DNA from: a virus
Length of the DNA: 29,223 nucleotides
Reading direction: 5' to 3' (one strand)
Virus genome (UHGV): UHGV-0364466
In this document: positions 1 through 29,223 of the stretch, piece by piece
How the letters are laid out: each line of letters starts with the position of its first letter
How positions within the stretch are numbered: the stretch's first letter is position 1
The notes under the pieces: model-generated
Databases searched by the model: none
What the model saw: the letters and a program-made list of their open reading frames with translations, nothing else
Told to the model about the DNA's origin: nothing
Translations under genes and position numbers: made by a program

Positions 1-1427
1 ACATTAATACCAGACAATACATGACCTGACGGGCACTGGAAATTCCATGTTTGCCAGTTGTTCACTCCATAATATTGCTGTGAACCAAGTCGAACATCTT
101 TCACATATCTGGAATCAAAATTGCCATAGTTGCCGGGAATAACTTGCGCACCGCAAAGCCAGTTTCCGTTATTATCCATGTACGCCTGACCATCGGTGCC
201 ATTGGCTGTCCTTGAATTATTAATCATGTAGATGCCAAATTGCTTATTTCCCAGACCGCCAATCATAAATTTTCGGTCGGCATGGTCCTGACGGAGCAAG
301 GCCTGGGCGCTATCAGTGTTAACTATATTTTTCCCAAAGATAGCGTTGTTATCGCGCATCTGAATCCACATACCATTACCGCTGTTAATAGCAAAACGGT
401 TTGCAAATATATCCCCTGTAACATCAAGACCATGCCCCATAGTTATGCGACCAGTTCTAAGATTAAGCGTAAAGGGGCGTAGTGGTCCTATATCGCCATT
501 TTCCCCCTCATTTTCTCGGGTAGGGATGATATGAAGGCATTCTTCAGAACGGCGGAAAATGGCACCAAAAGATGAATTAAATATCCTCAGTGCATTGACT
601 GTCGATATTTTTACTTCACTGCTGAAAAGGGCTTTAACAAGAACATACAAAGCATCCCATTTAAGATTCATCAGGTCTTTTGTTGTGGTGCTTTGTTTGC
701 TTCTCCATTTGAAATATTCATTGCCGTTGTCGCCTGTTTCAAACCACATGTATGAATCAGTGTCGCTGTCGGCATCATTTTTAAACCCAATCTTTGCCCA
801 GTCAGTATTTCGAATCCAGGCAAGAATTGAGTCGTTTTCAAAAGTAAGTCCACCGGACAAGGTATCACCTGTCTTTTGAACAGCGTTACCAGCCTTGTTT
901 ACCGTTTCCTGTAAACCGAGGTTTTGGATAAACAGCGGCTTATTGGGAATATCTGCTCCGTTCCGGTCTTTTGCCAGACGGGCATTGGCATTATCCATCG
1001 CAATTTTCACCGCTTTTGCGGTGGCTGCCAGCGTTTCACTGGGGCTGTCAGTGGCACTGGTTAGCTGAACGAGTCCTTTTTTGTTCAGGCTGGCATCATA
1101 GATATCCAGATTTTCACGTGCTGTACGCTGTGCTGATGCCCCGGCAGTTTTAATTTCGCTGAGGTTATTTTTTATCAGCAGCGCGTTCTTGTTCATGATG
1201 GCTTTAATGGACAGTGCAAGCTGGTTTAATTTTGTTTTATCCGGTTGAATACCGGCTTCTTCCAGCGTGTTTAATAACTCCGCCTGCACAATATTAAACC
1301 AGTCCATGCCGGGCCATGTGATAACATTATTCCCGTCACCTTCTGAAAACCAGCGAACGATAGCACTACGCTGGGCGGATACGGGCGGCATGACGGTTAC
1401 GCCGCTGTCGTTATCAATATAAAACAT
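1..1427 (-). CDS. Tail fibre protein (Mu S-like), N-terminal ~475 codons; continues beyond window start
   Basis: Manual minus-strand translation from ATG at 1427..1425 (overlaps gp48 stop) is open to position 1: MFYIDNDSGVTVMPPVSAQRSAIVRWFSEGDGNN...GDTLSGGLTFENDS...; tail-fibre-like composition. Missing from the ORF track because it has no stop inside the window. Confidence 0.8.
   Translation of the reverse strand, partial: MFYIDNDSGVTVMPPVSAQRSAIVRWFSEGDGNNVITWPGMDWFNIVQAELLNTLEEAGIQPDKTKLNQLALSIKAIMNKNALLIKNNLSEIKTAGASAQRTARENLDIYDASLNKKGLVQLTSATDSPSETLAATAKAVKIAMDNANARLAKDRNGADIPNKPLFIQNLGLQETVNKAGNAVQKTGDTLSGGLTFENDSILAWIRNTDWAKIGFKNDADSDTDSYMWFETGDNGNEYFKWRSKQSTTTKDLMNLKWDALYVLVKALFSSEVKISTVNALRIFNSSFGAIFRRSEECLHIIPTRENEGENGDIGPLRPFTLNLRTGRITMGHGLDVTGDIFANRFAINSGNGMWIQMRDNNAIFGKNIVNTDSAQALLRQDHADRKFMIGGLGNKQFGIYMINNSRTANGTDGQAYMDNNGNWLCGAQVIPGNYGNFDSRYVKDVRLGSQQYYGVNNWQTWNFQCPSGHVLSGIN
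906..931. other. gix-type recombination site (Gin/Hin/Cin invertase crossover site) inside the tail-fibre gene
   Basis: Plus strand reads TTCCTGTAAACCGAGGTTTTGGATAA, which matches the Mu gix site as I recall it, with the AAACC-GA-GGTTT dyad core. It encodes LFIQNLGLQE of the fibre protein. Only one copy is in the window. Confidence 0.6.
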
Positions 1428-1969
1428 TAGTTATCTCCGTCATGGTAAACAAATTTATAAATCTGATGCGCGGGTTTATATTTCTCCAGTAAACATTCCA
1501 GCGCACCCGATTCATAAACACGTAACGGCGTCAGAACATTATCCAGCACCGTTGCGTTGCGATAATTTTTAATACCGTAAATATTGACCTGCGTAACCCA
1601 CTGGCCTTCTGTGGAATCCGTCAGCCTGACGGTAAAACCGTACTGCGCAGCCAGCCATTCATAAAAGCGCCGACTCAGATTGCCGGTCATACGCATTTTA
1701 TTCGCGGCAGCCCGCTGGCGTTCTGACAGGGTGCCGTTTTCGCTTGTACAGTCCGGCAACCCCAGAAATGATTCCCACTCCCCCAGATACCAGCGGGATG
1801 TGGAAGGGAAACGCTCCCGCAGCATTTGCCGCGCATCATCCGCCGCAGTGGCAATCACGTCACTGATGGCCTGCGCCAGCGCAGATAATTTGCTGTCGGG
1901 GCTTTTATTCCAGGCAAGCCCTGACGGCAGTAATTGCAGAAAGGCCGTCTGATAGGGTGTTACAGCCAT
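1427..1969 (-). CDS. Tail/baseplate protein, Mu gp48-like (DUF2313, YmfQ-like)
   Basis: 180 aa, MAVTPYQTAFLQLLPSGLAWNKSPDSKL...; recognised family and position between baseplate J and tail fibre. Confidence 0.8.
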   Translation of the reverse strand: MAVTPYQTAFLQLLPSGLAWNKSPDSKLSALAQAISDVIATAADDARQMLRERFPSTSRWYLGEWESFLGLPDCTSENGTLSERQRAAANKMRMTGNLSRRFYEWLAAQYGFTVRLTDSTEGQWVTQVNIYGIKNYRNATVLDNVLTPLRVYESGALECLLEKYKPAHQIYKFVYHDGDN

Positions 1970-3042
1970 TCAATTGTCCCCGGTGTTAACAGTTCCGTAT
2001 TCTCCGAACGCTGGATCTCTGTCGGGAAACGCACTTCAAAATCATCCAGACCGGTAACACCTGCCACCGCACGGATAATACGGGAGGGGGCAAGTGCGCC
2101 GCCCGGCGTCACCTCATTAAAAAACATGGTATTAATGGCGTGGGTAATAGCCTGTTTCAGTTCGGCTGTCTTCGGTGATATATAAATCCGTGGATTTACC
2201 GGCTTTGCCTTTGGCGCAAATACAGTGACATTTACACCGTCAGGCTGTCCGACAATCAGACCGGTGATCGGGTCAGTATGACCGGCGATATAATCCGCCA
2301 CGCGTTCCACGTCTGCCGGTTGTGGAAAAATATTGCTCCGGTTATCCATAACAAACGTCACCCCGACTGTGCCACCACCTTTCCATGTCGGAAAACACCA
2401 GGCACGGGTAACGCCGCTGACTTCACGTGCCCAGCGAACGTAATCAAACTGATTACCGCCGAACGGAGGATACTGGACACGATATTCCAGCCGTGACAGC
2501 AGCTCAGCTGCACTCTCAATATCAGCCCCACCGGAAAACCCTTTTACAGTGATGGCATCGGAAACAACACAGGCAACCGGGGTGATCAACGTTAAAAGGG
2601 TATTCTCACCGGTATTTCCTGCCTCACCGGCAGCCAGTGCGGTAACGGTAATTTCCGTCGTTCCTGCACGGTCAATCACAATGGCATCAGCCAGGCTGTA
2701 AACCACACCATCAGCACGCTGCCAGCGTGTACCGGCAGGAATGGTGGTCGCTGCCGATGTGGTGACAGTCAGCGGGCCGCTGGCGGCTGTCGCCTGTTTG
2801 CGGCGCACCCCCCAGAACCGGCAGTGCTCCAGCAACTCATCTTCATCTGCTGTCGACGGGATAATCTGCCGTCCAACCCATGAAATATGCTCGTGACAAC
2901 CGGCAGCAAGGCCCGCCTGAGCATAAGCAATGGCACTCAGCGTTTTTTCACGGGCCTGAGGCCAGCTACCCGGCAGGCGCTGTTCAATATTCTGTTCTGT
3001 ACGGGCAATCAGCGATGATAATGTCGGTGGTGAATAAGCCAT
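1960..3042 (-). CDS. Baseplate J-like protein (Mu gp47)
   Basis: 360 aa; baseplate J family by sequence character and synteny; overlaps neighbours by a few nt. Confidence 0.85.
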   Translation of the reverse strand: MAYSPPTLSSLIARTEQNIEQRLPGSWPQAREKTLSAIAYAQAGLAAGCHEHISWVGRQIIPSTADEDELLEHCRFWGVRRKQATAASGPLTVTTSAATTIPAGTRWQRADGVVYSLADAIVIDRAGTTEITVTALAAGEAGNTGENTLLTLITPVACVVSDAITVKGFSGGADIESAAELLSRLEYRVQYPPFGGNQFDYVRWAREVSGVTRAWCFPTWKGGGTVGVTFVMDNRSNIFPQPADVERVADYIAGHTDPITGLIVGQPDGVNVTVFAPKAKPVNPRIYISPKTAELKQAITHAINTMFFNEVTPGGALAPSRIIRAVAGVTGLDDFEVRFPTEIQRSENTELLTPGTIEWL

Positions 3043-3480
3043 TTAAACCCCGTTAAATGCTGCTTTAAACTCATAAGGAATAACGGAACCATCCGGTAAT
3101 GTCAGTGCAATGTAGAGGTATAACCAGCCCTGATGTAACTGTTCCGCCCTGACGTTAATCGCACTTACCCGGCCCGCTGTTTTCAGCCATTCCAGCGACT
3201 CTTCGGCATACCCTCTGGCGCGTTCCAGCGTATCCGGTGTGGCTTTTTCACGTGATAACAGCCACAACCGCGAACCGATGGGGCGGTCGCGGTAACTGTC
3301 ACCCCACCATCCACGGCGATCATCTGAACCATCCGGCAGCGTGTCAGAATCCAGCGCGCGCCGGTCGGTAAACAGGGAGATTGTCACATCGGTTGTCAGG
3401 CTGTCGTCGGTCAGCATATCAATGCCATCCTGTGCAATATCGCCGCGTCCGTTCGTCCAGATAATGGCTAAATCGGTCAT
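3043..3480 (-). CDS. Baseplate protein, Mu gp46-like (GP46 / gp25-W-like)
   Basis: 145 aa, MTDLAIIWTNGRGDIAQDGIDMLTDDSLTTDV...; size and position typical. Confidence 0.8.
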   Translation of the reverse strand: MTDLAIIWTNGRGDIAQDGIDMLTDDSLTTDVTISLFTDRRALDSDTLPDGSDDRRGWWGDSYRDRPIGSRLWLLSREKATPDTLERARGYAEESLEWLKTAGRVSAINVRAEQLHQGWLYLYIALTLPDGSVIPYEFKAAFNGV

Positions 3481-4070
3481 TGCATTGGCCCCGTGGTTCC
3501 GCCGCTGTCGCCACGGTGGATATGCTTATCCGTCGATTTGCCATTGATGATGGCATCCGGGGCAGTAATATTGCTGTCGAACTGGCTTTTACCTTTAACG
3601 CCCAGACCTTTCTGGATCTCAACGTCGCCGGTAAACGTGGTTCTGGGTGTGTCAACGGTCATACTTTCATCAGCGTAAACCTCAACCGTTTTACAGGTAA
3701 TGATGCAGCGTCCGTCCTTTGTCAGCCTGATACGATGCCCCTCGTGGTGGTAAATGCCTGCATCACCCGGTTCAAGATTTGTCGGGCGGTAGCGGCGGTC
3801 TTCCACCACAACAGCAATCCCCTGATCACGTTGTGCGCCCACACAGGCAATCAGCGCCTCTGCGCCCGGCAGGGGAACGCTGAAATGCCCGTAATTTTGC
3901 AGGCGCTCCACTTCATCAGATTCCTCATCATCCAGCAGACCGACCTGCAGGTTCTGAACCTTTCGTCCGTCGTGAATCACGTTAACAACGGCGCGGGCCA
4001 CCATCAGCCGTACACGACGCATCAGCGGCATCAGCAGGCGGTTCAGGGCGGAATCATTTACTCTTTCCAT
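3477..4070 (-). CDS. Baseplate assembly protein V / spike (Mu gp45)
   Basis: 197 aa with gpV-like N-terminus (MRRVRLMVARAVVNVIHDGRKVQNLQV...) and Gly-rich C-terminus. Confidence 0.8.
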   Translation of the reverse strand: MERVNDSALNRLLMPLMRRVRLMVARAVVNVIHDGRKVQNLQVGLLDDEESDEVERLQNYGHFSVPLPGAEALIACVGAQRDQGIAVVVEDRRYRPTNLEPGDAGIYHHEGHRIRLTKDGRCIITCKTVEVYADESMTVDTPRTTFTGDVEIQKGLGVKGKSQFDSNITAPDAIINGKSTDKHIHRGDSGGTTGPMQ

Positions 4071-5191
4071 GGTGGTGTTTTCTCCGGGTGTCTGCGGAAA
4101 TAAGCCTCAACCAGATCATCAACGCCATCATTACCATCCCCTCTGGATTTGCGATCGCTTTCAACCGGCACCAGAAAGCCTTCGCGTGGTGCAAGGCTGA
4201 CGCGGGTTTTCAGCCCGTCCTGGTCATTCAGTATCAGGGTGACTTTGCTGACCAGTAATTCCGTGGTTTTGATGGCATATTTCGAGTCATCAATAGTGAC
4301 CAGCAGGTTCGGCATCCAGAGTTGCCCGTCCTTGCGAGTCCATCCGTCAATTTCTGCCTCAAAGGTGATGGATTTTGCCAGTCTGCGGCGTTGCTCACGC
4401 AGGGCGCGGGCCTGTGCATCCTTCGCAGTAATCTTGCTGTCAGCAATGATGATCATCGGTCTGTAACGGGTCACATCACTGTCAGTGGCGGTCCCTTTCC
4501 GGGAGACGATACTTTTCGCATCAATATCATCACCCTCAGCACCATTTGCGCGGGCATACCCCTTGACGGTGTATTCGCTGAACCGGTCGCGGAAGTCTTC
4601 CTCAAAATCCAGTGTCAGCAGATTTTCTCCGAGAACCAGCTCATCAGTGGCTGTGCTGGCAGCCCGGCTGAATACCAGCTCTCCGGCGGCATTGCTGGTC
4701 ATCAGTACACCGCGTGCGCGGGAGGCACGCACCAGCGCCTCATAAACGGTTTCTGAATGGTCCAGCGTGAAGCCGGGAAAAGCTGCCGAACTTTCCTTAT
4801 CGGAAAGCTCCCAGCGAACGGTAACGCCATAAGGGGCGCTCAGGTCACGCGCAATCTGCTCCAGTGTGCGGTTTTTCCACTGTCCGCCACTGTAAACGGC
4901 AGCACAGTCAATCAGGTCAGCCGTTTTGTCACGTCCGGCGATAGTGATTTTCATGCTGTCAGCGGTCATCTGGCGTCGCCGCGAATCGATATAACCGGTG
5001 CAGACAATCTGCCCGTCGATTTCCAGCGTGAACGCCTTCCCCGGTGCCAGCCCGGATAAATCTGTACCCGGTGGCACATTCACCCCCAGCTCAAAATATC
5101 CGGCTACGGATTCAATCGAGCGGGTGACAGAGACTGACGTCCAGCCGGTAAAAAGCCTGCCATCCGTTCGCAGCGTGACGGTATTACTCAT
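4058..5191 (-). CDS. Tail protein P (Mu gp44, P2 gpD-like baseplate hub)
   Basis: 377 aa, [35 protein letters not shown]...; position between N and gp45. Confidence 0.8.
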
Positions 5192-6671
5192 TAATCACCT
5201 CAATACTGACACCACCGGGAACAAACAACGGGTTGCTGATACCGTTCCTGCGGGCCAGCCGTTGCCAGTTCCGGCTGTTTCCTGTGTAACGGTACAGGGC
5301 CACCATTGCAGGCATCGTCTCCGGCAGGCGGTGCGTTTCACTGCCCGCCAGTTGCAGCCCGCGTTTTTCCAGGTCGGCAACAACCAGCAGACGCAGTTGC
5401 GTAAGCTGAACGCTGTCTGTCGAAAAGCCCTGCTCAGATGCCGTCAGAATGACGGTATCCAGTGCAGCCCCCAGCATGGCGGCTGTTTTTCCGATATCGG
5501 ACACACTTTCAAATACCGGGGGCGTGGCTGTACCACTGTCTGAAAAGGATACCTGTGAAAAGCCGCCGTCCGGGGTTATGGCAGTTAACTGTAACTGTCC
5601 CTGTGTGACAGTAGCAGATGTGCTGCTGGCCCCGCTGGCTGTGCCGGTTGTGGTGGACGGGGCATCCAGTACAGGTGCACGGGCGGCATTATCCATCCGG
5701 CGACTGAAATCCAGTGCCGCAGTCAGTGCCTGGCTTGCTGCCTCCGCCCGGTATGTCTGTGCTGCTGCCAGCATGACGTAGTTCAGTGTGGCAATATTTT
5801 TTTCTGCAACCGGACTGTTGTACGAGGTTGTGATTGTCCCCTGTCTGCCTGCGGTGGCGGCATGGCGACGTTCGAATCGCTGCGCCAGACGGTTCCATGT
5901 GGAAAATGCTGTCCGGGTATCGCATAACGATGAAACGCCGGACAGCGCCCCCATCAGCGAGGAGGCCAGCATGGCAGGCTGGTTAATCAGGCTGGTCACA
6001 GAGCCTTTCATCGCAGAAAGCGATCCCATCAGACCGCTGACAGTCTGCGTAACCCCCAGATTGTCCACCGCATCACTGATATCATCGATGACACCGGTTA
6101 CAGCTTCCATCACGGCGGTTGCCGCCGCAGTGCCATCTTTTACGGTTTGCCAGACAGAGGACAGCGTATCTCCCAGAGAACCGGTTACAGCAACGGCCTG
6201 TGCCGGTACGGCTGCACTGGTGTCTGTCTCTGCGTCCGGGGCAGTATCCTGCAACGACGGATAAACGGTAACGGTGAACGCGTAATAATTCAGTTCATCC
6301 GCTTTAGTGCGGCATTCCCATGAATCCACCATGACGTCCACAGTGCCGAAATCAGGATGTACCAGCTCACCGCTACCCGGAGCATCAAGAGCATCCATCA
6401 GCGCACCCGCTTCATCTCTGGCTGTTTCTGCGTTGCTGTTCAGAATGCAGGCGCTGAATGTACGGGAGCGAAGCTTTTTCCCCAGGTCATTGACGCCGCC
6501 GGTATCACGTAACGGGTACTCGCGTTTAACCAGGCGACGTCCGCCAGCCTGTTTTTGCTCCTCGATGACGAGAAACGGCACGTTACGGAACGTGCCTTTG
6601 CCGGTTGTTTTCTTACCACCGCTGATTTTATCCCGGACAGCATTAACGGCATTTAAAGCATCTTCAAACAT
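5184..6671 (-). CDS. DNA circularisation protein N (Mu gp43)
   Basis: 495 aa, N-terminus [41 protein letters not shown] typical of Mu N; follows tape measure. Confidence 0.8.
5546..5580 (-). promoter_or_regulatory. Candidate C-dependent late promoter (P_P-like) inside the N gene
   Basis: Minus strand CATAACCCC (plus 5572..5580), then exactly 20 nt, then -10-like TATCCT (plus 5546..5551). Same architecture as the elements upstream of lys and I, but about 360 nt upstream of the P start. Confidence 0.3.
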
Positions 6672-6675
6672 GGTT

Positions 6676-8748
6676 TTACCAGCCTGTAATGTAGTTATCG
6701 CCCGCGTAAATATTCAGCCCCATACCATCCTCGGTGACACGGGAACTGGCCAGACGTAACCCCTCGCCAAGTTCGACGCGCAGCGAGGCTTCCGCATTCA
6801 CTTTTTGTTCCTGCGGCTCCTTATCCGGGGCCGTCCATTTCTGATACAGGTCGGTTACAAAACCGCCCAGATACTCCCCGGCGACACTGCCCAGCGTGGC
6901 ACCGGCAACCGTACCCAGCGGTCCGGCAAGGCTGCCAACGGCACCGCCGAGCCATGCACCGGCTGTACTGCCAATTGCGCCTGCTTTTTCATGGGTTGAC
7001 GCCTGCTCATCCATCAGGACGGGGGCAAGCTGGAGTGCCCCCATTACCGGGCCACCCAGGCGTGACAACGCACGACCGGCACCTTTCCCCATCCAGCCCA
7101 GCGCCCCGGCACCTTTTGTCACAACCCGACCGATCGCACTGCCTGCAAGTTTGTTTCCGATACCGGAAAACCACCCGCCAACAGCACGCCCGGCATCAGC
7201 CAGCTTTCTGACCGTTCCCGTAACCAGTTGCCCGGCAGCACTGCCTGCAAGCCTGCTCAGAAGACCGGATTTACCGGCTAAAGGTAATGGTGCAGGCCGT
7301 GCCGTTACCGGTACGCCGGGTGGGGGTAATGCCAGTACAGGGCGTGGTGCAGGTAATGCCAGCGGCTGTGGCCCGGACAGCAATAACGGCTGGCGGGGTA
7401 ACAGCGGGGCCATTCTTCCGCCGCTCCGTACGCGACGACCGCCGCCACTCCCGTAGCCACCAAATCCACGGGGCCAGTTGATGACAAACACACGCTGAAT
7501 GCCGATACCCTGCAACAGCGTCTCAGACGTCATGGCATCCGGGACCGGCAGACCTGCCTGCCCACGTTTGCGGTTTCGCATCCAGCGCCACATACGACGC
7601 CCGGTTTTAAACGGATAACTGGCAACCTGCCATGAGGGTTTTGCCACGGCCCAGCCTGCTCTCAGGGCTTTATTGGCAAGCCAGACAGACACCAGAACAG
7701 CAGCCAGTTTTTTCAGGCTGACAATATTCTGGTCAACCCATGCCAGCGCATCTTTACCCGGTTTCAGCCAGCGCCATAACTCCTGCGCCGCGATTTTTAC
7801 CGTTCTGAACGTGGTCAGAAATTTCTGACCAATGTTTTCTGCCAGTGCGTCAAGTTCCCCGGATTTATCCGCCATGTCGTGCCAGTTAAGCACCCGGCGC
7901 ATCTCGTTCTTGATTTCTTCAAAGGGGCCGCTGTTTGCCACCTTCGTGCGAAACTCAAGCAGGTTGCCCTCCATCTGGGCCATCATCCCGTCCCAGGAGT
8001 TCATGGCAGCCGCCTGTGCGCCTTTTGACTGCTCCAGCAGGGTCCGGAATACCGTCAGAATGGATTTCAGGCCCAGCTTGCCTTTTTCACCCAGCTTACG
8101 GATTTTTTTCTCATCCTCACCCGTTGCATCTGCCAGCACCTTGTAAACGTTGATACCGTAGCCGGTCAGCAGGTTGGCGTCCGCCGCCGTGATTTGCTGG
8201 CGGGCAAACATCTGTTTGAACTGTAACGATGCACCCTGTGCAGTGGGTAAATCCCAGCCATGCATCGCGCCCTGATTCTGTAGCATGGTGATGAACTGTT
8301 TTACCTGGGCATCAGTCATGCCAAACGCAGTTGATGTGCGGATCTCCTGCAGAACACCACCCAGCCCCCAGGTGGTTTCTTTTGCGTTCTGCTTCGCCCA
8401 CGCCATCATGGCCTGTGCTCTGGCCTTATCGCCGTGATAGAGCGAGTTCATGGCGATAATCTGCTGCTCACGCTGAGCGGCTGCACCAATAAACAGTTTA
8501 TTGGCGGTGTAACCCACGCCAGCGATACCCAGCGCCCCGGCTGACAGCATTCGGAATGTACGGGTTGACAGTGAACCCATTCTGTCAATGGCACCAGAAA
8601 CGCGCACAACCTCCATACGCAGGGCACGAAGGGAACTTTGCCCGCTACGGGACAGGACGTTTATCTGGTTCGAATACTGGCGGGAACGCCGGGAAAGATT
8701 GCCATTAAGATCAATAATGACAGACGCCTTTAAGCGTTTCCCGGTCAT
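6676..8748 (-). CDS. Tail tape measure protein (Mu gp42)
   Basis: 690 aa; Gly/Ala-rich repeats and a Pro-rich low-complexity segment; sits between chaperone and N; AGGAAA SD 6 nt before the ATG. Confidence 0.85.
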
Positions 8749-8892
8749 AGAGATTTCCTGATTTAACGGTGATATTGAGAGAGGGTTTTAGCCTGCTGGC
8801 AGTGCCGGAAAAAGCGGGACAGCGGGAGAGACAAGGCCCATTCCGGGCCACTTTTCAGAATAACGCCAATCGCTGTCGCCGCTTTCTCAATA

Positions 8893-9327
8893 TCATTCCG
8901 GCACCGCAGCCACTCGCCCCCGTTCTTGTGTCAGCGATGCCGCCACAGCCATGTCGTACATTTCTGTGGCCAGCGACAGACGCTGGAAGTCATCGACAGA
9001 CAGTTTACGAATCAGCGCCATCGACAACGGGCCTTTGATGCAGCCCACGCTGGCAATCTGTCGGCGCAGCATTTCCAGTCCCATCCGGGACGGGGAACTG
9101 ACCAGCACCGGACCTTCCTTGCTCATTACCAGCTTTTCAGCAGCCGCCTGGGCATCAATCAGATCGCCTGCGGTCAGTTCACGCAGCGTCACGTCATACT
9201 GCATTTCAGTCTCGTCACCGGTGCCGAACGGCAGGCCGTCTTTCAGTTTCAGCACGCCGGACTGAATTTCTGCCACAATGCTGTCATGCAGTTCCTGTGC
9301 TTCAGGACCTAAATTCATTTCGTCCAT
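8893..9327 (-). CDS. Tail assembly chaperone (Mu gp41-like)
   Basis: 144 aa acidic protein between tail tube and tape measure; ATG start verified. A 144-nt gap separates it from the tape measure (see frameshift finding). Confidence 0.6.
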   Translation of the reverse strand: MDEMNLGPEAQELHDSIVAEIQSGVLKLKDGLPFGTGDETEMQYDVTLRELTAGDLIDAQAAAEKLVMSKEGPVLVSSPSRMGLEMLRRQIASVGCIKGPLSMALIRKLSVDDFQRLSLATEMYDMAVAASLTQERGRVAAVPE

Positions 9328-9336
9328 TGTTTCCCC

Positions 9337-9693
9337 TTATGCAATGCGTTTGCTTTGTTTTGCCATCAGTACCAGCGAAATTTCGCCGCCGTCGTTTTTC
9401 GGTTCATCTGCCTGCCAGGCATTCGCCATCATCCAGGTTTCACCGGTGTCTGCCTGAAACTCTGCCGTGATGTTTTCCCAGCCGATGATTTCATCCAGAC
9501 CGATATCACCACCGCCCGGAATTTTGCATTCCAGCTTTGCGGCACGTGGTTTACCTTTCCAGCCATAAACCCGCGAGCCGGTCACTTCTTCACGGGTGAT
9601 GCCGGAAGGCGTGAAGGAGGCCCCTTCCATCGTTTCAAGCTCTATGCCATTGACACGGATGAACGCCACCCCCTGACGCTGATTTCCAGCCAT
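9337..9693 (-). CDS. Tail tube protein (Mu gp40 / M)
   Basis: 118 aa, directly downstream of sheath; ATG start verified. Confidence 0.8.
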   Translation of the reverse strand: MAGNQRQGVAFIRVNGIELETMEGASFTPSGITREEVTGSRVYGWKGKPRAAKLECKIPGGGDIGLDEIIGWENITAEFQADTGETWMMANAWQADEPKNDGGEISLVLMAKQSKRIA

Positions 9694-9702
9694 AAATGCT
9701 CC

Positions 9703-11190
9703 TTACAGAATGAACTGAACTTGTGCCGCGAAAATGCGGAACTGGTTAATCAGATTCGGGCCGCACAGCACATCAAGACGGTCTTTGTCGTCCTTGTTAC
9801 GTGCCACATACAGCTCCTCTTTGAACGTGTCGAAATCCTCGACCAGTCCGGCGTTTTCCCATTCTTCAAACAGTGCCAGCAGCTCCGTTTTGATCACGGA
9901 TGGCGTCACCACGGCCTGACCGGTGGCAAAGCGGGTGCCATCACTTGCCAGCTTGTAGTTCGGGAATTTCTGCGTGATGCGGGTTCGCAGCGAATAACGC
10001 AGATAACTCAGCGTGGCGATGGTATTCACGTTCAGATAAGACGGATCACTGTCACCGTACTTGTTTGTGCGGTACATCGTGATCATGCGTTCAATCTGCA
10101 TTTCACCACCATCATTCACGTTAAACGTGGAGATGCCGTCAAACAGCAGCGCATTACGTTCTGACCAGGTGAAACGATCCCCCACCGCAGGCGGCATTCT
10201 TCCGGGCAACGTCAGCGTCTGGAGAGGACGCGCCGGGTCGATGGAAAGCGCCTGGCTGGCAACGGCACACAGTGTGGCGGCGTACAGGTATGACGGTTCC
10301 GGTGCACCGGCAATCCCCATACAGGAGATCAGATGGTCATTACGACTGACACCAAACGTGGAAATATCCCCATACGTGCCGGACAGCACTGTCACGGCAA
10401 AACCATCAGCCTGATTGACCGGTCCCCAGCGTTCCTGCAATTCAGTGCGTAACAGATTCAGGTTCGGTTCATCGGTATAGGGCATCACAATATATTTGTA
10501 TTGCAGATCGCCCATTCCCGCGATACTTGCGCTGATATCCGGGTTGCCATTTTTCCCAGAGGCGGCTTTGAATGCCGTGATAATCCCGTAAGGGGTGGTT
10601 TCACCCGCGTAATAGTTCCAGCGCACGTCCACGGCAGATAATGCACCCGTAAATTTTGCACTCAGAACCACATCAGCATGAGTGTCATCATCTCCGCTGT
10701 CTGCGCGAACTTCTGCCGTCACCGGTAAATCCGGCTGGCCTTTGATTCGGGCAACCAGCAGGTCAGCCAGCGCCGCTCCCGTTGCACCTGCTGCGACAGA
10801 TACCGCCAGTCGCTGACCGGCAATGTAAGTCACAAGCGAGCCGTTTTCGCCTGCCGTTCCTGACAGTGAAATTTCACCGACAGCAACATTACCGGTGCCG
10901 TTCCCCTGCGGAATACACCACAGCTCCGCCACGCGGTTAGCGTTCAGGAATGCATCTGCCATCAGTGCCAGCATGGAACCCTGACCAAACGCCGCACTGG
11001 CCTGTGAGCCGGAACGGATACGGACAGGCACGTTTGGTGCCGCACTGGCTTTACTTCCGCTTTGCCCGAACATCAGCACACGCTGACGGGGTGCCGGTGT
11101 TCCGCTGACGGCATTACTGTTATCAAATTCGATATACGTCAGAGGAACGCGAACATCTGACGGGATCGCGTTAAATGAAATATCGCTCAT
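9703..11190 (-). CDS. Contractile tail sheath protein (Mu gp39 / L)
   Basis: 495 aa, [34 protein letters not shown]...; sheath family character; ATG start verified. Confidence 0.9.
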
Positions 11191-11393
11191 TTCGATTTAC
11201 TCCGTTTTTTCGGCGCAGCGTCGGTATCATCCGCCGTGTTTTCGGTGCTCCCGACTTCAACCACATCACCGGCTGCAAGGCGACGTATCCAGAAACTGTT
11301 ACGGGGCTTTTCTTCTCCCTCAGACGCCAGTAATTTCATCGTGAGCGGGTCACGGATGGCTTTTCCCGCTGCGGGTTTAATTTTCAGCATCAT
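11187..11393 (-). CDS. Mu gp38-like small protein (DUF2635)
   Basis: 68 aa; tandem ATG start; upstream of sheath as in Mu. Confidence 0.6.
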
Positions 11394-11925
11394 GATCCTT
11401 TTCCTGATTCACATTGATATGTGCGGCAAATTCCGGGGTTTCGTCCGGGAATTTCCAGGTCTGCCAGTGACGCTCGTAATCATCCAGCGAATCCATGTCC
11501 ACCACGGACGGCAGCGGGGTAGTGCCACTGAACAGAACGCCGTAAAGCACCACACCGGCATTGATACGGTTGTCGTCACAAAGATTTCTGACCTGCGTCA
11601 GTCTCATCCCGGTGGTCGGGCCAAACGTCTGACCGTTAACACCGGCAATCAGTCGCTCCACAATCTGATAAATACCGGGCCGGTTTACCGGTTCCCCGTT
11701 CAGCAACTCCGCCACGACAAAAAATGCCCAGCGACTTTCAACTTCCCGACGCGTACGCCCCTCACCACAGCCCATCCATGCCAGAAATACCGATGGAGGG
11801 GCCAGAAAGAGACGGTGCACATCCTCGTTAGTCCATGTGCCGGTAAGGGGGTCCACCTGCCGCAGGGTTGCCCCAAACAACTCACGAACGCGCGCCAGCA
11901 GTGCGGCTTCGGTTTCTTCCAGCAT
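11377..11925 (-). CDS. Mu gp37-like protein (DUF1834)
   Basis: 182 aa; ATG verified; synteny. Confidence 0.7.
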   Translation of the reverse strand: MLEETEAALLARVRELFGATLRQVDPLTGTWTNEDVHRLFLAPPSVFLAWMGCGEGRTRREVESRWAFFVVAELLNGEPVNRPGIYQIVERLIAGVNGQTFGPTTGMRLTQVRNLCDDNRINAGVVLYGVLFSGTTPLPSVVDMDSLDDYERHWQTWKFPDETPEFAAHINVNQEKDHDAEN

Positions 11926-12350
11926 CAGATAAACCCCTTCTGTTTTCGTGAGAAGACCGGCGCGTCAGACTGCACCTGCACAAGGTTTTCACCATCCGGC
12001 GAGGCTGCCGTCCTGCTTTCCACGCCGGGATCTGTTTTGCCATCGCGCACCTGTTCCAGCCAGCGCACTGTGTCCCTGTAGGCAGCGGTGATCTGCTCGG
12101 TGGGTTGTGATTCATTCAGATAAAACCAGGCCACCACGCAACACTGCCGTTTCAGCAGTGAGGGGACGACGGTAAGCGGCAGAACAAAGCGCGCGGCGAG
12201 ATAGCCATCAATAAAGGCCGAAGCATCTGCCAGTGCCTGTTCTGCCACGGCATCATCCGGCTGACCGTCCGCTGTTTTAGGGCGGGTGAGAATATCCAGC
12301 CGCGTACGTGTATAGCGGGCGCACAGGTCATTTACCGTCGCGTAATTCAT
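11925..12350 (-). CDS. Mu gp36-like protein (DUF1320)
   Basis: 141 aa; ATG verified; synteny. Confidence 0.7.
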   Translation of the reverse strand: MNYATVNDLCARYTRTRLDILTRPKTADGQPDDAVAEQALADASAFIDGYLAARFVLPLTVVPSLLKRQCCVVAWFYLNESQPTEQITAAYRDTVRWLEQVRDGKTDPGVESRTAASPDGENLVQVQSDAPVFSRKQKGFI

Positions 12351-12757
12351 GCATCCGCCTCAGCCAGCGCCGCTTTGATTTGCGCACTGCTCACCGGTTC
12401 CCCCAGCGCCGCACTGACGGCTTTCACTTTGGGTTCCCCCCCTGCGGTAAAGTGCTCCGGGTTTGCCTTATCCAGACCGGCAACGGTCGCACAGATACGG
12501 GTATTCAGATCGCCCACACCCAGAACGTCCAGCCCCCCAGCCTCAGCGAGCGTTTCTGCTGACGATGCAGATACCACAGACAGCACGCTGTCGGCACGAA
12601 TGATCGCCAGTTGTTCTTCGGTGACTTCCACGGTGTTTTCGCCACGCGTAAAGGCGATTCCGGCGCGGCGGTAGACCGGACGAAGGCATTTAATAATCGC
12701 CGTGCAAGTGATGCGAGAAGTGTCCAGCCGTTGTGAATTAAGCGAAGTGCCTGACAT
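12347..12757 (-). CDS. Mu gp35-position hypothetical protein
   Basis: 136 aa; strong SD (AAGGAGGAG) 8 nt before ATG at 12757; directly downstream of the capsid gene and hairpin. Confidence 0.55.
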   Translation of the reverse strand: MSGTSLNSQRLDTSRITCTAIIKCLRPVYRRAGIAFTRGENTVEVTEEQLAIIRADSVLSVVSASSAETLAEAGGLDVLGVGDLNTRICATVAGLDKANPEHFTAGGEPKVKAVSAALGEPVSSAQIKAALAEADA

Positions 12758-12789
12758 AACACATGCTCCTCCTTTTCCTTTAAATCAGG

Positions 12790-12817
12790 TTAAAAGGCGG
12801 TCTGAACCGCCTTTTAA
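12790..12817 (-). terminator. Stem-loop (partial terminator/attenuator) immediately after the major capsid gene
   Basis: Perfect 12-bp inverted repeat TTAAAAGGCGGT / ACCGCCTTTTAA with 4-nt loop, 6 nt after the capsid stop; U-rich 3' side on the minus-strand RNA; followed by the SD of the next gene. Confidence 0.45.
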
Positions 12818-12823
12818 TGACGG

Positions 12824-13741
12824 TTACAGGTAGTCAGCGACAACCAGTTGCAGCTTGCCCTTCATCTCGTTGGAGACGGTGGTATTGCCATCCGCGAACA
12901 GTTCACGGTTAAGCAGTTGCTCTGCGGCTTTTTCCAGCCCGACCGGTACAACGATATGTGTCGGCTTCAGGCCCAGCTTCTTACCGCCATCACCTTCAAA
13001 AGAGCGCATCAGTTGCCAGCCCTTCCAGAGGTTATCCAGCGTCAGATCGCCTTTTACCGCGACAGCCATCTGCCAGAAGCCGTAACCGGCAGCACGGCGG
13101 GCGCTGGCACCAAACAGGAACTCGTTATCCATAAAAACGTGGTCGTCATCGATACGGGTACGTGCGACCAGTTCCGGTTTGCGGCGCTCCTGGAAAATCA
13201 GCGGTTTGACTGCGCGGGAGCAGTCCAGCAGATAGAATGGCAGACCGCTGAAGCTGTCCTGCTCAACGATGTTGGAGGTATTAACCGCGCTGCCCGTGCC
13301 ATCCACATTCGGATATACCGGATGCTCCTTGTCGAAGAAGTTCTGACCGTCATAGCAGGGCTGGGTAAAGCCATCTTTCAGAAGTTTAAAAATCAGCTCA
13401 TCCGGCTGAACTGCCGCAGAACGGCCCATCTCCTGAAAAATCGGCGCATAAATACCCAGATTGTCATCCTCGAAGTCATCACGGGAAATACCCACGGTGC
13501 CTTCAAACGTTTTATTGGCGATGGAGTAGCCATGCGCTTCCATTTGCTGAATGGTTCGCTTACCCACCCATTCTTTCAGGGTCGGGAATTTACCCAGCCA
13601 GCCATAGGTATTACTGCGGGTGGAAGAGTTCACCACCATTGCAATTTTGCTGTACTGCGACGGGGCGTCTTCAAGACCGCCCTGAAAATCCTTACGCCAG
13701 GAGGTCATCAGGGCTTTAATGGATGCCGGGGTGACAATCAT
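12824..13741 (-). CDS. Major capsid protein (Mu gp34 / T)
   Basis: 305 aa, MIVTPASIKALMTSWRKDFQGGLEDAPSQYSKIAMVVNSS...; ATG verified; follows I. Confidence 0.9.
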   Translation of the reverse strand: MIVTPASIKALMTSWRKDFQGGLEDAPSQYSKIAMVVNSSTRSNTYGWLGKFPTLKEWVGKRTIQQMEAHGYSIANKTFEGTVGISRDDFEDDNLGIYAPIFQEMGRSAAVQPDELIFKLLKDGFTQPCYDGQNFFDKEHPVYPNVDGTGSAVNTSNIVEQDSFSGLPFYLLDCSRAVKPLIFQERRKPELVARTRIDDDHVFMDNEFLFGASARRAAGYGFWQMAVAVKGDLTLDNLWKGWQLMRSFEGDGGKKLGLKPTHIVVPVGLEKAAEQLLNRELFADGNTTVSNEMKGKLQLVVADYL

Positions 13742-14823
13742 TTTTCTTGTTCCTGTTTCATTTTCAGATACTCAGCCTCTGTAATGCCGAGCGCCTTCAC
13801 TGCTGCCTGTTCATCAGCAGACAGCACCGCCACATCCGTTTTTTCCTGCGACGGGATTTTCGCTGTGGTGGTCTGCATGGCAGATAACGCAGCGATGGGC
13901 TGTTTTTTCTCAAGCTGTGCCGACAGTGCCGCCACGCCAATCTGACCGCCAAGCTGTTCCAGATAGGCACGTTCGCTTTTGAAAATGCGGCCTTCCTGTT
14001 CCGCCTTGTCCAGAACGGCGCTCAGGCTGGCTGTGGCGCTTTGTGCAGTCGCCTGTGCCAGTTCATCACGCAGGGCGTTGTAGCTTTCCACCGGGACGTA
14101 TTTCGTCAGGTCAACGGCGGCTTTCTGTGCCTTTTCCAGTTCGGCGGATAACGACGCCACTTTTCCGGCATCTGTTTCGAGTGCATCAAGCGCACTCAGG
14201 GCCGCGCTGGCCTGTTCATCGGTAATGTCTGCATTTTCGGGGACCGTCACCCCAAGACGCGCAAGCAGCTTGCGCAGCGTTTCATTCATGGGTTTGTTCT
14301 CCTGTTGAAGGATGTCGGGAAGGTATGCCGCCAGTGCGGTCAGCTTTTTCATGCCGGTGGCACCGGGGTCATTGGTCAGCGCAGCAAGGCGGATTTGCAG
14401 CACCGCACCGGTGGCGGTGTCATACGGAAAAACCGCAGAGAGATAACCAAATTCGCCGTCATCGATGCGCTGCTGTGCCGCCGCCGTCCAGCGTGGGTGG
14501 ATAAATAATCCTTCACCTTCACGCCACTGCATTTCATCGGCGTTAAACCAGCCAGCCGCGACGAGTTGTTCCGGGGGCAATCCTTTGTCCTTACGTAGCT
14601 GGTTATGCTCGTAATCAATCAGCACGTCCTGGTTGAGCGCGCGAACGCCTTCAACCAGACGCCCGGCAATCTCACCGTCGATGAACCACCCCTGACCGCC
14701 TGTCACATCAAACGGACGACCATCACGGGCACTGAAATGACCGGCAGGCAATAGCTGGCACCAGCCGTCATCGTCAATGGACAGCGCACTCAGTGCGACA
14801 ATGCCAATCGCGTGTTTTTTCAT
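13738..14823 (-). CDS. Head maturation protease / scaffold protein I (Mu gp32), with probable nested scaffold Z
   Basis: 361 aa; N-terminal protease-like region and a C-terminal Ala/Glu/Lys/Gln-rich coiled-coil half; ATG verified. Confidence 0.85.
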   Translation of the reverse strand: MKKHAIGIVALSALSIDDDGWCQLLPAGHFSARDGRPFDVTGGQGWFIDGEIAGRLVEGVRALNQDVLIDYEHNQLRKDKGLPPEQLVAAGWFNADEMQWREGEGLFIHPRWTAAAQQRIDDGEFGYLSAVFPYDTATGAVLQIRLAALTNDPGATGMKKLTALAAYLPDILQQENKPMNETLRKLLARLGVTVPENADITDEQASAALSALDALETDAGKVASLSAELEKAQKAAVDLTKYVPVESYNALRDELAQATAQSATASLSAVLDKAEQEGRIFKSERAYLEQLGGQIGVAALSAQLEKKQPIAALSAMQTTTAKIPSQEKTDVAVLSADEQAAVKALGITEAEYLKMKQEQEK

Positions 14824-14855
14824 GTCCTGCTGCTCATCATGGTTTGTGAGCAGTC

Positions 14856-14890
14856 AGTTTGCGGGAGGTGCGGGAAAATCTGGGGTTATG
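14856..14890 (-). promoter_or_regulatory. Candidate C-dependent late promoter P_I
   Basis: Minus strand CATAACCCC (plus 14882..14890), 20 nt, then -10-like CAAACT (plus 14856..14861), about 30 nt upstream of the I start; same spacing as the lys-upstream element; in the 196-bp G-I intergenic region. Confidence 0.4.
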
Positions 14891-15019
14891 CTATTTGAGT
14901 ACTGGAGAAAGAAAGTGGAAGGAAGATAAAACGGGATTCATACACCGTTAAATACCGGTTTAAAAATCCCGTGGCGCGTTTTAAAAAATCTGTGCGGCTG
15001 ATTTTATGTCTGATTCCGT

Positions 15020-15490
15020 TTATTGCCTCAGAGCGGCGCTGACGCGTTTTCTGATGGCATCAAAAATTTCCTGTTCCCCGGTCTTATCCAGCCCCATATA
15101 AGGACGCGCAGGAACACCTGCCGGGCGGGGTGCCATATCGGGTGTACCGCCCCACTGATGAATGGCAGCATAAATTTTTGGCGAACCAATCAGGGCATAA
15201 TCCTGTCCATAATCGGTGGTAATGCTGCGTGCCAGATCGCCATGCAGGGTAAGAATACTGCCCGGAACAAAACCATGATCCTGACGCCATGCCTGCCACG
15301 AATCGCTCCACGCTTCCCAGCCTTTCCCTGTATCCGGGTCTGCCTGCCGTTCAAATGCCTGTTCCGTGGATGACAGCAGCGCCGCAGCCATCACACGGGG
15401 AATGGCGCGGTCACGTGTAACGGTTCCCAGTTCATCCAGTGCAAGCTGAATACGTCGCACATCCACGGCAACGTTCATATCAAGACTCAC
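15020..15490 (-). CDS. Virion morphogenesis protein G (Mu gp31)
   Basis: 156 aa; starts at GTG (15490) with GGAGGTG SD 7 nt upstream; alternative ATG at 15478. Confidence 0.8.
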   Translation of the reverse strand: MSLDMNVAVDVRRIQLALDELGTVTRDRAIPRVMAAALLSSTEQAFERQADPDTGKGWEAWSDSWQAWRQDHGFVPGSILTLHGDLARSITTDYGQDYALIGSPKIYAAIHQWGGTPDMAPRPAGVPARPYMGLDKTGEQEIFDAIRKRVSAALRQ

Positions 15491-16806
15491 TTATTCACCT
15501 CCACATGCCCCTCCAGTATGTCAATCATCCCGTCGGCAATCGCGGCTTCAAGCGACTGTGCAGATACGCGGCTGATACTGACCAGCACATCCGCCCGGTC
15601 ATTCTGTTTGCTGACAGCCTGCGATGTTCTGACCACAACTTTTGCAGTGCCGTCGCGGGTTGCCACAACATACAGCAACTGGTGGTTCTCCCTGTCCCAC
15701 AATACCGCCTGTGGTTTTGCCATCAGCGACGGCAGACGCTGTAAATCTTCCGTTTTCAGGGCGGCATCAGCAGTGGTCGCCAGACTTTTCCCGTTCATTA
15801 CAAGCAGACGGGCTGGCATATTCCCGGTGCGCTGATATACGGCTTCAGCCACGGATCCCGTCATAAACCCCAGCGCCCGGATTTCATGACCGGTCTGACG
15901 TGATCCTGCCAGGCGTTTAAGCCAGAGGGAAAAAGCAAGCTGACGCTCCCGGCTGTTATTCAGTGTCTGCACAACCTGCTCACGCAGCTGCGCGTCGTGA
16001 ATTTCCACCAGTTTTCGAATCAGTGCCTGATCCGTACCAAATGCCGCCGAACCGGGGTTATATGACCAGCCCATATCCGGCGTCATTTTTACCCGACCGT
16101 TGTCAAACGTGGTTGACGATGTGCGGAAAATCTCTCCGGTGCTTTCATCCGTACCGGCATCCACTTCGCGGGTATTCATGAATGACGCACCATAACTGAC
16201 CTGTAACCCCAGCTCTTTCATGCGGGCCGCAGACAGCGCCCGGACGCGACAGCGGCAGTTCCAGCCATTGGGCGGGTAATGCGTCTGCCAGAAAATGTCG
16301 TCATACCGGAAAACCATATTGTGCAGCCGCGCATGTTCCGGGCGTGTTCTGCCATCCATAACGGCAACGTACTGCCAGTACGGGTACAAATCTGCGGTAT
16401 TCATCATCTGTGCATAACGTCCCGCCCCGTACGCTGTACGGGTATTGACGTTATAAATGGTTGCCAGACGACGCGGACTGCCCAGCTCGATTACCTTTGC
16501 GTTTCCGTCTGCATCCACGATGATTTGTTTTCCCCACCATCCGAGTTTTTGCAGCCGGGGGGCCAGTGTGCGGGTAAATTCCTCACGGGTGATGCCTTCA
16601 CTGACAGCCCGCTCCACTTCCTCACGGATTGTGGTCAGTACATCCATCCGGGTGGCTTTGGCAACGGTAAAGGCGCGGGCGTGCGCGTCTGCCAGTTGTT
16701 CGTACCAGTTCCAGGTGATGTTGTAGCCTTTGGCGCGGAAATACGCGACAGCCTCCTTTGGCGGGAGGCGTGCGGCATACGCCAGATCAATGGTCTGCTG
16801 CGGCAT
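15487..16806 (-). CDS. Head morphogenesis protein F (Mu gp30, SPP1 gp7-like)
   Basis: ORF track starts at GTG 16842; I prefer the in-frame ATG at 16806 (MPQQTIDLAYAARL...), giving a 20-nt overlap with the portal gene. Confidence 0.85.
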   Translation of the reverse strand: MPQQTIDLAYAARLPPKEAVAYFRAKGYNITWNWYEQLADAHARAFTVAKATRMDVLTTIREEVERAVSEGITREEFTRTLAPRLQKLGWWGKQIIVDADGNAKVIELGSPRRLATIYNVNTRTAYGAGRYAQMMNTADLYPYWQYVAVMDGRTRPEHARLHNMVFRYDDIFWQTHYPPNGWNCRCRVRALSAARMKELGLQVSYGASFMNTREVDAGTDESTGEIFRTSSTTFDNGRVKMTPDMGWSYNPGSAAFGTDQALIRKLVEIHDAQLREQVVQTLNNSRERQLAFSLWLKRLAGSRQTGHEIRALGFMTGSVAEAVYQRTGNMPARLLVMNGKSLATTADAALKTEDLQRLPSLMAKPQAVLWDRENHQLLYVVATRDGTAKVVVRTSQAVSKQNDRADVLVSISRVSAQSLEAAIADGMIDILEGHVEVNK

Positions 16807-18325
16807 CCAGACGCCCCCATATATCGGCAACAAAAATGGCACGGGTCAGCATGTCGATAAGTTCTGCATCATCCATCTGCGGATATAATGAAGCGGCTTT
16901 GTTCATGGCGGCTTCCGGGCCATCTTTCAGCACAGAAAAAATGACGGGTTTCAGCAGGGGATCAACCGAACGCTGCCAGTCTTCCGGTGAGACGCCCATC
17001 CGGTCGATATCATCCTCCTGCGGGATATCTTCAGCGGATAATGCAGCCTCTTTCTGCGGACCGTTATCCATGACGACCGGTTGAGCAGTAAACACGGCTT
17101 CATCACCGACCGGCTGTGGAATATGAAGTTTTTCCTGTATCCAGGAGACCGGAATACGCATTCCCGCCGCCAGTTTCGGAATGGCGTCAGACAGTGCCGT
17201 AATATCACCCGCTTCACTGGTATCAAATACAATGCCCGGCAGGCGGTTAATATCAATGGTGCTGTCACTGTTCAGTGCCAGCAGGGGATAAATCAGATCA
17301 CGGTTAATACTGCGGGCAAGCTGGCCCACATCCGCGTTACGGATTTCCCGGCGAACCTCATCATGCACTTCACCCAGCGACCGCGCGCCTTTATCGCCAG
17401 CCTCTGTGGTCAGGGTGCCGCCCAGAATGGCTTTTGAAATCGCTTTTTCTGCCCAGCCAATCATCGCCATAAAAGGGTCTGACTGACCATCTGCGGCGCT
17501 CTGAAAATCCAGCGTCATCCCCATCGGAATAATGCCACCGGCACGTCGCCCGATATCCATCACGGCCTGCATCAGCGTGGCTTTCTCGCGGTTCGTTGAG
17601 CCGGTCGGATATTTACCGACGCGCATGGGGAGTCCGTAAATTTCCAGAAACTCTGCAAAATCACGCACGGAATAGTTTTTAAAAATAAAAGGCCAGATAA
17701 GCGTGCGCACAAGGCCATTGGTGCCGACATACCCGGTGCGGGATTTGGCCCGGTGCATAAACCAGCCGAACGGTTGCAGCTCCAGCCCGTGATAAGACGC
17801 ATCACGCAGGCGTAATTCGTTCAGATTGTCGGGGTTCGCGCAGAACAGCGCCGGATCGCGATGATGCAGCGCCACCGGCACGCGCATTTTCCCCAGCCAG
17901 CCCCATTCAATCTCCTGCATGGAATAGCCCTTGAGAATGGCATCACCGGCATCAAACAGGGCATCTTCAAACCACGCCGCATCATGCAGATATTCATTCA
18001 GCATGTCGGCGTCTTTTTTCTCCTGTGCGCTGGCATCACGTGCCGGAGCGATGCGCCATTCCAGCGCCTGAATGGCAAGGCGGCGTTTGCTCAGTTCGGA
18101 AAAAAGGTGGGTGTCCTTTTCTTCCATATCAAAGGCCAGGTCAGCCTGTGCTGTCAGATCACCGCGTTCGGCATCACGCAGCATCTGCGCGGCCCGGTTC
18201 GGCGTCACACCACTGGAAGGATGCTCCTGCGTACGCTTCATGACCATTGCCAGCTCATCGCTGCGGGTCTGCATTTCATCGTCAAAATCAAACGGCTGCC
18301 CGGAAATATCCAGAATACGGCCCAT
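16787..18325 (-). CDS. Portal protein H (Mu gp29, DUF935)
   Basis: 512 aa, MGRILDISGQPFDFDDEMQTRSDELAMVMKRTQEHP...; ATG verified; downstream of terminase. Confidence 0.9.
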   Translation of the reverse strand: MGRILDISGQPFDFDDEMQTRSDELAMVMKRTQEHPSSGVTPNRAAQMLRDAERGDLTAQADLAFDMEEKDTHLFSELSKRRLAIQALEWRIAPARDASAQEKKDADMLNEYLHDAAWFEDALFDAGDAILKGYSMQEIEWGWLGKMRVPVALHHRDPALFCANPDNLNELRLRDASYHGLELQPFGWFMHRAKSRTGYVGTNGLVRTLIWPFIFKNYSVRDFAEFLEIYGLPMRVGKYPTGSTNREKATLMQAVMDIGRRAGGIIPMGMTLDFQSAADGQSDPFMAMIGWAEKAISKAILGGTLTTEAGDKGARSLGEVHDEVRREIRNADVGQLARSINRDLIYPLLALNSDSTIDINRLPGIVFDTSEAGDITALSDAIPKLAAGMRIPVSWIQEKLHIPQPVGDEAVFTAQPVVMDNGPQKEAALSAEDIPQEDDIDRMGVSPEDWQRSVDPLLKPVIFSVLKDGPEAAMNKAASLYPQMDDAELIDMLTRAIFVADIWGRLDAAADH

Positions 18326-19980
18326 TACCAGCCCCCTCGTTCAAACTGGTGATAATCATCAAAATCATCGTTATCAACATCATCACCACGGTGGCGTGGT
18401 GGCAGCGCCTGTATGCTGTCCTCGTCGATAACAAAACCATTCATATAAGACGCTCTGACAGCCATACAGAGCGCCACGGCAAAGTCGCCATGTCGTCGGC
18501 CTTTACCGCCTTCATCTTTTGTGCGCCCCTTATCAATCTGCGGAATACCTTTGTCCACCTTGATATGGAGCAGGTCATCAAGTGTGGTCTGGTGCCGGGC
18601 AATCGTGATGTTCTGCGCTTCAAACTCGCCTTTCAGTTTTGGCATCCACTCCTGATACCAGGATGCGGTCAGATTCACACAGTCGATCATCTCCGGGCCA
18701 TAAATCAGACGGGCGGCTTCTGCCAGATAACCGCCGTTACCGGTGGCATCAAATGCAGCGCCGGTAAAACGGGGCAAACGGGACAGAATGAATAAAAGGA
18801 TTTGTCGCTGCTGGTCATAGGTCACATTACGCAGCTCCACGCGGAAACATTCGCGTTTGCGTAAGTCTGGAGTGATGGCAAGCGGCACAAACACCGTCAG
18901 GTCGCCACGGCGTGCAAAGTCTTCGCCCAGTACGTGTTTATTGAGCGGCGACAGCGCATCGAGCAACGGGAGCAGCTCCTGTTCACACCAGTCCTGAACG
19001 ATGCCGTGGCGCATTTGTGGTGTCAGCGATTCAAAATCGTCCGGGGCTTCAAAACGCAGAATCGGGATATCCCGCGCTGGCGTCATGGCGGCTTCAATCA
19101 GCACGCGTGACAGATAAGCGCCCCCGGATTTTTTAGGAATGCAGCCGTATTCCTCGTCGGCACTCTCTTTATTCGGCGCATTCCGGTACAAGCCATCACG
19201 CCAGGCTTTTTCCGCTTCCGGCGACCACGGCTGATTCGTGACGTAACAGATACGTCGGTACAACCCGTCAGCGATGGCATCATCCAGCGTGATGCGGTGA
19301 ACGCTGTAATCCTTGCGCCCCTCGCGCGCATCCTGAATGTACTGGTTAAACAGGTTATCGACGCCGTTATGTGTCGATATGATGCGCACGCTGGCACCCC
19401 ACATGTTTAGTGCAAAGGCCGCTTTCAGCAGTTCGTCCAGGGCTTCATGGAATGCCGCCTCATCAATCACCACGTCCCCCTGCAAACCACGCAGGTTAGA
19501 CGGGCGGCTTGACAGCGCCTGTATCTTAAATCCGCTGTTCGGAAAGCGGATCATGTAGGTGAGGATTTCTTCTTTTTTGTCGCTGTCCCAGAAGGTCTGC
19601 TCCCAGACGTCAGCCTTTGCCAGTTGGTTAAAGGCGCGGGCAAACAGGGCACAGGCGGCGATGTATTCCAGCGCCATTTCCTGACGGGAACCCACATAAA
19701 AGACGTTGCGACCACCGCGACGCTTCGGCTTTGCGGCCGTCATGACATTGCGGCCCGCTTCAGCCCATGTCAGACCGGTTCGACGGGATTTTTCAGCGAT
19801 GCAAATCTGGCTTTCATCCTCAAACCAGCGGCGCTGATAGCCCAGAAAAACCGGTTCATTGCGGGGCTGTGCTTCCCCGATATCGGTCACGATATTCACG
19901 CCGAGCAGTCCGGCTTCCTCACGCAGGTTGATTTTGCGGGGCGCATGAAGGGCTTTAAGTTTGCTTTCTCTGGTGCTCAC
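18325..19980 (-). CDS. Terminase large subunit (Mu gp28)
   Basis: 551 aa; Walker-B-like GDVVIDEAAF; position before portal. The first in-frame start is GTG at 19980 with no obvious SD, so the start is uncertain. Confidence 0.85.
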   Translation of the reverse strand: MSTRESKLKALHAPRKINLREEAGLLGVNIVTDIGEAQPRNEPVFLGYQRRWFEDESQICIAEKSRRTGLTWAEAGRNVMTAAKPKRRGGRNVFYVGSRQEMALEYIAACALFARAFNQLAKADVWEQTFWDSDKKEEILTYMIRFPNSGFKIQALSSRPSNLRGLQGDVVIDEAAFHEALDELLKAAFALNMWGASVRIISTHNGVDNLFNQYIQDAREGRKDYSVHRITLDDAIADGLYRRICYVTNQPWSPEAEKAWRDGLYRNAPNKESADEEYGCIPKKSGGAYLSRVLIEAAMTPARDIPILRFEAPDDFESLTPQMRHGIVQDWCEQELLPLLDALSPLNKHVLGEDFARRGDLTVFVPLAITPDLRKRECFRVELRNVTYDQQRQILLFILSRLPRFTGAAFDATGNGGYLAEAARLIYGPEMIDCVNLTASWYQEWMPKLKGEFEAQNITIARHQTTLDDLLHIKVDKGIPQIDKGRTKDEGGKGRRHGDFAVALCMAVRASYMNGFVIDEDSIQALPPRHRGDDVDNDDFDDYHQFERGGW

Positions 19981-20035
19981 GGGTGAAAAATCCGGTATAA
20001 ATTTTCAGGCATTAATCAGTAAAAAAGAGGTTTTT

Positions 20036-20230
20036 ATGAAAGAGAAACTGACCATTGATCAAAAAATCGAAATTGCCCGGATAGCCGTGCAAATGTTTGA
20101 ATCCACCCGGGCAAAAGGCGTTTCACTTGAGATCTCCTGTTCAGGAAAAGCATCAGTGGAAGAAAACACATTTAATGCTTTCTACAAAATTGTTGAAAAA
20201 ACCGTTATCGGTGGACCTGAGAATAACTGA
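20036..20230 (+). CDS. Hypothetical small protein (64 aa) on the opposite strand, between terminase genes
   Basis: ATG at 20036 preceded by AAAGAGG SD at 5 nt; MKEKLTIDQKIEIARIAVQMFESTRAKGVSLEISCSGKASVEENTFNAFYKIVEKTVIGGPENN; AT-rich surroundings; GC hairpin (GGCCCG-N7-CGGGCC) 6 nt after the stop. Confidence 0.5.
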   Translation: MKEKLTIDQKIEIARIAVQMFESTRAKGVSLEISCSGKASVEENTFNAFYKIVEKTVIGGPENN

Positions 20231-20402
20231 TCACCTGGCCCGCTGTAGCCGGGCCATCCACCAGTTGCATAACCAGATACAGGGCCTCGGCCATAATTCG
20301 TGGATGGACTTCCGGATCCTCATCAATCTGTTTTTTCACAACGGGCCACAGTGCCATTGCCAGTTCTGTTGAGGTCTTGTATTTAGTTTTTTCATCCGCC
20401 AT
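20205..20402 (-). CDS. Hypothetical small protein (65 aa)
   Basis: GAGGAG SD 6 nt before the second ATG (20402); MADEKTKYKTSTELAMALWPVVKKQIDEDPEVHPRIMAEALYLVMQLVDGPATAGQVISYSQVHR; 3' end overlaps the plus-strand gene by 26 nt. Confidence 0.45.
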   Translation of the reverse strand: MADEKTKYKTSTELAMALWPVVKKQIDEDPEVHPRIMAEALYLVMQLVDGPATAGQVISYSQVHR

Positions 20403-20412
20403 TTTCATCTCC

Positions 20413-20583
20413 TCAGGACAAAGTCCTTAGTTGTTTTATGGTCGTATGCCATGAATTGCCTGAAGCCATAGCCTGAACAAGCACATCCCGAATCTGGTGT
20501 ATCAACCGGACATCAGACAATGTTGCAATCCTGAAGGCTTTTTTATGGGCACTGATTAGCTGTGCTTTGTAATTATTTTTCAT
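20413..20583 (-). CDS. Hypothetical small protein (56 aa)
   Basis: ATG at 20583, 8 nt after the gp27 stop; MKNNYKAQLISAHKKAFRIATLSDVRLIHQIRDVLVQAMASGNSWHTTIKQLRTLS; weak SD. The upstream part of the 121-aa track ORF is out of frame with gp27 and rejected. Confidence 0.4.
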   Translation of the reverse strand: MKNNYKAQLISAHKKAFRIATLSDVRLIHQIRDVLVQAMASGNSWHTTIKQLRTLS

Positions 20584-20593
20584 AACGTAACGC

Positions 20594-21169
20594 CTACGCT
20601 TTCCCCAGCAGTACATCACGGATGCGCTGCTCCAGTTCTTCGCTGATGCCATCCTGCCCGCGCAGTTCTTCACTGACGGCGTTTGCCGCTTCTTCTGCGA
20701 ACGCCTGGCGGATTTCTTTCTCGCGCCGGTGGCTGGACATTGCTGTGGATTCCAGACGCTGTGCCGCCAGCATGGCATTTTTCAGCAGGTCAATATCCAC
20801 GTCAGATTCCGGGTTTTCGATTTGCCGCATCATGGCCTTAAAAAGCTGGCTGCGGGCCATTTCCAGAATCAGCTTTGTGGTTTCGCCCATTGGCTTGTCG
20901 CCAAGCTCTGCGGTCAGTGCTGACGTCATTTCACGCATCTGTCGCAGGTTATGGCCTACCTGCTCGACGTTCGTCGCGTAACGGTTCAGACCGGAACGGG
21001 AGAGTTTCATCTCATCCGGCAGGCCAGCGTCTTCAATCAGTGCGTTAATTTCTTCAAGAATACGGGCCTGTGGGATCGCCTTATCACGCAGCATTTCATG
21101 CAGCGTTTTACGTACGTTTTCCGGCAGTAAATCCACTTTTGAAGCCCGTCCCCGTGTTTTCCTGTCCAT
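20594..21169 (-). CDS. Mu gp27-like protein (DUF3486, putative small terminase subunit)
   Basis: Start moved to ATG 21169 (MDRKTRGRASKVDLLPENVRKTLHEML...) with AGGAGG SD at 5 nt; 191 aa. Confidence 0.8.
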   Translation of the reverse strand: MDRKTRGRASKVDLLPENVRKTLHEMLRDKAIPQARILEEINALIEDAGLPDEMKLSRSGLNRYATNVEQVGHNLRQMREMTSALTAELGDKPMGETTKLILEMARSQLFKAMMRQIENPESDVDIDLLKNAMLAAQRLESTAMSSHRREKEIRQAFAEEAANAVSEELRGQDGISEELEQRIRDVLLGKA

Positions 21170-21180
21170 CACGCCTCCTG

Positions 21181-21471
21181 TCATGCACGGGGACGCGGAC
21201 GCTTGACACCGGCAATGCGGGCACGGCCTTCCGCCACATCCTGACCACGGGAGGTCAGCGTTACGACATAAAAGCCGCGCAGGTTTTCCACGGTGACCAG
21301 TTGCTGCTCTGCCAGCCAGTCAATCTGGCCGCGAACCACATCACGGGAAACGTTGTGTCCGTATGCATCCAGACAGTCCTGAAGGATGGATTCGTTGGCT
21401 TCGTTATTGCAGTCCATCAGGGAACGCAGGATGACCAGACGACGGTCTTCGGTCAGAATATCGTTAATCAT
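21181..21471 (-). CDS. Mu gp26-position hypothetical protein
   Basis: 96 aa; ATG verified; ATGA-type overlap with gp25 stop. Confidence 0.6.
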   Translation of the reverse strand: MINDILTEDRRLVILRSLMDCNNEANESILQDCLDAYGHNVSRDVVRGQIDWLAEQQLVTVENLRGFYVVTLTSRGQDVAEGRARIAGVKRPRPRA

Positions 21472-21770
21472 GAATTACTCCGGTTTACTGCGTTTTCAAG
21501 CAGCAGCTCCAGTTGATGGGAAAATGACTGCACCCGCTGGGACAGCACCCGGATATCGCCGGACAGCTCTGCAATTCGCAGGCGCATTTCGTGTACATCT
21601 TCTGTGCCAGGGATGCTGGCGTAGCGGGTTTCCATTTCGGTCATCCGGTTTTCAAGACGCTCCACACGCTCGGTGCTGGCAAAACTACGACGCATCGCCC
21701 AGACGGCCCCACCGGCGGCGACAGGCAACAGGTACAACAGGTAAGGCCATAACGCTAAAACTGAATCCAT
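21468..21770 (-). CDS. Mu gp25-like membrane protein (DUF2730, releasin-like)
   Basis: Start moved to ATG 21770 (MDSVLALWPYLLYLLPVAAGGAVWAMRRSF...): N-terminal transmembrane segment then coiled-coil-like region; GGAG SD at 8 nt. Confidence 0.65.
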   Translation of the reverse strand: MDSVLALWPYLLYLLPVAAGGAVWAMRRSFASTERVERLENRMTEMETRYASIPGTEDVHEMRLRIAELSGDIRVLSQRVQSFSHQLELLLENAVNRSNS

Positions 21771-21964
21771 TATTCTGCTCCACGGCACCAGTGGCAGTAG
21801 TTCGCCATCGGCTGCTGTCTCAGCACATCAGGCCGCAGCTCACGACCGCAACCGGCGCACAATACAGGCGGGTCATACGCCGCCGGACGGGGAATATCAC
21901 GGGTATTCCCCTGCCAGAGTTCAGCGAGCAGCAGCGCCACCGCCCGGTTCTGGTCTTCGTTCAT
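21770..21964 (-). CDS. Small C4 zinc-ribbon protein (TraR/DksA-like motif), gp24 position
   Basis: 64 aa with CAGC-N17-CHWC; ATG verified; overlaps the Rz1 3' end by 44 nt. Confidence 0.5.
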   Translation of the reverse strand: MNEDQNRAVALLLAELWQGNTRDIPRPAAYDPPVLCAGCGRELRPDVLRQQPMANYCHWCRGAE

Positions 21965-22262
21965 AAATTTCTTTCCTCCGGGTCTCCTGTTCCCGGACTG
22001 ATGCCTTGTCGCGGTTGCACTGCCCGAGCGCCATCAGCAGGTCAGCATTCCAGAGCAGGGATGCTCCCCACGTCAGGGGCTGTGGCATGGGCGGAATGGG
22101 CGTTGCTTCCGTCAGTTCTGCATCAGTTTCGGGCAGGATCACCACCGATGGCACGGGTGCGTTTTTCGAGTTCCCGCAACCTGTCAGCAGCAACGGCAGG
22201 CACAGGACGAGTGCTGCAATTGTCACCGGTAATGGCGGTTGTAATTTTTTGTTTTGCATCAT
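21921..22262 (-). CDS. Rz1-like o-spanin (outer-membrane lipoprotein), overlapped with Rz
   Basis: Internal ATG at 22262 in the 182-aa track ORF: MMQNKKLQPPLPVTIAALVLCLPLLLTGC... (signal peptide with LLTGC lipobox), Pro-rich mature part; starts inside Rz in another frame. Confidence 0.6.
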   Translation of the reverse strand: MMQNKKLQPPLPVTIAALVLCLPLLLTGCGNSKNAPVPSVVILPETDAELTEATPIPPMPQPLTWGASLLWNADLLMALGQCNRDKASVREQETRRKEIYERRPEPGGGAAAR

Positions 22263-22509
22263 GATGTTCTGTCTCGTCTGCCAGCCGCGCGGCACGATTT
22301 GCGGCACGGATAGCGGAAAATACCTGCATCGTCTGTTCCTGACTGTGTAACAACCATTCAGCCGTGTTGCGGGCCTGTTGCTCCGTCTGTAATTCACGGC
22401 GCAGCGTCTGGTTATCGTGGCGGGTGCTGTCCAGCCTGTGCCACAACACCCCGGACAGAACGGCGGCAAACACGGCTGCCAGAAGTAAACTTTTACTGGC
22501 GAAGGTCAT
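22123..22509 (-). CDS. Rz-like i-spanin (Mu gp23)
   Basis: 128 aa; N-terminal TM (SLLLAAVFAAVLSGVLW) then charged coiled-coil-like periplasmic domain; ATG verified; overlaps the endolysin stop. Confidence 0.7.
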   Translation of the reverse strand: MTFASKSLLLAAVFAAVLSGVLWHRLDSTRHDNQTLRRELQTEQQARNTAEWLLHSQEQTMQVFSAIRAANRAARLADETEHHDAKQKITTAITGDNCSTRPVPAVAADRLRELEKRTRAIGGDPARN

Positions 22510-23011
22510 CCGCCCCCCTGATATTCCAGATTGCCATTTCCACTTCGCGACGGTTCATCAGTCCTTTCCATTTATGGCCTGCGGCAAACACCCAGCGGGC
22601 CATCTGGTCACGCGCTCCGGCGTAATCACCGGCATTGAGTTTTTTCAGCAGCGTTGATTTACTGAATGCGGTAACACCGGTGTTGAAAATAAACGTTGCC
22701 AGCGCCGTTTTCTGATATGGCGTCAGCGGCACCCTGACAAGACGATCGATTGCCGCATAAACCGGTTTTAAATCACTGTCGAGGAGAGCCATACACTCCG
22801 CATGGCTGTAACGGCGCATTTCGATATCCGGCCCGGTATGTCCCACACAGACCGTAAGCACACCGGCAATATCGCGGTAAGGCATATAAGCGATATTTTC
22901 CAGATGGATCAGAGACTGACGGGTCATTTCCTGATAACCACCCACACCACCACCGGCAATCGTTGCCGCCAGCAGTGCGGCTTTCAGTTTTTTTGGTATC
23001 CCCGCCATCAT
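22493..23011 (-). CDS. lys: SAR endolysin, T4-lysozyme-like (Mu gp22 Lys)
   Basis: 172 aa; Gly/Ala-rich signal-anchor-release segment KKLKAALLAATIAGGGVGGY, then an E-x8-D-x5-T catalytic triad (HLENIAYMPYRDIAGVLT); tandem ATG start. Confidence 0.85.
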   Translation of the reverse strand: MMAGIPKKLKAALLAATIAGGGVGGYQEMTRQSLIHLENIAYMPYRDIAGVLTVCVGHTGPDIEMRRYSHAECMALLDSDLKPVYAAIDRLVRVPLTPYQKTALATFIFNTGVTAFSKSTLLKKLNAGDYAGARDQMARWVFAAGHKWKGLMNRREVEMAIWNIRGADDLRQ

Positions 23012-23038
23012 GCTTCCCTGAAAAAATGCTCTGATGGC

Positions 23039-23073
23039 AGTCTAAAAAATCAGGTGACAGGTGCGGGATTATG
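23039..23073 (-). promoter_or_regulatory. Candidate C-dependent late promoter P_lys
   Basis: Minus strand CATAATCCC (plus 23065..23073), 20 nt, then -10-like TAGACT (plus 23039..23044), about 25 nt upstream of the lys ATG; overlapped by direct repeats GGTGACAGG at 23053..23061 and 23073..23081. Confidence 0.45.
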
Positions 23074-23081
23074 GTGACAGG

Positions 23082-23108
23082 AAATAACCGGCAGGATGCC
23101 GGTTATTT
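23082..23108 (-). terminator. Intrinsic terminator at the end of the C gene (end of middle transcript)
   Basis: Perfect 12-bp inverted repeat AAATAACCGGCA / TGCCGGTTATTT with 3-nt loop; GC core then UUAUUU on the minus-strand RNA; overlaps the C stop codon (23103..23105). Confidence 0.6.
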
Positions 23109-23525
23109 TGGGCTTTCAGGTGAGAACAGATCAGGCTGATGACGCCGTGTATGCAGCTTTCTCTGGCGGGCAATAATCTGGTAGATCTGCGGCTGGGACA
23201 GGCGGTACTGGCGACGCAGTTCTTCCATGTTACGACCATTGAACTGGCAGTAAAGCAAATCGTCGCGTAACGCGGTCAGGATAGTATCGCCACAGGGGAT
23301 ATAAAACTGCCGCCCACCCAGAAAACAGGACAGGGCAACGGCCTGTTTACGGGCAAGCTCACGGGGATTGCTGACGTTCTGGCGTTTCAGTTCGTTTTCC
23401 AGAACATCAATCAGATCAACCACCGAACGGGGCCAGCGTGATTCCAGTTCCGGGGCCGGGATGTTATCAATATGTCCGATTAACTGGCGAATTGCCGGAT
23501 CGTGTTCAAATAAATCATGCTGCAT
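23103..23525 (-). CDS. C: Late transcription activator C (Mor/C family)
   Basis: 140 aa, MQHDLFEHDPAIRQLIGHIDNIPAPELESRWPRSVVDLIDVLENEL...; Mor/C-family; directly upstream of lys; ATG verified. Confidence 0.85.
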   Translation of the reverse strand: MQHDLFEHDPAIRQLIGHIDNIPAPELESRWPRSVVDLIDVLENELKRQNVSNPRELARKQAVALSCFLGGRQFYIPCGDTILTALRDDLLYCQFNGRNMEELRRQYRLSQPQIYQIIARQRKLHTRRHQPDLFSPESPK

Positions 23526-23537
23526 ATTTTCCCCCGG

Positions 23538-23657
23538 TTAACAGACAGAAAGATACACCACGGCACTGATGGTTATCAGAACCACAAGGGCAATCACTTT
23601 TATCGCACTCATCAGCGTGGACGGCCCGAAACATTCATCACTGAATTTTCTGTACAT
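23538..23657 (-). CDS. Candidate small single-pass membrane protein (39 aa), below the ORF-track cutoff
   Basis: Manual translation MYRKFSDECFGPSTLMSAIKVIALVVLITISAVVYLSVC; ATG at 23657 with AAAGGGG SD-like sequence about 5 nt upstream; fills the gap between the membrane-protein gene and C. Confidence 0.3.
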   Translation of the reverse strand: MYRKFSDECFGPSTLMSAIKVIALVVLITISAVVYLSVC

Positions 23658-23666
23658 GGTGCCCCT

Positions 23667-24029
23667 TTACCCGAACAGACGAGCGCGAAAACGAAAGGAG
23701 ATCCAGAACGTCAGCAATCCAGCCATCGCCCAGATGACATGCTCAGGACCCGTTTTCAGTTGAGACGTTGCCATCACGGCTAATCCCAGCCCGGACAGAC
23801 ACCCCAGCCAGGTCAGCGGCCAGACGAACCGGGCAAAATGTTCAGGCACCCGGCAGCTCATTATCAGCGCATCCAGACAATCAGCGGCAACACATAAAGC
23901 AACACTGAAAACCGAGGCACAGCAAAACATCAGTGCGCGCCAGCCACAAAACAGACTTATCCACAATAACAGCGCCAGTAACACCACCGATAAAAAATCA
24001 GGCCACTGACGAGCAGAACGCTCAGACAT
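23667..24029 (-). CDS. Multi-pass small membrane protein (gp19/gp20 position)
   Basis: Start moved to ATG 24029 (MSERSARQWPDFLSVVLLALLLWISLFCGW...), AGGGAG SD at 8 nt; 3-4 hydrophobic helices, Cys-rich; the track start 24080 is TTG. Confidence 0.6.
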   Translation of the reverse strand: MSERSARQWPDFLSVVLLALLLWISLFCGWRALMFCCASVFSVALCVAADCLDALIMSCRVPEHFARFVWPLTWLGCLSGLGLAVMATSQLKTGPEHVIWAMAGLLTFWISFRFRARLFG

Positions 24030-24240
24030 AATGTTTCTCCCTGTAAAGCAGGCAATGATGAAGAATTTCCGGCATATCAACTGACTGCCAGCCTTTCATG
24101 TAATAACTGCCGTGGGTGCCATCATGACCGGTATAGTCGCGGGGCGCAGGCCGTGGCCCACCGGCGACACGGTGCAAAACCTCCTGACGCAGCCGCTCAC
24201 GTCTGCCAAGATGAAAGGATGCATTCCAGCCTTTACCCAT
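24022..24240 (-). CDS. Hypothetical protein (gp18 position); start 24240 or 24267
   Basis: MGKGWNASFHLGRRERLRQEVLHRVAGGPRPAPRDYTGHDGTHG...; GGGGAA SD 7 nt before ATG 24240; alternative ATG at 24267; first gene after the post-mor terminator. Confidence 0.5.
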   Translation of the reverse strand: MGKGWNASFHLGRRERLRQEVLHRVAGGPRPAPRDYTGHDGTHGSYYMKGWQSVDMPEILHHCLLYREKHYV

Positions 24241-24284
24241 GATGATTTCCCCGGTACGGTTATTCATCACAGGATATTGAGGGC

Positions 24285-24311
24285 GTAAAAAAAGCCGGAT
24301 TAACCGGCTTT
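24285..24311 (-). terminator. Intrinsic terminator immediately after mor (end of early transcript)
   Basis: Stem AAAGCCGG / CCGGCTTT with 5-nt loop, 6 nt after the mor stop; the minus-strand RNA has a run of seven U after the GC core. Confidence 0.6.
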
Positions 24312-24316
24312 ACTGT

Positions 24317-24706
24317 TTACAGAAGTGAGGGCTGGTACTGGCGGTATTTCAGCCGTCGCATCCGGCGAATGGCCTTGTAAACCGTATTGAAAGTGACACC
24401 ATAACGGGTGGTCAGTTCGCTGACGTTGCGACCGTTAAAATCATTCCAGATACGCAAATCCCGAATCAGCGAGTCCAGAACCTGACCGCGTGGAATGTAG
24501 ACCTGACCGCCGCCCAGATGCTTACAGATAGCCACAACAATCTCCAGTGAATGGGCAGGATCAACACCCAGCCGGGACAATTCCCCGCGTAGTAAATCGT
24601 TCAGCTCCGCCAGCAGTGCCGGAAAGCGTGACGTATCCTCTGCGGGATTGTCAAGATGTGCCAGGATGGTGTCATCCTGCAAATCACCAAATAAATCTTC
24701 CGTCAT
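24317..24706 (-). CDS. mor: Middle operon regulator Mor (Mor/C family)
   Basis: 129 aa, MTEDLFGDLQDDTILAHLDNPAEDTSRFPALLAELNDLLRGELSRLGVDPAHSLEIVVAICKHLGGGQVYIP...; ATG verified; abuts the gemA stop. Confidence 0.85.
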   Translation of the reverse strand: MTEDLFGDLQDDTILAHLDNPAEDTSRFPALLAELNDLLRGELSRLGVDPAHSLEIVVAICKHLGGGQVYIPRGQVLDSLIRDLRIWNDFNGRNVSELTTRYGVTFNTVYKAIRRMRRLKYRQYQPSLL

Positions 24707-25254
24707 TGTGCCATCCTCCGCGTCTTTCTGGCATGGGCATAAGCCGCCGTCATGGCATCATAGCCGCGCAGTTCACGACCGGACGGACTGACCGGCAATG
24801 GAAGCCCGTGACGGGAAAAGGCTTCACGAATACAGCGGATGTGCCACTGCTTGAGTGTTTCGAGGACTGTCAGCAGCGTGTCGCCATGACACCACGCCAG
24901 TGTGGAAACGCCCTGTCCGCCGTTGCGTTTCGCGGTCAGGCGCTGAACATATTTATCCAGCGCCACATCACCGCCATCGGTAATAAAACCGTCTTCTGCC
25001 ATCTGCTGCCAGACTTTGTACACCTTCTCGCGGGGCGTGACATGTTCCTTAAAGCGGCGACGTGGATGTTTATTCAGCTTCTTAAAGCCGCGTTCTTTCA
25101 TTGCATCGAGCGTCTGTTCCAGTTGCGTAACCGTCAGCTCGCGGCAACTGGTTTTGCCCGTTTTCTGCATCAGAAAGGCGCGGTAAGTGTCATCGTCGAG
25201 TTGTAGCTCCCGACGGGCGACATGGATTAATTTAATAAGCGATGTGCGATTCAT
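24703..25254 (-). CDS. gemA: GemA-like early protein (DUF1018)
   Basis: Start moved to ATG 25254 (MNRTSLIKLIHVARRELQLDDDTYRAFLMQKTGKTS...), GAGGTG SD at 6 nt; 183 aa. Confidence 0.8.
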   Translation of the reverse strand: MNRTSLIKLIHVARRELQLDDDTYRAFLMQKTGKTSCRELTVTQLEQTLDAMKERGFKKLNKHPRRRFKEHVTPREKVYKVWQQMAEDGFITDGGDVALDKYVQRLTAKRNGGQGVSTLAWCHGDTLLTVLETLKQWHIRCIREAFSRHGLPLPVSPSGRELRGYDAMTAAYAHARKTRRMAQ

Positions 25255-25284
25255 TTGCTCACCTCTCATATTAAGGAATGAGAT

Positions 25285-25701
25285 ATGAAAATTGATTATG
25301 ACGAGATAGCCAGAATATTTGATGTTTTTCTGGAGGCCGACACCGCATTCATTCGACTGGAAGATGTCGGCTGGGAGCGTTCTCAGCGGCACAGCGACAG
25401 CCATCAGAAGCTGGTTTTCCATCTTCTGTTGCTGGTTGAAAATGGTTTTATCAGCAACAGATATCTGGAAACAGGCACCGCAAAAAGCATTGGTCTCACC
25501 CCAACAAGCCTCGGATATTCATATTCAGGCACCAGTGTCAGACTTACACAAGATGGTCATGATTTTGCGAAAGCACTACATCAAAAACCCATTCTTGAGC
25601 GCATAAAACAGGACCTTGCCGACGCCCCGATGACGCTCGTAACAGACGTCGGCAAACAGTGGTTAACCTCGTTTCTTAAAAAGAAACTCGGGATTGAATA
25701 G
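25285..25701 (+). CDS. Hypothetical protein (138 aa) encoded antisense to the early operon
   Basis: ATG 25285 with AAGGAA SD at 6 nt; MKIDYDEIARIFDVFLEADTAFIRLEDVGWERSQRHSDSHQKLVFHLLLLVENGFISNRY...; no minus-strand ORF of 60 aa or more covers the interval; AT-richer than the flanks; 30 bp divergent from gemA, 39-nt 3' overlap with the 103-aa gene. Confidence 0.6.
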   Translation: MKIDYDEIARIFDVFLEADTAFIRLEDVGWERSQRHSDSHQKLVFHLLLLVENGFISNRYLETGTAKSIGLTPTSLGYSYSGTSVRLTQDGHDFAKALHQKPILERIKQDLADAPMTLVTDVGKQWLTSFLKKKLGIE

Positions 25702-25974
25702 TTCCCGGTTCATACGTTGCAGCACATCAAGGGCGGCGACAGCCGCCACTTTATCGTTACCATCAGCAATAGTGCGGAGATTTTCAATAATCCAGTGAGG
25801 ACTCAGTGACTCAGCAATAATGCCAAACCGGTACGCCATGACTTCATCAATAGCTTTTTCATGAGACGGCTCATATACAAAATTCACAAAGTCATGCACT
25901 TCTTTTTTCGGCAAACCACCGGCAATCAGCAGGGCGGCAAGCTCTTCTGATTTTGAAAATACACCATTATTCAT
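25663..25974 (-). CDS. Hypothetical protein (103 aa)
   Basis: ATG 25974 with GGTGAG SD, 1 nt after the stop of the zinc-ribbon gene (coupled); MNNGVFSKSEELAALLIAGGLPKKEVHDFVNFVYEPSHEK... Confidence 0.5.
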   Translation of the reverse strand: MNNGVFSKSEELAALLIAGGLPKKEVHDFVNFVYEPSHEKAIDEVMAYRFGIIAESLSPHWIIENLRTIADGNDKVAAVAALDVLQRMNRELFNPEFLFKKRG

Positions 25975-25975
25975 A

Positions 25976-26671
25976 TCACTCACCTTCACAATTCATGCAC
26001 GCCGTGTCATCGCCCATATCGCAGTGGTTGCATTTCTGCCCACCACAATGAGGGCACTCTTTCAGATATTCAGGGTTTTCATTACCGCAGGTCGGGCATT
26101 CCTGTTTCACCGTGGTGAATGTCCCCAGCCACGAATACGAATTTTCACCGACTGTCTTTTTCCCCGTTATTTCTGAATCAGAACTAATACAGTGTTTTTC
26201 AACCCATGCCACACGTGCTGAATTCAGGTGGCATCTGGCCAATTTGCTTTCGTTTCTGTAATGTTTGCTGTCCCGGTTAAATGGCAATTTCTCATTCAGC
26301 CCTGCTGAGATAAAGTCCGCATGTAATTGTTCTAATGCGGCTTCACTGTCTGCACCGGTTGATTCAAAATAATCGTAAGCATTGGCACATAATCCGGCAG
26401 CCCGGGTAAATACATCATCGCCCGTCTCCATTGCCCCATTCTTTAACCATCGGTTGTAGGCTGTATAAAAACTATAAAGTTGCTTTCTGATACAGGTAGT
26501 GGCAGTTCCGCCATTAACTGACGCTGGCGTAACATAGCCAGCTCTGCATAAAGCAGAACGAAGTATATCCAGAACCTGCCAGGCATCTTCTCCTTCAATC
26601 ACGCTACAGTTTTTGTACACCAGGACGTCCCGGCCACAACTTTTATCAATACCCCAGTCTTCAAATTTCAC
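25976..26671 (-). CDS. Hypothetical protein with C-terminal double zinc ribbon (4 x CxxC)
   Basis: Start placed at GTG 26671 (AGGAGG SD at 6 nt), overlapping the upstream stop; C-terminus CPTCGNENPEYLKECPHCGGQKCNHCDMGDDTACMNCEGE; 231 aa. Confidence 0.6.
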   Translation of the reverse strand: MKFEDWGIDKSCGRDVLVYKNCSVIEGEDAWQVLDILRSALCRAGYVTPASVNGGTATTCIRKQLYSFYTAYNRWLKNGAMETGDDVFTRAAGLCANAYDYFESTGADSEAALEQLHADFISAGLNEKLPFNRDSKHYRNESKLARCHLNSARVAWVEKHCISSDSEITGKKTVGENSYSWLGTFTTVKQECPTCGNENPEYLKECPHCGGQKCNHCDMGDDTACMNCEGE

Positions 26672-27200
26672 AACCAGCCTCCTGCACCACACCCGGTGCT
26701 GATGAAAAATCAATGATGAGATAACGCAGTACATGGTCGGTGATATTCCAGGCGCCTGAACTGCAAATAAACCGCCCCAGCCGGATATCGATATAAGCCA
26801 TCACAAAACGGGGCATTCCCTGTTTGCACATCTCGTCATCCACTTCTGCAACGATGTGAACGGACTCACAGGTCAGTACGCCTGTCGCAAACTCTTTTGC
26901 CAGTGCGGGGATGGTATTACCTTCCACCCAGGGTAATGAGCGACGCCAGTTGCACCACACCGCATCATCAACAGCAGGCTGCTCAGTTGCGTTTCGTCTT
27001 ACCGGCGGCGTCTGACGCGGGCGCGGAACGTCATAAAATCCGTTGCATTCGGTGAGCACTCCGGCATCAACCGCATCACGCAGGAAATACACCATTGACG
27101 AGGGCAGCATATTCATTTTTTCAGCCAGAACCCCGCAGGTCAGGCGTCCGTAAGCCCGTAATAATGTGCTGACACCATTCAGAATTTTTGCATCAACCAT
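26661..27200 (-). CDS. Hypothetical protein with winged-helix-like N-terminus (179 aa)
   Basis: ATG 27200 with GAGGAA SD at 6-7 nt; MVDAKILNGVSTLLRAYGRLTCGVLAEKMNMLPSSMVYFLRDAVDAGVLTE...; first gene downstream of gam after a 98-bp structured spacer. Confidence 0.6.
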   Translation of the reverse strand: MVDAKILNGVSTLLRAYGRLTCGVLAEKMNMLPSSMVYFLRDAVDAGVLTECNGFYDVPRPRQTPPVRRNATEQPAVDDAVWCNWRRSLPWVEGNTIPALAKEFATGVLTCESVHIVAEVDDEMCKQGMPRFVMAYIDIRLGRFICSSGAWNITDHVLRYLIIDFSSAPGVVQEAGCEI

Positions 27201-27298
27201 GTTTTATTCCTCAGTAATCTGTTTCAGGCGCGAGCAATCCCCTGACGCATCGCGCCATAATTAAAAGAATGTGAATTAATTAAATATTAATGGTGGTA

Positions 27299-27823
27299 TT
27301 AAATACCGGCTTCCTGTTCAAACGGAATAATGGAAAAATCTTCAATTCCCGATTTAACCGTAATTCCGGCAACACCTGCGACGGCTTTTGGTTCCAGTAA
27401 AATCGCCTCCTTGTTGATTTCCTGCTTCGTGCGAATAAAGCGTTGCAGGCCAAGACGCTCCAGCGTTTCCATCACTGCATCCATACCACGAATACTTACT
27501 GATGGTGGACGGACCCGCCACGATACATCACCGGTGACAAGATTCGCCGTCTTCACTTTGCCGCCGTTCGTCAGTTCGTCGCGGTTCGCTTCACACCATC
27601 CCTGAACGCCTTTTGAAAGGGTTTCAATATCGGTTTTAATCGGTGCAATCCGGGCCGCAAATTTCTCCGTAATTTCCGCGATGGCATCATTCATTTCCGT
27701 TTCCAGACGTGATGCTTCGCGCTGTAAATCCCCGATGCGTTTAATATCGGTAATCACCGCATCGCGGTTTTGTGGCATATAAGCCGCTGCGGCACTCTTG
27801 ATACGTTTTGCTGGTTTAGCCAT
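27299..27823 (-). CDS. gam: Host-nuclease inhibitor Gam (Mu Gam, DNA-end binding)
   Basis: 174 aa, MAKPAKRIKSAAAAY...DIKRIGDLQREASRLETEMNDAIAEITEKFAARIAPIKTDIETLSKGVQGWCEANRDELTNGGKVKTANLVTGDVSWRV...; recognised as essentially Mu Gam from memory; ATG verified. Confidence 0.9.
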   Translation of the reverse strand: MAKPAKRIKSAAAAYMPQNRDAVITDIKRIGDLQREASRLETEMNDAIAEITEKFAARIAPIKTDIETLSKGVQGWCEANRDELTNGGKVKTANLVTGDVSWRVRPPSVSIRGMDAVMETLERLGLQRFIRTKQEINKEAILLEPKAVAGVAGITVKSGIEDFSIIPFEQEAGI

Positions 27824-27842
27824 AAATTAAAGCTCCTGTTAA

Positions 27843-28130
27843 TTAATATCCGCTGTATACAATGCTGGATACAGCCCGATTGCTTAATTCCATCTTTCGG
27901 GCAATGACATGAATATCCAGCCCTTCTTTATAAAGTTCACGACATAAATATTTGTCGTGTTCACTGATTCGGTATACACACAATGATATTCCGTGCCTTC
28001 TGGCATGTGCCCGGAGGGCGGTTGTGGCGACTTTCAGTTTTTCCGCCATTTCTTCAACGGTCATTTTCCCGACGTTGGCTTCGATAAATTCCCGGTCTTC
28101 GCGTGACCAGCGCTTACGATTACACTTCAT
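27843..28130 (-). CDS. Hypothetical small DNA-binding protein with two HTH-like segments
   Basis: Start at ATG 28130 (MKCNRKRWSREDREFIEANVGKMTVEEMAEKLKVATTALRAHARRHG...YLCRELYKEGLDIHVIARKMELSNRAVSSIV); GGTGG SD; alternative ATG at 28142. Confidence 0.55.
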   Translation of the reverse strand: MKCNRKRWSREDREFIEANVGKMTVEEMAEKLKVATTALRAHARRHGISLCVYRISEHDKYLCRELYKEGLDIHVIARKMELSNRAVSSIVYSGY

Positions 28131-28142
28131 GTCAGCCACCAT

Positions 28143-28562
28143 TCAGTACAGCAGAGGCTCGCGCAGTGATGCCGGAATATGCCGCAGCGATAACTGAACC
28201 GCTTTCAGGGCAAGCGAGGAATAACAGCAGCGCGCCCAGCCTTTTGCCATTAACCGGTAATCGCGCCAGATACGCTGCCACATTTCACGGGCCTCAGGGT
28301 CTGATGCGCAGATGTATTCCCGGTCCATGACGTACTCCCATAAATCCACGTTGAACGCACCGCCAAATGCAATGGCGCGGGATATGCTTTCGCCGCAATA
28401 ACGCGCACAAATGCTGTAATGGTCGAAAGCAATCAGGTAAGTCTTTTCACCACAATCATCAACTTTCCGGGCGCAAATAAACTCGCGTAATTCACCACCG
28501 TTGTTATTGCGTTCCTGAATTCGGATTAATGCCTGAATTTCATTTCGGATTTTGACGTTCAT
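28143..28562 (-). CDS. Hypothetical Cys-rich protein (139 aa)
   Basis: ATG 28562 with AAGGAA SD; MNVKIRNEIQALIRIQERNNNGGELREFICARKVDDCGEKTYLIAFDHYSICARYCGE...; stop abuts the next start. Confidence 0.55.
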   Translation of the reverse strand: MNVKIRNEIQALIRIQERNNNGGELREFICARKVDDCGEKTYLIAFDHYSICARYCGESISRAIAFGGAFNVDLWEYVMDREYICASDPEAREMWQRIWRDYRLMAKGWARCCYSSLALKAVQLSLRHIPASLREPLLY

Positions 28563-28582
28563 TGTCAGCGTTCCTTTGCGAA

Positions 28583-28858
28583 TTAATGTCTGGCTGTATT
28601 CGGGTTATAGCTGAATAATTCCCCCTCGGCTTCCAGCCCAAGCTCCCTGGCTGATTTCAACAACTCCTCGGTCGCTTTTTTAATGATTTCAGGAGCCATG
28701 CTCTTGATGATGCCTGCCATTACATCATGTGGCCCGGTCTGGTCCTCAGGTGAGGATTCTTCCAGTCGCACATTCATATTTACGGCAAAACCTCCATTTT
28801 CCTGAAACTCAATATTTCTTGTATTGTTAAATTCAAAGATTACTTTCGCCATTTTCAT
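28583..28858 (-). CDS. Hypothetical protein (about 91 aa)
   Basis: Start at ATG 28858 or 28852 (MKMAKVIFEFNNTRNIEFQENGGFAVNMNVRLEESSPEDQTGPHDVMAGIIKSM...). The track's longer 137-aa version overlaps the upstream gene out of frame, so the N-terminal extension is rejected. AT-rich. Confidence 0.45.
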   Translation of the reverse strand: MKMAKVIFEFNNTRNIEFQENGGFAVNMNVRLEESSPEDQTGPHDVMAGIIKSMAPEIIKKATEELLKSARELGLEAEGELFSYNPNTARH

Positions 28859-28865
28859 TACCTGC

Positions 28866-29078
28866 TTATTGATTAACGGGTGTTGCATTTGTGATTTTGT
28901 TAAGTTCACAAAACACATCTTCTGCGTGATGATGGTTGCCGACATGAACGACCAGCCGGCGACCATCAATAAATTCAAAAGCAATACCGCCCTCAACAGT
29001 CGTTTCCATTACACTGACATTATCAAGGTTGATTAACTTACTGATTCCCAGATTATCGTGAATATTTATCACCATCAT
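28866..29078 (-). CDS. Hypothetical small protein (70 aa), first gene after the B-like gene (kil position)
   Basis: Tandem ATG at 29078/29075; MMVINIHDNLGISKLINLDNVSVMETTVEGGIAFEFIDGRRLVVHVGNHHHAEDVFCELNKITNATPVNQ; AT-rich. Confidence 0.5.
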   Translation of the reverse strand: MMVINIHDNLGISKLINLDNVSVMETTVEGGIAFEFIDGRRLVVHVGNHHHAEDVFCELNKITNATPVNQ

Positions 29079-29085
29079 TTAAATA

Positions 29086-29223
29086 CTATCTCCAGATTAT
29101 CTGACAACCATTAAGACGGGCCGTCCATACAGAACGGGCCACCCCGGACTTATGCTCCATAATCCTGACCGCGTTTTTTACCAGTTCCACCGGTGGGTAA
29201 GTGATTTCAAGAATCGGACGCGC
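29086..29223 (-). CDS. 3' end of an upstream early gene (possibly transposition protein B); 5' part outside window
   Basis: Minus-strand frame open from the window edge to TAG at 29086..29088 (...[45 protein letters not shown]). Assigned to B only by its position about 1.3 kb upstream of gam. Confidence 0.4.

Follow-up and report, generated by a model that had tools for sequence, protein, structure and literature searches.

The G inversion of phage Mu has been understood since the 1980s, and the Fis-dependent recombinational enhancer on which it depends is reportedly located inside the 5′ part of gin (Kahmann et al., 1985). Dimers of the Gin invertase bind the gix sites and, together with Fis, form a synaptic tetramer (PMC3575834). 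Staggered double-strand breaks are then made at the centre of the site via a phosphoserine (Ser9), followed by a 180-degree rotation and religation (PMC3575834). In this way Gin inverts the 3-kb G segment and changes the tail-fibre proteins (PMC3575834). In the table of Din-family sites, gixL and gixR of Mu are both given as TTCCTGTAAACC GA GGTTTTGGATAA (PMC3241671 Table 3). Invertible fibre segments of 2-3 kb with 26-bp crossover sites are also present in Phi1, Phi2 and Phi4 of E. coli EC958, and mixtures of orientations in the EC958 prophage fibre segments were directly visible in long reads (PMC4134206). The locus described here resembles these three in layout, although they are other prophages and their site sequences are slightly different (PMC4134206). 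It also shares its 12-2-12 site architecture with the C segment of P1 and P7 (cix, Cin), the P segment of e14 (pix, Pin) and the Hin/hix system of Salmonella, and it has in common with the Din-family fibre systems a constant fibre N-terminus that is fused to alternative C-termini. Unlike gix, however, the cix, pix and hix sites have an AA core and other half-site letters, and the genome backbone differs as well. Hin controls a promoter and not a fibre gene.

Here we examine a locus at the left end of a virus genome (UHGV-0364466), using a window of 29,223 nucleotides, by which we mean the whole stretch of DNA that was analysed. Our reading is that positions 906..931 are very probably the S-proximal gix of a phage Mu-type G-inversion system whose Gin is encoded off-window to the left, and the small uncertainty that is left concerns only whether this copy keeps its partner site and its invertase.

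To judge from alignment, the window as a whole is a Mu-type prophage that is read on the reverse strand. When aligned to the full Mu genome, its reverse complement spans Mu from 4402 (in kil) to ~32880 (in S) at ~97% identity, and window 627..19979 forms a single block with Mu 12900..32258 at 97.7%. Among phage records, the best megablast matches were Mu, D108 and related Mu-like phages at ~97% (top 97.4%), and the best match to the window among complete E. coli genomes was 97-98%. The gp48 and gp47 proteins of the window occur widely, and its exact gp44 protein is absent from the record. Between the small and large terminase genes there are ~610 bp (19980..20597) where Mu has 12 bp. This stretch is absent from D108 and SfMu, is matched in part by the Yersinia phage vB_YpM_Tongde (90%) and contains a 67-aa ORF (20205..20408, minus strand) which belongs to PHROG family 21398, of unknown function. 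In the early (semi-essential) region three patches had no blastn match to Mu (25255..25964, 26141..26677 and 28578..29086), and the ORFs in them (e.g., 25663..25989, 25976..26734 and 28583..28996, all on the minus strand) fall only in PHROG families of unknown function. Where the window differs from Mu, none of the small ORFs had a Pfam match.

The gix site and the two parts of the fibre gene

The elements of the tail-fibre gene S that fall within the window are the following:

920..1427, minus strand: Sc, the constant N-terminal part of S (~170 codons), outside the invertible segment, assigned by translation and DNA identity
1..917, minus strand: Sv, the C-terminal part of S, variable and here in its expressed (G(+)-like) orientation, inside the invertible segment, assigned by translation
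906..931, minus strand: gix crossover site (gixL in Mu nomenclature), composed of a 12-bp half-site, a 2-bp core and a 12-bp half-site, in frame in S
918..919: the GA at the centre of the site, TC on the coding strand, where staggered cleavage and strand exchange take place, and true boundary of the invertible segment
898..931: 34-bp inverted repeat containing gix, encoding residues common to both fibre forms (...FIQNLGLQETVN)

The S ORF lies on the minus strand; its ATG, at 1427, overlaps the stop of the gene before it, and it stays open to the left window edge through 475 codons with no stop. Its protein matches the Pfam families Phage_fiber_2 (8e-18) and Gp34_trimer (1e-11) and is 83% identical to tail-fibre protein S of Mu. 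The 26-mer TTCCTGTAAACCGAGGTTTTGGATAA is located at 906..931 on the plus strand of the window, starting at the second base of a Phe codon, and its core GA (918-919) falls within a Leu codon that is CTC on the coding strand; across the site, the ORF is translated as ...NKPLFIQNLGLQETVNK.... This 26-mer occurs once in the window, even when up to three mismatches are allowed, with an expectation of zero matches from 100 dinucleotide-preserving shuffles, and the runner-up on either strand of the whole window reaches 17/26. Neither a search at up to three mismatches nor the inverted repeats of the window yielded a partner site, so the partner must be off-window.

At the level of sequence, the window 26-mer is a true gix and not merely gix-like. 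It agrees with the published gixL and gixR at 26/26 positions, synonymous ones included, and the Mu genome (AF083977) has both exact copies, one at L001 4739..4764 and the other, as the reverse complement and beside gin, at L001 1681..1706. The original prediction had recognized it as a member of the Gin/Hin/Cin crossover family lying in frame in the tail-fibre gene, and this assignment is confirmed by its identity to the published sites and to both Mu copies; the peptide LFIQNLGLQE, which had been attributed to the 26-mer alone, is encoded by 906..935.

The position of the segment boundary can be given to the nucleotide. In the Mu record the ‘G-segment boundary’ is placed at 31966, within S (31458..32972) and 509 nt into the gene, which by arithmetic from the S start falls on the latter base of the central GA, window 919. 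Since the exchange point is the central GA, the boundary of the segment is 918-919; of the two half-sites, the inner one (906..917) is part of the invertible segment, and the outer one (920..931) stays with the constant part. That the core is the exchange point is supported by the hybrid junctions of a rearranged scaffold (L004, described below), which switch exactly at GA, and by the inner and outer half-site variants, which segregate across GA in flipped relatives. It had been proposed that the part of the fibre gene at 1..905 lies inside an invertible segment; this holds, with the Mu boundary mapping to 919, but the boundary itself is the 918/919 core and not 905/906. Beyond the site proper, a BLAST repeat match pairs window 891..931 with the gin-side copy in Mu.

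On the constant side, the DNA of Sc is 98-99% identical to all Mu-like relatives down to gix, and homology with these relatives often stops at gix (break points 877, 891 and 911). The protein is nearly identical to Mu S up to residue 260, diverges from ~260 to 345 and diverges again at the tip. In the window, the middle divergent segment corresponds to 441..626, for which megablast gave no match to Mu. The tip corresponds to 1..84, which is unlike both Mu and D108 but does match fibres of P2-type and other prophages. By these alignments, the expressed fibre end is a mosaic when set against Mu S. None of the genome-representative, viral and metagenome collections contained exact 36- to 60-mers from window 461..520, and on account of this absence from all three we regard the fibre variant as uncommon. 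The exact 100-mer of window 1..100 is present in 16 viral contigs which share only the fibre cassette with the window, homology ending at 931 or 939.

This sharing of the cassette extends to several known phages. The Sv DNA is 87-92% identical to the fibre cassettes of P1, P7 and D6, with homology ending at gix, and when P2-type phages and the viral contigs are considered alongside these three, identity of the cassette DNA ranges from 87 to 95% and stops at the outer site edge, again 931 or 939. Such sharing is familiar from phages with related invertases, among which fibre cassettes are known to be exchanged.

The left flank as seen in relatives

As the partner gix, the alternative fibre end and the invertase gene are off-window, it is only in near-identical relatives that the architecture of the system can be seen. 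To stand in for the left flank we used an E. coli contig of 1.37 Mb (L044, GCA_026573455.1) that was found with the window N protein and is not a proven source of the window. L044 is identical to window 1..1804, differs from window 1..6671 by 3 mismatches and no gaps (99.96% identity) and is colinear and gap-free with window 1..16671. The two sequences have 68 differences, most of which are packed into ~1 kb at window 8958..9991 (tail-tube and gp41 chaperone genes), and to judge from this clustering the stretch has the look of a short recombined tract in prophages that are nearly identical elsewhere.

Past S, the order of elements in L044 is U, inverted U′, the alternative fibre end S′v, an inverted gix, the invertase, com, mom and host DNA. 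The complete S contains 34 further codons, bringing the protein to 509 aa, and is followed by the chaperone U (175 aa) and then the convergent U′ (177 aa). S′v is a 320-codon open frame that leads out of the second site in the frame of S (NLGLQETVNQASG...). The second gix, TTCCTGTAAACCGAGGTTTTAGATAA, is inverted and has the same GA core and a single mismatch (G-to-A, in the outer half); the two sites are 3098 bp apart, which in window terms puts the second ~2.15 kb past position 1. Compared over the longer repeat, window 898..931 and the gin-side copy at L044 18805..18838 differ by 1 mismatch. The invertase gene starts 55 bp beyond the second site and encodes a 197-aa protein with Resolvase and HTH_7 domains and Ser at position 9, identical to Mu Gin at 192/193 residues. 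From gix through gin, L044 and Mu are 97.1% identical over 730 nt, which measures conservation across the stretch where a Fis-dependent enhancer would lie. The gin-side outer-half variant with its G-to-A change, GGTTTTAGATAA, creates a TAA in the S frame (L044 18831..18833, and likewise in most relatives). As this TAA immediately flanks the crossover point on its outer side, translation from the gin side cannot enter the silent cassette.

What had been predicted for the off-window part is borne out in this proxy: the window has no partner site, and the second inverted site, the alternative cassette and the invertase all lie leftward in L044. The suggested leftward extension, run by proxy on this contig, returned the inverted gix with its one mismatch at the distance given above and then a serine invertase. 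The window had also been described as containing only one of the two possible fibre C-termini, and it does contain a single form, albeit an incomplete one, as the window ends 34 codons before the S stop and cuts Sv.

Compared with the G segment of Mu, the locus is alike in the sequence of the site, its position in S (~codon 170) and the flanking order of genes 47, 48 and S, and through the L044 proxy also in having a 3.1-kb segment, a second site in inverted orientation and an invertase that agrees with Gin at 99%. It is unlike Mu in that overall DNA identity of the window is ~97% and Sv is mosaic, with the protein at 83% to Mu S. The gin-side site of L044 also departs from that of Mu by the one outer-half G-to-A change, and this variant is the form tabulated as bixR in the PinB system of Shigella boydii (PMC3241671).

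The same arrangement is widespread in the family. As relatives we took 28 distinct places at which the gp48, gp47 or N protein of the window is encoded without any change. In 23 of them gix sits at the corresponding point of S, a second, inverted gix lies 2.7-3.2 kb from it, and a Resolvase+HTH_7 gene follows directly beyond this second gix. The gin-adjacent inverted copy in the relatives is partly in non-coding DNA, and homology between otherwise unrelated fibre cassettes starts or stops at gix. The remaining five places are L006, L011, L049, L014 and L004. Two of these, L006 and L011 (10543..13107), have the same gp48 as the window and encode an 854-aa S with a single chaperone, and there is no gix and no invertase before com/mom; they are a fixed-fibre variant of the Mu-like family. 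L049 reaches a contig end, and L004 is a rearranged scaffold with only one intact gix. In L014 the whole invertible segment (12133..14492) is a run of N with one end in each of the two gix sites (…GGTTTAC NNN… GTAAACC…), and a failure of assembly precisely at the inverted repeats is what one would expect if the segment is repeated, or present in both orientations, in the reads.

Orientation of the segment and rival readings

Comparison of relatives provides evidence that the segment flips. The segments of L009 and L013 are 99.9% identical over 2704 bp, but with respect to Sc and gin one is flipped against the other. The inner half-site variant TTCTCGTAAACC (TTCTCG...) adjoins S in L009, whereas L013 has it next to gin, with the outer half-sites constant in both, CGTTTTGGATAA by S and the gin-side variant with the TAA by gin. 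Swapped inner halves combined with fixed outer halves are what exchange at the central dinucleotide predicts. Similarly, the prophages of E. coli 12A and FDAARGOS_1059 have gp47, gp48, recombinase, Com and both chaperones under the same accessions, with the two chaperones in swapped positions. We also built a flipped junction in silico by joining the first 400 nt of window Sv through gix to the gin flank, and this was contiguous in 210 complete E. coli genomes (best 98.3%); the window orientation, in which the cassette is contiguous with Sc and genes 48 and 47, was found in 17 complete E. coli genomes. As far as these assemblies go, the segment occurs in both orientations when one genome is compared with another.

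Against this background, two other readings of the site were weighed. One would regard the locus as a frozen relic, in which gix was kept by descent, the partner or the invertase has been lost or inactivated, and the fibre is fixed unless a related invertase acts in trans. The left flank is off-window and a degenerate relative does exist in L004, rearranged with one intact gix; prophage Phi4 of E. coli EC958 has a truncated invertase and is presumably inverted in trans (PMC4134206). However, L044, which is identical to the window over 1..1804, has the full intact system, as do 23/28 related places, and the window gix is without mismatch to the functional Mu site, leaving the relic reading very improbable. 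The flipped near-identical segments and the hybrid junctions that exchange at the GA core show that the site is used, and this weighs directly against the other reading, namely that the 26-mer is kept only as coding sequence for the fibre peptide FIQNLGLQE and resembles an invertase site without functioning as one. The 26-mer is indeed coding, and the peptide is conserved in Mu, P1 and P2-type fibres, but the match to an experimentally defined site is 26/26 at the DNA level with synonymous positions included, the inverted copy of the relatives adjoins the invertase gene and is partly in non-coding DNA, and the homology of unrelated fibre cassettes starts or stops at gix; a purely coding origin is one to which we attach next to no credence.

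Under the preferred reading of a Mu-type G-inversion site, we infer from the relatives that the window's own element carries the same left flank, and we further infer that inversion is currently active in it. The partner would lie ~2.15 kb beyond window position 1 as an inverted TTCCTGTAAACCGAGGTTTT(G/A)GATAA, followed by a gin-like serine invertase gene. A Gin dimer would bind each 26-bp gix and Fis would bind the enhancer in the 5′ part of gin, with the two Gin dimers pairing on supercoiled DNA. Both sites would be cut with a 2-nt stagger at the central GA, rotated by 180 degrees and religated, and as a result the ~3.1-kb segment would be flipped. Sc would then be fused in frame to S′v and the matching chaperone U′ placed downstream, and this swap of fibres would lead to the binding of a different bacterial surface receptor.

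A candidate secondary site and what the locus means

One further element of the window came to attention through the rearranged relative:

2454..2479: candidate secondary site TACCGCCGAACG GA GGATACTGGACA, in baseplate gene 47 (minus-strand CDS 1960..3042), 13/26 to gix with a GA core

L004 is a 1.04-Mb metagenome scaffold with a ~4.5-kb inversion that has one end at the gin-side gix and the other midway through gene 47. Its junctions at 9490..9520 and 13960..13995 are reciprocal hybrids of gix and the secondary site, the switch falls exactly at the GA core and gene 47 is split. The same secondary-site sequence stands at window 2454..2479. The secondary site is no standout match to gix, as dozens of window 26-mers with a GA core reach at least 13/26, and the L004 junction is absent from all 5426 complete E. 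coli genomes. An assembly artefact was considered and rejected as the likelier origin of L004; the two parental sites have just GAGG in common at the junction, and each of the reciprocal hybrids occurs, albeit in what is a single scaffold. Use of a secondary (quasi) site has been documented for Cin of P1 (Iida and Hiestand-Nauer, 1987, as cited in PMC4134206), and we found no report in the literature of a gix/gene-47 inversion in Mu-like prophages. On balance we lean towards the view that Gin recombines gix with a weak secondary site in gene 47, and that the ensuing ~4.5-kb inversion splits the gene and cripples the prophage. If this is true, L004 would be a natural case of invertase-driven prophage inactivation at a quasi-site.

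The feature at 906..931 is the classic Mu G-inversion site, already known, and the window adds nothing new scientifically to the knowledge of G inversion. What is mildly new is the mosaic fibre end unlike that of Mu, and the inversion at a secondary site in one related scaffold. For annotation it has modest consequences: window 1..917 belongs to an invertible segment and should be labelled accordingly, with the fibre gene marked as one form out of two alternatives. When such prophages are assembled, either orientation may appear, or the sequence may break at gix, as in the gap of L014. Overall, since the expressed fibre end differs from that of Mu, the host range of this prophage may differ as well.

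What the first reader, a model, noticed from the sequence alone, without database searches (positions are those of the whole stretch)
8749..8930. Possible programmed translational frameshift extending the tail assembly chaperone across the gap before the tape measure gene
The chaperone ORF stops at 8893, leaving 144 nt before the tape measure start. The +1 frame opens 11 codons before the chaperone stop and stays open for 43 sense codons past it, closing 15 nt before the tape measure SD, so it fills the gap almost exactly. The overlap window contains CGG GGG CGA, a G-run flanked by rare Arg codons, which is a plausible slippery site. A -1 shift at the same G-run would give a shorter 23-codon extension. 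Tail chaperone genes of long-tailed phages commonly produce a frameshifted long form.
Basis: partly seen in the sequence, partly recalled or inferred. Interest (0 to 1): 0.4.

Follow-up and report, generated by a model that had tools for sequence, protein, structure and literature searches.

The report
Phage Mu tail-chaperone -2 frameshift site

Summary
The window is a phage Mu genome. It is 99.5% identical to AF083977 over this region, with genes on the minus strand. The chaperone gp41 ORF (9327..8893) ends 144 nt before the tape measure gene (8748..6676). The +1 (= -2) frame is open from 8930 to 8763 and fills the gap. CGG GGG CGA lies at 8922..8914 in the overlap. GenBank annotates exactly this in Mu as a 'verified -2 translational frameshift' (Mu_56, PMID 15469818). 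The literature calls it tandem -2 slippage on GG GGG CGA, for years the only known natural -2 frameshift, at about 2% efficiency. The whole cassette is base-for-base identical to Mu.

New comparative evidence agrees:
- The octamer GGGGGCGA, followed by an open -2-frame extension of 46-54 codons in all (31-47 of them past the chaperone stop) that ends at the tape measure start, is present in 87 of 95 sequences (94 related loci plus this window), down to 41% protein identity.
- Substitutions mark the -2 frame as the coding frame.
- The -1 alternative is not conserved.

One possibly new item is a conserved 15-bp long-range stem that starts 3 nt after the shift site. It has modest covariation support and could be a stimulator. 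Verdict: real, correctly read, already known.

The parts
8893..9327 (-). gp41 tail assembly chaperone, the frame-0 short form (144 aa plus stop)
   Evidence: ORF. Pfam PF23746 Gp41_Mu, E=3.4e-34. phrog_508 tail assembly chaperone, E=2e-47. Annotated as Mu_41 in AF083977.
8914..8922 (-). Shift site CGG GGG CGA. The octamer GGGGGCGA is 8921..8914. GGG sits in the P site and CGA in the A site.
   Evidence: Sequence. Identical to Mu. Described as tandem -2 slippage on GG GGG CGA in PMC3458567. The octamer is conserved in 87 of 95 sequences (94 related loci plus this window).
8763..8915 (-). Extension read in the -2 (= +1) frame after the slip. The first codon is GAG at 8915..8913 and the stop is TAA at 8765..8763. 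It gives the 188-aa long form FS-gp41. The frame itself is open from 8930.
   Evidence: phrog_12783, E=2e-30. End coordinate equals that of Mu_56. The peptide is alignable in 46 distinct versions. Synonymous versus nonsynonymous codon differences are 1717:1504 in this frame, against 622:2785 and 221:3227 in the other two.
8896..8910 (-). 5' arm of a candidate long-range stem. It starts 3 nt after the CGA codon and ends at the frame-0 stop.
   Evidence: MFE and ensemble folding give pair probabilities of about 1.0. The RNAalifold consensus predicts it. 96.5% of cells are paired in 23 distinct sequences, with 3 pairs changed on both sides. Inferred, not shown to function.
8795..8810 (-). 3' arm of the candidate long-range stem, inside the extension (codons F R H C Q Q)
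   Evidence: Third-codon-position entropy dips to about 0.4-0.5 here, against about 1.1 elsewhere in the extension (Mann-Whitney p=0.005).
8756..8759 (-). Shine-Dalgarno sequence (AGGA) of the tape measure gene, 3 nt after the extension stop
   Evidence: RBS annotated at the equivalent Mu position. Sequence.
6676..8748 (-). Tape measure protein gene (690 aa)
   Evidence: ORF. Pfam PF20155 TMP_3. Mu_42.
9337..9693 (-). Tail tube protein gene (118 aa), directly upstream of the chaperone
   Evidence: Pfam PF10618 Tail_tube, E=4e-35. Mu_40.

Best explanation
This is the phage Mu G/GT-type tail chaperone recoding site.

Most ribosomes translate gp41 (144 aa) and stop at TGA 8895..8893. A small fraction slip two nucleotides backwards. 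The slip happens with tRNA-Gly on GGG (8919..8917) in the P site and the slowly decoded rare Arg codon CGA (8916..8914) in the A site. tRNA-Gly re-pairs perfectly with the first three Gs of the G5 run, and tRNA-Arg(ICG) re-pairs with GGC. Translation then continues in the -2 (= +1) frame for 50 more codons, from GAG at 8915 to TAA at 8765..8763. This gives a 188-aa fusion, FS-gp41.

By analogy with lambda gpG/gpGT and P2 E/E+E', the two forms are made at a fixed ratio and both are needed to assemble the tail around the tape measure protein.

Shown in the literature for Mu: the shift occurs, its direction is -2, and its efficiency is about 2%.
Shown here: the window carries the identical cassette, and the cassette and its coding frame are conserved in relatives.
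Inferred: the function of the extension, and any role of the downstream stem.
For: 1. Identity. The region is 99.5% identical to Mu and 100% identical to PhiR68_1. Only 2 nt differ from Mu in the 565-nt recoded gene, both about 230 nt upstream of the site.

2. Annotation. AF083977 Mu_56 is a two-piece CDS with the same start and end, noted as 'verified -2 translational frameshift in PMID 15469818'. UniProt P0DJY4 is 'Probable tail assembly protein FS-gp41'.

3. Literature.
- Tandem -2 slippage on GG GGG CGA (PMC3458567).
- The only known natural -2 case at the time, at about 2.2% efficiency (PMC3498833).
- The site is listed in the Atkins 2016 review (PMC5009743).
- The 10-mer alone gives 14% -2/+1 shifting in a cell-free system (bioRxiv 10.1101/2025.10.02.679949).

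4. Gene order sheath-tube-chaperone-tape measure is confirmed by Pfam.

5. Conservation.
- GGGGGCGA followed by an open -2-frame extension is present in 87 of 95 sequences (94 related loci plus this window), from 99% down to 41% protein identity.
- Hosts include Kluyvera, Vibrio, Aeromonas, Aliivibrio and Bilophila.
- The extension runs 31-47 codons past the frame-0 stop and ends within a few nt of the tape measure start.
- G137 and R138 are invariant and R136 nearly so in the frame-0 protein. That fits a nucleotide-level constraint on all five Gs plus CGA. A -2 slip needs the first two Gs; a +1 slip does not.

6. Coding signature of the extension.
- Variable sites by codon position are 20/11/31.
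- The synonymous excess is found only in the -2 frame.

7. The extension has no ATG, GTG or TTG start that could give an ORF of 30 aa or more in that frame.
Against: - The occurrence and direction of the shift rest on the cited literature and on annotation, and the original paper could not be read.
- Databases disagree on the junction residue. GenBank UIW09302.1 has ...ERGR-EWL... and UniProt P0DJY4 has ...ERGG-EWL.... So it cannot be confirmed here whether the slip is tandem or P-site-only.
- Four relatives have only four Gs (TCG GGG CGA or CAG GGG CGA) with the same frame arrangement. This weakens P-site re-pairing after a -2 slip and would suit a +1 slip as well.
Confidence: 0.93

Rival explanations
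1. A +1 ribosomal slip: tRNA-Gly moves from GGG to GGC while the rare CGA codon waits in the A site. The product would be a 187-aa fusion with junction ...ERG-EWL...
For: - It reaches the same reading frame.
- CGA is a slow codon.
- Relatives with only four Gs keep the arrangement (L009, L050-L052).
- The cell-free reporter cannot distinguish -2 from +1.
Against: - The Mu annotation and three papers state -2, based on protein analysis.
- All five Gs, including the two that only a -2 re-pairing needs, are conserved in 87 of 95 sequences, which makes R136 nearly invariant.
- The 187-aa proteins in databases come from assemblies with one G fewer, not from annotation of a +1 shift.
Confidence: 0.04
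2. Transcriptional slippage: RNA polymerase adds two Gs or drops one G in the G5 run, and the altered mRNA is translated normally into the long form.
For: - A homopolymer run sits exactly at the frame junction.
- Adding two Gs would give ...ERGG-EWL..., which is the UniProt version of the junction.
Against: - Five Gs is short for productive polymerase slippage (general knowledge).
- The strictly conserved CGA after the run has no role in this model.
- An Arg at the junction (GenBank version; tandem slippage) cannot arise this way.
- The literature treats the event as ribosomal.
Confidence: 0.02
3. The downstream ORF is a separate small gene ('41.5', as annotated in phage D108) that is translated from its own start.
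For: D108 annotates a 48-aa protein here. That protein, and similar short proteins called in E. coli genomes, are in protein databases.
Against: - The D108 start corresponds to a CTG codon.
- There is no ATG, GTG or TTG start giving 30 aa or more in this frame.
- No Shine-Dalgarno-like sequence precedes it.
- The conserved element is the shift octamer at the 5' end of the frame, not a start site.
Confidence: 0.01

Closest known systems
Phage Mu gp41 / FS-gp41 (Mu_41 / Mu_56; UniProt P0DJY4), the -2 programmed frameshift of Xu, Hendrix and Duda 2004
   Same: It is the same thing. Gene order is identical, the shift octamer and the extension are identical, and only 2 nt differ in the 565-nt gene.
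   Different: No functional difference. Residue 56 is L here and M in Mu.
Lambda gpG/gpGT and P2 gpE/gpE+E' tail assembly chaperone frameshifts
   Same: - The gene sits between the tube or major tail gene and the tape measure gene.
- A short form and a C-terminally extended form are made from overlapping frames at a fixed low ratio.
- The extension ends at the tape measure start.
- There is a weak Pfam Phage_TAC_7 match (E, 41 or 14 family) at 24.2 bits, against a cut-off of 25.
   Different: Those use a -1 slip on an X XXY YYZ heptamer. Here the slip is -2 on GG GGG CGA. There is no detectable sequence similarity to lambda gpG, and no solved structure matches by sequence.
Arterivirus nsp2TF and Trichomonas vaginalis virus 1 -2 frameshifts
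   Same: A -2 direction in natural gene expression.
   Different: These are eukaryotic viruses with different slippery sequences and stimulators, and they are unrelated to tail assembly.

Membership tests
G/GT-type tail assembly chaperone frameshift (Xu et al. 2004) | The gene lies between the tail tube or major tail gene and the tape measure gene | tested here: met
   Sheath, tube, chaperone and tape measure genes were identified by Pfam in that order and match the Mu annotation.
G/GT-type tail assembly chaperone frameshift (Xu et al. 2004) | A second frame overlaps the 3' end of the chaperone ORF, has no start of its own, and ends near the tape measure start | tested here: met
   The frame is open from 8930 to 8763, with a 35-nt overlap. 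Its stop is 14 nt before the tape measure ATG. No canonical start gives 30 aa or more.
G/GT-type tail assembly chaperone frameshift (Xu et al. 2004) | A slippery sequence within the overlap | tested here: met
   GGGGGCGA at 8921..8914 is identical to the published Mu site.
G/GT-type tail assembly chaperone frameshift (Xu et al. 2004) | The arrangement is conserved in relatives whose sequence has diverged | tested here: met
   87 of 95 sequences (94 related loci plus this window) have the octamer plus the extension. There are 46 distinct extension peptides. The coding signature is found only in the -2 frame.
G/GT-type tail assembly chaperone frameshift (Xu et al. 2004) | The fusion protein is actually produced and needed for tail assembly | not testable with these tools
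   Production is reported as verified for Mu in the GenBank note and in reviews. Requirement for assembly is known for lambda, not tested for Mu here.
Pfam PF23746 Gp41_Mu / PHROG 508 tail assembly chaperone | Profile match above the curated threshold | tested here: met
   117.6 bits against a cut-off of 27. phrog_508 E=2e-47, and the extension matches phrog_12783 at E=2e-30.
Canonical -1 frameshift (X XXY YYZ heptamer) | A conserved, coding extension in the -1 frame | tested here: not met
   The -1 frame closes after 12 codons here. In relatives it closes after 1-24 codons in most, and after 90 in the Bilophila group. The two frames other than the -2 frame give synonymous:nonsynonymous counts of 622:2785 and 221:3227.
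prfB-type +1 frameshift | A stop or hungry codon in the A site plus a Shine-Dalgarno-like stimulator just upstream | tested here: inconclusive
   A rare CGA codon is present, but no Shine-Dalgarno-like sequence lies upstream. Conservation of all five Gs argues for -2. The direction cannot be measured here.

The most novel reading that the evidence does not exclude
The most novel reading concerns the 15-bp long-range stem (8910..8896 paired with 8810..8795, closing a loop of about 85 nt). It starts only 3 nt after the shift site and may be a functional part of the recoding signal in Mu-like enterobacterial phages. It could set the efficiency of the shift, or bias it towards -2 through the unusually short spacer. 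I found no description of such an element in the papers I could read.
Probability: 0.3. Interest if true: 0.4.

Novelty: already known. Interest (0 to 1): 0.12.

Why it matters
The Mu site is the textbook example of natural -2 ribosomal frameshifting in bacteria. It is also one member of the nearly universal two-form tail chaperone system of long-tailed phages. Finding it again confirms that the first-stage reading can recover true recoding sites from raw sequence, but it adds no new biology.

- A survey showing that the exact octamer GGGGGCGA is kept across distant hosts.
- A candidate downstream stem with a short spacer.

Tried and rejected
1. The original paper (PMID 15469818) is not in the held library. 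Details of the protein evidence are therefore second-hand.
2. The -1 frame alternative was rejected. Its open length is variable and its substitution pattern is non-coding.
3. Independent initiation of a '41.5' gene was rejected for lack of a start codon or Shine-Dalgarno sequence.
4. There is no promoter and no convincing terminator in the gap. The one terminator-like hairpin (8849..8835) lies inside the extension and lacks a real T-run.
5. Rfam has no family here at gathering score. The only weak hits are meaningless (E=0.87 and 8.4).
6. No solved structure is similar by sequence.
7. The thermodynamic z-score of the region is unremarkable (-0.03 for 94 nt, -1.41 for 221 nt). The stem is therefore supported only by conservation, covariation and synonymous-site evidence.
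8. The metagenome pattern scan returned mostly chance matches. After filtering, only about five further true relatives were gained.
9. A first codon-position count was contaminated by a second GGGGGCGA in the tube gene of two loci. It was redone.

Full report
**What is there.** The genes around the finding are on the minus strand.
- A 144-aa ORF runs 9327..8893 with stop TGA at 8895..8893.
- It follows a tail sheath gene (11190..9703) and a tail tube gene (9693..9337).
- It precedes a 690-aa tape measure gene (8748..6676).
- Pfam confirms each of these: Phage_sheath_1, Tail_tube, Gp41_Mu at 117.6 bits, and TMP_3.
- The gap between the chaperone stop and the tape measure ATG is 144 nt.
- In the +1 frame a TGA at 8933..8931 is followed by 55 sense codons, down to TAA at 8765..8763.
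- That frame overlaps the last 35 nt of the chaperone ORF, runs 43 codons past its stop, and closes 14 nt before the tape measure ATG.
- CGG GGG CGA is at 8922..8914.

The frame closes 3 nt before the Shine-Dalgarno sequence (AGGA 8759..8756), not 15 nt. The -1 alternative adds about 20 codons, not 23.

**What it is.** An 801-nt query over this region is 100% identical to Escherichia phage PhiR68_1 and 99.5% identical to phage Mu. In the current Mu record AF083977 the same stretch carries two CDS with the same start.
- Mu_41 is the tail assembly chaperone.
- Mu_56 is a two-piece CDS that ends at the position equivalent to window 8763. Its note reads 'verified -2 translational frameshift in PMID 15469818; tail assembly chaperone frameshift product'.

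The 565-nt recoded gene differs between Mu and the window at two positions only (nt 166 and 177). The shift site and the whole extension are identical.

The literature describes the event as follows.
- PMC3458567: tandem -2 slippage on GG GGG CGA. The A-site tRNA-Arg (anticodon ICG) pairs better in the -2 frame than in the -1 frame.
- PMC5009743, a review: Mu is listed among the users of -2 frameshifting, and the G/GT system of tail assembly is explained.
- A 2025 preprint: the Mu 10-mer alone gives 14% shifting into the -2/+1 frame in a purified cell-free system.

Homologues of the chaperone were collected and aligned. The alignment was used to fetch 14 genomic and 80 viral loci with 41-99% protein identity. 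Hosts include Kluyvera, Erwinia, Edwardsiella, Vibrio, Aliivibrio, Aeromonas and Bilophila.
[quoted passage not shown] That ORF runs 31-47 codons past the frame-0 stop. It ends just before, or slightly overlapping, the tape measure start.
- The 46 distinct extension peptides align over their whole length and share a hydrophobic pattern and an LP(L/I)RxL-like motif.
- In the frame-0 protein, G137 and R138 are invariant and R136 is nearly so. That is what a nucleotide constraint on CGG GGG CGA would produce.
- The first two Gs are needed only if the P-site tRNA re-pairs two bases back. Their conservation therefore favours -2 over +1.
- Among 20 distinct enterobacterial sequences, variable sites in the non-overlapping part of the extension fall 20/11/31 on codon positions 1/2/3 of the -2 frame. 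Synonymous versus nonsynonymous codon differences are 1717:1504 in that frame, against 622:2785 and 221:3227 in the other two.
- The -1 frame is open for a variable stretch past the stop: 1-24 codons in most loci and 90 in the Bilophila group.
- The extension frame contains no ATG, GTG or TTG that would give 30 aa or more. The D108 annotation of a separate '41.5' gene starts at a CTG codon.

**Mechanism.** Ribosomes that decode GGG (8919..8917) in the P site meet the rare CGA codon in the A site. A few per cent slip back two nucleotides and continue with GAG (8915..8913). The result is a 188-aa protein with the gp41 body and a 50-residue C-terminal extension. The rest terminate at TGA and make the 144-aa gp41.

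By analogy with lambda gpG/gpGT, the common part binds the tape measure protein and the extension recruits the tube subunit, and neither form ends up in the virion. This last step is inference for Mu.

**A database discrepancy.** GenBank UIW09302.1 reads ...ERGR-EWL... at the junction, which means Arg and a tandem slip after CGA is decoded. UniProt P0DJY4 reads ...ERGG-EWL..., which means Gly. The tandem-slippage description agrees with the GenBank version. I could not read the primary paper.

**A possibly new detail.** Folding the mRNA predicts a long-range stem between 8910..8896 and 8810..8795. The 5' arm starts 3 nt after CGA and ends at the frame-0 stop. The stem has 15 pairs and one bulge, with ensemble pair probabilities near 1.0 whatever flanks are included.
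- RNAalifold predicts the same stem from 19 relatives.
- On 23 distinct sequences, 96.5% of cells are paired, against 18-56% when the partner is slid.
- Three pairs change on both sides: C-G to U-A, G-C to A-U, and G-C to A-U at two synonymous sites in L117. A fourth pair shows C-G, U-G and U-A.
- Third-codon-position entropy falls to 0.4-0.5 over the 3' arm, against about 1.1 elsewhere in the extension (Mann-Whitney p=0.005).
- Across 23 clade representatives, the 24 nt after the site find a downstream partner better than shuffled controls do (mean z = -1.25). This is strong in the enterobacterial, Haemophilus-like and one Vibrio lineage and absent in others. Some other clades have local hairpins 4-7 nt downstream instead.
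- A short spacer is what favours -2 over -1 in reporter studies (abstract of PMC3458567).

Against a necessary role: the region's overall folding energy is not unusual. The number of independent compensatory events is small. The 5' arm is conserved anyway because it is read in two frames. The bare 10-mer already shifts efficiently in vitro. I rate this as a candidate modulator, not a finding.

**Variants seen in relatives.**
- Three loci (Kluyvera genomosp. 3, found twice, and Erwinia tracheiphila) and several database proteins of 187 or 199 aa have four Gs instead of five. The two frames are then fused. One of these loci has a second G-run deletion further on, so homopolymer sequencing errors or decaying prophages are likely.
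- Four loci (Edwardsiella and relatives) have TCG GGG CGA or CAG GGG CGA with the normal two-frame arrangement. A -2 slip would re-pair less well there, and a +1 slip is conceivable.
- One locus has seven Gs.

**Verdict.** The feature is the known, experimentally verified Mu -2 frameshift. Novelty: already known. Interest is low, apart from the untested downstream stem.

Noticed in passing
window 8910..8896 and 8810..8795 (minus strand): A 15-bp long-range stem starts 3 nt after the shift site. It is conserved in 23 distinct enterobacterial relatives, with a few compensatory changes and reduced synonymous-site variation over the 3' arm. It may be a frameshift stimulator or modulator. I found no mention of it in the papers I could read.
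   Followed up: partly
window 8919..8913 (junction); proteins P0040 and P0041: GenBank UIW09302.1 gives the junction of the Mu long form as ERGR-EWL. UniProt P0DJY4 gives ERGG-EWL. The two databases therefore imply different slip mechanisms (tandem versus P-site-only) for the same protein.
   Followed up: partly
L006/L043 (Kluyvera genomosp. 3, G-run at about 1883), L008 (Erwinia tracheiphila, about 1901); proteins P0001, P0002, P0007: The G-run has four Gs instead of five, so the chaperone and the extension are fused in one frame (187-199 aa proteins). L006 also lacks a G in a second G-run further on. These are probably homopolymer assembly errors or decaying prophages, but constitutive fusions are not excluded.
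   Followed up: partly
L009/L052 (about 1872) and L050/L051 (about 1866): Edwardsiella-type relatives keep the two-frame arrangement, but the site is TCG GGG CGA or CAG GGG CGA with only four Gs. This weakens P-site re-pairing after a -2 slip, so the direction of shifting there (-2 or +1) is open.
   Followed up: no
L007, about 1869-1878: One relative (an Enterobacteriaceae MAG) has seven Gs before CGA (CAG GGG GGG CGA), with the same frame arrangement.
   Followed up: no
L053-L063 (Haemophilus-like group), L064/L065, L081-L097, L014/L069-L075 (Bilophila): Other clades lack the Mu-type stem sequence but have their own structures shortly after GGGGGCGA. These include a GCAGCAG...CUGCUGC hairpin 6-7 nt downstream, a 12-bp hairpin 3 nt downstream in L064, and a long-range GAGACG...CGUCUC pairing in the Bilophila prophages.
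   Followed up: partly
L010 and L042, tail tube gene 3' end (upstream of the chaperone): A second GGGGGCGA occurs near the end of the tube gene in two relatives (coding ...DGGEIS...). It is followed by no long alternative frame, so it looks like a chance occurrence. It shows that the octamer alone is not diagnostic.
   Followed up: yes
window 8849..8835 (minus strand): A small GC-rich hairpin, GGCCCGGAAUGGGCC, lies inside the extension (coding GPEWA). The terminator scan flagged it, but it has no proper T-run. It is conserved in relatives, probably through the protein sequence.
   Followed up: partly

Follow-up and report, generated by a model that had tools for sequence, protein, structure and literature searches.

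Three probable C-dependent late promoters with a fixed box-to-hexamer spacing in a close relative of bacteriophage Mu

Introduction

The stretch of viral DNA analysed here (29,223 nucleotides of virus genome UHGV-0364466; hereafter the window) carries the short word CATAAYCCC upstream of three late genes, lys, I and P, each time at the same distance from a hexamer resembling a -10 element. The question raised by this locus, and by the copy at 14856-14890 upstream of I in particular, is whether this arrangement marks promoters switched on by the phage activator C, or whether the word recurs by chance, is kept for the protein it encodes, or is read by some other factor.

The three late promoters are already known in detail. 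The Mu late promoters were reportedly mapped by Margolin et al. in 1989, and Chiang and Howe are said to have carried out promoter mutagenesis of Plys in 1993. A kinetic study of the promoters from 2015, footprints and a GenBank annotation also exist, and the discovery value of the sites is therefore small. The analysis serves instead as a positive control, in which a reader given only the letters recovered three of the four late promoters that Mu possesses, the intragenic PP included, on the strength of a shared half-site and a fixed spacing. Two small comparative additions are made: diverged Mu-like phages keep the 20-nt register from box to hexamer strictly, and the box itself has changed in a lineage-specific manner together with C.

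Sequence and spacing of the three sites

The preliminary description had proposed CATAA(T/C)CCC, exactly 20 nt and a -10-like hexamer at three sites, and both coordinates and spacing were confirmed when the positions were re-read. All three sites lie on the minus strand with a gap of exactly 20 nt between box and hexamer:

23073-23039, minus strand: Plys box-to-hexamer stretch, CATAATCCC gcacctgtcacctgattttt TAGACT
14890-14856, minus strand: PI box-to-hexamer stretch, CATAACCCC agattttcccgcacctcccg CAAACT
5580-5546, minus strand: PP box-to-hexamer stretch, CATAACCCC ggacggcggcttttcacagg TATCCT

The distances to the start codons, given earlier as about 25-30 nt and, for P, about 360 nt, were measured as 30 nt from TAGACT to the annotated lys ATG, 32 nt from CAAACT to the I ATG (14823) and 354 nt from TATCCT to the P ATG (5191), with the PP site lying inside the N ORF (5184-6671, 495 codons). 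The hexamers share an A at position 2 and a T at position 6. The headline form of the proposed pattern, CATAAYCCC-N20-NANACT, matches only the lys and I sites and fails at P (TATCCT), as the same description concedes in its own text; CATAAYCCC-N20-NANNCT covers all three.

CATAAYCCC occurs three times in the window, always on the minus strand, against an expectation of 0.49 from dinucleotide shuffles and 0.45 from an analytic first-order Markov model. The NANNCT form had no hit in 100 shuffles, so that a similar rate in shuffled sequence was not seen, and its analytic expectation is about 0.005 per window; as the sites themselves supplied the pattern, the shuffle and Markov figures overstate significance. 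Independent support for the promoter reading comes from the Mu annotation and from relatives. A relaxed pattern, MATAAYCMC-N20-NANNNT, has exactly four matches in the whole 36.7-kb Mu genome, which are the annotated late promoters (0.05 expected), and in the window it returns exactly the three sites (0.04 expected). Nine-mers with one mismatch to the box are not significantly enriched in the window (11 observed, 6.4 expected). A single further box comes close to perfect, TATAACCCC at 16054-16062 (minus strand), but it lacks a -10-like hexamer at the required distance, and a scan for further late promoters with ATAAYCNC-N19-21-TANNNT returned nothing beyond the known sites.

The 10-mer TCCCGCACCT is present in two of the spacers, at 23055-23064 in Plys and 14862-14871 in PI (minus strand), in differing registers: the Plys copy lies directly behind CATAA and the PI copy 11 nt further downstream. 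This common 10-mer was already pointed out in the Figure 1 legend of PMC4461284. Through collinearity with Mu 17879-17880, window positions ~14999-15000, about 110 bp upstream of the PI box, correspond to the annotated gyrase cut site of Mu (the central strong gyrase site).

Correspondence to the late promoters of Mu

The minus strand of the window is collinear with the plus strand of Mu at 97.7-97.9% identity and spans roughly Mu 4265-32878. Around the I site, a piece of 1.2 kb shows 98.6-98.9% identity to SfMu, Mu, D108 and several Yersinia Mu-like phages. On these identities the source phage is a relative of Mu, ~98% identical to it, rather than Mu itself. The Mu record AF083977 contains four 67-bp late-promoter features, described as activated by C and citing PMID 2522923:

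AF083977 10403-10469: Mu late promoter before lys
AF083977 17977-18043: Mu late promoter before I
AF083977 27287-27353: Mu late promoter inside N (Mu_43), upstream of P
AF083977 35693-35759: Mu late promoter before com/mom (Pmom)

Compared with these GenBank features, the three sites of the window map base for base onto the first three, with zero changes in box and hexamer, and occupy the same genomic places as Plys, PI and PP of Mu (after C, before I, and within N upstream of P). The proposal that they are the C-activated late promoters of lys, I and P is supported. Over 121 nt per promoter, the differences from Mu number two at Plys, one at PI and one at PP. The two at Plys are a C to T change at about -25, which is the sole box-to-hexamer difference from Mu across the three sites, and, at +5, A to C; both lie outside any recognised element. 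All four Mu features are in one register: the first base of the box is feature position 13 and the last base of the hexamer position 47. Pmom, which has AATAACCAC-N20-TAAGAT and, as its best dyad, TTAT-N6-ATAA, lies outside the window, given the span of the latter on the Mu map. The suggestion that the third site is internal to N and would imply a long leader also agrees with the annotation, since the corresponding Mu feature is placed inside N; the leader would be ~348 nt.

Transferred to the window, the promoters and their parts are as follows, with transcription starts as predicted from the register:

23103..23525, minus strand: gene C, late-gene activator, 140 aa, Mor/C family; corresponds to Mu_21
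23019..23085, minus strand: probable Plys late promoter, ~-53 to +14; counterpart of Mu feature 10403-10469
23065..23073, minus strand: Plys box CATAATCCC, ~-41 to -33; the proximal half (ATAA) of the C dyad together with downstream CCC
23039..23044, minus strand: Plys -10 hexamer TAGACT; predicted +1 at 23032
14836..14902, minus strand: probable PI late promoter; equals Mu feature 17977-18043, no difference from Mu across the feature
14882..14890, minus strand: PI box CATAACCCC, ~-41 to -33; AA and C columns invariant in an unanchored MAFFT alignment of 8 lineages
14856..14861, minus strand: PI -10 hexamer CAAACT; predicted +1 at 14849; A-11, A-9 and T-7 invariant in the MAFFT alignment
5526..5592, minus strand: probable PP late promoter, within gene N; equals Mu feature 27287-27353, no difference from Mu across the feature
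5572..5580, minus strand: PP box CATAACCCC, part of TTAA-N5-ATAA, whose TTAA lies upstream at 5585-5588
5546..5551, minus strand: PP -10 hexamer TATCCT; predicted +1 at 5539, leader to the P start at 5191

The box as one half of the C site

The target of Mu C is an imperfect dyad of 16 bp with its centre at -43.5 (Jiang & Howe, PMC2582627), for which the consensus TTAT-N5-6-ATAA has been given (PMC12867686). The DNase I footprint of C at Mu Plys and Pmom extends from about -30 to -55, Mu Plys requires -52 to -34, and the bases that directly adjoin the dyad on its downstream side are critical as well (PMC2582627). Placed on this scale, CATAAYCCC (-41 to -33) is the promoter-proximal ATAA half (-40 to -37) with the adjacent C-rich bases, and not a complete C site. 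The reading of the sites as candidate C-binding promoters is thus upheld for the promoters themselves, and CATAAYCCC as the whole C site is replaced by a half-site plus neighbouring bases.

At all three sites ATAA is present without mismatch and at one fixed distance from the -10. For the upstream half, PP has TTAA-N5, but Plys (TCCT) and PI (CTCA) have degenerate versions, as in Mu itself, so a reader working by eye saw the downstream half only. These weak upstream halves are consistent with the 'imperfect' dyad of PMC2582627, and with the upstream half this weak in Plys and PI the dyad could not be established from the letters by themselves. At Pmom, centring the dyad TTATgccccaATAA at -43.5 places +1 at 7 nt after the last base of the hexamer; given the register common to the four promoters, this offset would apply to the others too. 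From this centre and the common register of the GenBank features, we infer starts at 23032, 14849 and 5539.

The Mu late promoters have a -10 hexamer and no -35 hexamer (PMC2582627). In simple scans, no sigma-70 -35/-10 pair was found at any of the three sites of the window, as is expected of activator-dependent promoters.

The product of gene C matches the Pfam Mor family (PF08765, 116 bits), and its stop codon lies ~30 nt upstream of the Plys box. Behind this stop codon is the hairpin AAATAACCGGCATCCTGCCGGTTATTT (23078-23107, minus strand), a terminator in the Mu annotation (TransTermHP). A simple terminator scan did not call this post-C hairpin. The hairpin runs into the upstream edge of Plys, and a TTAT at about -55 to -52 comes from its 3' arm.

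Conservation and change in diverged Mu-like phages

Relatives were taken as loci encoding homologues of C, I and P, with the useful diversity coming from viral contigs; a scan of genome contigs with C yielded one locus only, from Erwinia tracheiphila. Box, 20-nt spacing and hexamer are kept at the three orthologous positions in diverged Mu-like phages, while spacers and flanks diverge. At Plys, a lineage whose C is 54% identical has CATAATCCC-N20-TATTCT with an unrelated spacer, and the Erwinia-type lineage (C 66-67% identical) has CGGAATCCC-N20-TATTCT. At PI, where the I proteins of the relatives compared are 64-77% identical, Mu-type lineages have (C/G)ATAACCCC-N20-(C/G)A(A/C)A(A/C)T and the Erwinia type has CGGAATC(C/A)C-N20-AA(A/G)AAT. 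When eight PI upstream regions were aligned with MAFFT, unanchored, the invariant columns were -51, -49 and -47 in the upstream half-site, the AA and C of the box, -11, -9, -7 and -6, and the RBS/ATG. At PP, lineages with a P protein 67-70% identical keep CAGTTAA..CCATAACC(A/C)C-N20-TA(A/G)T(A/C)T, and the conserved stretch CAGTTAA-N-CCATAACC sits in N coding sequence that is otherwise divergent and contains indels. The most distant P relatives (64%; loci L087, L089 and L090) have no recognisable box at the PP position. Mean pairwise identity was 0.75-0.89 for the box, 0.67-0.83 for the hexamer and 0.37-0.52 for the spacer, in an alignment anchored on the motif, so that the box and hexamer values are inflated.

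In the Erwinia-type lineage, Plys and PI share CAGATACCGGAATC, and the HTH region of its C departs from that of Mu C by Y108H, P112T and Q116D. Where Mu-type phages have CATAAYCCC, this lineage has CAGATACCGGAATC(C/A)CC at the two promoters. A box that changes alongside C is consistent with co-evolution of activator and site. It may be that Mu-like phages of enterobacteria follow a rigid box-N20-hexamer code for their late promoters, with the box co-evolving with each phage's own C; the odds for and against this generalisation appear evenly balanced. If true, the sequence of an uncultured Mu-like prophage could be enough to predict its late regulon and the specificity of its activator.

In Erwinia tracheiphila ICMP 5845 (L004, ~2030-2110) and in a second locus (L027), the lys homologue that follows the Erwinia-type Plys starts with a 9-bp tandem repeat, CCCCAAAAG, in many copies. 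The repeat encodes Pro-Lys-Ser repeats and is present in a single copy only in the related loci L026 and L028. The endolysin may carry here, at its N-terminus, a variable-number repeat.

Proposed mechanism

Taken together, the three sites are very probably C-dependent late promoters, the equivalents of Plys, PI and PP of Mu. The identity with the Mu promoters, the non-random occurrence, the lack of a -35/-10 pair and the conservation in relatives were computed here; the binding of C, its footprints, the starts mapped by S1 and the activation step are those published for Mu itself, and the same mechanism would be expected in this ~98%-identical phage. C would be produced from the Mor-dependent middle transcript, and at each promoter the C site would take the place of a usable -35. 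Bound C would let the host RNA polymerase holoenzyme reach productive open complexes, and so switch on the operons for lysis/head (lys), head (I) and tail/baseplate (P), with PP firing within the N coding sequence and producing a leader of ~350 nt.

Mu start sites have been S1-mapped, and together with in vitro transcription this puts C-dependent initiation about 7 nt past the -10 hexamer (PMC4461284). The same study reports that RNA polymerase binds Plys, PI and PP without C in vitro and that C is needed there for isomerisation, whereas at Pmom C is needed for RNA polymerase recruitment and promoter escape; Pmom is in this respect mechanistically distinct from the other three. A cryo-EM preprint places C at Pmom just upstream of a non-optimal -35 element (bioRxiv 10.1101/2025.05.02.651988), and C has been connected with the beta sliding clamp in a paper from 2026 (PMC12867686). 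The middle promoter Pm of Mu, which responds to Mor, offers a further comparison: its activator belongs to the same Mor/C family, it has a -10 without a good -35, and an imperfect dyad lies just upstream of, or overlaps, the -35 region (PMC2582627; bioRxiv 10.1101/2025.05.02.651988). Pm differs in its activator and recognition sequence, and Mor depends on the alpha-CTD and sigma-CTD, which C at Pmom can do without (PMC2582627).

Alternative explanations

Chance recurrence of a short C-rich word in 29 kb, with no shared function among the three matches, would sit well with a pattern built post hoc from the same data and with one-mismatch 9-mers that are not significantly enriched (11 vs 6.4). 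Against this, three exact copies were found where 0.45-0.49 are expected, all on the transcribed strand, and each has xAxxCT exactly 20 nt behind it, a combination with an expectation of ~0.005 and no occurrence in 100 shuffles. All three fall in independently annotated promoter features and are kept in diverged phages despite diverged spacers, which leaves coincidence with a practically negligible probability. The box could also be an odd -35 element that sigma-70 reads directly, or belong to some factor different from C (Mor, for instance, or a host protein); it adjoins the -35 region, and in Pmom the overlapping ACCACA has been proposed as a poor -35 element (PMC2582627). The 9-mer is unlike TTGACA, however, the scans contained no -35/-10 pair, and C footprints cover -30 to -55 at Plys and Pmom, with activation needing C (PMC2582627, PMC4461284). 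Moreover, the Erwinia-type lineage, with its diverged C, altered the box in concert at Plys and PI, as is expected of a phage-encoded reader and not of sigma-70. A reader other than C is therefore hardly credible.

The PP site (5546-5580) calls for separate consideration, as conservation there could reflect only the coding of protein N, with P transcribed by read-through from PI. The site does lie inside the N ORF, N and P have no separating terminator or intergenic gap, and the box is absent at this position in the most distant relatives. Even so, the Mu late-promoter annotation falls exactly here and derives from S1 mapping, and C-dependent transcription from PP in vitro is described in PMC4461284. 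The box and the hexamer at N20 are also kept, where P is 67-70% identical, while the surrounding N codons diverge and gain indels, and rare codons, TTA (Leu) and ATA (Ile), are among those conserved, pointing to constraint on the DNA rather than on the protein. Purely coding conservation is thus very unlikely, and a C-dependent PP remains the favoured interpretation of this site as well.

An insertion between D and E

Outside the promoters, the window differs from Mu by a 624-bp segment (19980-20603) that is absent from Mu and lies between the genes for the small (D) and large (E) terminase subunits. Its GC content is 0.37-0.47 compared with ~0.55 in the flanks. Small ORFs of 67 aa (minus strand, 20205-20408) and 89 aa (plus strand, 19961-20230) have no Pfam hit. 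Within the phage collection the segment has only a partial match, at 88.5%, in Yersinia phage vB_YpM_Tongde, and it is present in complete form in one of 5426 complete E. coli genomes (strain RM8082). In these respects the segment looks like a moron-type insertion.

Follow-up and report, generated by a model that had tools for sequence, protein, structure and literature searches.

[quoted passage not shown] What occupies this junction, and what could it do for the phage that carries it? The original prediction described an interval of about 600 bp, AT-richer than both neighbors, with three small ORFs, and proposed a small regulatory unit, a toxin-antitoxin-like unit, or a moron.

An insertion between the terminase genes

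19981 to 20593, no strand assigned: accessory cassette, low-GC, 613 bp, filling the gp27(terS)/gp28(terL) junction
20594 to 21169/21184, minus strand: gp27, small terminase (DUF3486 / Phage_Mu_Gp27), upstream flank; PF11985 at 1.4e-52
18325 to 19980, minus strand: gp28, large terminase (TerL), downstream flank; GTG start; DNA about 96% identical to that of Mu gene 28

Both flanks are of the Mu type. The gp27 protein has 100% amino-acid identity to Mu gp27 (tblastn), and Mu gene 28, the DNA match of TerL, carries the annotation terminase large subunit. In the junction comparison, Mu gene 27 and gene 28 are separated by GAGGGTT, and D108 and SfMu have the same 7-nt spacing, as do 31 of 44 complete E. 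coli genomes with a match to this Mu-type junction. We inspected six further phages with a DUF3486-type terS, and terS and terL abut or overlap in the five that are annotated. The sixth, an unannotated Stx1 Mu-like insert, contained no insert ORFs at the junction. The GC content of the cassette is 0.37-0.47 versus 0.53-0.60 in the flanks, in agreement with the predicted AT-rich character. The same cassette is present in E. coli RM8082 with 98.9% identity. The 613-bp interval is an insertion between genes that are adjacent in Mu relatives.

The sequence bordering terL is conserved among the insert classes. TerL initiates at GTG, and the upstream sequence (...CCGGAUUUUUCACCC) confirms that it has no Shine-Dalgarno (SD) motif, as was originally noticed. 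According to the junction comparison, the cassette has replaced the Mu-type terL SD and the translational coupling to gp27. The question then is by what means terL is translated once the Mu-type ribosome-binding site and the coupling have been replaced.

Three protein-coding genes in the cassette

20413 to 20583, minus strand: gene C, 56 aa, co-directional with the late operon; ATG 10 nt past the gp27 stop
20205 to 20402, minus strand: gene B, 65 aa, MADEK start, co-directional with the late operon; phrog_21398 at 5.9e-39
20409 to 20414, minus strand: SD of gene B, GAGGAG, 6 nt upstream of the B ATG; overlaps the C stop TGA (20413 to 20415)
20036 to 20230, plus strand: gene A, 64 aa, opposite in orientation to the late operon; matches phrog_25148
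20024 to 20030, plus strand: SD of gene A, AAAGAGG; motif conserved across lineages

The two minus-strand ORFs and the plus-strand ORF are as originally described in length, strand, and SD motif. Genes A and B are convergent, and their 3' ends overlap by the predicted 26 nt (20205 to 20230). A 67-aa version of B starting at 20408 is unlikely because the homologues begin with MA(D/N/E)EK. The C stop overlaps the B start in Mixta and RM8082, and B and C appear to be translationally coupled to gp27.

The alignment to Mu-like genomes, suggested as a check, showed that the ORFs are absent from Mu, D108, and SfMu and conserved in Salmonella, Erwinia, Mixta, and Apirhabdus. The Mu-like prophages of these four genera share the C-B-A order at the same junction, again with A and B overlapping by 26 nt. 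What is conserved across genera is the ORFs themselves, and the picture of a conserved non-coding leader lacking ORF conservation was not found. Synonymous sites are saturated and non-synonymous change is low. For A, the comparison between the window and Mixta gave pS 0.88 and pN 0.23, and for B omega was 0.11-0.35 against Tongde, Mixta, Apirhabdus, and SE11. The C ORF is retained in RM8082, in nine E. coli genomes without A and B, and in Yersinia phage Tongde, where the reading frame is preserved through in-frame indels. The window-type C and the Mixta/Salmonella-type C align with an hhalign probability of 93.5% (E 2.3e-7). Judged from these substitution patterns, A, B, and C are under purifying selection and evolve as proteins, and their conservation at the junction in several genera indicates that the three ORFs are real genes, beyond chance.

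The three families are currently annotated only as hypothetical proteins. None of them has a match in Pfam, NCBIfam, or PADLOC, and in PHROGs A and B match families of unknown function only. For C, four of eight members weakly match phrog_220 ('minor head protein and DNA pilot'). Among PDB sequence profiles nothing was found for A, while B resembled designed armadillo-repeat proteins and C a designed tandem-repeat protein. These repeat-protein matches are not homology, because the scores are summed over repeats and no single stretch passes the threshold. The AlphaFold2 models, both of medium confidence, have two helices in A (residues 7-26 and 41-58, pLDDT 69) and three helices in B (pLDDT 68), and neither matched the PDB in Foldseek at E<=0.001. 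The B profile found just 7 representatives among 1.84 billion proteins, and thus there are no distant annotated relatives to rely on. A had no match in 50,697 deposited phage genomes (tblastn, E<=1) and was found only in prophages or uncultivated viral contigs. The literature search on the RefSeq accessions of the A, B, and C proteins found no paper.

Conservation and candidate expression signals of gene A

Residues 1-17 of A are near-invariant, with a mean identity of 86%, although synonymous sites in the same segment are saturated. In codons 1-17, pN is 0-0.11 with pS of 0.3-1.0, and the pair L023 and L024 differs there by 10 synonymous and 0 non-synonymous changes. The body of A is hypervariable, with a mean identity of 30% and at least six types, each of which is under purifying selection (omega about 0.3). 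As judged from the alignments, this pattern of conservation is the evolutionary signature of a specificity determinant. We also considered the N-terminus of A as a double-glycine leader and dropped the idea; the segment has no GG motif and is predicted to be a continuous helix.

19996 to 20001, plus strand: candidate -10 element of gene A, TATAAA, assigned from its position

The motif (A/G)AGAGG is kept 5-7 nt before the A ATG in all five aligned lineages, while the remaining leader diverges. Further upstream, about 35 nt before the ATG, a -10-like hexamer (TATAAA, GATAAT, GATAAG, or GGTAAG) is found in the window, SE11, Mixta, Apirhabdus, and L016 lineages, and by eye one is also present in the A-terL spacers of L022-L024. 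The element is weak and positionally conserved, and we regard it as a candidate promoter element. A consensus sigma-70 scan upstream of A found no promoter in the window, SE11, or Mixta loci. The same scan of Pseudomonas aeruginosa Mu-like phage JBD26 found nothing upstream of its tab gene on the tab strand either, though tab is reported to have its own promoter (PMC10884400), which serves as a loose sensitivity check, the text of that paper giving no promoter coordinates.

20238 to 20256, no strand assigned: GC hairpin GGCCCG-N7-CGGGCC, 7 nt past the A stop, within the 3' part of the B coding sequence

The original prediction had the hairpin itself right and its position 2 nt too far to the left. 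The predicted folding energies are -16.4 kcal/mol for the plus strand and -21 kcal/mol for the minus strand. In the window/RM8082, SE11-type (L004, L019), Mixta, Apirhabdus, and L016/L017 lineages, the codons that form the stem (GGC CCG .. .. GCG GGC C) do not vary even at synonymous sites, and the stem is broken in the A-less phage Tongde and in L028. There is no U-tract after the hairpin, and therefore it is not a canonical intrinsic terminator. On the plus strand, the terminator scan gave two terminator-like matches, which is within chance expectation. On the minus (late) strand the scan gave no terminator-like site in the cassette, leaving the way to terL open for late transcription. Gene A is embedded between gp27-C-B and terL, and this anatomy fits a noncontiguous operon, in which the late transcript would overlap A in antisense.

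By the Hendrix/Juhala definition as summarized in PMC4378225, the cassette reads as a moron, and this part of the original prediction is supported: it is extra DNA of deviant, lower-GC composition between genes adjacent elsewhere, at a place where Mu, D108, SfMu, and 31 of 44 E. coli genomes have 7 nt. As in classical morons, at least one gene (A) is positioned for independent transcription. Unlike classical morons, the cassette is a three-gene unit with two of its genes on the transcript of the host operon, and its promoter and terminator are putative, a -10-like element and a hairpin that lacks a U-tract.

Co-occurrence of A and B

B was present in every A-bearing locus inspected. The loci with both genes are the window, RM8082, the SE11 type, L007-L012, L016-L020, L022-L024, L028, and L029; L027, a 98% A match, was left out of this inspection. 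In IMG/VR, the 7 contigs with B are the same 7 contigs that have A. Phage Tongde and E. albertii have B but no A, and a leftover piece of the A 3' end there indicates that A was deleted. C occurs alone in the nine E. coli genomes mentioned above. With A never alone, and B or C persisting without it, the loss order is the one expected if A, in the absence of B, harms the phage. The sample is small (tens of loci, about 9 lineages), and the linkage alone explains part of the co-occurrence because A and B physically overlap. The sequence distances of A and B, compared in a mirror-tree style, showed no significant co-variation (Spearman rho 0.25).

Resemblance to prophage defense modules

The layout of the cassette fits the prophage defense and self-immunity modules described in 2024-2025 (Tab/anti-Tab, Tai/Ati, and TerI/anti-TerI) better than a classical toxin-antitoxin system. 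The closest arrangement is that of Tab/anti-Tab in JBD26 (Patel et al., Nat Commun 2024, PMC10884400). Tab targets the tape-measure protein and blocks tail assembly of the invader, and the antidote binds the defense protein (PMC10884400). In JBD26, tab (83 aa) occupies the space between terS and terL in the opposite orientation, and the gene next to terS on the late strand is atab; the two convergent genes overlap by 47 nt, and past the tab stop there is a hairpin within atab. Like Tab, A is small, predicted to be helical, opposite to the late operon, and next to terL. Like anti-Tab, the partner directly follows terS on the late strand, here with C 10 nt past gp27 and then B. The convergent 3' overlap (26 nt for A/B) is also shared, and so is a GC hairpin that lies past the opposite-strand stop codon and within the coding sequence of the partner. 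The proteins differ in size, being 64, 65, and 56 aa for A, B, and C versus 83 and 83 aa, and most lineages have three genes instead of two. Homology to Tab or anti-Tab was rejected for all three proteins, as their family profiles gave hhalign probabilities below 1% against Tab (YP_010299225) and anti-Tab (gp30). Orthologous synteny was also rejected, the JBD26 terminases having no BLASTP similarity to Mu gp27 and gp28. Tab homologues are reported only in close relatives of JBD26 (PMC10884400).

The gene number is closer to that of TERi (TerI / anti-TerI1 / anti-TerI2) in the Listeria monocytogenes comK prophage phi10403S (bioRxiv 10.1101/2025.02.27.640495). There the TerI gene, orf65 (8.3-kDa product), is reported to be transcribed constitutively on the opposite strand within the lytic operon, and induction switches on two co-directional self-immunity genes. 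TerI reportedly acts on virion production, binding TerS and blocking packaging (bioRxiv 10.1101/2025.02.27.640495). By gene number and orientation, the cassette likewise has one opposite-strand gene and two co-directional genes (A versus B and C). Unlike TERi, which sits in the early lytic module of a Gram-positive siphovirus, it sits at the terS/terL junction in a Mu-type late operon. No similarity of A was detectable, as judged indirectly from the A tblastn search of the 50,697 phage genomes and not against the TerI sequence.

Tai/Ati is found in phage phi80, related prophages, PICIs, and P4-like satellites, and occurs in E. coli and Salmonella prophages (Nat Commun 2024, PMC11364771). It is a noncontiguous operon in which immunity is constitutive and counter-defense is lytic-only, and Tai targets the central tail fibre or tail assembly (PMC11364771). 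The cassette shares with it an opposite-orientation gene that interrupts the late operon carrying its counter-defense gene, putative in the present case. The genomic position and the proteins are different, and the two systems are set apart by description.

Proposed function of the cassette

We hypothesize that A is a defense protein made by the prophage and that B, perhaps with C, is its late-expressed antidote. This analogy-based reading is a real possibility that we hold at somewhat less than even chance. The arrangement would be a prophage defense with linked self-immunity in a noncontiguous operon. A would be transcribed in the lysogen from its own promoter, on the strand opposite to the late operon. 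The 64-aa helical protein would act on superinfecting related phages at a late step, stopping virion assembly or DNA packaging. C and B would be made only once the prophage enters late lytic development, because both directly follow gp27 on the late transcript. B, possibly aided by C, would then bind and neutralize A, allowing the carrier phage to assemble. The invariant N-terminal helix of A may be the antidote handle and the hypervariable body the target-specificity part, and C is possibly a second self-immunity or accessory protein. We infer the expression of A in the lysogen, its defense activity, its target, and the A-B binding.

It is rather unlikely that the functions in the cassette are unlinked, with B and C as non-essential late proteins that adjust packaging or head assembly together with terminase and A an unrelated lysogenic-conversion moron that alters host physiology. 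B and C do lie between terS and terL with apparent translational coupling to gp27, C weakly matches the head protein and DNA pilot PHROG, and both genes occur without A. However, A has never been seen without B, and their 26-nt overlap is conserved across genera. Mu and most of its close relatives package normally without B or C, and the hypervariable A body points to an arms-race target, not to a housekeeping target in the host.

The toxin-antitoxin reading was carried over from the original prediction, and it stands loosely, in that A needs B for co-occurrence. As an addiction system, one small protein would be toxic to the host and the other would neutralize it, stabilizing the prophage or aborting infection by host killing. 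The inseparable pair with asymmetric loss, in which B can be alone and A cannot, would suit such a system, and many toxin-antitoxin systems consist of small proteins. The classical form does not hold up, as A and B are convergent genes in a late operon and not the co-directional bicistronic operon of type II systems, and Pfam, NCBIfam, and PADLOC gave no toxin or antitoxin match for the proteins. B, if late-only, could not protect the lysogen from a constitutive toxin, and A has no membrane segment or other feature of a type I toxin. We consider this explanation improbable.

Slightly less probable still is a counter-defense role, in which B and/or C act against host or rival-prophage immunity and A regulates them by antisense transcription or in a repressor-like manner. 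The convergent overlap would permit antisense control, the junction is an accessory-gene hotspot with fast-evolving small proteins, and B is an 'orphan' in a lytic-competent isolate, phage Tongde. But the timing of the late operon would be too late against DNA-targeting immunity, and A has no DNA-binding domain detectable in Pfam, NCBIfam, or fold searches. The variable partner is A and not B, the opposite of what would be expected of a B that tracks diverse immune targets.

A purely regulatory unit, as also proposed originally, is not supported, nor is a non-coding one, because all three ORFs evolve as proteins. That the interval is a leader or remnant whose ORFs are not expressed as proteins, with transcriptional interference with terL being what matters, is very improbable: terL has lost its SD and uses GTG, and the terL-proximal sequence is conserved among the insert classes, but the A and B frames are under strong protein-level constraint with pN far below saturated pS, the SD motif is conserved, and the C frame is preserved through indels.

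Implications for Mu-like phages

Defenses that allow infection to proceed but sabotage virion assembly, and that are paired with an antidote of the carrier, have been described only in 2024-2025, with a handful of examples. If A is such a defense protein and B its antidote, function would be assigned to three families that are now hypothetical. A may, in a reading that we hold slightly more tentatively than the proposal for the cassette itself, be the founder of a previously unrecognized prophage defense family of 61-71 aa in Enterobacterales Mu-like phages, built from a handle and a swappable body. Members of the A family would stop virion assembly or DNA packaging of rival phages, and their conserved N-terminal helix would serve the conserved late-expressed antidote B. 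The search for such systems would gain a homology-free signature, namely a small gene on the opposite strand that converges on a small gene after terS. Mu is a long-established E. coli model, in which identifying targets, selecting escape mutants, and solving structures would be straightforward. The terS/terL junction of transposable phages would be a slot convergently used for defense with self-immunity, where Muvirus relatives carry the A-B-C cassette and Casadabanvirus carries Tab/anti-Tab, unrelated to it in sequence. The strategy, and even its genomic slot, would then have arisen independently in relatives of Mu.

Organization of the terminase junction

The late genes of the window, a Mu-type prophage, lie on the minus strand. 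Phage Mu has just 7 nt between the gene 27 (gp27, small terminase) stop and the gene 28 (large terminase) ATG, and these, GAGGGTT, form the gene 28 SD. Here the interval measures 613 bp (19981..20593), with a GC content of 0.37-0.47 versus 0.53-0.60 in the flanks. The original prediction of three ORFs at this junction was confirmed, with positions needing 2-nt corrections, and the large terminase indeed has a GTG start and no SD. The features, from the gp27 side, are as follows.

20594..21184, minus: gp27, small terminase (PF11985 Phage_Mu_Gp27, 1.4e-52); protein 100% identical to Mu gp27
20413..20583, minus: gene C, 56 aa; no clear ribosome-binding site; ATG 10 nt past the gp27 stop
20205..20402, minus: gene B, 65 aa; GAGGAG at 20409..20414 overlaps the TGA of C
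20238..20256: hairpin GGCCCG-N7-CGGGCC, within the 3' coding part of B
20036..20230, plus: gene A, 64 aa; AAAGAGG at 20024..20030
18325..19980, minus: large terminase, 551-aa ORF; DNA about 96% identical to Mu gene 28

Genes A and B are convergent and overlap by 26 nt. In E. coli RM8082 (L002), RefSeq annotates A as an 83-aa protein (2999..3250) from an ATG overlapping the large terminase start codon. The window has ACG in place of this ATG, so it is the downstream ATG with the SD that is the conserved start of A. The C of RM8082 (3412..3603) has 63 aa and overlaps the B start; the window C stops 7 codons sooner. With the insertion, the GAGGG ribosome-binding site of Mu was lost, as was the coupling to gp27 across 7 nt. 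The GTG start (19978..19980) is preceded by ...CCGGAUUUUUCACCC without an SD (minus-strand leader 19981..20010), and the Salmonella and Erwinia versions share the U-rich leader 'UUUUUCAC'.

We surveyed 44 complete E. coli genomes with this Mu-type junction, which fell into four classes.

Junction classes in E. coli genomes
No insert: 31/44
274-bp insert, only C kept: 9/44
437-bp insert (SE11 type), divergent convergent pair A'/B' without C: 3/44
613-bp cassette of the window: 1/44 (RM8082, 98.9% identity)

We compared six further phages whose small terminase is of the DUF3486 type, five annotated and one unannotated. The two terminase genes adjoin or overlap in all five annotated phages (Pseudoalteromonas HS6, Vibrio ZX4290, Vibrio 1.028.O, Pseudomonas Fc02, and Pseudomonas JD18), and in the unannotated one, a Mu-like insert carried by an Stx1 phage, no insert ORFs follow the small terminase gene. 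Judged from these sequences, tight coupling of the terminase genes is the rule, from which the cassette departs. The cassette is almost certainly a real, conserved, horizontally acquired three-gene accessory unit.

Conservation of A, B, and C

The full C-B-A order, with the same 26-nt A/B overlap at the same junction, is found in Mu-like prophages of five further lineages (Mixta intestinalis, Apirhabdus apintestini, two Salmonella enterica, and one Erwinia-associated) and also in IMG/VR contigs. Between the window and Mixta, gene A shows synonymous differences (pS) of 0.88, which is saturated, and non-synonymous differences (pN) of 0.23. For gene B, omega is 0.11-0.35 across all comparisons. 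Gene C is under weaker constraint (omega 0.45, Mixta versus Apirhabdus); its frame is kept despite a 6-bp insertion in Yersinia phage Tongde, and the window-type C is homologous to the Mixta/Salmonella type (hhalign 93.5%, E 2.3e-7). The SD of A is kept in every lineage, and the leader around it diverges. By these measures of conservation, the three ORFs are genes.

The family is small. Word-index homology searches gave eight clusters for B, five for A, and three for C, a B profile search of 1.84 billion proteins gave only seven representatives, and tblastn of A against 50,697 phage genomes gave no match. Some carriers appear degraded or misassembled: in A. apintestini (L012, CP138906) B is frameshifted (4173..4370) and no calls exist for the large terminase, portal, and gp27; L011 has a split gp27 (4547..5128), and in L020 B and the large terminase are truncated (3001..3600).

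Sequence evolution of A and B

Residues 1-17 of A (MKEKLTIDQKIEIA.IA) have a mean identity of 86%, with pN 0-0.11 at pS 0.3-1.0; two loci (L023 and L024) differ there by 10 synonymous and no non-synonymous changes. Beyond residue 17 the mean identity is 30% and at least six types occur; within one type the body is under purifying selection (omega about 0.3). B is conserved more evenly than A (mean identity 59%), and A and B sequence distances showed no co-variation. One metagenome contig (L028, ERZ1034992 NODE-20523, 386..890) carries a recombinant cassette: the first two-thirds of its B is of SE11 type (89% identity, residues 1-38), the C-terminal third of B and the A body are new, and it has no GC hairpin. 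This pattern points to breakpoints past A codon 17 and within B, and suggests that a contiguous A body plus B tail was swapped as a unit.

In the window/RM8082, SE11-type, Mixta, Apirhabdus, and L016/L017 versions, no synonymous site of the hairpin stem codons (GGC CCG .. .. GCG GGC C) varies; elsewhere the same B genes differ at synonymous sites (pS 0.64-0.68). The stem is broken in Tongde, which lacks A. Thus, the hairpin is probably under selection, though not in all lineages. It is no canonical terminator, since it has no U-tract. A weak terminator-like site lies between C and B (20415..20427, plus; AGGAC-AAA-GTCCT then TAGTTGTTTT), and the A transcript would cross the whole of B antisense if it were used. 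The number of plus-strand terminator-like sites is within chance expectation, and this stem is not kept in RM8082, L003, or Tongde. A consensus promoter scan for A found none; this negative weighs little because the same simple scan finds none upstream of tab, on its strand, in Pseudomonas phage JBD26.

Proposed function of the cassette

For this cassette, gene layout offers the informative comparison. Mu-like phage JBD26 encodes the Tab/anti-Tab pair. Tab is reported to have its own promoter, to be made by the prophage, and to stop tail assembly of invading phages via their tape-measure protein; the gene for anti-Tab, which inactivates Tab by binding it, comes right after that of the small terminase on the late transcript (PMC10884400). 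In the JBD26 record, atab and tab converge, overlapping by 47 nt, and past the tab stop, within atab, lies a GC hairpin. The window cassette shows the same layout at the same functional junction. By sequence, the cassette does not belong with Tab (hhalign probability below 1% in every pairing), and even the JBD26 terminases lack BLASTP similarity to their Mu counterparts. The relation is one of analogy, not homology. The C-termini of the A family (window 20212..20230) form an acidic tail, [DG][EGT]P[ED]xx (GGPENN, GEPEHE, DEPEQN, DTPDHCE). Tab ends similarly in PDPEDS (L021 1583..1603), a resemblance too short for a homology call, and in both systems the tail is encoded in the partner-overlapping segment. 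Comparable layouts have been described in two other systems. TERi of Listeria has one small opposite-strand defence gene and two co-directional self-immunity genes, and is reported to halt DNA packaging through TerS binding (bioRxiv 10.1101/2025.02.27.640495). Tai/Ati of phi80 is described as a noncontiguous operon in E. coli and Salmonella prophages (PMC11364771).

By analogy, we tentatively propose that the cassette may provide defence plus self-immunity. A would be a defence protein that is produced in the lysogen and acts against rival phages at a late step; its antidote, expressed late, would be B, possibly with C. As plausible roles within A, the invariant N-terminal helix could serve as antidote handle and the variable body as specificity determinant.

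B was found at every A-bearing locus inspected, namely the window, RM8082, the SE11 type, L007-L012, L016-L020, L022-L024, L028, and L029, and A never occurred without B among them; metagenome locus L027, retrieved as a 98% A match, lies outside this set. Retrieval of IMG/VR contigs by B and by A gave the same seven. B outlives A in some loci, and C outlives both. B and C occur without A in Tongde and in E. albertii prophages, where a recognisable remnant of the A 3' end shows its deletion. This dependence of A on B, read here from sequence occurrence, matches what the Tab authors obtained experimentally: atab single deletions were not obtainable, and the tab and atab double deletion was viable (PMC10884400). 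The loci form a series of stepwise decay, from A+B+C to B+C to C only, versus none in Mu (L001 Tongde 3282..3697; L003 3928..4201; L025 1300..1740). In the C-only state, an internal deletion in B joins its start region to the hairpin region, and PGAP leaves the surviving C ORF unannotated in nine E. coli genomes.

It is unlikely that B and C are unlinked late accessory proteins and A an unrelated moron. A host-killing addiction module is distinctly improbable, and a set of counter-defence genes with A as regulator slightly more so. Family, domain, and fold searches gave no match that assigns function, and a literature search found no paper mentioning these proteins. Among PDB entries, the B-family profile scores on armadillo-repeat proteins of consensus design, with a best E of 8e-6, and the matched part is B residues about 18-52 (..P.V....D.P.V....AEALYL.MQ.V.GP); because no single stretch passes alone, the score may reflect helical-repeat-like composition rather than homology. 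C has a weak but recurring match to phrog_220, labelled 'minor head protein and DNA pilot', at positions 918-969 (4/8 family members, best E 8e-5). That the interval is non-coding can practically be dismissed.

If the defence and self-immunity mechanism is true, the cassette would add a new variant, unrelated in sequence, to a kind of system defined recently. Its carriers are relatives of the model phage Mu, which makes it easy to test.

Follow-up and report, generated by a model that had tools for sequence, protein, structure and literature searches.

A moron-like accessory gene lies opposite the early operon in the variable slot beside gemA of a Mu-like phage

Introduction

The classical prophage morons include bor, lom and rexAB of lambda, stx between Q and S, old, tin and fun(Z) of P2, and sieB of P22. 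Here we describe ORF138, a 138-codon gene in a viral genome of 29,223 nucleotides (UHGV-0364466), the whole of which we call the window. Like the classical morons, ORF138 occurs in some close relatives and not in others, its boundaries are sharp, it is dispensable for the lytic programme and has an orientation uncoupled from lytic transcription, and a relative of it occupies the lambdoid Q-to-lysis hotspot. Unlike them, it shows no demonstrable promoter or terminator of its own and no GC contrast to its immediate accessory neighbours.

The closest system by position is gp15 of Mu (Mup15, NP_050619; phrog_8747), which is also found in D108 and SfMu. In these phages gp15 fills the same slot, divergent from gemA and on the strand opposed to the early operon, overlaps the next early gene at its 3' end (62 nt with gp14) and, with a dN/dS of about 0.37, likewise looks like a real gene. 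Because this annotated opposite-strand gene of Mu sits in exactly the same slot, the layout of ORF138 is not new. The two proteins are nevertheless unrelated: homology was rejected by BLASTP (E 0.24) and hhalign (probability 12%), gp15 has 88 residues against 138, its partner is gp14 instead of a phrog_1988 protein, and its spacer to gemA is 69 bp long with a conserved GC hairpin (GGCGGTG-N6-CACCGCC) and an annotated semi-early promoter, as against 30 bp for ORF138.

In the Pseudomonas Mu-like phage Fc02, olg1/sie1 and gene 10 overlap on opposite strands; the lysogen transcribes one of them, the other is transcribed with the early lytic operon, and both act in superinfection exclusion (PMC9936078). 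ORF138 likewise belongs to a transposable phage with overlapping opposite-strand genes. The Fc02 genes, however, lie in the repressor/ner switch region, overlap extensively and encode proteins unrelated to ORF138, whose own overlap is restricted to the 3' ends; the expression and phenotype of the Fc02 genes have been measured. A further comparison is with the defence-operon regulators of the CapW/BrxR type, since a 40%-identical homologue of ORF138 is similarly placed upstream of a CBASS operon, in one neighbourhood lineage. Unlike CapW and BrxR, ORF138 lacks a WYL domain; it is unrelated to them in sequence, and no defence operon adjoins the Mu-like copy. At the protein level, DUF2513 (PF10711), its relative YjcQ (PF09639) and PHROG 585 have the same size and single stand-alone domain as ORF138. 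Our literature search on the function of DUF2513 or PF10711 found no paper.

Results

ORF138 is a genuine gene opposite the early operon

All recognisable genes of the window, from the tail-fibre gene S through the early region, lie on the minus strand, as a reading of the sequence alone had stated. The features around ORF138 are as follows.

24703..25254, minus strand: gemA (gp16 family, 183 aa; Pfam GemA E 7.7e-31), divergent from ORF138
25255..25284, no strand: spacer of 30 bp that separates the divergently oriented gemA and ORF138 start codons, holding both ribosome-binding sites (that of gemA is GAGGTG on the minus strand)
25273..25278, plus strand: Shine-Dalgarno sequence AAGGAA of ORF138, 6 nt 5' of the ATG, by sequence inspection
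25285..25701, plus strand: ORF138 including the stop codon, ATG start, 138 aa, pI 6.2 (mildly acidic)
25663..25701, both strands: convergent 3' overlap of 39 nt, TTTCTTAAAAAGAAA, encoding FLKKK on the plus strand and, as its complement, FLFKK on the minus strand
25663..25974, minus strand: early gene of the phrog_1988 family (E 6e-52), 103 aa, all-helical, its 3' end overlapping ORF138
25255..25722, no strand: cassette segment delimited by blastn breakpoints, holding ORF138 together with the final ~20 codons of the phrog_1988 gene

The coordinates, ATG start and Shine-Dalgarno spacing of the 138-codon frame, its distance of 30 bp from the gemA start and its 39-nt overlap with the 103-aa minus-strand gene all agree with the sequence-only reading. 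The AAGGAA is identical in L006 and L039, which form a lineage at 61% identity, and in L057.

The DNA of gemA is 97.7% identical to that of Mu, with the similarity ending at 25254; the start codon occupies 25254..25252 on the minus strand, and the RefSeq gene length is 552 nt. A mechanical ORF (24703..25422, 239 aa) runs past this start and intrudes 138 nt into the interval of ORF138. A gemA start farther upstream was rejected, since RefSeq and all homologues begin at 25254. The claim that no minus-strand ORF covers the interval thus fails for the mechanical ORF and holds in so far as this extension is unsupported. The phrog_1988-family gene encodes 103 aa from its ATG and 108 aa from an upstream GTG, and the AlphaFold model of its product (pLDDT 62) was too low in confidence for a fold search. 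An Rfam search of the whole window matched no RNA family.

Long antisense reading frames are frequent in the window: of 16 plus-strand ORFs of 138 aa or more, all except ORF138 are antisense to real genes. The length of ORF138 by itself is therefore not above chance, which is what a functionless chance reading frame would have in its favour. However, comparison of ORF138 with relatives in the same position gave a dN/dS of 0.09 for E. coli SE11, 0.18 for L006 and 0.24 for Salmonella L007, the latter two at saturated dS, and these values bear the mark of purifying selection. The protein also belongs to a family of 456 clusters in which length and motifs are kept, its fold is predicted with confidence, and the opposite strand has no supported gene over the interval, the 39-nt 3' overlap aside. 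The selection, the size of the family and the confident fold refute the chance reading frame, which we regard as practically excluded. ORF138 is a true protein-coding gene whose strand is opposite to that of the early operon, and RefSeq annotates the identical protein as "DUF2513 domain-containing protein".

The GC content of ORF138 is 45-47%, compared with about 55% for gemA and 44-47% for the accessory genes to the right (25700..26600). The description of the gene as richer in AT than its flanks is thus correct relative to gemA and incorrect relative to its right-hand neighbours. Because its GC content equals that of the neighbouring accessory genes, composition is no marker of a recent foreign insertion.

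The slot beside gemA is variable among Mu-like phages

The blastn similarity of the window to Mu and SfMu breaks at 25254/25255 and restarts at 25723 (25722/25723), and no DNA similarity to either phage was detected by blastn for the segment between, 25255..25722. In SfMu the equivalent is a 630-bp segment with gp15 on the opposite strand and a gp14 homologue. Among 47 Mu-like loci surveyed, about 31 have an opposite-strand gene in the slot: a DUF2513 gene in 11, gp15 in about 15 and a divergent gp15-like gene in 5. Seven loci have no opposite-strand gene, and in these the phrog_1988 gene adjoins gemA through an overlapping TAATG. Comparison with Mu and Mu-like prophages therefore gave a divided answer, in that an opposite-strand gene recurs in the slot but ORF138 is not universal and Mu carries gp15. 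The ORF138 cassette is rare (5/5426 complete E. coli genomes), and none of the isolated Mu-like phages with a DNA match has it.

In most lineages of Mu-like phages examined, the DUF2513 gene lies directly 5' of gemA, and it is always on the opposite strand. In L092 one additional small gene stands between the two. In Kluyvera the DUF2513/phrog_1988 pair lies downstream of gemA, and the DUF2513 gene is found between gemA and a gene for a Mor-family activator. Every relative of about 36% identity or more that is carried by a phage is convergent with a gene of the phrog_1988 family and overlaps it at the 3' end; this overlap of 9-39 nt is kept in at least eight lineages, with protein identity as low as about 30-36%. 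The pairing persists in a lambdoid-type contig, where a Q-like gene and its terminator flank it on one side and the next terminator on the other.

The cassette-like presence and absence among Mu-like phages and the sharp breakpoints bear out the reading of the gene as an accessory one. ORF138 is almost certainly a true accessory gene, and the variable slot that it fills was already known. We class it with the ordinary, exchangeable accessory genes of phages, moron-like in character, and not as a novel type of element.

Expression signals around ORF138

The sequence-only reading had placed a separate promoter for ORF138 inside gemA. This was not borne out: a sigma-70 consensus scan upstream of the gene found no promoter in the window or in four other lineages, and the gemA codons 1-30, where the promoter must lie, showed no excess of synonymous-site constraint. 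In the spacer and at the start of ORF138 the identity to L006 rises to 93-97%, from a background of about 75%. This peak of identity is no evidence of a promoter, because the 5' codons of gemA give no signal of synonymous constraint. By eye, one weak candidate can be seen in gemA.

25201..25230, plus strand: weak promoter candidate in gemA codons 9-18, TTGTAG-N18-ATTAAT, 7/12 matches

It falls under the threshold of the consensus scan, and its -10 element is degraded in L006 and L039.

Downstream of ORF138 there is a hairpin.

25732..25747, plus strand: GC-rich hairpin GGCGGCGACAGCCGCC followed by ACTTTATCGT, 31 nt past the ORF138 stop, z = -1.9

An equivalent hairpin follows the stop in the Salmonella locus L007, and one also occurs in SfMu-type phages that have no DUF2513 gene. 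The hairpin could terminate the plus-strand transcript, but we did not count it as evidence of a terminator, since it encodes the conserved AAVAA of the phrog_1988 protein and occurs without a DUF2513 gene.

On the minus strand, a scan of the window from the phrog_1988 gene to gemA detected no terminator. The two mRNAs had been proposed to be mutually antisense through the 3' overlap. The overlap of 39 nt stands, but the proposed reach is too narrow: early transcription cannot reach gemA and mor by read-through without crossing ORF138, so that the antisense relation spans all of it. From the orientation of the gene against the early operon, we put the chances of expression mainly in the lysogen at about even.

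ORF138 is a divergent DUF2513 protein with a predicted winged helix

ORF138 matches phrog_585 over its full length (E 3e-31), whereas its own score against Pfam DUF2513 (PF10711) is 15.9 bits, below the gathering threshold of 29.6 bits. When relatives were collected with an ORF138 profile, 58 of the 72 sampled matched Pfam DUF2513. From these profile matches we read ORF138 as a divergent member of DUF2513 / phrog_585, its own sub-threshold Pfam score notwithstanding. The family comprises 29 close homologues and, in a library of 1.84 billion proteins, the 456 clusters at 50% identity; a genome scan with a narrower alignment gave 9 loci. Most of the 150 best representatives are stand-alone single domains of 125-150 aa that align to profile positions 1-134. 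An NCBIfam search with ORF138 gave no match. Membership in the family is mechanistically uninformative for ORF138.

AlphaFold modelled ORF138 with a pLDDT of 84.5 and a pTM of 0.77. The model has a helix-strand-helix-helix core followed by a beta-hairpin wing, that is, a winged helix (wHTH), and structure prediction, which had been suggested for this 138-aa protein, thus returned a confident answer. The best Foldseek matches of ORF138 in the PDB were nearly all winged-helix DNA-binding proteins, none of them significant; neither viral models nor the PDB gave a Foldseek match that was significant or informatively annotated, and a profile search of the PDB gave nothing at E < 0.17. With PadR, MarR, HxlR and TubR the predicted protein has in common a winged helix, in its N-terminal ~100 residues, followed by C-terminal helices, which could form a dimer interface. 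Pfam at E up to 1 gave no match of ORF138 to MarR, PadR or HxlR.

Unlike the PadR, MarR and HxlR proteins, ORF138 is acidic and has an acidic loop ahead of the putative recognition helix. The family is acidic throughout (pI 4.8-6.7), and in most members a loop rich in Asp and Glu precedes this helix, which is itself mainly hydrophobic. Because an acidic loop and a hydrophobic helix are atypical of a DNA-reading helix, the winged helix may bind protein instead of DNA. As a possible operator we found only a 5-bp inverted repeat within the spacer of 30 bp, CTCAT (25265-25269) N8 ATGAG (25278-25282), and this repeat is missing from the Salmonella and Citrobacter lineage. That ORF138 is a DNA-binding regulator is possible, though we would not call it probable.

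Relatives are found on other mobile elements and near defence genes

Relatives of 40-45% identity (143-aa marine proteins) are single-gene integron cassettes between attC-like hairpins, as judged by an imperfect hairpin with an RYYYAAC ... GTTRRRY core and a single ORF between sites. At L080, an Oceanisphaera locus, GCGGGCGTTAYA motifs stand on either side of the ORF, 549 bp apart, and in both L080 and L081 the downstream elements contain an imperfect TATAAC...GTTAYA inverted repeat and fold as long imperfect hairpins. No integrase was found on these short contigs. More distant relatives are carried by lambdoid phages, between the lysis genes and terminase or beside xis/int. The earlier suggestion that ORF138 occupies a moron position is in keeping with this spread of distant relatives over classical lambdoid moron sites, integron cassettes and defence islands.

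The 40%-identical homologue mentioned above lies ~150 nt upstream of a Cap15 and CD-NTase CBASS operon in the same orientation, and other relatives are directly upstream of genes for PD-(D/E)XK nucleases. One marine subfamily adjoins CBASS, PDC-S19 and SymE, or nuclease genes, which represents very few independent events. PADLOC gave no match for ORF138 or its phrog_1988 partner at E up to 1, nor for the CBASS-adjacent homologue at E up to 0.01. The proposal of an exclusion, defence or anti-defence function thus found no PADLOC match and only hints from neighbourhoods; we consider a role of ORF138 in defence or exclusion rather unlikely.

Discussion

The explanation that we favour as a whole is that ORF138 is a self-contained, moron-like accessory gene of a Mu-like prophage that codes for a small, soluble winged-helix protein of the DUF2513 family and is expressed in the lysogen, and we hold it with a confidence that is evenly balanced. 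The slot lies where the Pe-driven early operon meets the gemA-mor unit, with ORF138 on the opposite strand, and an early transcript reading through to gemA and mor would run antisense over the entire gene. Because of this antisense read-through, ORF138 should be expressible only while Pe is repressed, that is, in the lysogen. Its transcription would start from a weak or non-consensus promoter within the 5' end of gemA, and induction would silence it by transcriptional collision and RNA pairing. The product would most likely act as a dimer in which C-terminal helices follow an N-terminal winged helix, as in small proteins of the PadR/MarR type, and would bind DNA or possibly a protein partner. 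The lysogen would gain a conversion trait, for example by regulating or interfering with other phages or defence genes. A more far-reaching version, in which the junction of the early operon with gemA serves as a dedicated hotspot for backwards cargo, the DUF2513 protein is an anti-phage factor made by the lysogen and the overlap is an RNA off-switch at induction, appears improbable to us. The DUF2513 factor of that version may be stand-alone or coupled to the phrog_1988 protein, and may either control or execute the protection against other phages.

The constant company of the phrog_1988 gene raises the question of whether the two proteins form a functional module coupled through the complementary RNA ends of their overlap, for instance with ORF138 as an effector or regulator in the lysogen and the phrog_1988 protein as an antidote or partner from the lytic cycle. 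The pairing and its overlap in at least eight lineages have survived a moved position relative to gemA and a lambdoid context, and the overlap is a quasi-palindromic sequence that encodes both C-termini. Yet phrog_1988 genes are often found without DUF2513, as in SfMu-type loci and the seven loci without an opposite-strand gene, and DUF2513 genes occur without phrog_1988 in integron cassettes, beside CBASS, in Chlobot and in a Klebsiella phage; the shared gene order could also be mere inheritance by descent. We therefore consider such a module unlikely, if somewhat less so than phage-intrinsic control of the early-to-middle switch. In this latter case the ORF138 protein would repress or modulate the divergent gemA-mor (gem, 'semi-early') unit, or convergent transcription would block leaky Pe read-through into mor in the lysogen, with the protein being secondary. 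Regulators of the MarR/PadR type are usually transcribed divergently from their targets. The DUF2513 gene adjoins gemA upstream in most Mu-like lineages examined and lies between gemA and the Mor-family gene in Kluyvera, always on the opposite strand. The Mu spacer that is replaced here holds the annotated semi-early promoter, the spacer and gene start form the peak of identity with L006 described above, and an opposite-strand gene is kept at the boundary in about two thirds of the Mu-like loci. Expression of the gem operon in lysogens, reported in a passage of PMC3820752 that cites Paolozzi and Ghelardini (1992), would also fit. Against switch control, Mu, D108, SfMu and the seven loci without an opposite-strand gene run gemA-mor without ORF138, the family is present in lambdoid phages, integron cassettes and defence islands that lack gemA and mor, and the inverted repeat of the spacer is not shared by the Salmonella and Citrobacter lineage. 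The strong purifying selection on the protein argues in addition against a role through transcription only, and we judge control of the switch to be improbable.

Transcription in Mu middle and late phases runs on the other strand, which is at odds with ORF138 being a lytic protein for host takeover or anti-defence, driven on the plus strand by a Mor- or C-dependent promoter, and no moron of the lysogen. Expression in the lytic phase would moreover face head-on early transcription. An activator-dependent promoter would fit the absence of a sigma-70 consensus, and the homologue upstream of the CBASS operon could mean that phages copied a regulator for use against host defence, but on balance we find a lytic role very unlikely.

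The present result is mainly a tidying of annotation, in that ORF138 is real and its slot was already known. The comparative data also support the disputed Mu gene gp15 against its replacement in the revised GenBank record. Members of DUF2513 occur in transposable and lambdoid phages, in integron cassettes and in defence islands, and if ORF138 is expressed in lysogens with a phenotype, this would provide the first function for the family and its 456 clusters. On the same condition, the gene would define a second accessory-gene hotspot, in the Mu family, beside those of P2, P4 and lambdoid phages.

Genomic position of ORF138 and evidence for a real gene

The window is the late-to-early portion of a Muvirus-type (Mu-like) prophage whose genes lie on the strand complementary to the one read here. 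At approximately 97%, its left end matches Mu and D108 genes for tail-fibre S and the baseplate, and its right portion encodes Mor, GemA, a Gp11-like protein and Gam. ORF138, the plus-strand ORF under study, lies in the slot directly upstream of gemA:

25254, minus: gemA start codon, back to back with the ORF138 start (30-bp spacer between the two starts)
6 nt before the ORF138 ATG, plus: Shine-Dalgarno AAGGAA
25285..25701, plus: ORF138, ATG start, 138 codons
25663-25701: 3' overlap of ORF138 and the partner gene, 39 nt
25663..25974, minus: partner gene (phrog_1988 family), 103 aa
25976-26734, minus: 252-aa gene, phrog_6418 (E 2e-166)

The sequence-only reading had described the ORF with its AAGGAA, a start 30 bp from that of gemA and a 39-nt overlap with a 103-aa minus-strand gene, and each was borne out. 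Its statement that no minus-strand ORF of 60 aa or more covers the interval needs qualification, as a mechanical ORF reaches 25422, with an extension that has neither homology nor RefSeq support; the higher AT content that it ascribed to ORF138 holds against gemA and fails against the accessory genes on the right. We rejected a gemA start at the end of that mechanical ORF (24703-25422, minus), 56 codons upstream of the true start and inside ORF138, for which there is no homology or RefSeq model. A longest-ORF gene caller could mis-start gemA in this way and so hide ORF138.

ORF length by itself is uninformative: on its plus strand the window has 16 ORFs that reach 138 aa or more, and all except ORF138 are antisense to real genes. 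At the same genomic position, dN/dS was 0.09 against E. coli SE11 (6 synonymous and 2 non-synonymous changes), 0.18 against a 61%-identity lineage and 0.24 against a 48%-identity Salmonella lineage, with dS saturated in the last two. The constraint on which the sequence-only reading had made its ORF depend is thus seen as purifying selection across related phages. A search of 5.8 billion proteins returned 29 homologues (30-99% identity). Against 1.84 billion cluster representatives, a profile search matched 456 clusters, nearly all of whose representatives were stand-alone proteins of 125-150 aa with a full-length match. A chance ORF is excluded by the dN/dS range of 0.09-0.24 together with these homologues and clusters.

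The closest family is DUF2513/phrog_585. The ORF138 protein matches phrog_585 (E 3e-31) and alone scores under the Pfam DUF2513 threshold, while 58 of 72 relatives match DUF2513. The gene is already annotated, and RefSeq names the identical protein "DUF2513 domain-containing protein". It is rare (5 of 5426 complete E. coli genomes) and is missing from all of the isolated Mu-like phages that gave a DNA match. A literature search for a function of DUF2513/phrog_585 found nothing.

An AlphaFold model built with a 28-sequence alignment (pLDDT 84.5, pTM 0.77) places a high-confidence winged helix at residues 1-100, followed by three helices. Confidence drops across approximately the C-terminal 40 residues (block means 56-68), which would be expected of helices that make an interface. 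Small PadR/MarR-type winged-helix proteins are the closest structural class, but a test by sequence did not place ORF138 among them. Since the family is uniformly mildly acidic (pI 4.8-6.7) and most members have an Asp/Glu-rich loop ahead of the putative recognition helix, DNA binding is plausible from the model and not assured. Taken together, the results demonstrated that ORF138 is a real, constrained gene with a winged-helix product.

A variable slot upstream of gemA

At the DNA level, the similarity to Mu, SfMu and related prophages stops exactly at the gemA ATG (25254) and restarts at 25723 in SfMu-type phages and at 25965 in Mu. In the Mu reference genome, to which the sequence-only reading had pointed for comparison, ORF138 is absent and another opposite-strand gene, gp15, occupies the same slot, which has been annotated there since that genome was sequenced. 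In Mu, D108 and SfMu, gp15 encodes 88 aa and overlaps gp14 at its 3' end; it is unrelated to ORF138 by homology and is its closest positional analogue.

Public Mu annotations conflict over this slot: RefSeq has the opposite-strand gp15 (L002:2226-2492), and the revised GenBank record AF083977 replaces it with a same-strand ORF, Mu_54 (L013:1361-1528, early strand). The full-length 88-aa gp15 ORF is retained at 53% identity with dN/dS of about 0.37, while the relatives that retain gp15 do not conserve Mu_54 as an ORF; these comparative sequence data favour gp15 over Mu_54.

Among 47 Mu-like viral contigs with gemA identity of at least 77%, the slot held an opposite-strand DUF2513 gene in 11, opposite-strand gp15 in about 15, an opposite-strand divergent gp15-like gene in 5, no opposite-strand gene in 7, and other content in the remainder. 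In the seven loci without one (L043:2685-3003, L045, L051-L053, L055 and L056), phrog_1988 is joined to gemA via a TAATG in which the stop codon of the former overlaps the start codon of the latter, and which sits behind a GGGGGA ribosome-binding site. Aligned with such an empty locus, the DUF2513 gene and its 30-bp spacer look as if inserted between the stop of phrog_1988 and the start of gemA. The TAATG overlap suggests translational coupling of phrog_1988 and gemA that DUF2513 insertion would break.

The phrog_6418 gene, whose product has a cluster of Cys-x2-Cys zinc-ribbon motifs at its C-terminus, stands in place of most of the Mu gp12-gp13 segment and is a second swapped accessory cassette adjoining that of ORF138.

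A conserved convergent partner

The 3' ends of the DUF2513 gene and the phrog_1988-family gene overlap by 9-39 nt on opposite strands, and the pair is conserved in every phage context whose DUF2513 protein shares about 36% identity or more with ORF138. Such contexts comprise Mu-like prophages of E. coli (three types), Salmonella, Citrobacter, Pantoea and Kluyvera, two metagenomic Mu-like contigs, and a lambdoid-type contig in which a Q-like gene with its terminator lies on one side of the pair and the next terminator on the other. In Kluyvera (L082:4019-6226, L083) the pair is downstream, not upstream, of gemA and still opposed to the operon, indicating that it moved as a unit relative to gemA. 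After the Kluyvera pair come a 119-aa gene, whose product has a signal-peptide-like N-terminus, and then the Mor-family activator gene. The pair has been kept through saturating sequence divergence, and phrog_1988 is a conserved convergent partner.

The overlap at 25663-25701 is quasi-palindromic: TTTCTTAAAAAGAAA encodes FLKKK in ORF138 and its complement FLFKK in the partner gene. Since the C-terminal tails of both proteins resemble those of non-overlapping relatives, each protein keeps its native ending despite the overlap.

Relatives on other mobile platforms

In a marine 143-aa subfamily (40-45% identity to ORF138; Oceanisphaera, Hydrogenovibrio and Paraglaciecola), the gene is a single ORF between attC-like imperfect hairpins (TATAAC ... 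GCGGGCGTTAYA; L080:1-650, L081:5430-5530, L085:600-710, L079:5430-5525), with two motif copies 549 bp apart in Oceanisphaera. These flanks give the subfamily the look of a single-gene integron cassette; the contigs, which are short, showed no integrase. On Tara and JGI marine contigs (L087:2899-5106, L088, L089), a type I CBASS operon, made up of a Cap15 (2TM) effector and a CD-NTase, is preceded at about 150 nt by a 40%-identical DUF2513 gene with the same orientation, and the island around them also holds PDC-S19 and SymE. Inverted copies of TGACTTGTGAC around TATAAT lie upstream of this DUF2513 gene. In Alcanivorax the subfamily gene is followed by two PD-(D/E)XK/NucS-like genes. Of the more distant homologues, that of a Klebsiella phage separates the lysis genes from terminase, and that of phage Chlobot adjoins xis/int. 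The DUF2513 gene is therefore self-sufficient and mobile across platforms.

Expression signals and possible roles

Neither the window nor any of four other lineages showed a sigma-70 consensus promoter upstream of the DUF2513 gene. With 7 of 12 positions matched, TTGTAG-N18-ATTAAT (25201..25230) is the best candidate, and a sister lineage has it in degraded form. Reduced synonymous variation was not found in gemA codons 1-30. A GC hairpin 31 nt past the ORF138 stop could be a terminator of its transcript; the same bases encode Ala-Ala-Val-Ala-Ala, a conserved motif in the partner protein, and the hairpin is also present in phages without a DUF2513 gene.

The Mu-type 69-bp spacer upstream of gemA contains a conserved hairpin, GGCGGTG-N6-CACCGCC (L002:2156-2225; L007:5931-6000; L077:4930-5000). 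In the Salmonella/Citrobacter lineage a run of 7-8 T follows the spacer hairpin on the early strand, immediately ahead of the gemA ribosome-binding site, and makes it a canonical terminator, so that gemA-mor would be a separate transcription unit. The GGCGGTG-N6-CACCGCC hairpin is absent from the 30-bp spacer of the window, and no minus-strand terminator was detected there between the partner gene and gemA; early transcripts toward gemA and mor should therefore cross all of ORF138 antisense.

We propose that ORF138 would be expressed mainly in the lysogen, as it is opposed to Pe-driven transcription, that induction would shut it off by collision and pairing, and that its protein may act as a dimeric DNA- or protein-binding factor giving a conversion trait. 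Pseudomonas phage Fc02 has overlapping exclusion genes on opposite strands (PMC9936078), and the layout here is reminiscent of theirs. We consider it improbable that ORF138 is a new factor, protective or regulatory, that the lysogen makes and that is switched off at the RNA level.

Other roles may be considered. ORF138 may control the early-to-middle switch. It may form a functional two-gene module with the phrog_1988 protein, whose gene accompanies it in so many phage contexts; the phrog_1988 gene is also common without DUF2513, and distant DUF2513 genes exist without phrog_1988, so the coupling is not obligatory. It may also be a lytic-phase anti-defence protein, and the neighbours of its marine relatives hint at a link of the DUF2513 gene to defence. 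Regardless of its role, ORF138 is a swappable cassette: as the slot survey shows, the Mu family commonly has a gene facing backwards at this boundary, a feature already known, and the window carries alternative cargo in a known variable slot.

Follow-up and report, generated by a model that had tools for sequence, protein, structure and literature searches.

Genes and features between gam and gemA

The stretch of DNA analyzed here (hereafter the window) comprises the 29,223 nucleotides of the virus genome UHGV-0364466, and this report is concerned with the interval between its gam and gemA genes (Table 1). Three tightly coupled minus-strand genes of the early operon had been predicted there from the nucleotide sequence, and both the reading frames and the coupling of their start and stop codons were confirmed. 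The GTG proposed as start of the second gene lies in an 11-nt overlap with the end of the first and is preceded by a Shine-Dalgarno sequence (Table 1), the same 696-nt gene is annotated by RefSeq in an E. coli prophage, and the third gene follows the stop codon of the second as predicted. A longer reading frame for the second gene, starting at an ATG (26734), has no Shine-Dalgarno sequence. Compared with diverged copies all three ORFs had dN/dS ratios of 0.1-0.3 (0.18-0.25 for the 103-aa gene), and Shine-Dalgarno sequences precede their starts; they are genuine protein genes under purifying selection, and their transcription runs the same way as that of the early operon. The block had also been described as AT-richer than the structural genes; this holds for the N-terminal part of the 231-aa gene (45% GC) and for the 103-aa gene (43.6%), but not for the 179-aa gene, with 52% GC against 53% for the window.

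Table 1. Positions of genes, domains, mosaic junctions and predicted structures in and around the gam-gemA interval of the window.
Feature	Position	Strand	Remarks
gemA	24703..25254	-	Pfam GemA 7.9e-31; conserved anchor downstream of the variable slot
DUF2513-like ORF, 138 aa	25285..25701	+	phrog_585 3.2e-31; convergent
103-aa early protein (phrog_1988)	25663..25974	-	ATG 1 nt past the TGA of the 231-aa gene
Terminator-like hairpin	25732..25747	+	consensus scan only; 31 nt past the DUF2513 stop, within the 103-aa gene
231-aa gene, 696 nt	25976..26671	-	GTG start; AGGAGG at 6-nt spacing
C-terminal 4xCxxC zinc ribbon	25976..26155	-	Mu gp13 equivalent, in-frame fusion
Right mosaic junction	26147		similarity to Mu-type gp13 restarts
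Central all-helical domain X (aa ~56-172)	26156..26506	-	motifs FYxAYxxWL, GLCxN, LPFN, YxxE, NxxRxxW
N-terminal part (aa 1-55)	26507..26671	-	AF2: beta-hairpin and helix, low to moderate confidence; exclusive to the 231-aa protein type
gp11-like gene, 179 aa	26661..27200	-	ATG; GAGGAA ahead
Left mosaic junction	26678		Mu similarity stops, 17 nt before the gp11 stop (blastn of window vs Mu)
gam-gp11 spacer, 98 bp	27201..27298	-	AU-rich stretch, hairpin, then Shine-Dalgarno GAGGAA (27212-27207)
Two-tier hairpin	27227..27256	-	outer stem GGCGCGA/TCGCGCC (N16 between), inner 5-bp stem, apical AGGG
gam (174 aa)	27299..27823	-	Pfam Phage_Mu_Gam 4.1e-42; conserved anchor upstream of the variable slot

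The three proteins were searched against Pfam, NCBIfam, PHROGs, PADLOC, the PDB (by sequence and by fold), BFVD and the literature, and no relative with a known role was found, in agreement with the unknown function assigned to the genes by the original prediction. The family libraries (Pfam, NCBIfam, PHROGs, PADLOC) returned only the Gp11_C domain and unnamed PHROGs, the PDB sequence search with the three proteins and the zinc ribbon returned nothing except generic zinc ribbons, and the BFVD fold search returned uncharacterised phage proteins only. The PADLOC defence models had no match at E ≤ 0.01 to the three proteins or to the DUF2513-like ORF. The homologs in Mu are gp11 and gp13, both uncharacterised, so that the homology to characterised Mu early proteins which would have spoken against the original prediction was not found. 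A literature search turned up no work on the function of Mu gp11-gp14 or the matching PHROGs. The semi-essential genes of Mu have been described as mostly without known function (PMC3820752).

The 179-aa protein shares 93% identity with Mu gp11 (Mup11) over 176 residues, matches Gp11_C (PF25754) at residues 90-166 with 131.2 bits (cut-off 27, E 1.7e-38) and is encoded directly 3' of gam, as expected for the gp11 family in a Mu-type early operon; similarity and position identify it as an ortholog of Mu gp11, which follows gam behind the same 98-bp spacer. The last ~15 residues differ from Mu gp11 because a cassette junction falls within the 3'-terminal part of the gene. A winged-helix N-domain (residues ~1-55), a disordered Pro/Arg-rich linker (57-89) and the beta-rich Gp11_C domain were distinguished. 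The winged-helix-like N-terminus that had been predicted was recovered as a three-helix winged-helix fold (MarR/Z-alpha-like); fold matches of the gp11 model were to winged-helix domains only, and the C-domain matched nothing in the same search. DUF5420 was considered as a gp11 paralog and rejected (E 0.059, not significant).

The 103-aa protein is 86-100% identical to SfMu gp14 and to an extra gene of Yersinia Mu-type phages, and had no match in Pfam, NCBIfam or the PDB. The versions in SfMu and in Yersinia vB_YpM_5 and its relatives (the latter 102 aa) have 86-88% identity and occupy the same position after gp13, while the C-terminal 13 residues differ. The gene is a cassette shared with SfMu and the Yersinia Mu-type phages and missing from Mu. 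Its identification as Mu gp14 was rejected: the two gave no BLASTP alignment at E ≤ 100, and other phages have both genes as neighbors. In SfMu and Yersinia phages a Mu gp14 homolog comes next, whereas in the window the next ORF is the convergent DUF2513-like one.

This ORF, which the original prediction did not mention, lies between the block and gemA and has 39 nt in common with the 3' end of the 103-aa gene. It is labeled a DUF2513 protein by RefSeq, scored below the threshold of Pfam DUF2513 (0.017), takes the place of Mu gp14 and gp15, and was seen beside genes of the 103-aa type (p103) only.

Cassette exchange in the gam-gemA slot

The window gam product is 99% identical to Mu Gam, and nucleotide similarity to Mu continues at 98.5% as far as the left junction; from the right junction onward the window matches another Mu-type locus (L005) at 99.4%. 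The segment in between measures ~530 bp, compared with ~535 bp for gp12 in Mu. The 231-aa gene thus corresponds in position, and nearly in DNA length, to Mu gp12 plus gp13 (Mup12, Mup13). In Mu, gp13 is a separate 60-aa ORF overlapping the end of gp12, whereas here it forms the C-terminus of the 231-aa protein, and no in-frame internal start remains from which a free gp13 could be made. From these alignments the 231-aa gene arose by a cassette swap of ~530 bp, in which gp12 went out and domain X came in, in frame with the gp13 ribbon. The alternative of domain X as a diverged gp12 was rejected (19% identity in a forced alignment; hhalign probability 0.1).

The four CxxC pairs announced for the end of the 231-aa protein are present (CPTC, CPHC, CNHC, CMNC), and residues 176-231 share 91-95% identity with gp13 of Mu, SfMu and D108. 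The double zinc ribbon model PF12773 scored 17.2 bits with a cut-off of 27.3, below its gathering score, as did PF00684 (DnaJ_CXXCXGXG; 19 bits, E 0.0017, cut-off 32.7) and PF14354 (Lar_restr_allev; 11.6 bits, E 0.34, gathering score 28.6). In the AF2 model the ribbon has pLDDT values below 50. The N-terminal module gave no match to PF14354 either, and the reading of the N-terminal 55 residues as a degenerate Lar-like module, drawn from motifs of the fusion partners, is no more than a lead, as Pfam lends it no support.

Domain X (~105 aa, all-helical in the AF2 model) comprises 1,687 clusters at 50% identity, and had no Pfam family, no solved fold relative, and no likeness in sequence or fold to any enzyme. 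It is found commonly in phages of Proteobacteria, both lytic and temperate; outside the fusion, lytic coliphages encode it among their small early genes in the form of small free-standing proteins, of which one genome frequently has several. Its fusion partners include a dATP/dGTP pyrophosphohydrolase domain (PF04447), and in protein P0068 it is joined to a genuine Lar-type zinc ribbon (7.6e-08) in the same domain order as in the 231-aa protein. The gp13-type ribbon is in turn joined to an unrelated N-terminus in protein P0012. Because it is a separate ORF in Mu, is fused to domain X here and follows another N-terminus in P0012, the ribbon appears to be a shared module.

Gene content at this position was compared across Mu-like phages. 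Of 127 Mu-like loci, 103 had gemA downstream of gam, with intervals of 106-3574 bp encoding 76 protein clusters, only 10 of which had a Pfam match of any kind. The few recognisable families were HU, SNase, a YfbR-like nucleotidase and DUFs; known anti-defence families (anti-restriction, anti-CRISPR, methylase) were absent from these Pfam scans of the slot clusters of other Mu-like phages. Many Mu-like prophages had nothing or one small ORF in this place, and intervals as short as 106-178 bp occur. The resident met with most constantly is gp11, which the loci outside the enterobacterial clade lack.

Each of the three genes assorts independently across ~55 enterobacterial Mu-type prophages. Four loci have the architecture of the window; others have gp11-gp12-gp13-gp14, gp11-gp12-gp13-p103-gp14, gp11-X(129 aa)-gemA, gp11-p103-like-gemA or DUF5420-gp11-gemA, or lack gp11. 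The three-gene module that had been postulated is therefore not borne out: the genes are independently exchangeable cassettes and are not co-inherited. The region as such is already known, and the window holds a new mosaic variant of it. On balance, we regard the interval as a hypervariable slot for accessory genes, anchored by gam and gemA, within the semi-essential early operon of a transposable prophage of Mu type.

A conserved hairpin downstream of gam

The 98-bp spacer ahead of the gp11-like gene and its inverted repeat GGCGCGA-N16-TCGCGCC were found as predicted. The spacer has 37.8% GC and is near-identical in Mu, D108 and the Yersinia Mu-type phages. When the spacer was shuffled, 0.06% of the shuffles gave a repeat of 7 bp with 6 or more GC pairs. 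The folding energy of the hairpin was -17.4 kcal/mol (z -2.56). A near-palindrome had also been predicted over the gam stop codon; it is present as GGTATT-T-AATACC (27307-27295), but an arm of at least 6 occurred in 9% of shuffles and it is lost in Kluyvera-type relatives, so that we consider it unremarkable and consistent with chance.

The hairpin is kept in eight lineages, whose gam products are 55-99% identical, with compensatory C-G to U-A and G.U changes. In the alignment 81.9% of the cells were paired compared with 31-48% when the partners were slid, figures that come from eight independent lineages with little variation in the core five pairs; related sequences devoid of structure are known to exceed the shuffle control as well. 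The apical loop is unusually conserved (GCGTCAGGG). Each locus has a single copy: searching the window and 77 other loci, a covariance model recovered its training instances only and no extra hairpin, and Rfam gave no relevant match at E ≤ 1 for positions 25000-28200. The hairpin stands ~20 nt upstream of the next gene, and at least nine different genes occupy that place. The earlier view of it as the 5' element of the three-gene block is accordingly not supported, as it is conserved with gam; it is a conserved structured element at the boundary between core and accessory genes, just 3' of gam and travelling with gam. A Rho-independent terminator was considered and rejected, since no U-tract follows the stem, which is continued by UGAAACAG, and the terminator scan did not report it.

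Most likely, the hairpin is an RNA element of the early transcript. The inverted repeat might instead act at the DNA level, either as the operator site of a dimeric regulator, of which the gp11 winged helix would be an example, or as a linker promoting cassette exchange, with no RNA function. It is a near-perfect DNA palindrome adjoining the gene of a winged-helix protein, it lies exactly at a mosaic boundary (similarity to SfMu stops 5 nt past the hairpin), and the conservation of the loop GCGTCAGGG suits recognition of a sequence more than of a shape. However, the hairpin is also kept where gp11 is missing (Aeromonas L043, L110, L112, L114, L115, L141), its stems vary in sequence and register yet stay paired, and no sigma-70-like promoter was predicted nearby. 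Moreover, two loci (L112 and L116) have G.U pairs, which only the RNA of the sense strand can form; on the opposite strand, as in a DNA palindrome, A.C mismatches would take their place. We therefore hold a purely DNA-level site to be unlikely, while recombination at a shared linker could account for part of the conservation.

As an RNA element, the hairpin together with the AU-rich stretch preceding it may serve as a punctuation mark for processing or stability of the early mRNA. Either the message next to gam would be shielded by it against 3' exonucleases, or it would cap the 5' end that RNase E cleavage leaves on the accessory message; in this way it would determine the dosage of the core genes relative to the accessory ones. 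It is thus a candidate means by which a long phage operon could dose the two groups of genes differently.

Putative functions and known systems

The original prediction had seen in the 179-aa and 231-aa proteins a nucleic-acid-binding pair. The charge of the two domains gives this little support: the ribbon is acidic, with a pI of 4.4 and 10 D/E to 3 K/R, whereas the winged helix is neutral (pI 6.0, 5 K+R in 56 residues); the zinc-ribbon matches in Pfam, as described above, all lie below threshold. The low pI of the ribbon leads us to favor protein binding. We propose that the three proteins would bind host factors, in host takeover or counter-defence, and would not be enzymes of phage replication, with the acidic gp13 ribbon as a shared protein-protein anchor and with specificity supplied by an N-terminal partner that varies (gp12, domain X or others). 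The fusion also suggests a partnership in Mu itself, in which gp12 and gp13 may act together with the ribbon as the constant partner. The turnover of cassettes makes a host-interaction or counter-defence role plausible, although the HU, SNase, YfbR-like nucleotidase and DUF genes of the same slot would suit a role in DNA metabolism equally well.

A role in replication would be at hand if at least one of the three proteins were the classical "arm" function (amplified replication of Mu), which was never assigned to a gene; it would boost replicative transposition directly, for instance with the winged helix of gp11 binding DNA. Older literature would place "arm" on the ORFs between gam and gemA. 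The region houses semi-essential functions still unassigned, gp11 with its winged helix is the resident most constantly found directly after gam, and HU-like and nuclease-like genes share the slot in other Mu-like phages. On the other hand, the winged helix is not basic, gp11 is missing outside the enterobacterial clade, many Mu-like prophages have little or nothing in the interval to fill the role, and the slot holds no conserved transposition machinery; the chance that "arm" is among the three proteins seems small.

With somewhat lower probability still, domain X would be an enzyme or a binder of small molecules such as nucleotides or signaling molecules, and the zinc ribbon would merely stabilize it. 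Across the 1,687 clusters a set of almost unchanging residues (Cys, Glu, Asn, Arg, Pro and Trp; invariant are Cys95, Glu141 and Arg153) gathers at the ends of helices, and the conserved polar ones (Cys, Glu, Asn, Arg), at loop and helix ends, could mark a catalytic or ligand pocket and not a binding surface; the PF04447 fusions and the YfbR-like nucleotidase found in the slot elsewhere point the same way. Against this stand the small size and all-helical fold of the domain and its lack of resemblance to any enzyme. That the cassettes are lysogen-benefit genes, expressed at a low level from the prophage for superinfection exclusion or defence against other phages and not for the lytic cycle, is very improbable. 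In its favor, basal Pe transcription runs through the semi-essential genes in lysogens and a possible benefit to the host has been discussed (PMC3820752). Prophage defence hotspots, too, typically show a rapid turnover of cassettes, and the adjoining opposite-strand DUF2513 ORF resembles a lysogen-expressed moron. Against it, PADLOC matched none of the four proteins, the three genes are translationally coupled and belong to the early operon of the lytic cycle, and domain X is frequent in phages that are strictly lytic and to which the protection of a lysogen brings no gain.

The preferred reading remains one of host-directed cassettes behind a hairpin that punctuates the early transcript. In its full form, domain X would represent a new class of phage counter-defence or host-takeover proteins, present in Mu-type phages as a ribbon-anchored fusion, and the hairpin a new cis-regulatory RNA controlling core versus accessory expression; we put this forward tentatively, as an outcome we would not expect to hold in all its parts. 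Mu is a paradigm phage in which the genes between gam and gemA have been without an assigned function for decades. The cassettes can be deleted or swapped separately, and owing to the conserved anchors of the slot the natural variants already serve as controls. As domain X is common in phages of Proteobacteria, one function assigned to it would annotate well over a thousand clusters. Should none of these readings hold, the region would be one more mosaic variant of hypothetical early genes.

Several known systems offer points of comparison. The Lar ribbon (PF14354), the CxxCxGxG fingers of DnaJ type and anti-TRAP are likewise small Cys-rich zinc modules of phage and prophage accessory proteins, and by analogy the gp13-type ribbon, which reaches the threshold for neither Lar nor DnaJ_CXXCXGXG, may be a protein-binding module. 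Hairpins that stabilize or process mRNA between cistrons include the REP hairpins of malE-malF and 5' hairpins blocking RNase E. The hairpin downstream of gam differs from REP elements in being single-copy and not a dispersed repeat and in its conserved apical sequence; it resembles both kinds in being stable, GC-rich, free of a U-tract and placed between the cistrons of an operon, with an AU-rich single-stranded stretch ahead. Mu-like Pseudomonas phages carry anti-CRISPR loci, which are islands of accessory and anti-defence genes. The gam-gemA slot lies in the early operon and not in the late region, and none of its members matches a known anti-defence protein; common to both are small genes of fast turnover, without known function, held at a fixed place between conserved anchors.

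Gene content of the gam-gemA interval

The Mu-type prophage in the window lies in reverse orientation (see table). The three genes downstream of gam were found to be tightly coupled minus-strand ORFs, as the original prediction had described: the gene of the 231-aa protein starts at a GTG that overlaps the upstream gene by 11 nt and is preceded by AGGAGG at 6-nt spacing, and the 103-aa gene begins with an ATG placed 1 nt past the TGA of the 231-aa gene. These two genes were also annotated by RefSeq in E. coli prophages, and all three ORFs were under purifying selection when compared with diverged copies (dN/dS 0.11-0.29, where dS > 0.15).

Features of the gam-gemA region, listed in minus-strand order from 28142 to 24317
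Feature	Coordinates	Strand	Remark
gp9-like gene		minus
gam	27299-27823	minus
Spacer			98 bp
Inverted repeat	27256-27227		in spacer
179-aa gene	26661-27200	minus
Mosaic junction	26678		blastn
231-aa gene	25976-26671	minus
N-terminal 55 residues of 231-aa protein	26507-26671	minus
Mosaic junction	26147		blastn
103-aa gene	25663-25974	minus
Terminator-like hairpin	25732-25747	plus	after 138-aa ORF, within 103-aa gene
138-aa ORF	25285-25701	plus	convergent, between 103-aa gene and gemA
gemA	24703-25254	minus
mor		minus

The mechanical ORF call for gemA (24703-25422, 239 aa) uses an upstream ATG; evidence for the ATG at 25254 (183 aa) comes from the homologue in RefSeq and from a GAGGTGAG Shine-Dalgarno sequence. 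With that start, gemA and the 138-aa ORF diverge from points just 30 bp apart. The region that carries the 'semi-early' promoter in Mu is replaced in the window.

All parts of the block were searched against 127 Mu-like loci using tblastn, and every combination of them was seen; contrary to the original reading, the three genes are not a module. With X denoting the central domain of the 231-aa protein and p103 the 103-aa protein type, the architectures included gp11-gp12-gp13-gp14 (Mu), the same with p103 inserted, gp11-gp12-gp13-gemA, gp11-X-gemA, gp11-p103-like-gemA, gp11-gp14-like-gemA, DUF5420-gp11-gemA, and loci without gp11. In other E. coli Mu-type prophages a stand-alone 129-aa domain X occurs as gam-gp11-X-gemA, without the ribbon and without a third gene, and another contig carries the exact 231-aa protein followed by a 121-aa gene instead of the 103-aa gene; four IMG/VR contigs share the architecture of the window. 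In loci from outside the Enterobacterales both anchors, gam and gemA, were kept and none of the three genes was present. Across the 103 loci with both anchors the interval measured 106-3574 bp and held 76 protein clusters, 10 of which had any Pfam match (DUF7168, DUF5131, Gp11_C, DUF7220, HU (Bac_DNA_binding), DUF2786, YfbR-like nucleotidase, DUF5406, SNase, and SutA-RBD). Since the anchors persist while the length and content of the interval vary, the gam-gemA region is a hypervariable cassette slot with conserved anchors on either side.

The survey also showed that a 515-bp stretch of SfMu without an annotated gene (NC_027382, ~3336-3790) gives a 96% tblastn match to Mu gp12 and is a gene that annotation missed or else a pseudogene; the annotated gp12 of SfMu is actually the gp11 ortholog and its gp11 a DUF5420 insertion. 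A second E. coli Mu-type lineage (loci L056-L059) is nearly unchanged versus Mu from kil through gp11, differs in its lysis genes (Glyco_hydro_108 and PG_binding_3 instead of the Mu lysozyme), has an additional TraR/DksA-type zinc-finger gene, and has nothing but a stand-alone domain X of 129 aa between gp11 and gemA.

Proteins encoded in the block

The 179-aa protein, with 93% identity to Mu gp11 and matches to Pfam Gp11_C (E 1.7e-38) and phrog_1949, is the ortholog of gp11. Its AlphaFold model (mean pLDDT 64) comprises an N-domain of three helices, a Pro/Arg-rich linker that is disordered (57-89), and a C-domain rich in beta structure.

Judged by its sequence relationships, the 231-aa protein is a chimera. 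Over residues 176-231 it is 91-95% identical to gp13, the 60-aa zinc-ribbon protein of Mu, D108, and SfMu, and residues 1-175 showed no relationship to gp12, which holds that position in Mu; between the mosaic junctions a ~530-bp segment stands in place of ~535 bp of Mu. In Mu the gp13 ribbon has an ORF of its own, which overlaps gp12; in the window the ribbon is joined to domain X and in the protein P0012 to an unrelated N-terminus, and domain X is also fused to a Lar-type ribbon. These fusions suggest a module, the ribbon, that stays constant and pairs with an upstream protein that varies. Short modules with a GWNACRxAML-like motif, the C-terminal helix of Lar-type zinc ribbons, occur in the fusion partners of domain X (proteins P0007, P0008, P0012, and P0068). 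The first 55 residues of the 231-aa protein (SCG...NCS...EDAWQVL...) resemble a cysteine-poor remnant of such a module, for which Pfam gave no support.

Domain X (residues ~60-165) was modelled as a helical bundle (pLDDT > 95). Word-indexed searches identified 75 enterobacterial relatives, some stand-alone (129-158 aa) and others fused to DUF551, a dATP/dGTP pyrophosphohydrolase domain, or a Lar-type zinc ribbon, and an exhaustive profile search retrieved 1,687 clusters at E <= 1e-3, the majority stand-alone proteins of ~100-110 aa and some tandem duplications. None of 61 sampled members had a Pfam match over the domain, and the BFVD matches were uncharacterised phage proteins only (host genera Escherichia, Shigella, Rhizobium, Achromobacter, Burkholderia, Delftia, and Pectobacterium). 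Near-invariant residues include FY, W, GLC, PF, E, N, R, and W, among others. In lytic coliphages domain X is a small gene amid small genes near replication genes, in up to four places per genome. The size of this family and the absence of any annotation are noteworthy.

The 103-aa protein was considered as Mu gp14 and rejected, as BLASTP found no similarity; an additional gene present in SfMu, Yersinia Mu-type phages, and E. coli prophages matches it at 86-100% identity. The 138-aa ORF is DUF2513-like (phrog_585, 3.2e-31), opposes the direction of the early operon, and runs into the final 39 nt of the 103-aa gene, so that 13 codons of each lie on common DNA. It occupies the place of Mu gp14 and gp15, was seen only beside p103-type genes among the loci examined, and had no predicted sigma-70-like promoter.

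The hairpin downstream of gam

The inverted repeat GGCGCGA-N16-TCGCGCC forms a two-tier hairpin whose apical loop is AGGG (dG -17.4 kcal/mol, z -2.56), lacks a U-tract, and has no Rfam match; an equally GC-rich 7-bp repeat arose in 0.06% of spacer shuffles. Hairpins of the same design follow gam in lineages with 55-79% identical gam (Kluyvera-type prophages, five other viral contigs, and an Aeromonas prophage). Their stems vary in sequence and register (TTCGGCGC/GCGCCGAA, CCGGCGT/ACGCCGG, ATTTGGCGTAA/TTACGCCAAAT), and in three sequences U-A replaces C-G at one core pair. In a 14-sequence alignment 81.9% of cells were paired versus 31-48% with slid partners, the covariation score was reached in 7 of 500 shuffles, and folding energies in all eight lineages were -16.5 to -22.4 kcal/mol. 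A covariance model found exactly one hairpin per locus, none elsewhere in the 29-kb window, and no instance outside its training lineages. The GGTATT-T-AATACC palindrome at the gam stop was within chance (9% of shuffles) and not conserved.

The hairpin had been read as the leader of the three-gene block; it belongs instead behind gam, preceding at least nine different genes, and the similarity of SfMu and several prophages to Mu stops 5 nt past it, where a different gene follows. Two features would place its action in the early transcript: its G.U pairs form only on the sense strand, and it keeps a fixed place relative to the next ribosome-binding site (always ~18-25 nt ahead of the next start codon, with the Shine-Dalgarno sequence between). 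Its most likely role, in combination with the AU-rich stretch ahead of it, is to mark a boundary of processing or stability between core and accessory genes.

In Betaproteobacteria, Mu-like prophages have a hairpin of another kind directly behind the gam stop (loci L036 6475-6498, L118, L121, L125, L137, and L038) with covarying stems (GATGGCG/CGCCATC, CAGCCCG/CGGGCTG, GATAGCG/CGCTATC), several with a conserved loop TTAAAnnTAG and a short T-run 7-9 nt on. Mu-like phages may generally have a structured element behind gam.

Putative roles and relation to Mu-type phages

The proposed nucleic-acid-binding pair is doubtful: the ribbon is acidic (pI 4.4) and the gp11 winged helix neutral (pI 6.0), and protein binding therefore seems more likely. 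The high turnover, small size, and lower GC and the presence of domain X in lytic phages are consistent with putative host-interaction or counter-defence genes; the few recognisable families elsewhere in the slot point as much to DNA metabolism.

The semi-essential genes have been described as largely of unknown function (PMC3820752), and our literature search found no study of gp11-gp14. The original interpretation holds in part, for the genes are uncharacterised, but they do not form a module with its own leader, and it is doubtful that their products bind nucleic acids. The block itself is not new, since its genes are already listed in public databases, where they stand as hypothetical proteins and in unnamed PHROGs. 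Three points do not appear to have been described before: that the stretch can be read as a cassette slot, that the replacement of gp12 is fused to gp13, and that a hairpin is conserved behind gam. The region represents, in a new mosaic form, a part of Mu-type phages that is known but still unexplained.

Follow-up and report, generated by a model that had tools for sequence, protein, structure and literature searches.

Four small genes between kil and gam in a Mu/D108-type phage: a probable semi-essential early segment with two candidate exchange slots

Introduction

Four small genes lie between the 3' end of kil and gam in a stretch of viral DNA of 29,223 nucleotides (virus genome UHGV-0364466; the whole stretch is referred to here as the window). 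The question that this locus raises is what these genes are and what they may do. The window comes from a transposable phage of the Mu/D108 type, with ~98% identity to both phages, and its minus strand corresponds to the left-to-right reading direction of Mu.

In Mu, the ORFs of the semi-essential (SE) early region are part of the Pe early transcript. Deletion of the SE region brings the viability of infected cells back, with survival of 100%. Most of the SE early ORFs are called uncharacterised in the literature, and a search for work on Mup06-09 and on the SE region yielded just the papers of Silas et al. and general statements to the same effect. Sequencing of the Mu semi-essential early genes dates back more than 30 years. 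A preliminary description of the window, made from the letters alone, had expected host-killing or host-modulating functions here, largely uncharacterised in mechanism, and agrees in outline with this literature.

Organization and coding status of the cluster

The four minus-strand ORFs are closely packed and span exactly 27843..29078. The lengths first reported for them are confirmed, with 89 or 91 aa for the second gene and 95 or 99 aa for the fourth, depending on the start codon. The features of the locus are as follows.

29086..29223, minus strand: 3' part of kil, encoding the C-terminal 46 residues, 100% identical to Mu/D108 Kil
28866..29078, minus strand: orf70, in slot 6, 70 aa, phrog_3375
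28820..28874, minus strand: conserved junction between slot 6 and slot 7, from the DNA alignment of the window, D108 and Mu
28583..28852, minus strand: D108-type gp7, in slot 7, 89 aa from MAKV, 100% identical to D108 gp7
28583..28858, minus strand: gp7 from its alternative start, 91 aa from MKMAKV
28558..28577, minus strand: conserved junction between slot 7 and gp8, which recurs across loci
28143..28562, minus strand: gp8 (E7), 139 aa, 100% identical to D108 gp8
27843..28130, minus strand: gp9 (E8), 95 aa from Met5, 100% identical to D108 gp9
27843..28142, minus strand: gp9 (E8) from Met1, the first ATG, 99 aa
27299..27823, minus strand: gam (host-nuclease inhibitor), the downstream boundary of the cluster, PF07352 Phage_Mu_Gam, E 4e-42

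The MAKV ATG of gp7 has an SD-like AGG 8 nt upstream and is the start shared by D108 and Mu. A GGTGG lies 5 nt upstream of Met5 of gp9, the residue at which PGAP and a Klebsiella homologue also start, and translation of gp9 is more probably from Met5 (start 28130), giving 95 aa, than from Met1. Intergenic gaps are 7, 13, 20, 12 and 19 nt, with SD-like sequences present. As the preliminary description had noted, the region is AT-richer: its GC content is 45.8% vs 55.4% in the late genes and ranks among the lowest 3% of 1236-bp windows. For the single genes, GC is 39% for orf70, 44% for gp7, 46% for gp9 and 50.5% for gp8.

Low GC, small size and the lack of a Pfam family might suggest that some or all of the ORFs arose by chance in an AT-rich spacer and are not genes. 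The probability of this is negligible. Comparison with relatives shows purifying selection on all four ORFs (dN/dS 0.11-0.52, well under 1), and their length and frame are kept, without stops, across dozens of loci, so the lack of coding conservation that would speak against real genes is not seen. All four match PHROGs over their full length, their spacing and ribosome-binding sites are conserved, and diverged homologues occur in a second phage lineage. The chance-frame explanation is refuted for practical purposes and, as judged from sequence conservation, the four ORFs are real protein genes.

On the gene strand, no promoter or terminator match was found within the cluster, and no Rfam family was found there. 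A common strand, short gaps, own ribosome-binding sites and the absence of an internal promoter or terminator fit membership in the long early (Pe) transcript, on which the four genes would ride together with A, B, kil and gam. Searches of the PDB by sequence and by profile gave no significant match for any of the four proteins. In a PADLOC search, orf70, gp7 and gp8 had no match and gp9 had noise-level matches only.

The cluster as a Mu/D108-type semi-essential early segment

Megablast of positions 27250-29223 matched D108 at 99.5% identity over 89% and Mu at 97.7% over 74%. The gene order kil-slot 6-slot 7-gp8-gp9-gam is common to the window, D108, Mu and 46 IMG/VR loci, and the four positions are equivalent to Mu gp6 (E5), gp7 (E6), gp8 (E7) and gp9 (E8). 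D108 genes 7-9, as well as Mu Mup08/E7 and Mup09/E8, have the same order, spacing and flanking kil and gam as the window. The window Gam is identical to those of Mu and D108 at 173 of 174 residues, i.e., one residue differs.

Though the preliminary description recognised none of the four genes, three of the proteins are 100% identical to D108 gp7, gp8 and gp9 (YP_003335755-57). The sequences of the genes are already known from GenBank, RefSeq and PHROGs. The D108 and Mu reference genes are annotated as 'hypothetical', with gp9 as 'transcriptional regulator, D5-like', and do not differ substantively from those of the window. Identity with characterised Mu early proteins had been named as evidence against the first reading; identity is indeed found for three genes, but the Mu proteins in question are themselves uncharacterised. 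With genes that are already catalogued, two of them in swap slots, the finding is real but ordinary, and its importance as a discovery is small given that three of the four genes are identical to those of D108. Its modest value is that of a map, in which kil is the upstream neighbour, the interval from kil to gp8 is two reassorting slots, and gp8 and gp9 are fixed.

The gene upstream of the cluster had been taken for a B-like gene. It is instead kil: positions 29086..29223 encode residues 29-74 of Mu/D108 Kil, the window terminates inside kil, and B is absent from the window. The cluster had also been placed where Mu carries kil and other semi-essential genes. Its position in the SE early region stands, but kil is not among the four genes; it lies upstream, cut by the end of the window.

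This bears on whether the four genes could be kil-like host killers, with the 70-aa gene replacing kil beside 'B'. The full survival of cells infected by SE-deleted phage is in line with such a role, as is Gnarl2, the Mu allele of slot 7, which is conditionally lethal in some hosts and is included among the listed conditionally lethal accessory genes. In a pO165-type lineage, moreover, an orf70-like gene directly follows B. Against this, kil is present upstream and 100% identical to Mu Kil, B is outside the window, and orf70 does not resemble Kil; in the pO165 lineage, the orf70-like gene is followed by a distinct kil-like gene. Prophages with these genes are also stable in 10-90 complete genomes, though the genes are repressed there. 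Host killing of this kind is therefore unlikely.

The cluster is better described as the putative kil-proximal segment of a Mu/D108-type semi-essential early region. It is probable, with real room for doubt, that this segment comprises two exchange slots followed by a fixed gp8-gp9 pair, that gp9 is a regulator, and that the slot genes are host-modulating.

Two candidate exchange slots after kil

When the DNA of the window, D108 and Mu is aligned, identity resumes sharply at conserved junctions, and the cassette bodies between them are unalignable. The junction between slot 6 and slot 7 holds the final codons and stop of slot 6 (AATCAATAAG), a ribosome-binding site and codons 1 to 11 of slot 7 (ATGGCGAAAGTAATCTTTGAATTTAACAATACA). 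The junction between slot 7 and gp8 (AAAGGAACGCTGACAATGAA) is a ribosome-binding site together with the gp8 start. It is found in nearly all 47 loci with a few substitutions at most, whatever slot-7 allele precedes it.

The contents of the slots were surveyed in 46 related IMG/VR loci. In these, slot 6 is Mu-type, orf70-type or empty, and slot 7 is Mu-type, D108-type or a 40%-identical variant. Every combination of slot-6 and slot-7 alleles was seen among the 46, so recombination among Mu-like prophages reassorts the slots. The lengths of the kil-to-gp8 interval are discrete (313/325, 512/526 and 525/537 nt), and gp8-gp9-gam is fixed across the Mu-lineage loci. The window combines a rare 70-aa allele in slot 6 with the D108 allele in slot 7. 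This pattern shows two independent one-gene slots directly after kil, edged by short junctions of stop, ribosome-binding site and start. The slots hold alternative small genes that are unrelated or barely related, and slot 6 is sometimes empty.

The phage accessory regions described by Silas et al. likewise have variable, unrelated small genes inside conserved flanks, reassorting alleles and low GC. The present locus differs from them in having just two variable slots of one gene each, with gp8 and gp9 conserved within the Mu lineage. The slot genes may be dispensable, strain-specific host-modulating or exclusion factors. The slot proteins are small and acidic without enzymatic motifs, and would most likely bind host proteins. 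As a tentative extension, which we hold at well below an even chance, the positions after kil could be a plug-in site for small host-targeting proteins, with the ORFan-like orf70 and D108-type gp7 as functional alternatives to the zinc-finger gp6 and Gnarl2, respectively. If so, these alleles would be aimed at different host targets or at different types of O-antigen or envelope, and they would decide which wild E. coli strains a lysogen protects or sensitises.

orf70 in slot 6

The slot-6 gene of the window encodes an acidic protein of 70 aa with a single Cys. It matches phrog_3375 (function not assigned) at E 5e-34, and has no Pfam, NCBIfam, PADLOC or PDB match. The family is rare. Its relatives form only 7 clusters in 5.8e9 proteins, all from E. 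coli, and a full phmmer search of 1.84e9 proteins found only 2 representatives. The gene is carried by 10 of 5426 complete E. coli genomes, and close members of the family are confined to E. coli Mu-like prophages. Its dN/dS is 0.27-0.39. A sister family of 73 aa, 36% identical to orf70, is the one that lies directly after B in the second (pO165-type) Mu-like lineage.

Three possible kinships of orf70 were rejected. The occupant of the same slot after kil in Mu and D108 is gp6 (E5), a Cys-rich 'Zn finger' protein of similar length (73-76 aa). The two are nonetheless unrelated, with 12-15% identity and a single Cys in orf70 vs the CxxC pairs of gp6, and orf70 is not a gp6 homologue. Nor is orf70 kil or a Kil homologue: in addition to the lack of similarity and the presence of kil upstream, the jackhmmer families do not overlap. 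A relationship to the gp7 families is rejected as well (hhalign probability at most 11%). Mu gp6 was part of the library of Silas et al. (UDP0137, 200-gene screen) and is unnamed among the hits in the text of that study.

D108-type gp7 and Gnarl2

The gene in slot 7, read from MAKV, is 100% identical to D108 gp7 and ~20% identical to Mu gp7. It matches phrog_2230 (E 5e-40), its dN/dS is 0.11-0.52, and variants range down to 40% identity. A match of gp7 to RraB is weak and below the cut-off (E 0.0097). The AF2 model of gp7, built with 19 homologues, is weak (pLDDT 61.4) and has a beta-hairpin and a long helix.

Mu gp7/E6 (NP_050611.1) is Gnarl2 (Silas et al., Nat Commun 2025, PMC12373910). Gnarl2 shifts O-antigen bands and makes wild E. 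coli sensitive to T5, and it has been proposed to alter O-antigen through host-protein binding. Comparison with the Mu region, which the preliminary description had recommended, thus leads to a Mu gene that is now characterised, but the window holds a different allele at that position. The D108-type gp7 string is not found in the supplements of Silas et al., and this allele is outside the screened library.

The window gp7 could still be a highly diverged true relative of Gnarl2 that alters O-antigen, perhaps with another serotype specificity. Both are small stand-alone proteins without enzyme motifs, occupy the same slot between the same junctions and belong to the same length class of 40-90 aa (89 vs 87 aa). 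They have the first 13 residues in common, with an N-terminus of MAKVI.E..NT, and share a C-terminal His. A global hhalign alignment with a wider profile covers 87 columns at a probability of 61%, and two small genes that lie in tandem in the pO165 lineage also keep an N-terminal MSKV..IFE[FY] in their proteins. Other comparisons argue against kinship. Local profile-profile alignment by hhalign reaches residues 1-13 only (probability 25-41%), and iterated jackhmmer searches leave the gp7 and Gnarl2 families unmerged. The common N-terminus overlaps the conserved DNA junction and may mark a recombination boundary only, and a BFVD fold search with the weak gp7 model gave no match at E <= 0.001 and no Mu gp7. 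Overall identity is ~20%, with no demonstrable homology past the N-terminus, so the analogy to Gnarl2 rests on position and size only. On balance, true membership in the Gnarl2 family is rather doubtful, and gp7 is better treated as a candidate host-modulating occupant of slot 7.

gp8 (E7)

The third gene is 100% identical to D108 gp8 and 95.7% identical to Mu gp8, and matches phrog_3690. Homologues with at least 71% identity are found only in enterobacterial Mu-like prophages, and there is in addition a branch at ~29% identity in the pO165-type lineage. A seeming 45%-identical relative (P0031) is a copy with a frameshift rather than a distant homologue. The dN/dS of gp8 is 0.13-0.21, and gp8-gp9 is carried by 90 of 5426 complete E. 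coli genomes, vs 10 of 5426 for orf70. Mu gp8 (UDP0119 in the library of Silas et al.) is unnamed among the hits in the text. The AF2 model of gp8, built with 12 homologues, is unusable (pLDDT 44.8).

The Cys-rich character given to the 139-aa protein in the preliminary description holds, as gp8 has 7 Cys and a CARYC at residues 52-56; the 'CxxxC' and 'CARYC' that were listed there as separate motifs are one and the same. Among close homologues, only C52 and C56 are invariant. The ~29%-identical branch keeps no Cys, and FDHYSICARYC is aligned there to LDVYQLYADLQ. A role for gp8 as a metal-binding or redox protein with Cys ligands fails, since no Cys/His ligand set is conserved across the distant branch. 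The gene is fixed in the lineage, and gp8 appears to be a small soluble protein whose cysteines are probably not a conserved metal site.

gp9 (E8)

The gene next to gam encodes a basic protein (pI 9.3) with 100% identity to D108 gp9 and 99% to Mu gp9. It matches phrog_323, 'transcriptional regulator, D5-like' (E 6.9e-29), and has a dN/dS of 0.19-0.32. A label of 'COG1209 dTDP-glucose pyrophosphorylase' that this protein carries in LR595867.1 is without Pfam support.

Two HTH-like segments had been noticed in this gene, and they are borne out by matches in both halves of the protein (MTVEEMAEKLKVATTAL and LDIHVIARKMELSNRAV), at residues 9-53 and 69-95, which are weak and below threshold. The best Pfam score of the window gp9 is ~20 bits, under the gathering scores of 24-29. 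Members of its family match HTH_11 (E 7.6e-9), HTH_23 (E 2e-7) and Sigma70_r4_2 (E 7e-6), and the gp9 profile weakly matches the gamma-delta resolvase HTH and Cbp1. Similarity between the two halves is not significant, and shuffling gave no support for an internal repeat (p ~0.3). The C-terminal HTH of gamma-delta resolvase and Hin, sigma-70 region 4 and Sulfolobus Cbp1 (2LVS) have an HTH signature like that of the gp9 halves, again as weak profile matches. Unlike these tandem-HTH binders, gp9 has no catalytic or sigma core domain, and its own matches are below curated thresholds. The sequence is consistent with DNA binding by a pair of three-helix HTH units, and gp9 may be an early regulator or a DNA-architecture factor.

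A small HTH protein beside gp8 could also belong to a toxin-antitoxin-like pair, or to a pair of effector and regulator, in which gp9 represses or neutralises gp8. In all Mu-lineage loci the two genes are neighbours, the stop codon of gp8 is directly followed by the first ATG of gp9 (TGAATG), and gp9 weakly matches HigA-type and other small HTH regulators. Co-occurrence is not obligate, however: gp9 homologues are found without gp8 in a Klebsiella Mu-like phage and in two further loci, and gp8-like genes of the pO165 lineage have no adjoining gp9, the gp9-like domain there being part of a 183-aa protein beyond gam. PADLOC also gives nothing above noise. Such a pair is improbable, and the reading of gp9 as a putative early DNA-binding protein is preferred.

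Of the four genes, gp9 has been retained most widely. In more distant Mu-like phages a homologue lies directly after kil, as in Klebsiella phage Kp4866-3 and in loci L098 and L133, and in a P2-like Vibrio phage a gp9-homologous domain precedes replication gene A.

Gene content and assignment

The cluster at 27843..29078 is the first segment of the semi-essential early (SE) region of phage Mu, composed of two reassorting accessory slots and two fixed genes. Across its first 25 kb, the window has 97.7-98.4% identity to D108, Mu, and PhiR68_1 with 96% coverage. Positions 27250-29223 are 99.5% identical to Escherichia phage D108 over 89% of their length and 97.7% identical to phage Mu over 74%, each in two pieces. 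Judged by these identities, the window is a Muvirus genome or prophage. Its minus strand is the conventional left-to-right direction of Mu.

A preliminary description placed four minus-strand ORFs here, and the ORF listing and direct reading return exactly the same coordinates, given here below the adjoining end of kil:

29086..29223, to the window end: last 46 residues of Kil, translation 100% identical to Mu and D108
28866..29078, minus strand: orf70, 70 aa
28583..28852, minus strand: gp7, 89 aa (91 aa from an upstream ATG)
28143..28562, minus strand: gp8, 139 aa
27843..28142, minus strand: gp9, 99 aa (95 aa from Met5)

The observation as a whole is real, but a cysteine motif was over-read and a neighbor misassigned. 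Because 29086..29223 translates to the Kil C-terminus, the upstream "B-like" gene is kil; the window does not reach B. Gene order in the D108 and Mu records is B, kil, gp6 (E5), gp7 (E6), gp8 (E7), gp9 (E8), gam. Gp8 is 100% identical to D108 gp8 and 95.7% to Mu gp8, and the 99-aa form of gp9 is 100% and 99% identical to its counterparts. The 89-aa gp7 is 100% identical to D108 gp7 and only ~20% to Mu gp7. At 12-15% identity, orf70 is unrelated to Mu/D108 gp6. The features of the cluster are already known sequences, namely D108/Mu genes and one PHROG family.

All four ORFs are genuine protein-coding genes. Each has a full-length PHROG match (orf70, phrog_3375; gp7, phrog_2230; gp8, phrog_3690; gp9, phrog_323). 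Compared with IMG/VR relatives, length and frame are kept with zero stops, and Nei-Gojobori dN/dS values are 0.27-0.39 for orf70, 0.11-0.52 for gp7, 0.13-0.21 for gp8, and 0.19-0.32 for gp9, with one frameshifted gp9 copy left out. From kil to gam, the genes are separated in turn by 7, 13, 20, 12, and 19 nt, with SD-like sequences ahead of the starts. D108 and Mu both begin gp7 at MAKV, which makes this the favored start in the window as well. For gp9, Met5 (the 95-aa form) is preferred because GGTGG is located 5 nt upstream, relatives replace the first ATG with GTG, PGAP annotates 95 aa, and a Klebsiella homologue starts at the equivalent position.

The cluster had been called AT-richer than the structural genes, and its GC content is indeed 45.8% versus 55.4% in the late genes, placing the cluster in the bottom 3% of windows of equal size. 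By gene, GC content is lowest in orf70 (39%) and gp7 (44%), against 50.5% in gp8. Other AT-rich stretches occur at 1..1500 (the tail-fiber end) and 20001..20500 (between late-gene blocks), with 43-46% GC against a background of ~55%.

Exchangeable slots after kil

In a DNA alignment of the window, D108, and Mu, identity runs through the kil stop and is then lost, with orf70 unalignable to Mu/D108 gp6. Identity restarts at AATCAATAAG and covers the ribosome-binding site plus the opening 11 codons of gp7. In the body of this gene, Mu departs from the window and D108; all three converge again at AAAGGAACGCTGACAATGAA, where gp8 has its ribosome-binding site and start.

Alleles were surveyed in 46 IMG/VR loci retrieved by gp8, most of which also contain kil. 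The first position after kil (slot 6) is Mu-type (two subtypes, ~100% and ~78%), orf70-type (L011, L018, L024, L025, and L031), or vacant, leaving a 33-nt spacer. The next position (slot 7) holds a Mu-type gene, a D108-type gene, or a D108-like variant at 40% identity. Every combination of the two slots is seen across the 46 loci, and the distance from kil to gp8 falls into discrete length classes (313/325, 512/526, and 525/537 nt). Gp8, gp9, and gam are found in all loci that extend to them. Among complete E. coli genomes, gp8-gp9 occur in 90 of 5426, orf70 in 10 of 5426, and near-identical D108-type gp7 in 13.

The slot 6 gene, orf70, has zero matches in Pfam, NCBIfam, PADLOC, and PDB, and was absent from the sequenced phage records searched. 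An indexed search of 5.8 billion proteins returned 7 clusters, every one from E. coli at ≥74% identity, and exhaustive phmmer against 1.84 billion representatives found 2 members of the same family. Sequence comparison rejected any relation to the Kil, gp6, or gp7 families. Using tblastn, a 73-aa sister family at 36% identity was found in a Mu-like prophage that occupies plasmid pO165 (AP026747.1) and also an Stx1 phage. An HMM of the family detects the gene in ~40 loci of this pO165 lineage, invariably immediately after B. The NHHH histidine run of orf70 is not kept in the sister family.

Slot 7 and Gnarl2

Mu E6/Mup07 (NP_050611.1) is a small protein named Gnarl2 by Silas et al. When expressed, it shifts the O-antigen bands of ECOR1 and ECOR22 and increases T5 plating 10^5-10^6-fold (PMC12373910). 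The gene also belongs to their conditionally lethal set. Slot 7 of the window holds the D108 allele, not gnarl2. Local hhalign of D108-type and Mu gp7 matches residues 1-13 only, with a probability of 25% for single sequences and 41% for profiles, and the two families stay separate by jackhmmer (3031 ORFs, 134 loci). With a wider D108-type profile, global alignment reaches 61% probability across 87 columns. Taken together, these comparisons make homology of D108-type gp7 to Gnarl2 possible, yet unproven. The common N-terminus falls on the conserved DNA junction, yet two small genes arranged in tandem in the pO165 lineage also keep a similar MSKV..IFE[FY] start in their protein sequences. The AF2 model of gp7 (pLDDT 61.4) is a beta-hairpin and a long helix, with no significant match in BFVD.

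According to the literature, the Mu SE region belongs to the long early (Pe) transcript and its ORFs are largely uncharacterized; infected hosts regain viability when the region is deleted. The earlier interpretation, of genes at the position of the Mu semi-essential early genes with expected host-killing or host-modulating functions, is broadly right, yet generic. By analogy to Gnarl2 and to accessory regions generally, the slot genes may encode small host-protein binders with strain-specific effects. The D108-type gp7 sequence is absent from the published Silas et al. library. The window has alleles outside the published screen at the slot that yielded Gnarl2, and this is the single lead worthy of experiment.

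Gp8 and gp9

Gp8 homologues (≥71% identity) occur exclusively in Mu-like prophages of enterobacteria, and the pO165 lineage has a 139-aa branch at ~29% that alternates with a kil-like gene. The close family keeps just two of the 7 cysteines without exception, C52 and C56 of the CARYC motif, and none is conserved in the ~29% branch. The "Cys-rich" character therefore does not reflect a conserved metal or redox site. The AF2 model has a pLDDT of 44.8, and a profile search of PDB returned nothing. Mu gp8 and gp6 were both in the Silas library, as UDP0119 and UDP0137 respectively, the latter with the note "Zn finger" (PMC12373910); the text does not name either one as a hit.

A 45%-identity gp8 relative (P0031) was rejected as a distant homologue, as the copy is frameshifted. 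Gp9 is likewise frameshifted in L032 (3421-3717, residues 14-33 out of frame), so these genes decay in at least some resident prophages.

Gp9 matches PHROG 323, "transcriptional regulator, D5-like" (E 7e-29). The two helix-turn-helix (HTH)-like segments proposed for this gam-proximal gene have matches in both halves, but all are sub-threshold: residues 9-53 to HTH_Tnp_1, RWP-RK, and Sigma70_r4_2, and residues 69-95 to GerE, HTH_23, HTH_40, and BcepMu gp16. Homologues score E 8e-9 to 7e-6 against HTH_11, HTH_23, and Sigma70_r4_2, and the family profile gives weak matches to the gamma-delta resolvase HTH, Cbp1, and KorA. The halves align at classic HTH positions with a score that is not significant. 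Gp9 has the widest distribution of the four genes. In Klebsiella Mu-like phage Kp4866-3, a 48%-identity homologue lies immediately after kil and gp6-gp8 are absent; L098 and L133 have the same placement. A P2-like Vibrio phage encodes a 34%-identity homologue with a third HTH-like unit, upstream of replication gene A. We infer a role for gp9 as an early regulator that binds DNA.

The Kp4866-3 locus (OK490420.1, 4450-4979) is unannotated and encodes a kil homologue, the 95-aa gp9 homologue, and a 206-aa protein at the expected place of gam. In Escherichia virus Mu_3F6 (LR595867.1, 5591-5887), the gp9 orthologue is labeled "COG1209: dTDP-glucose pyrophosphorylase". This function was ruled out for a 99-aa HTH protein with no nucleotidyl-transferase match in Pfam, and the label is probably an annotation artifact.

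Neighboring region and a second Mu-like lineage

Between gam and gemA (25000..27300), any sequenced phage covers just 46-56% by megablast, so this stretch is more mosaic than the cluster region. Two of its genes are:

25976..26734: 252-aa protein (phrog_6418) whose C-terminus is a Cys-rich tail, CPTCGNENPEYLKECPHCGGQKCNHCDMGDDTACMNCEGE
25285..25701, plus strand: 138-aa ORF, full-length phrog_585 match (unknown function, E 3e-31), without a Pfam family

The 138-aa ORF is flanked by gemA and a 108-aa gene (phrog_1988), lies on the strand opposite to every neighboring early gene, and looks like a gene inserted in reverse orientation. Mu gp15 (NP_050619.1; NC_000929.1 7896..8162) is listed on the reverse strand in the Silas library table (UDP0085, "at 8162..7896"; PMC12373910), so a reverse-oriented early-region gene is not unique to the window.

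The pO165-type loci (L053, AP026747.1 1566-5021; L052; L054-L094) form a second enterobacterial Mu-like lineage, with Gam 57% identical. Their B-gam interval is reshuffled: B is followed by the 73-aa orf70-like gene, a kil-like (84 aa) or gp8-like (139 aa) gene, a 93-aa gene, the tandem MSKV..IFE[FY] genes (90 and 97 aa), and gam. Beyond gam is a 183-aa protein containing a gp9-like domain. One copy resides on an IncFIA conjugative plasmid and another within an Stx1-converting phage.
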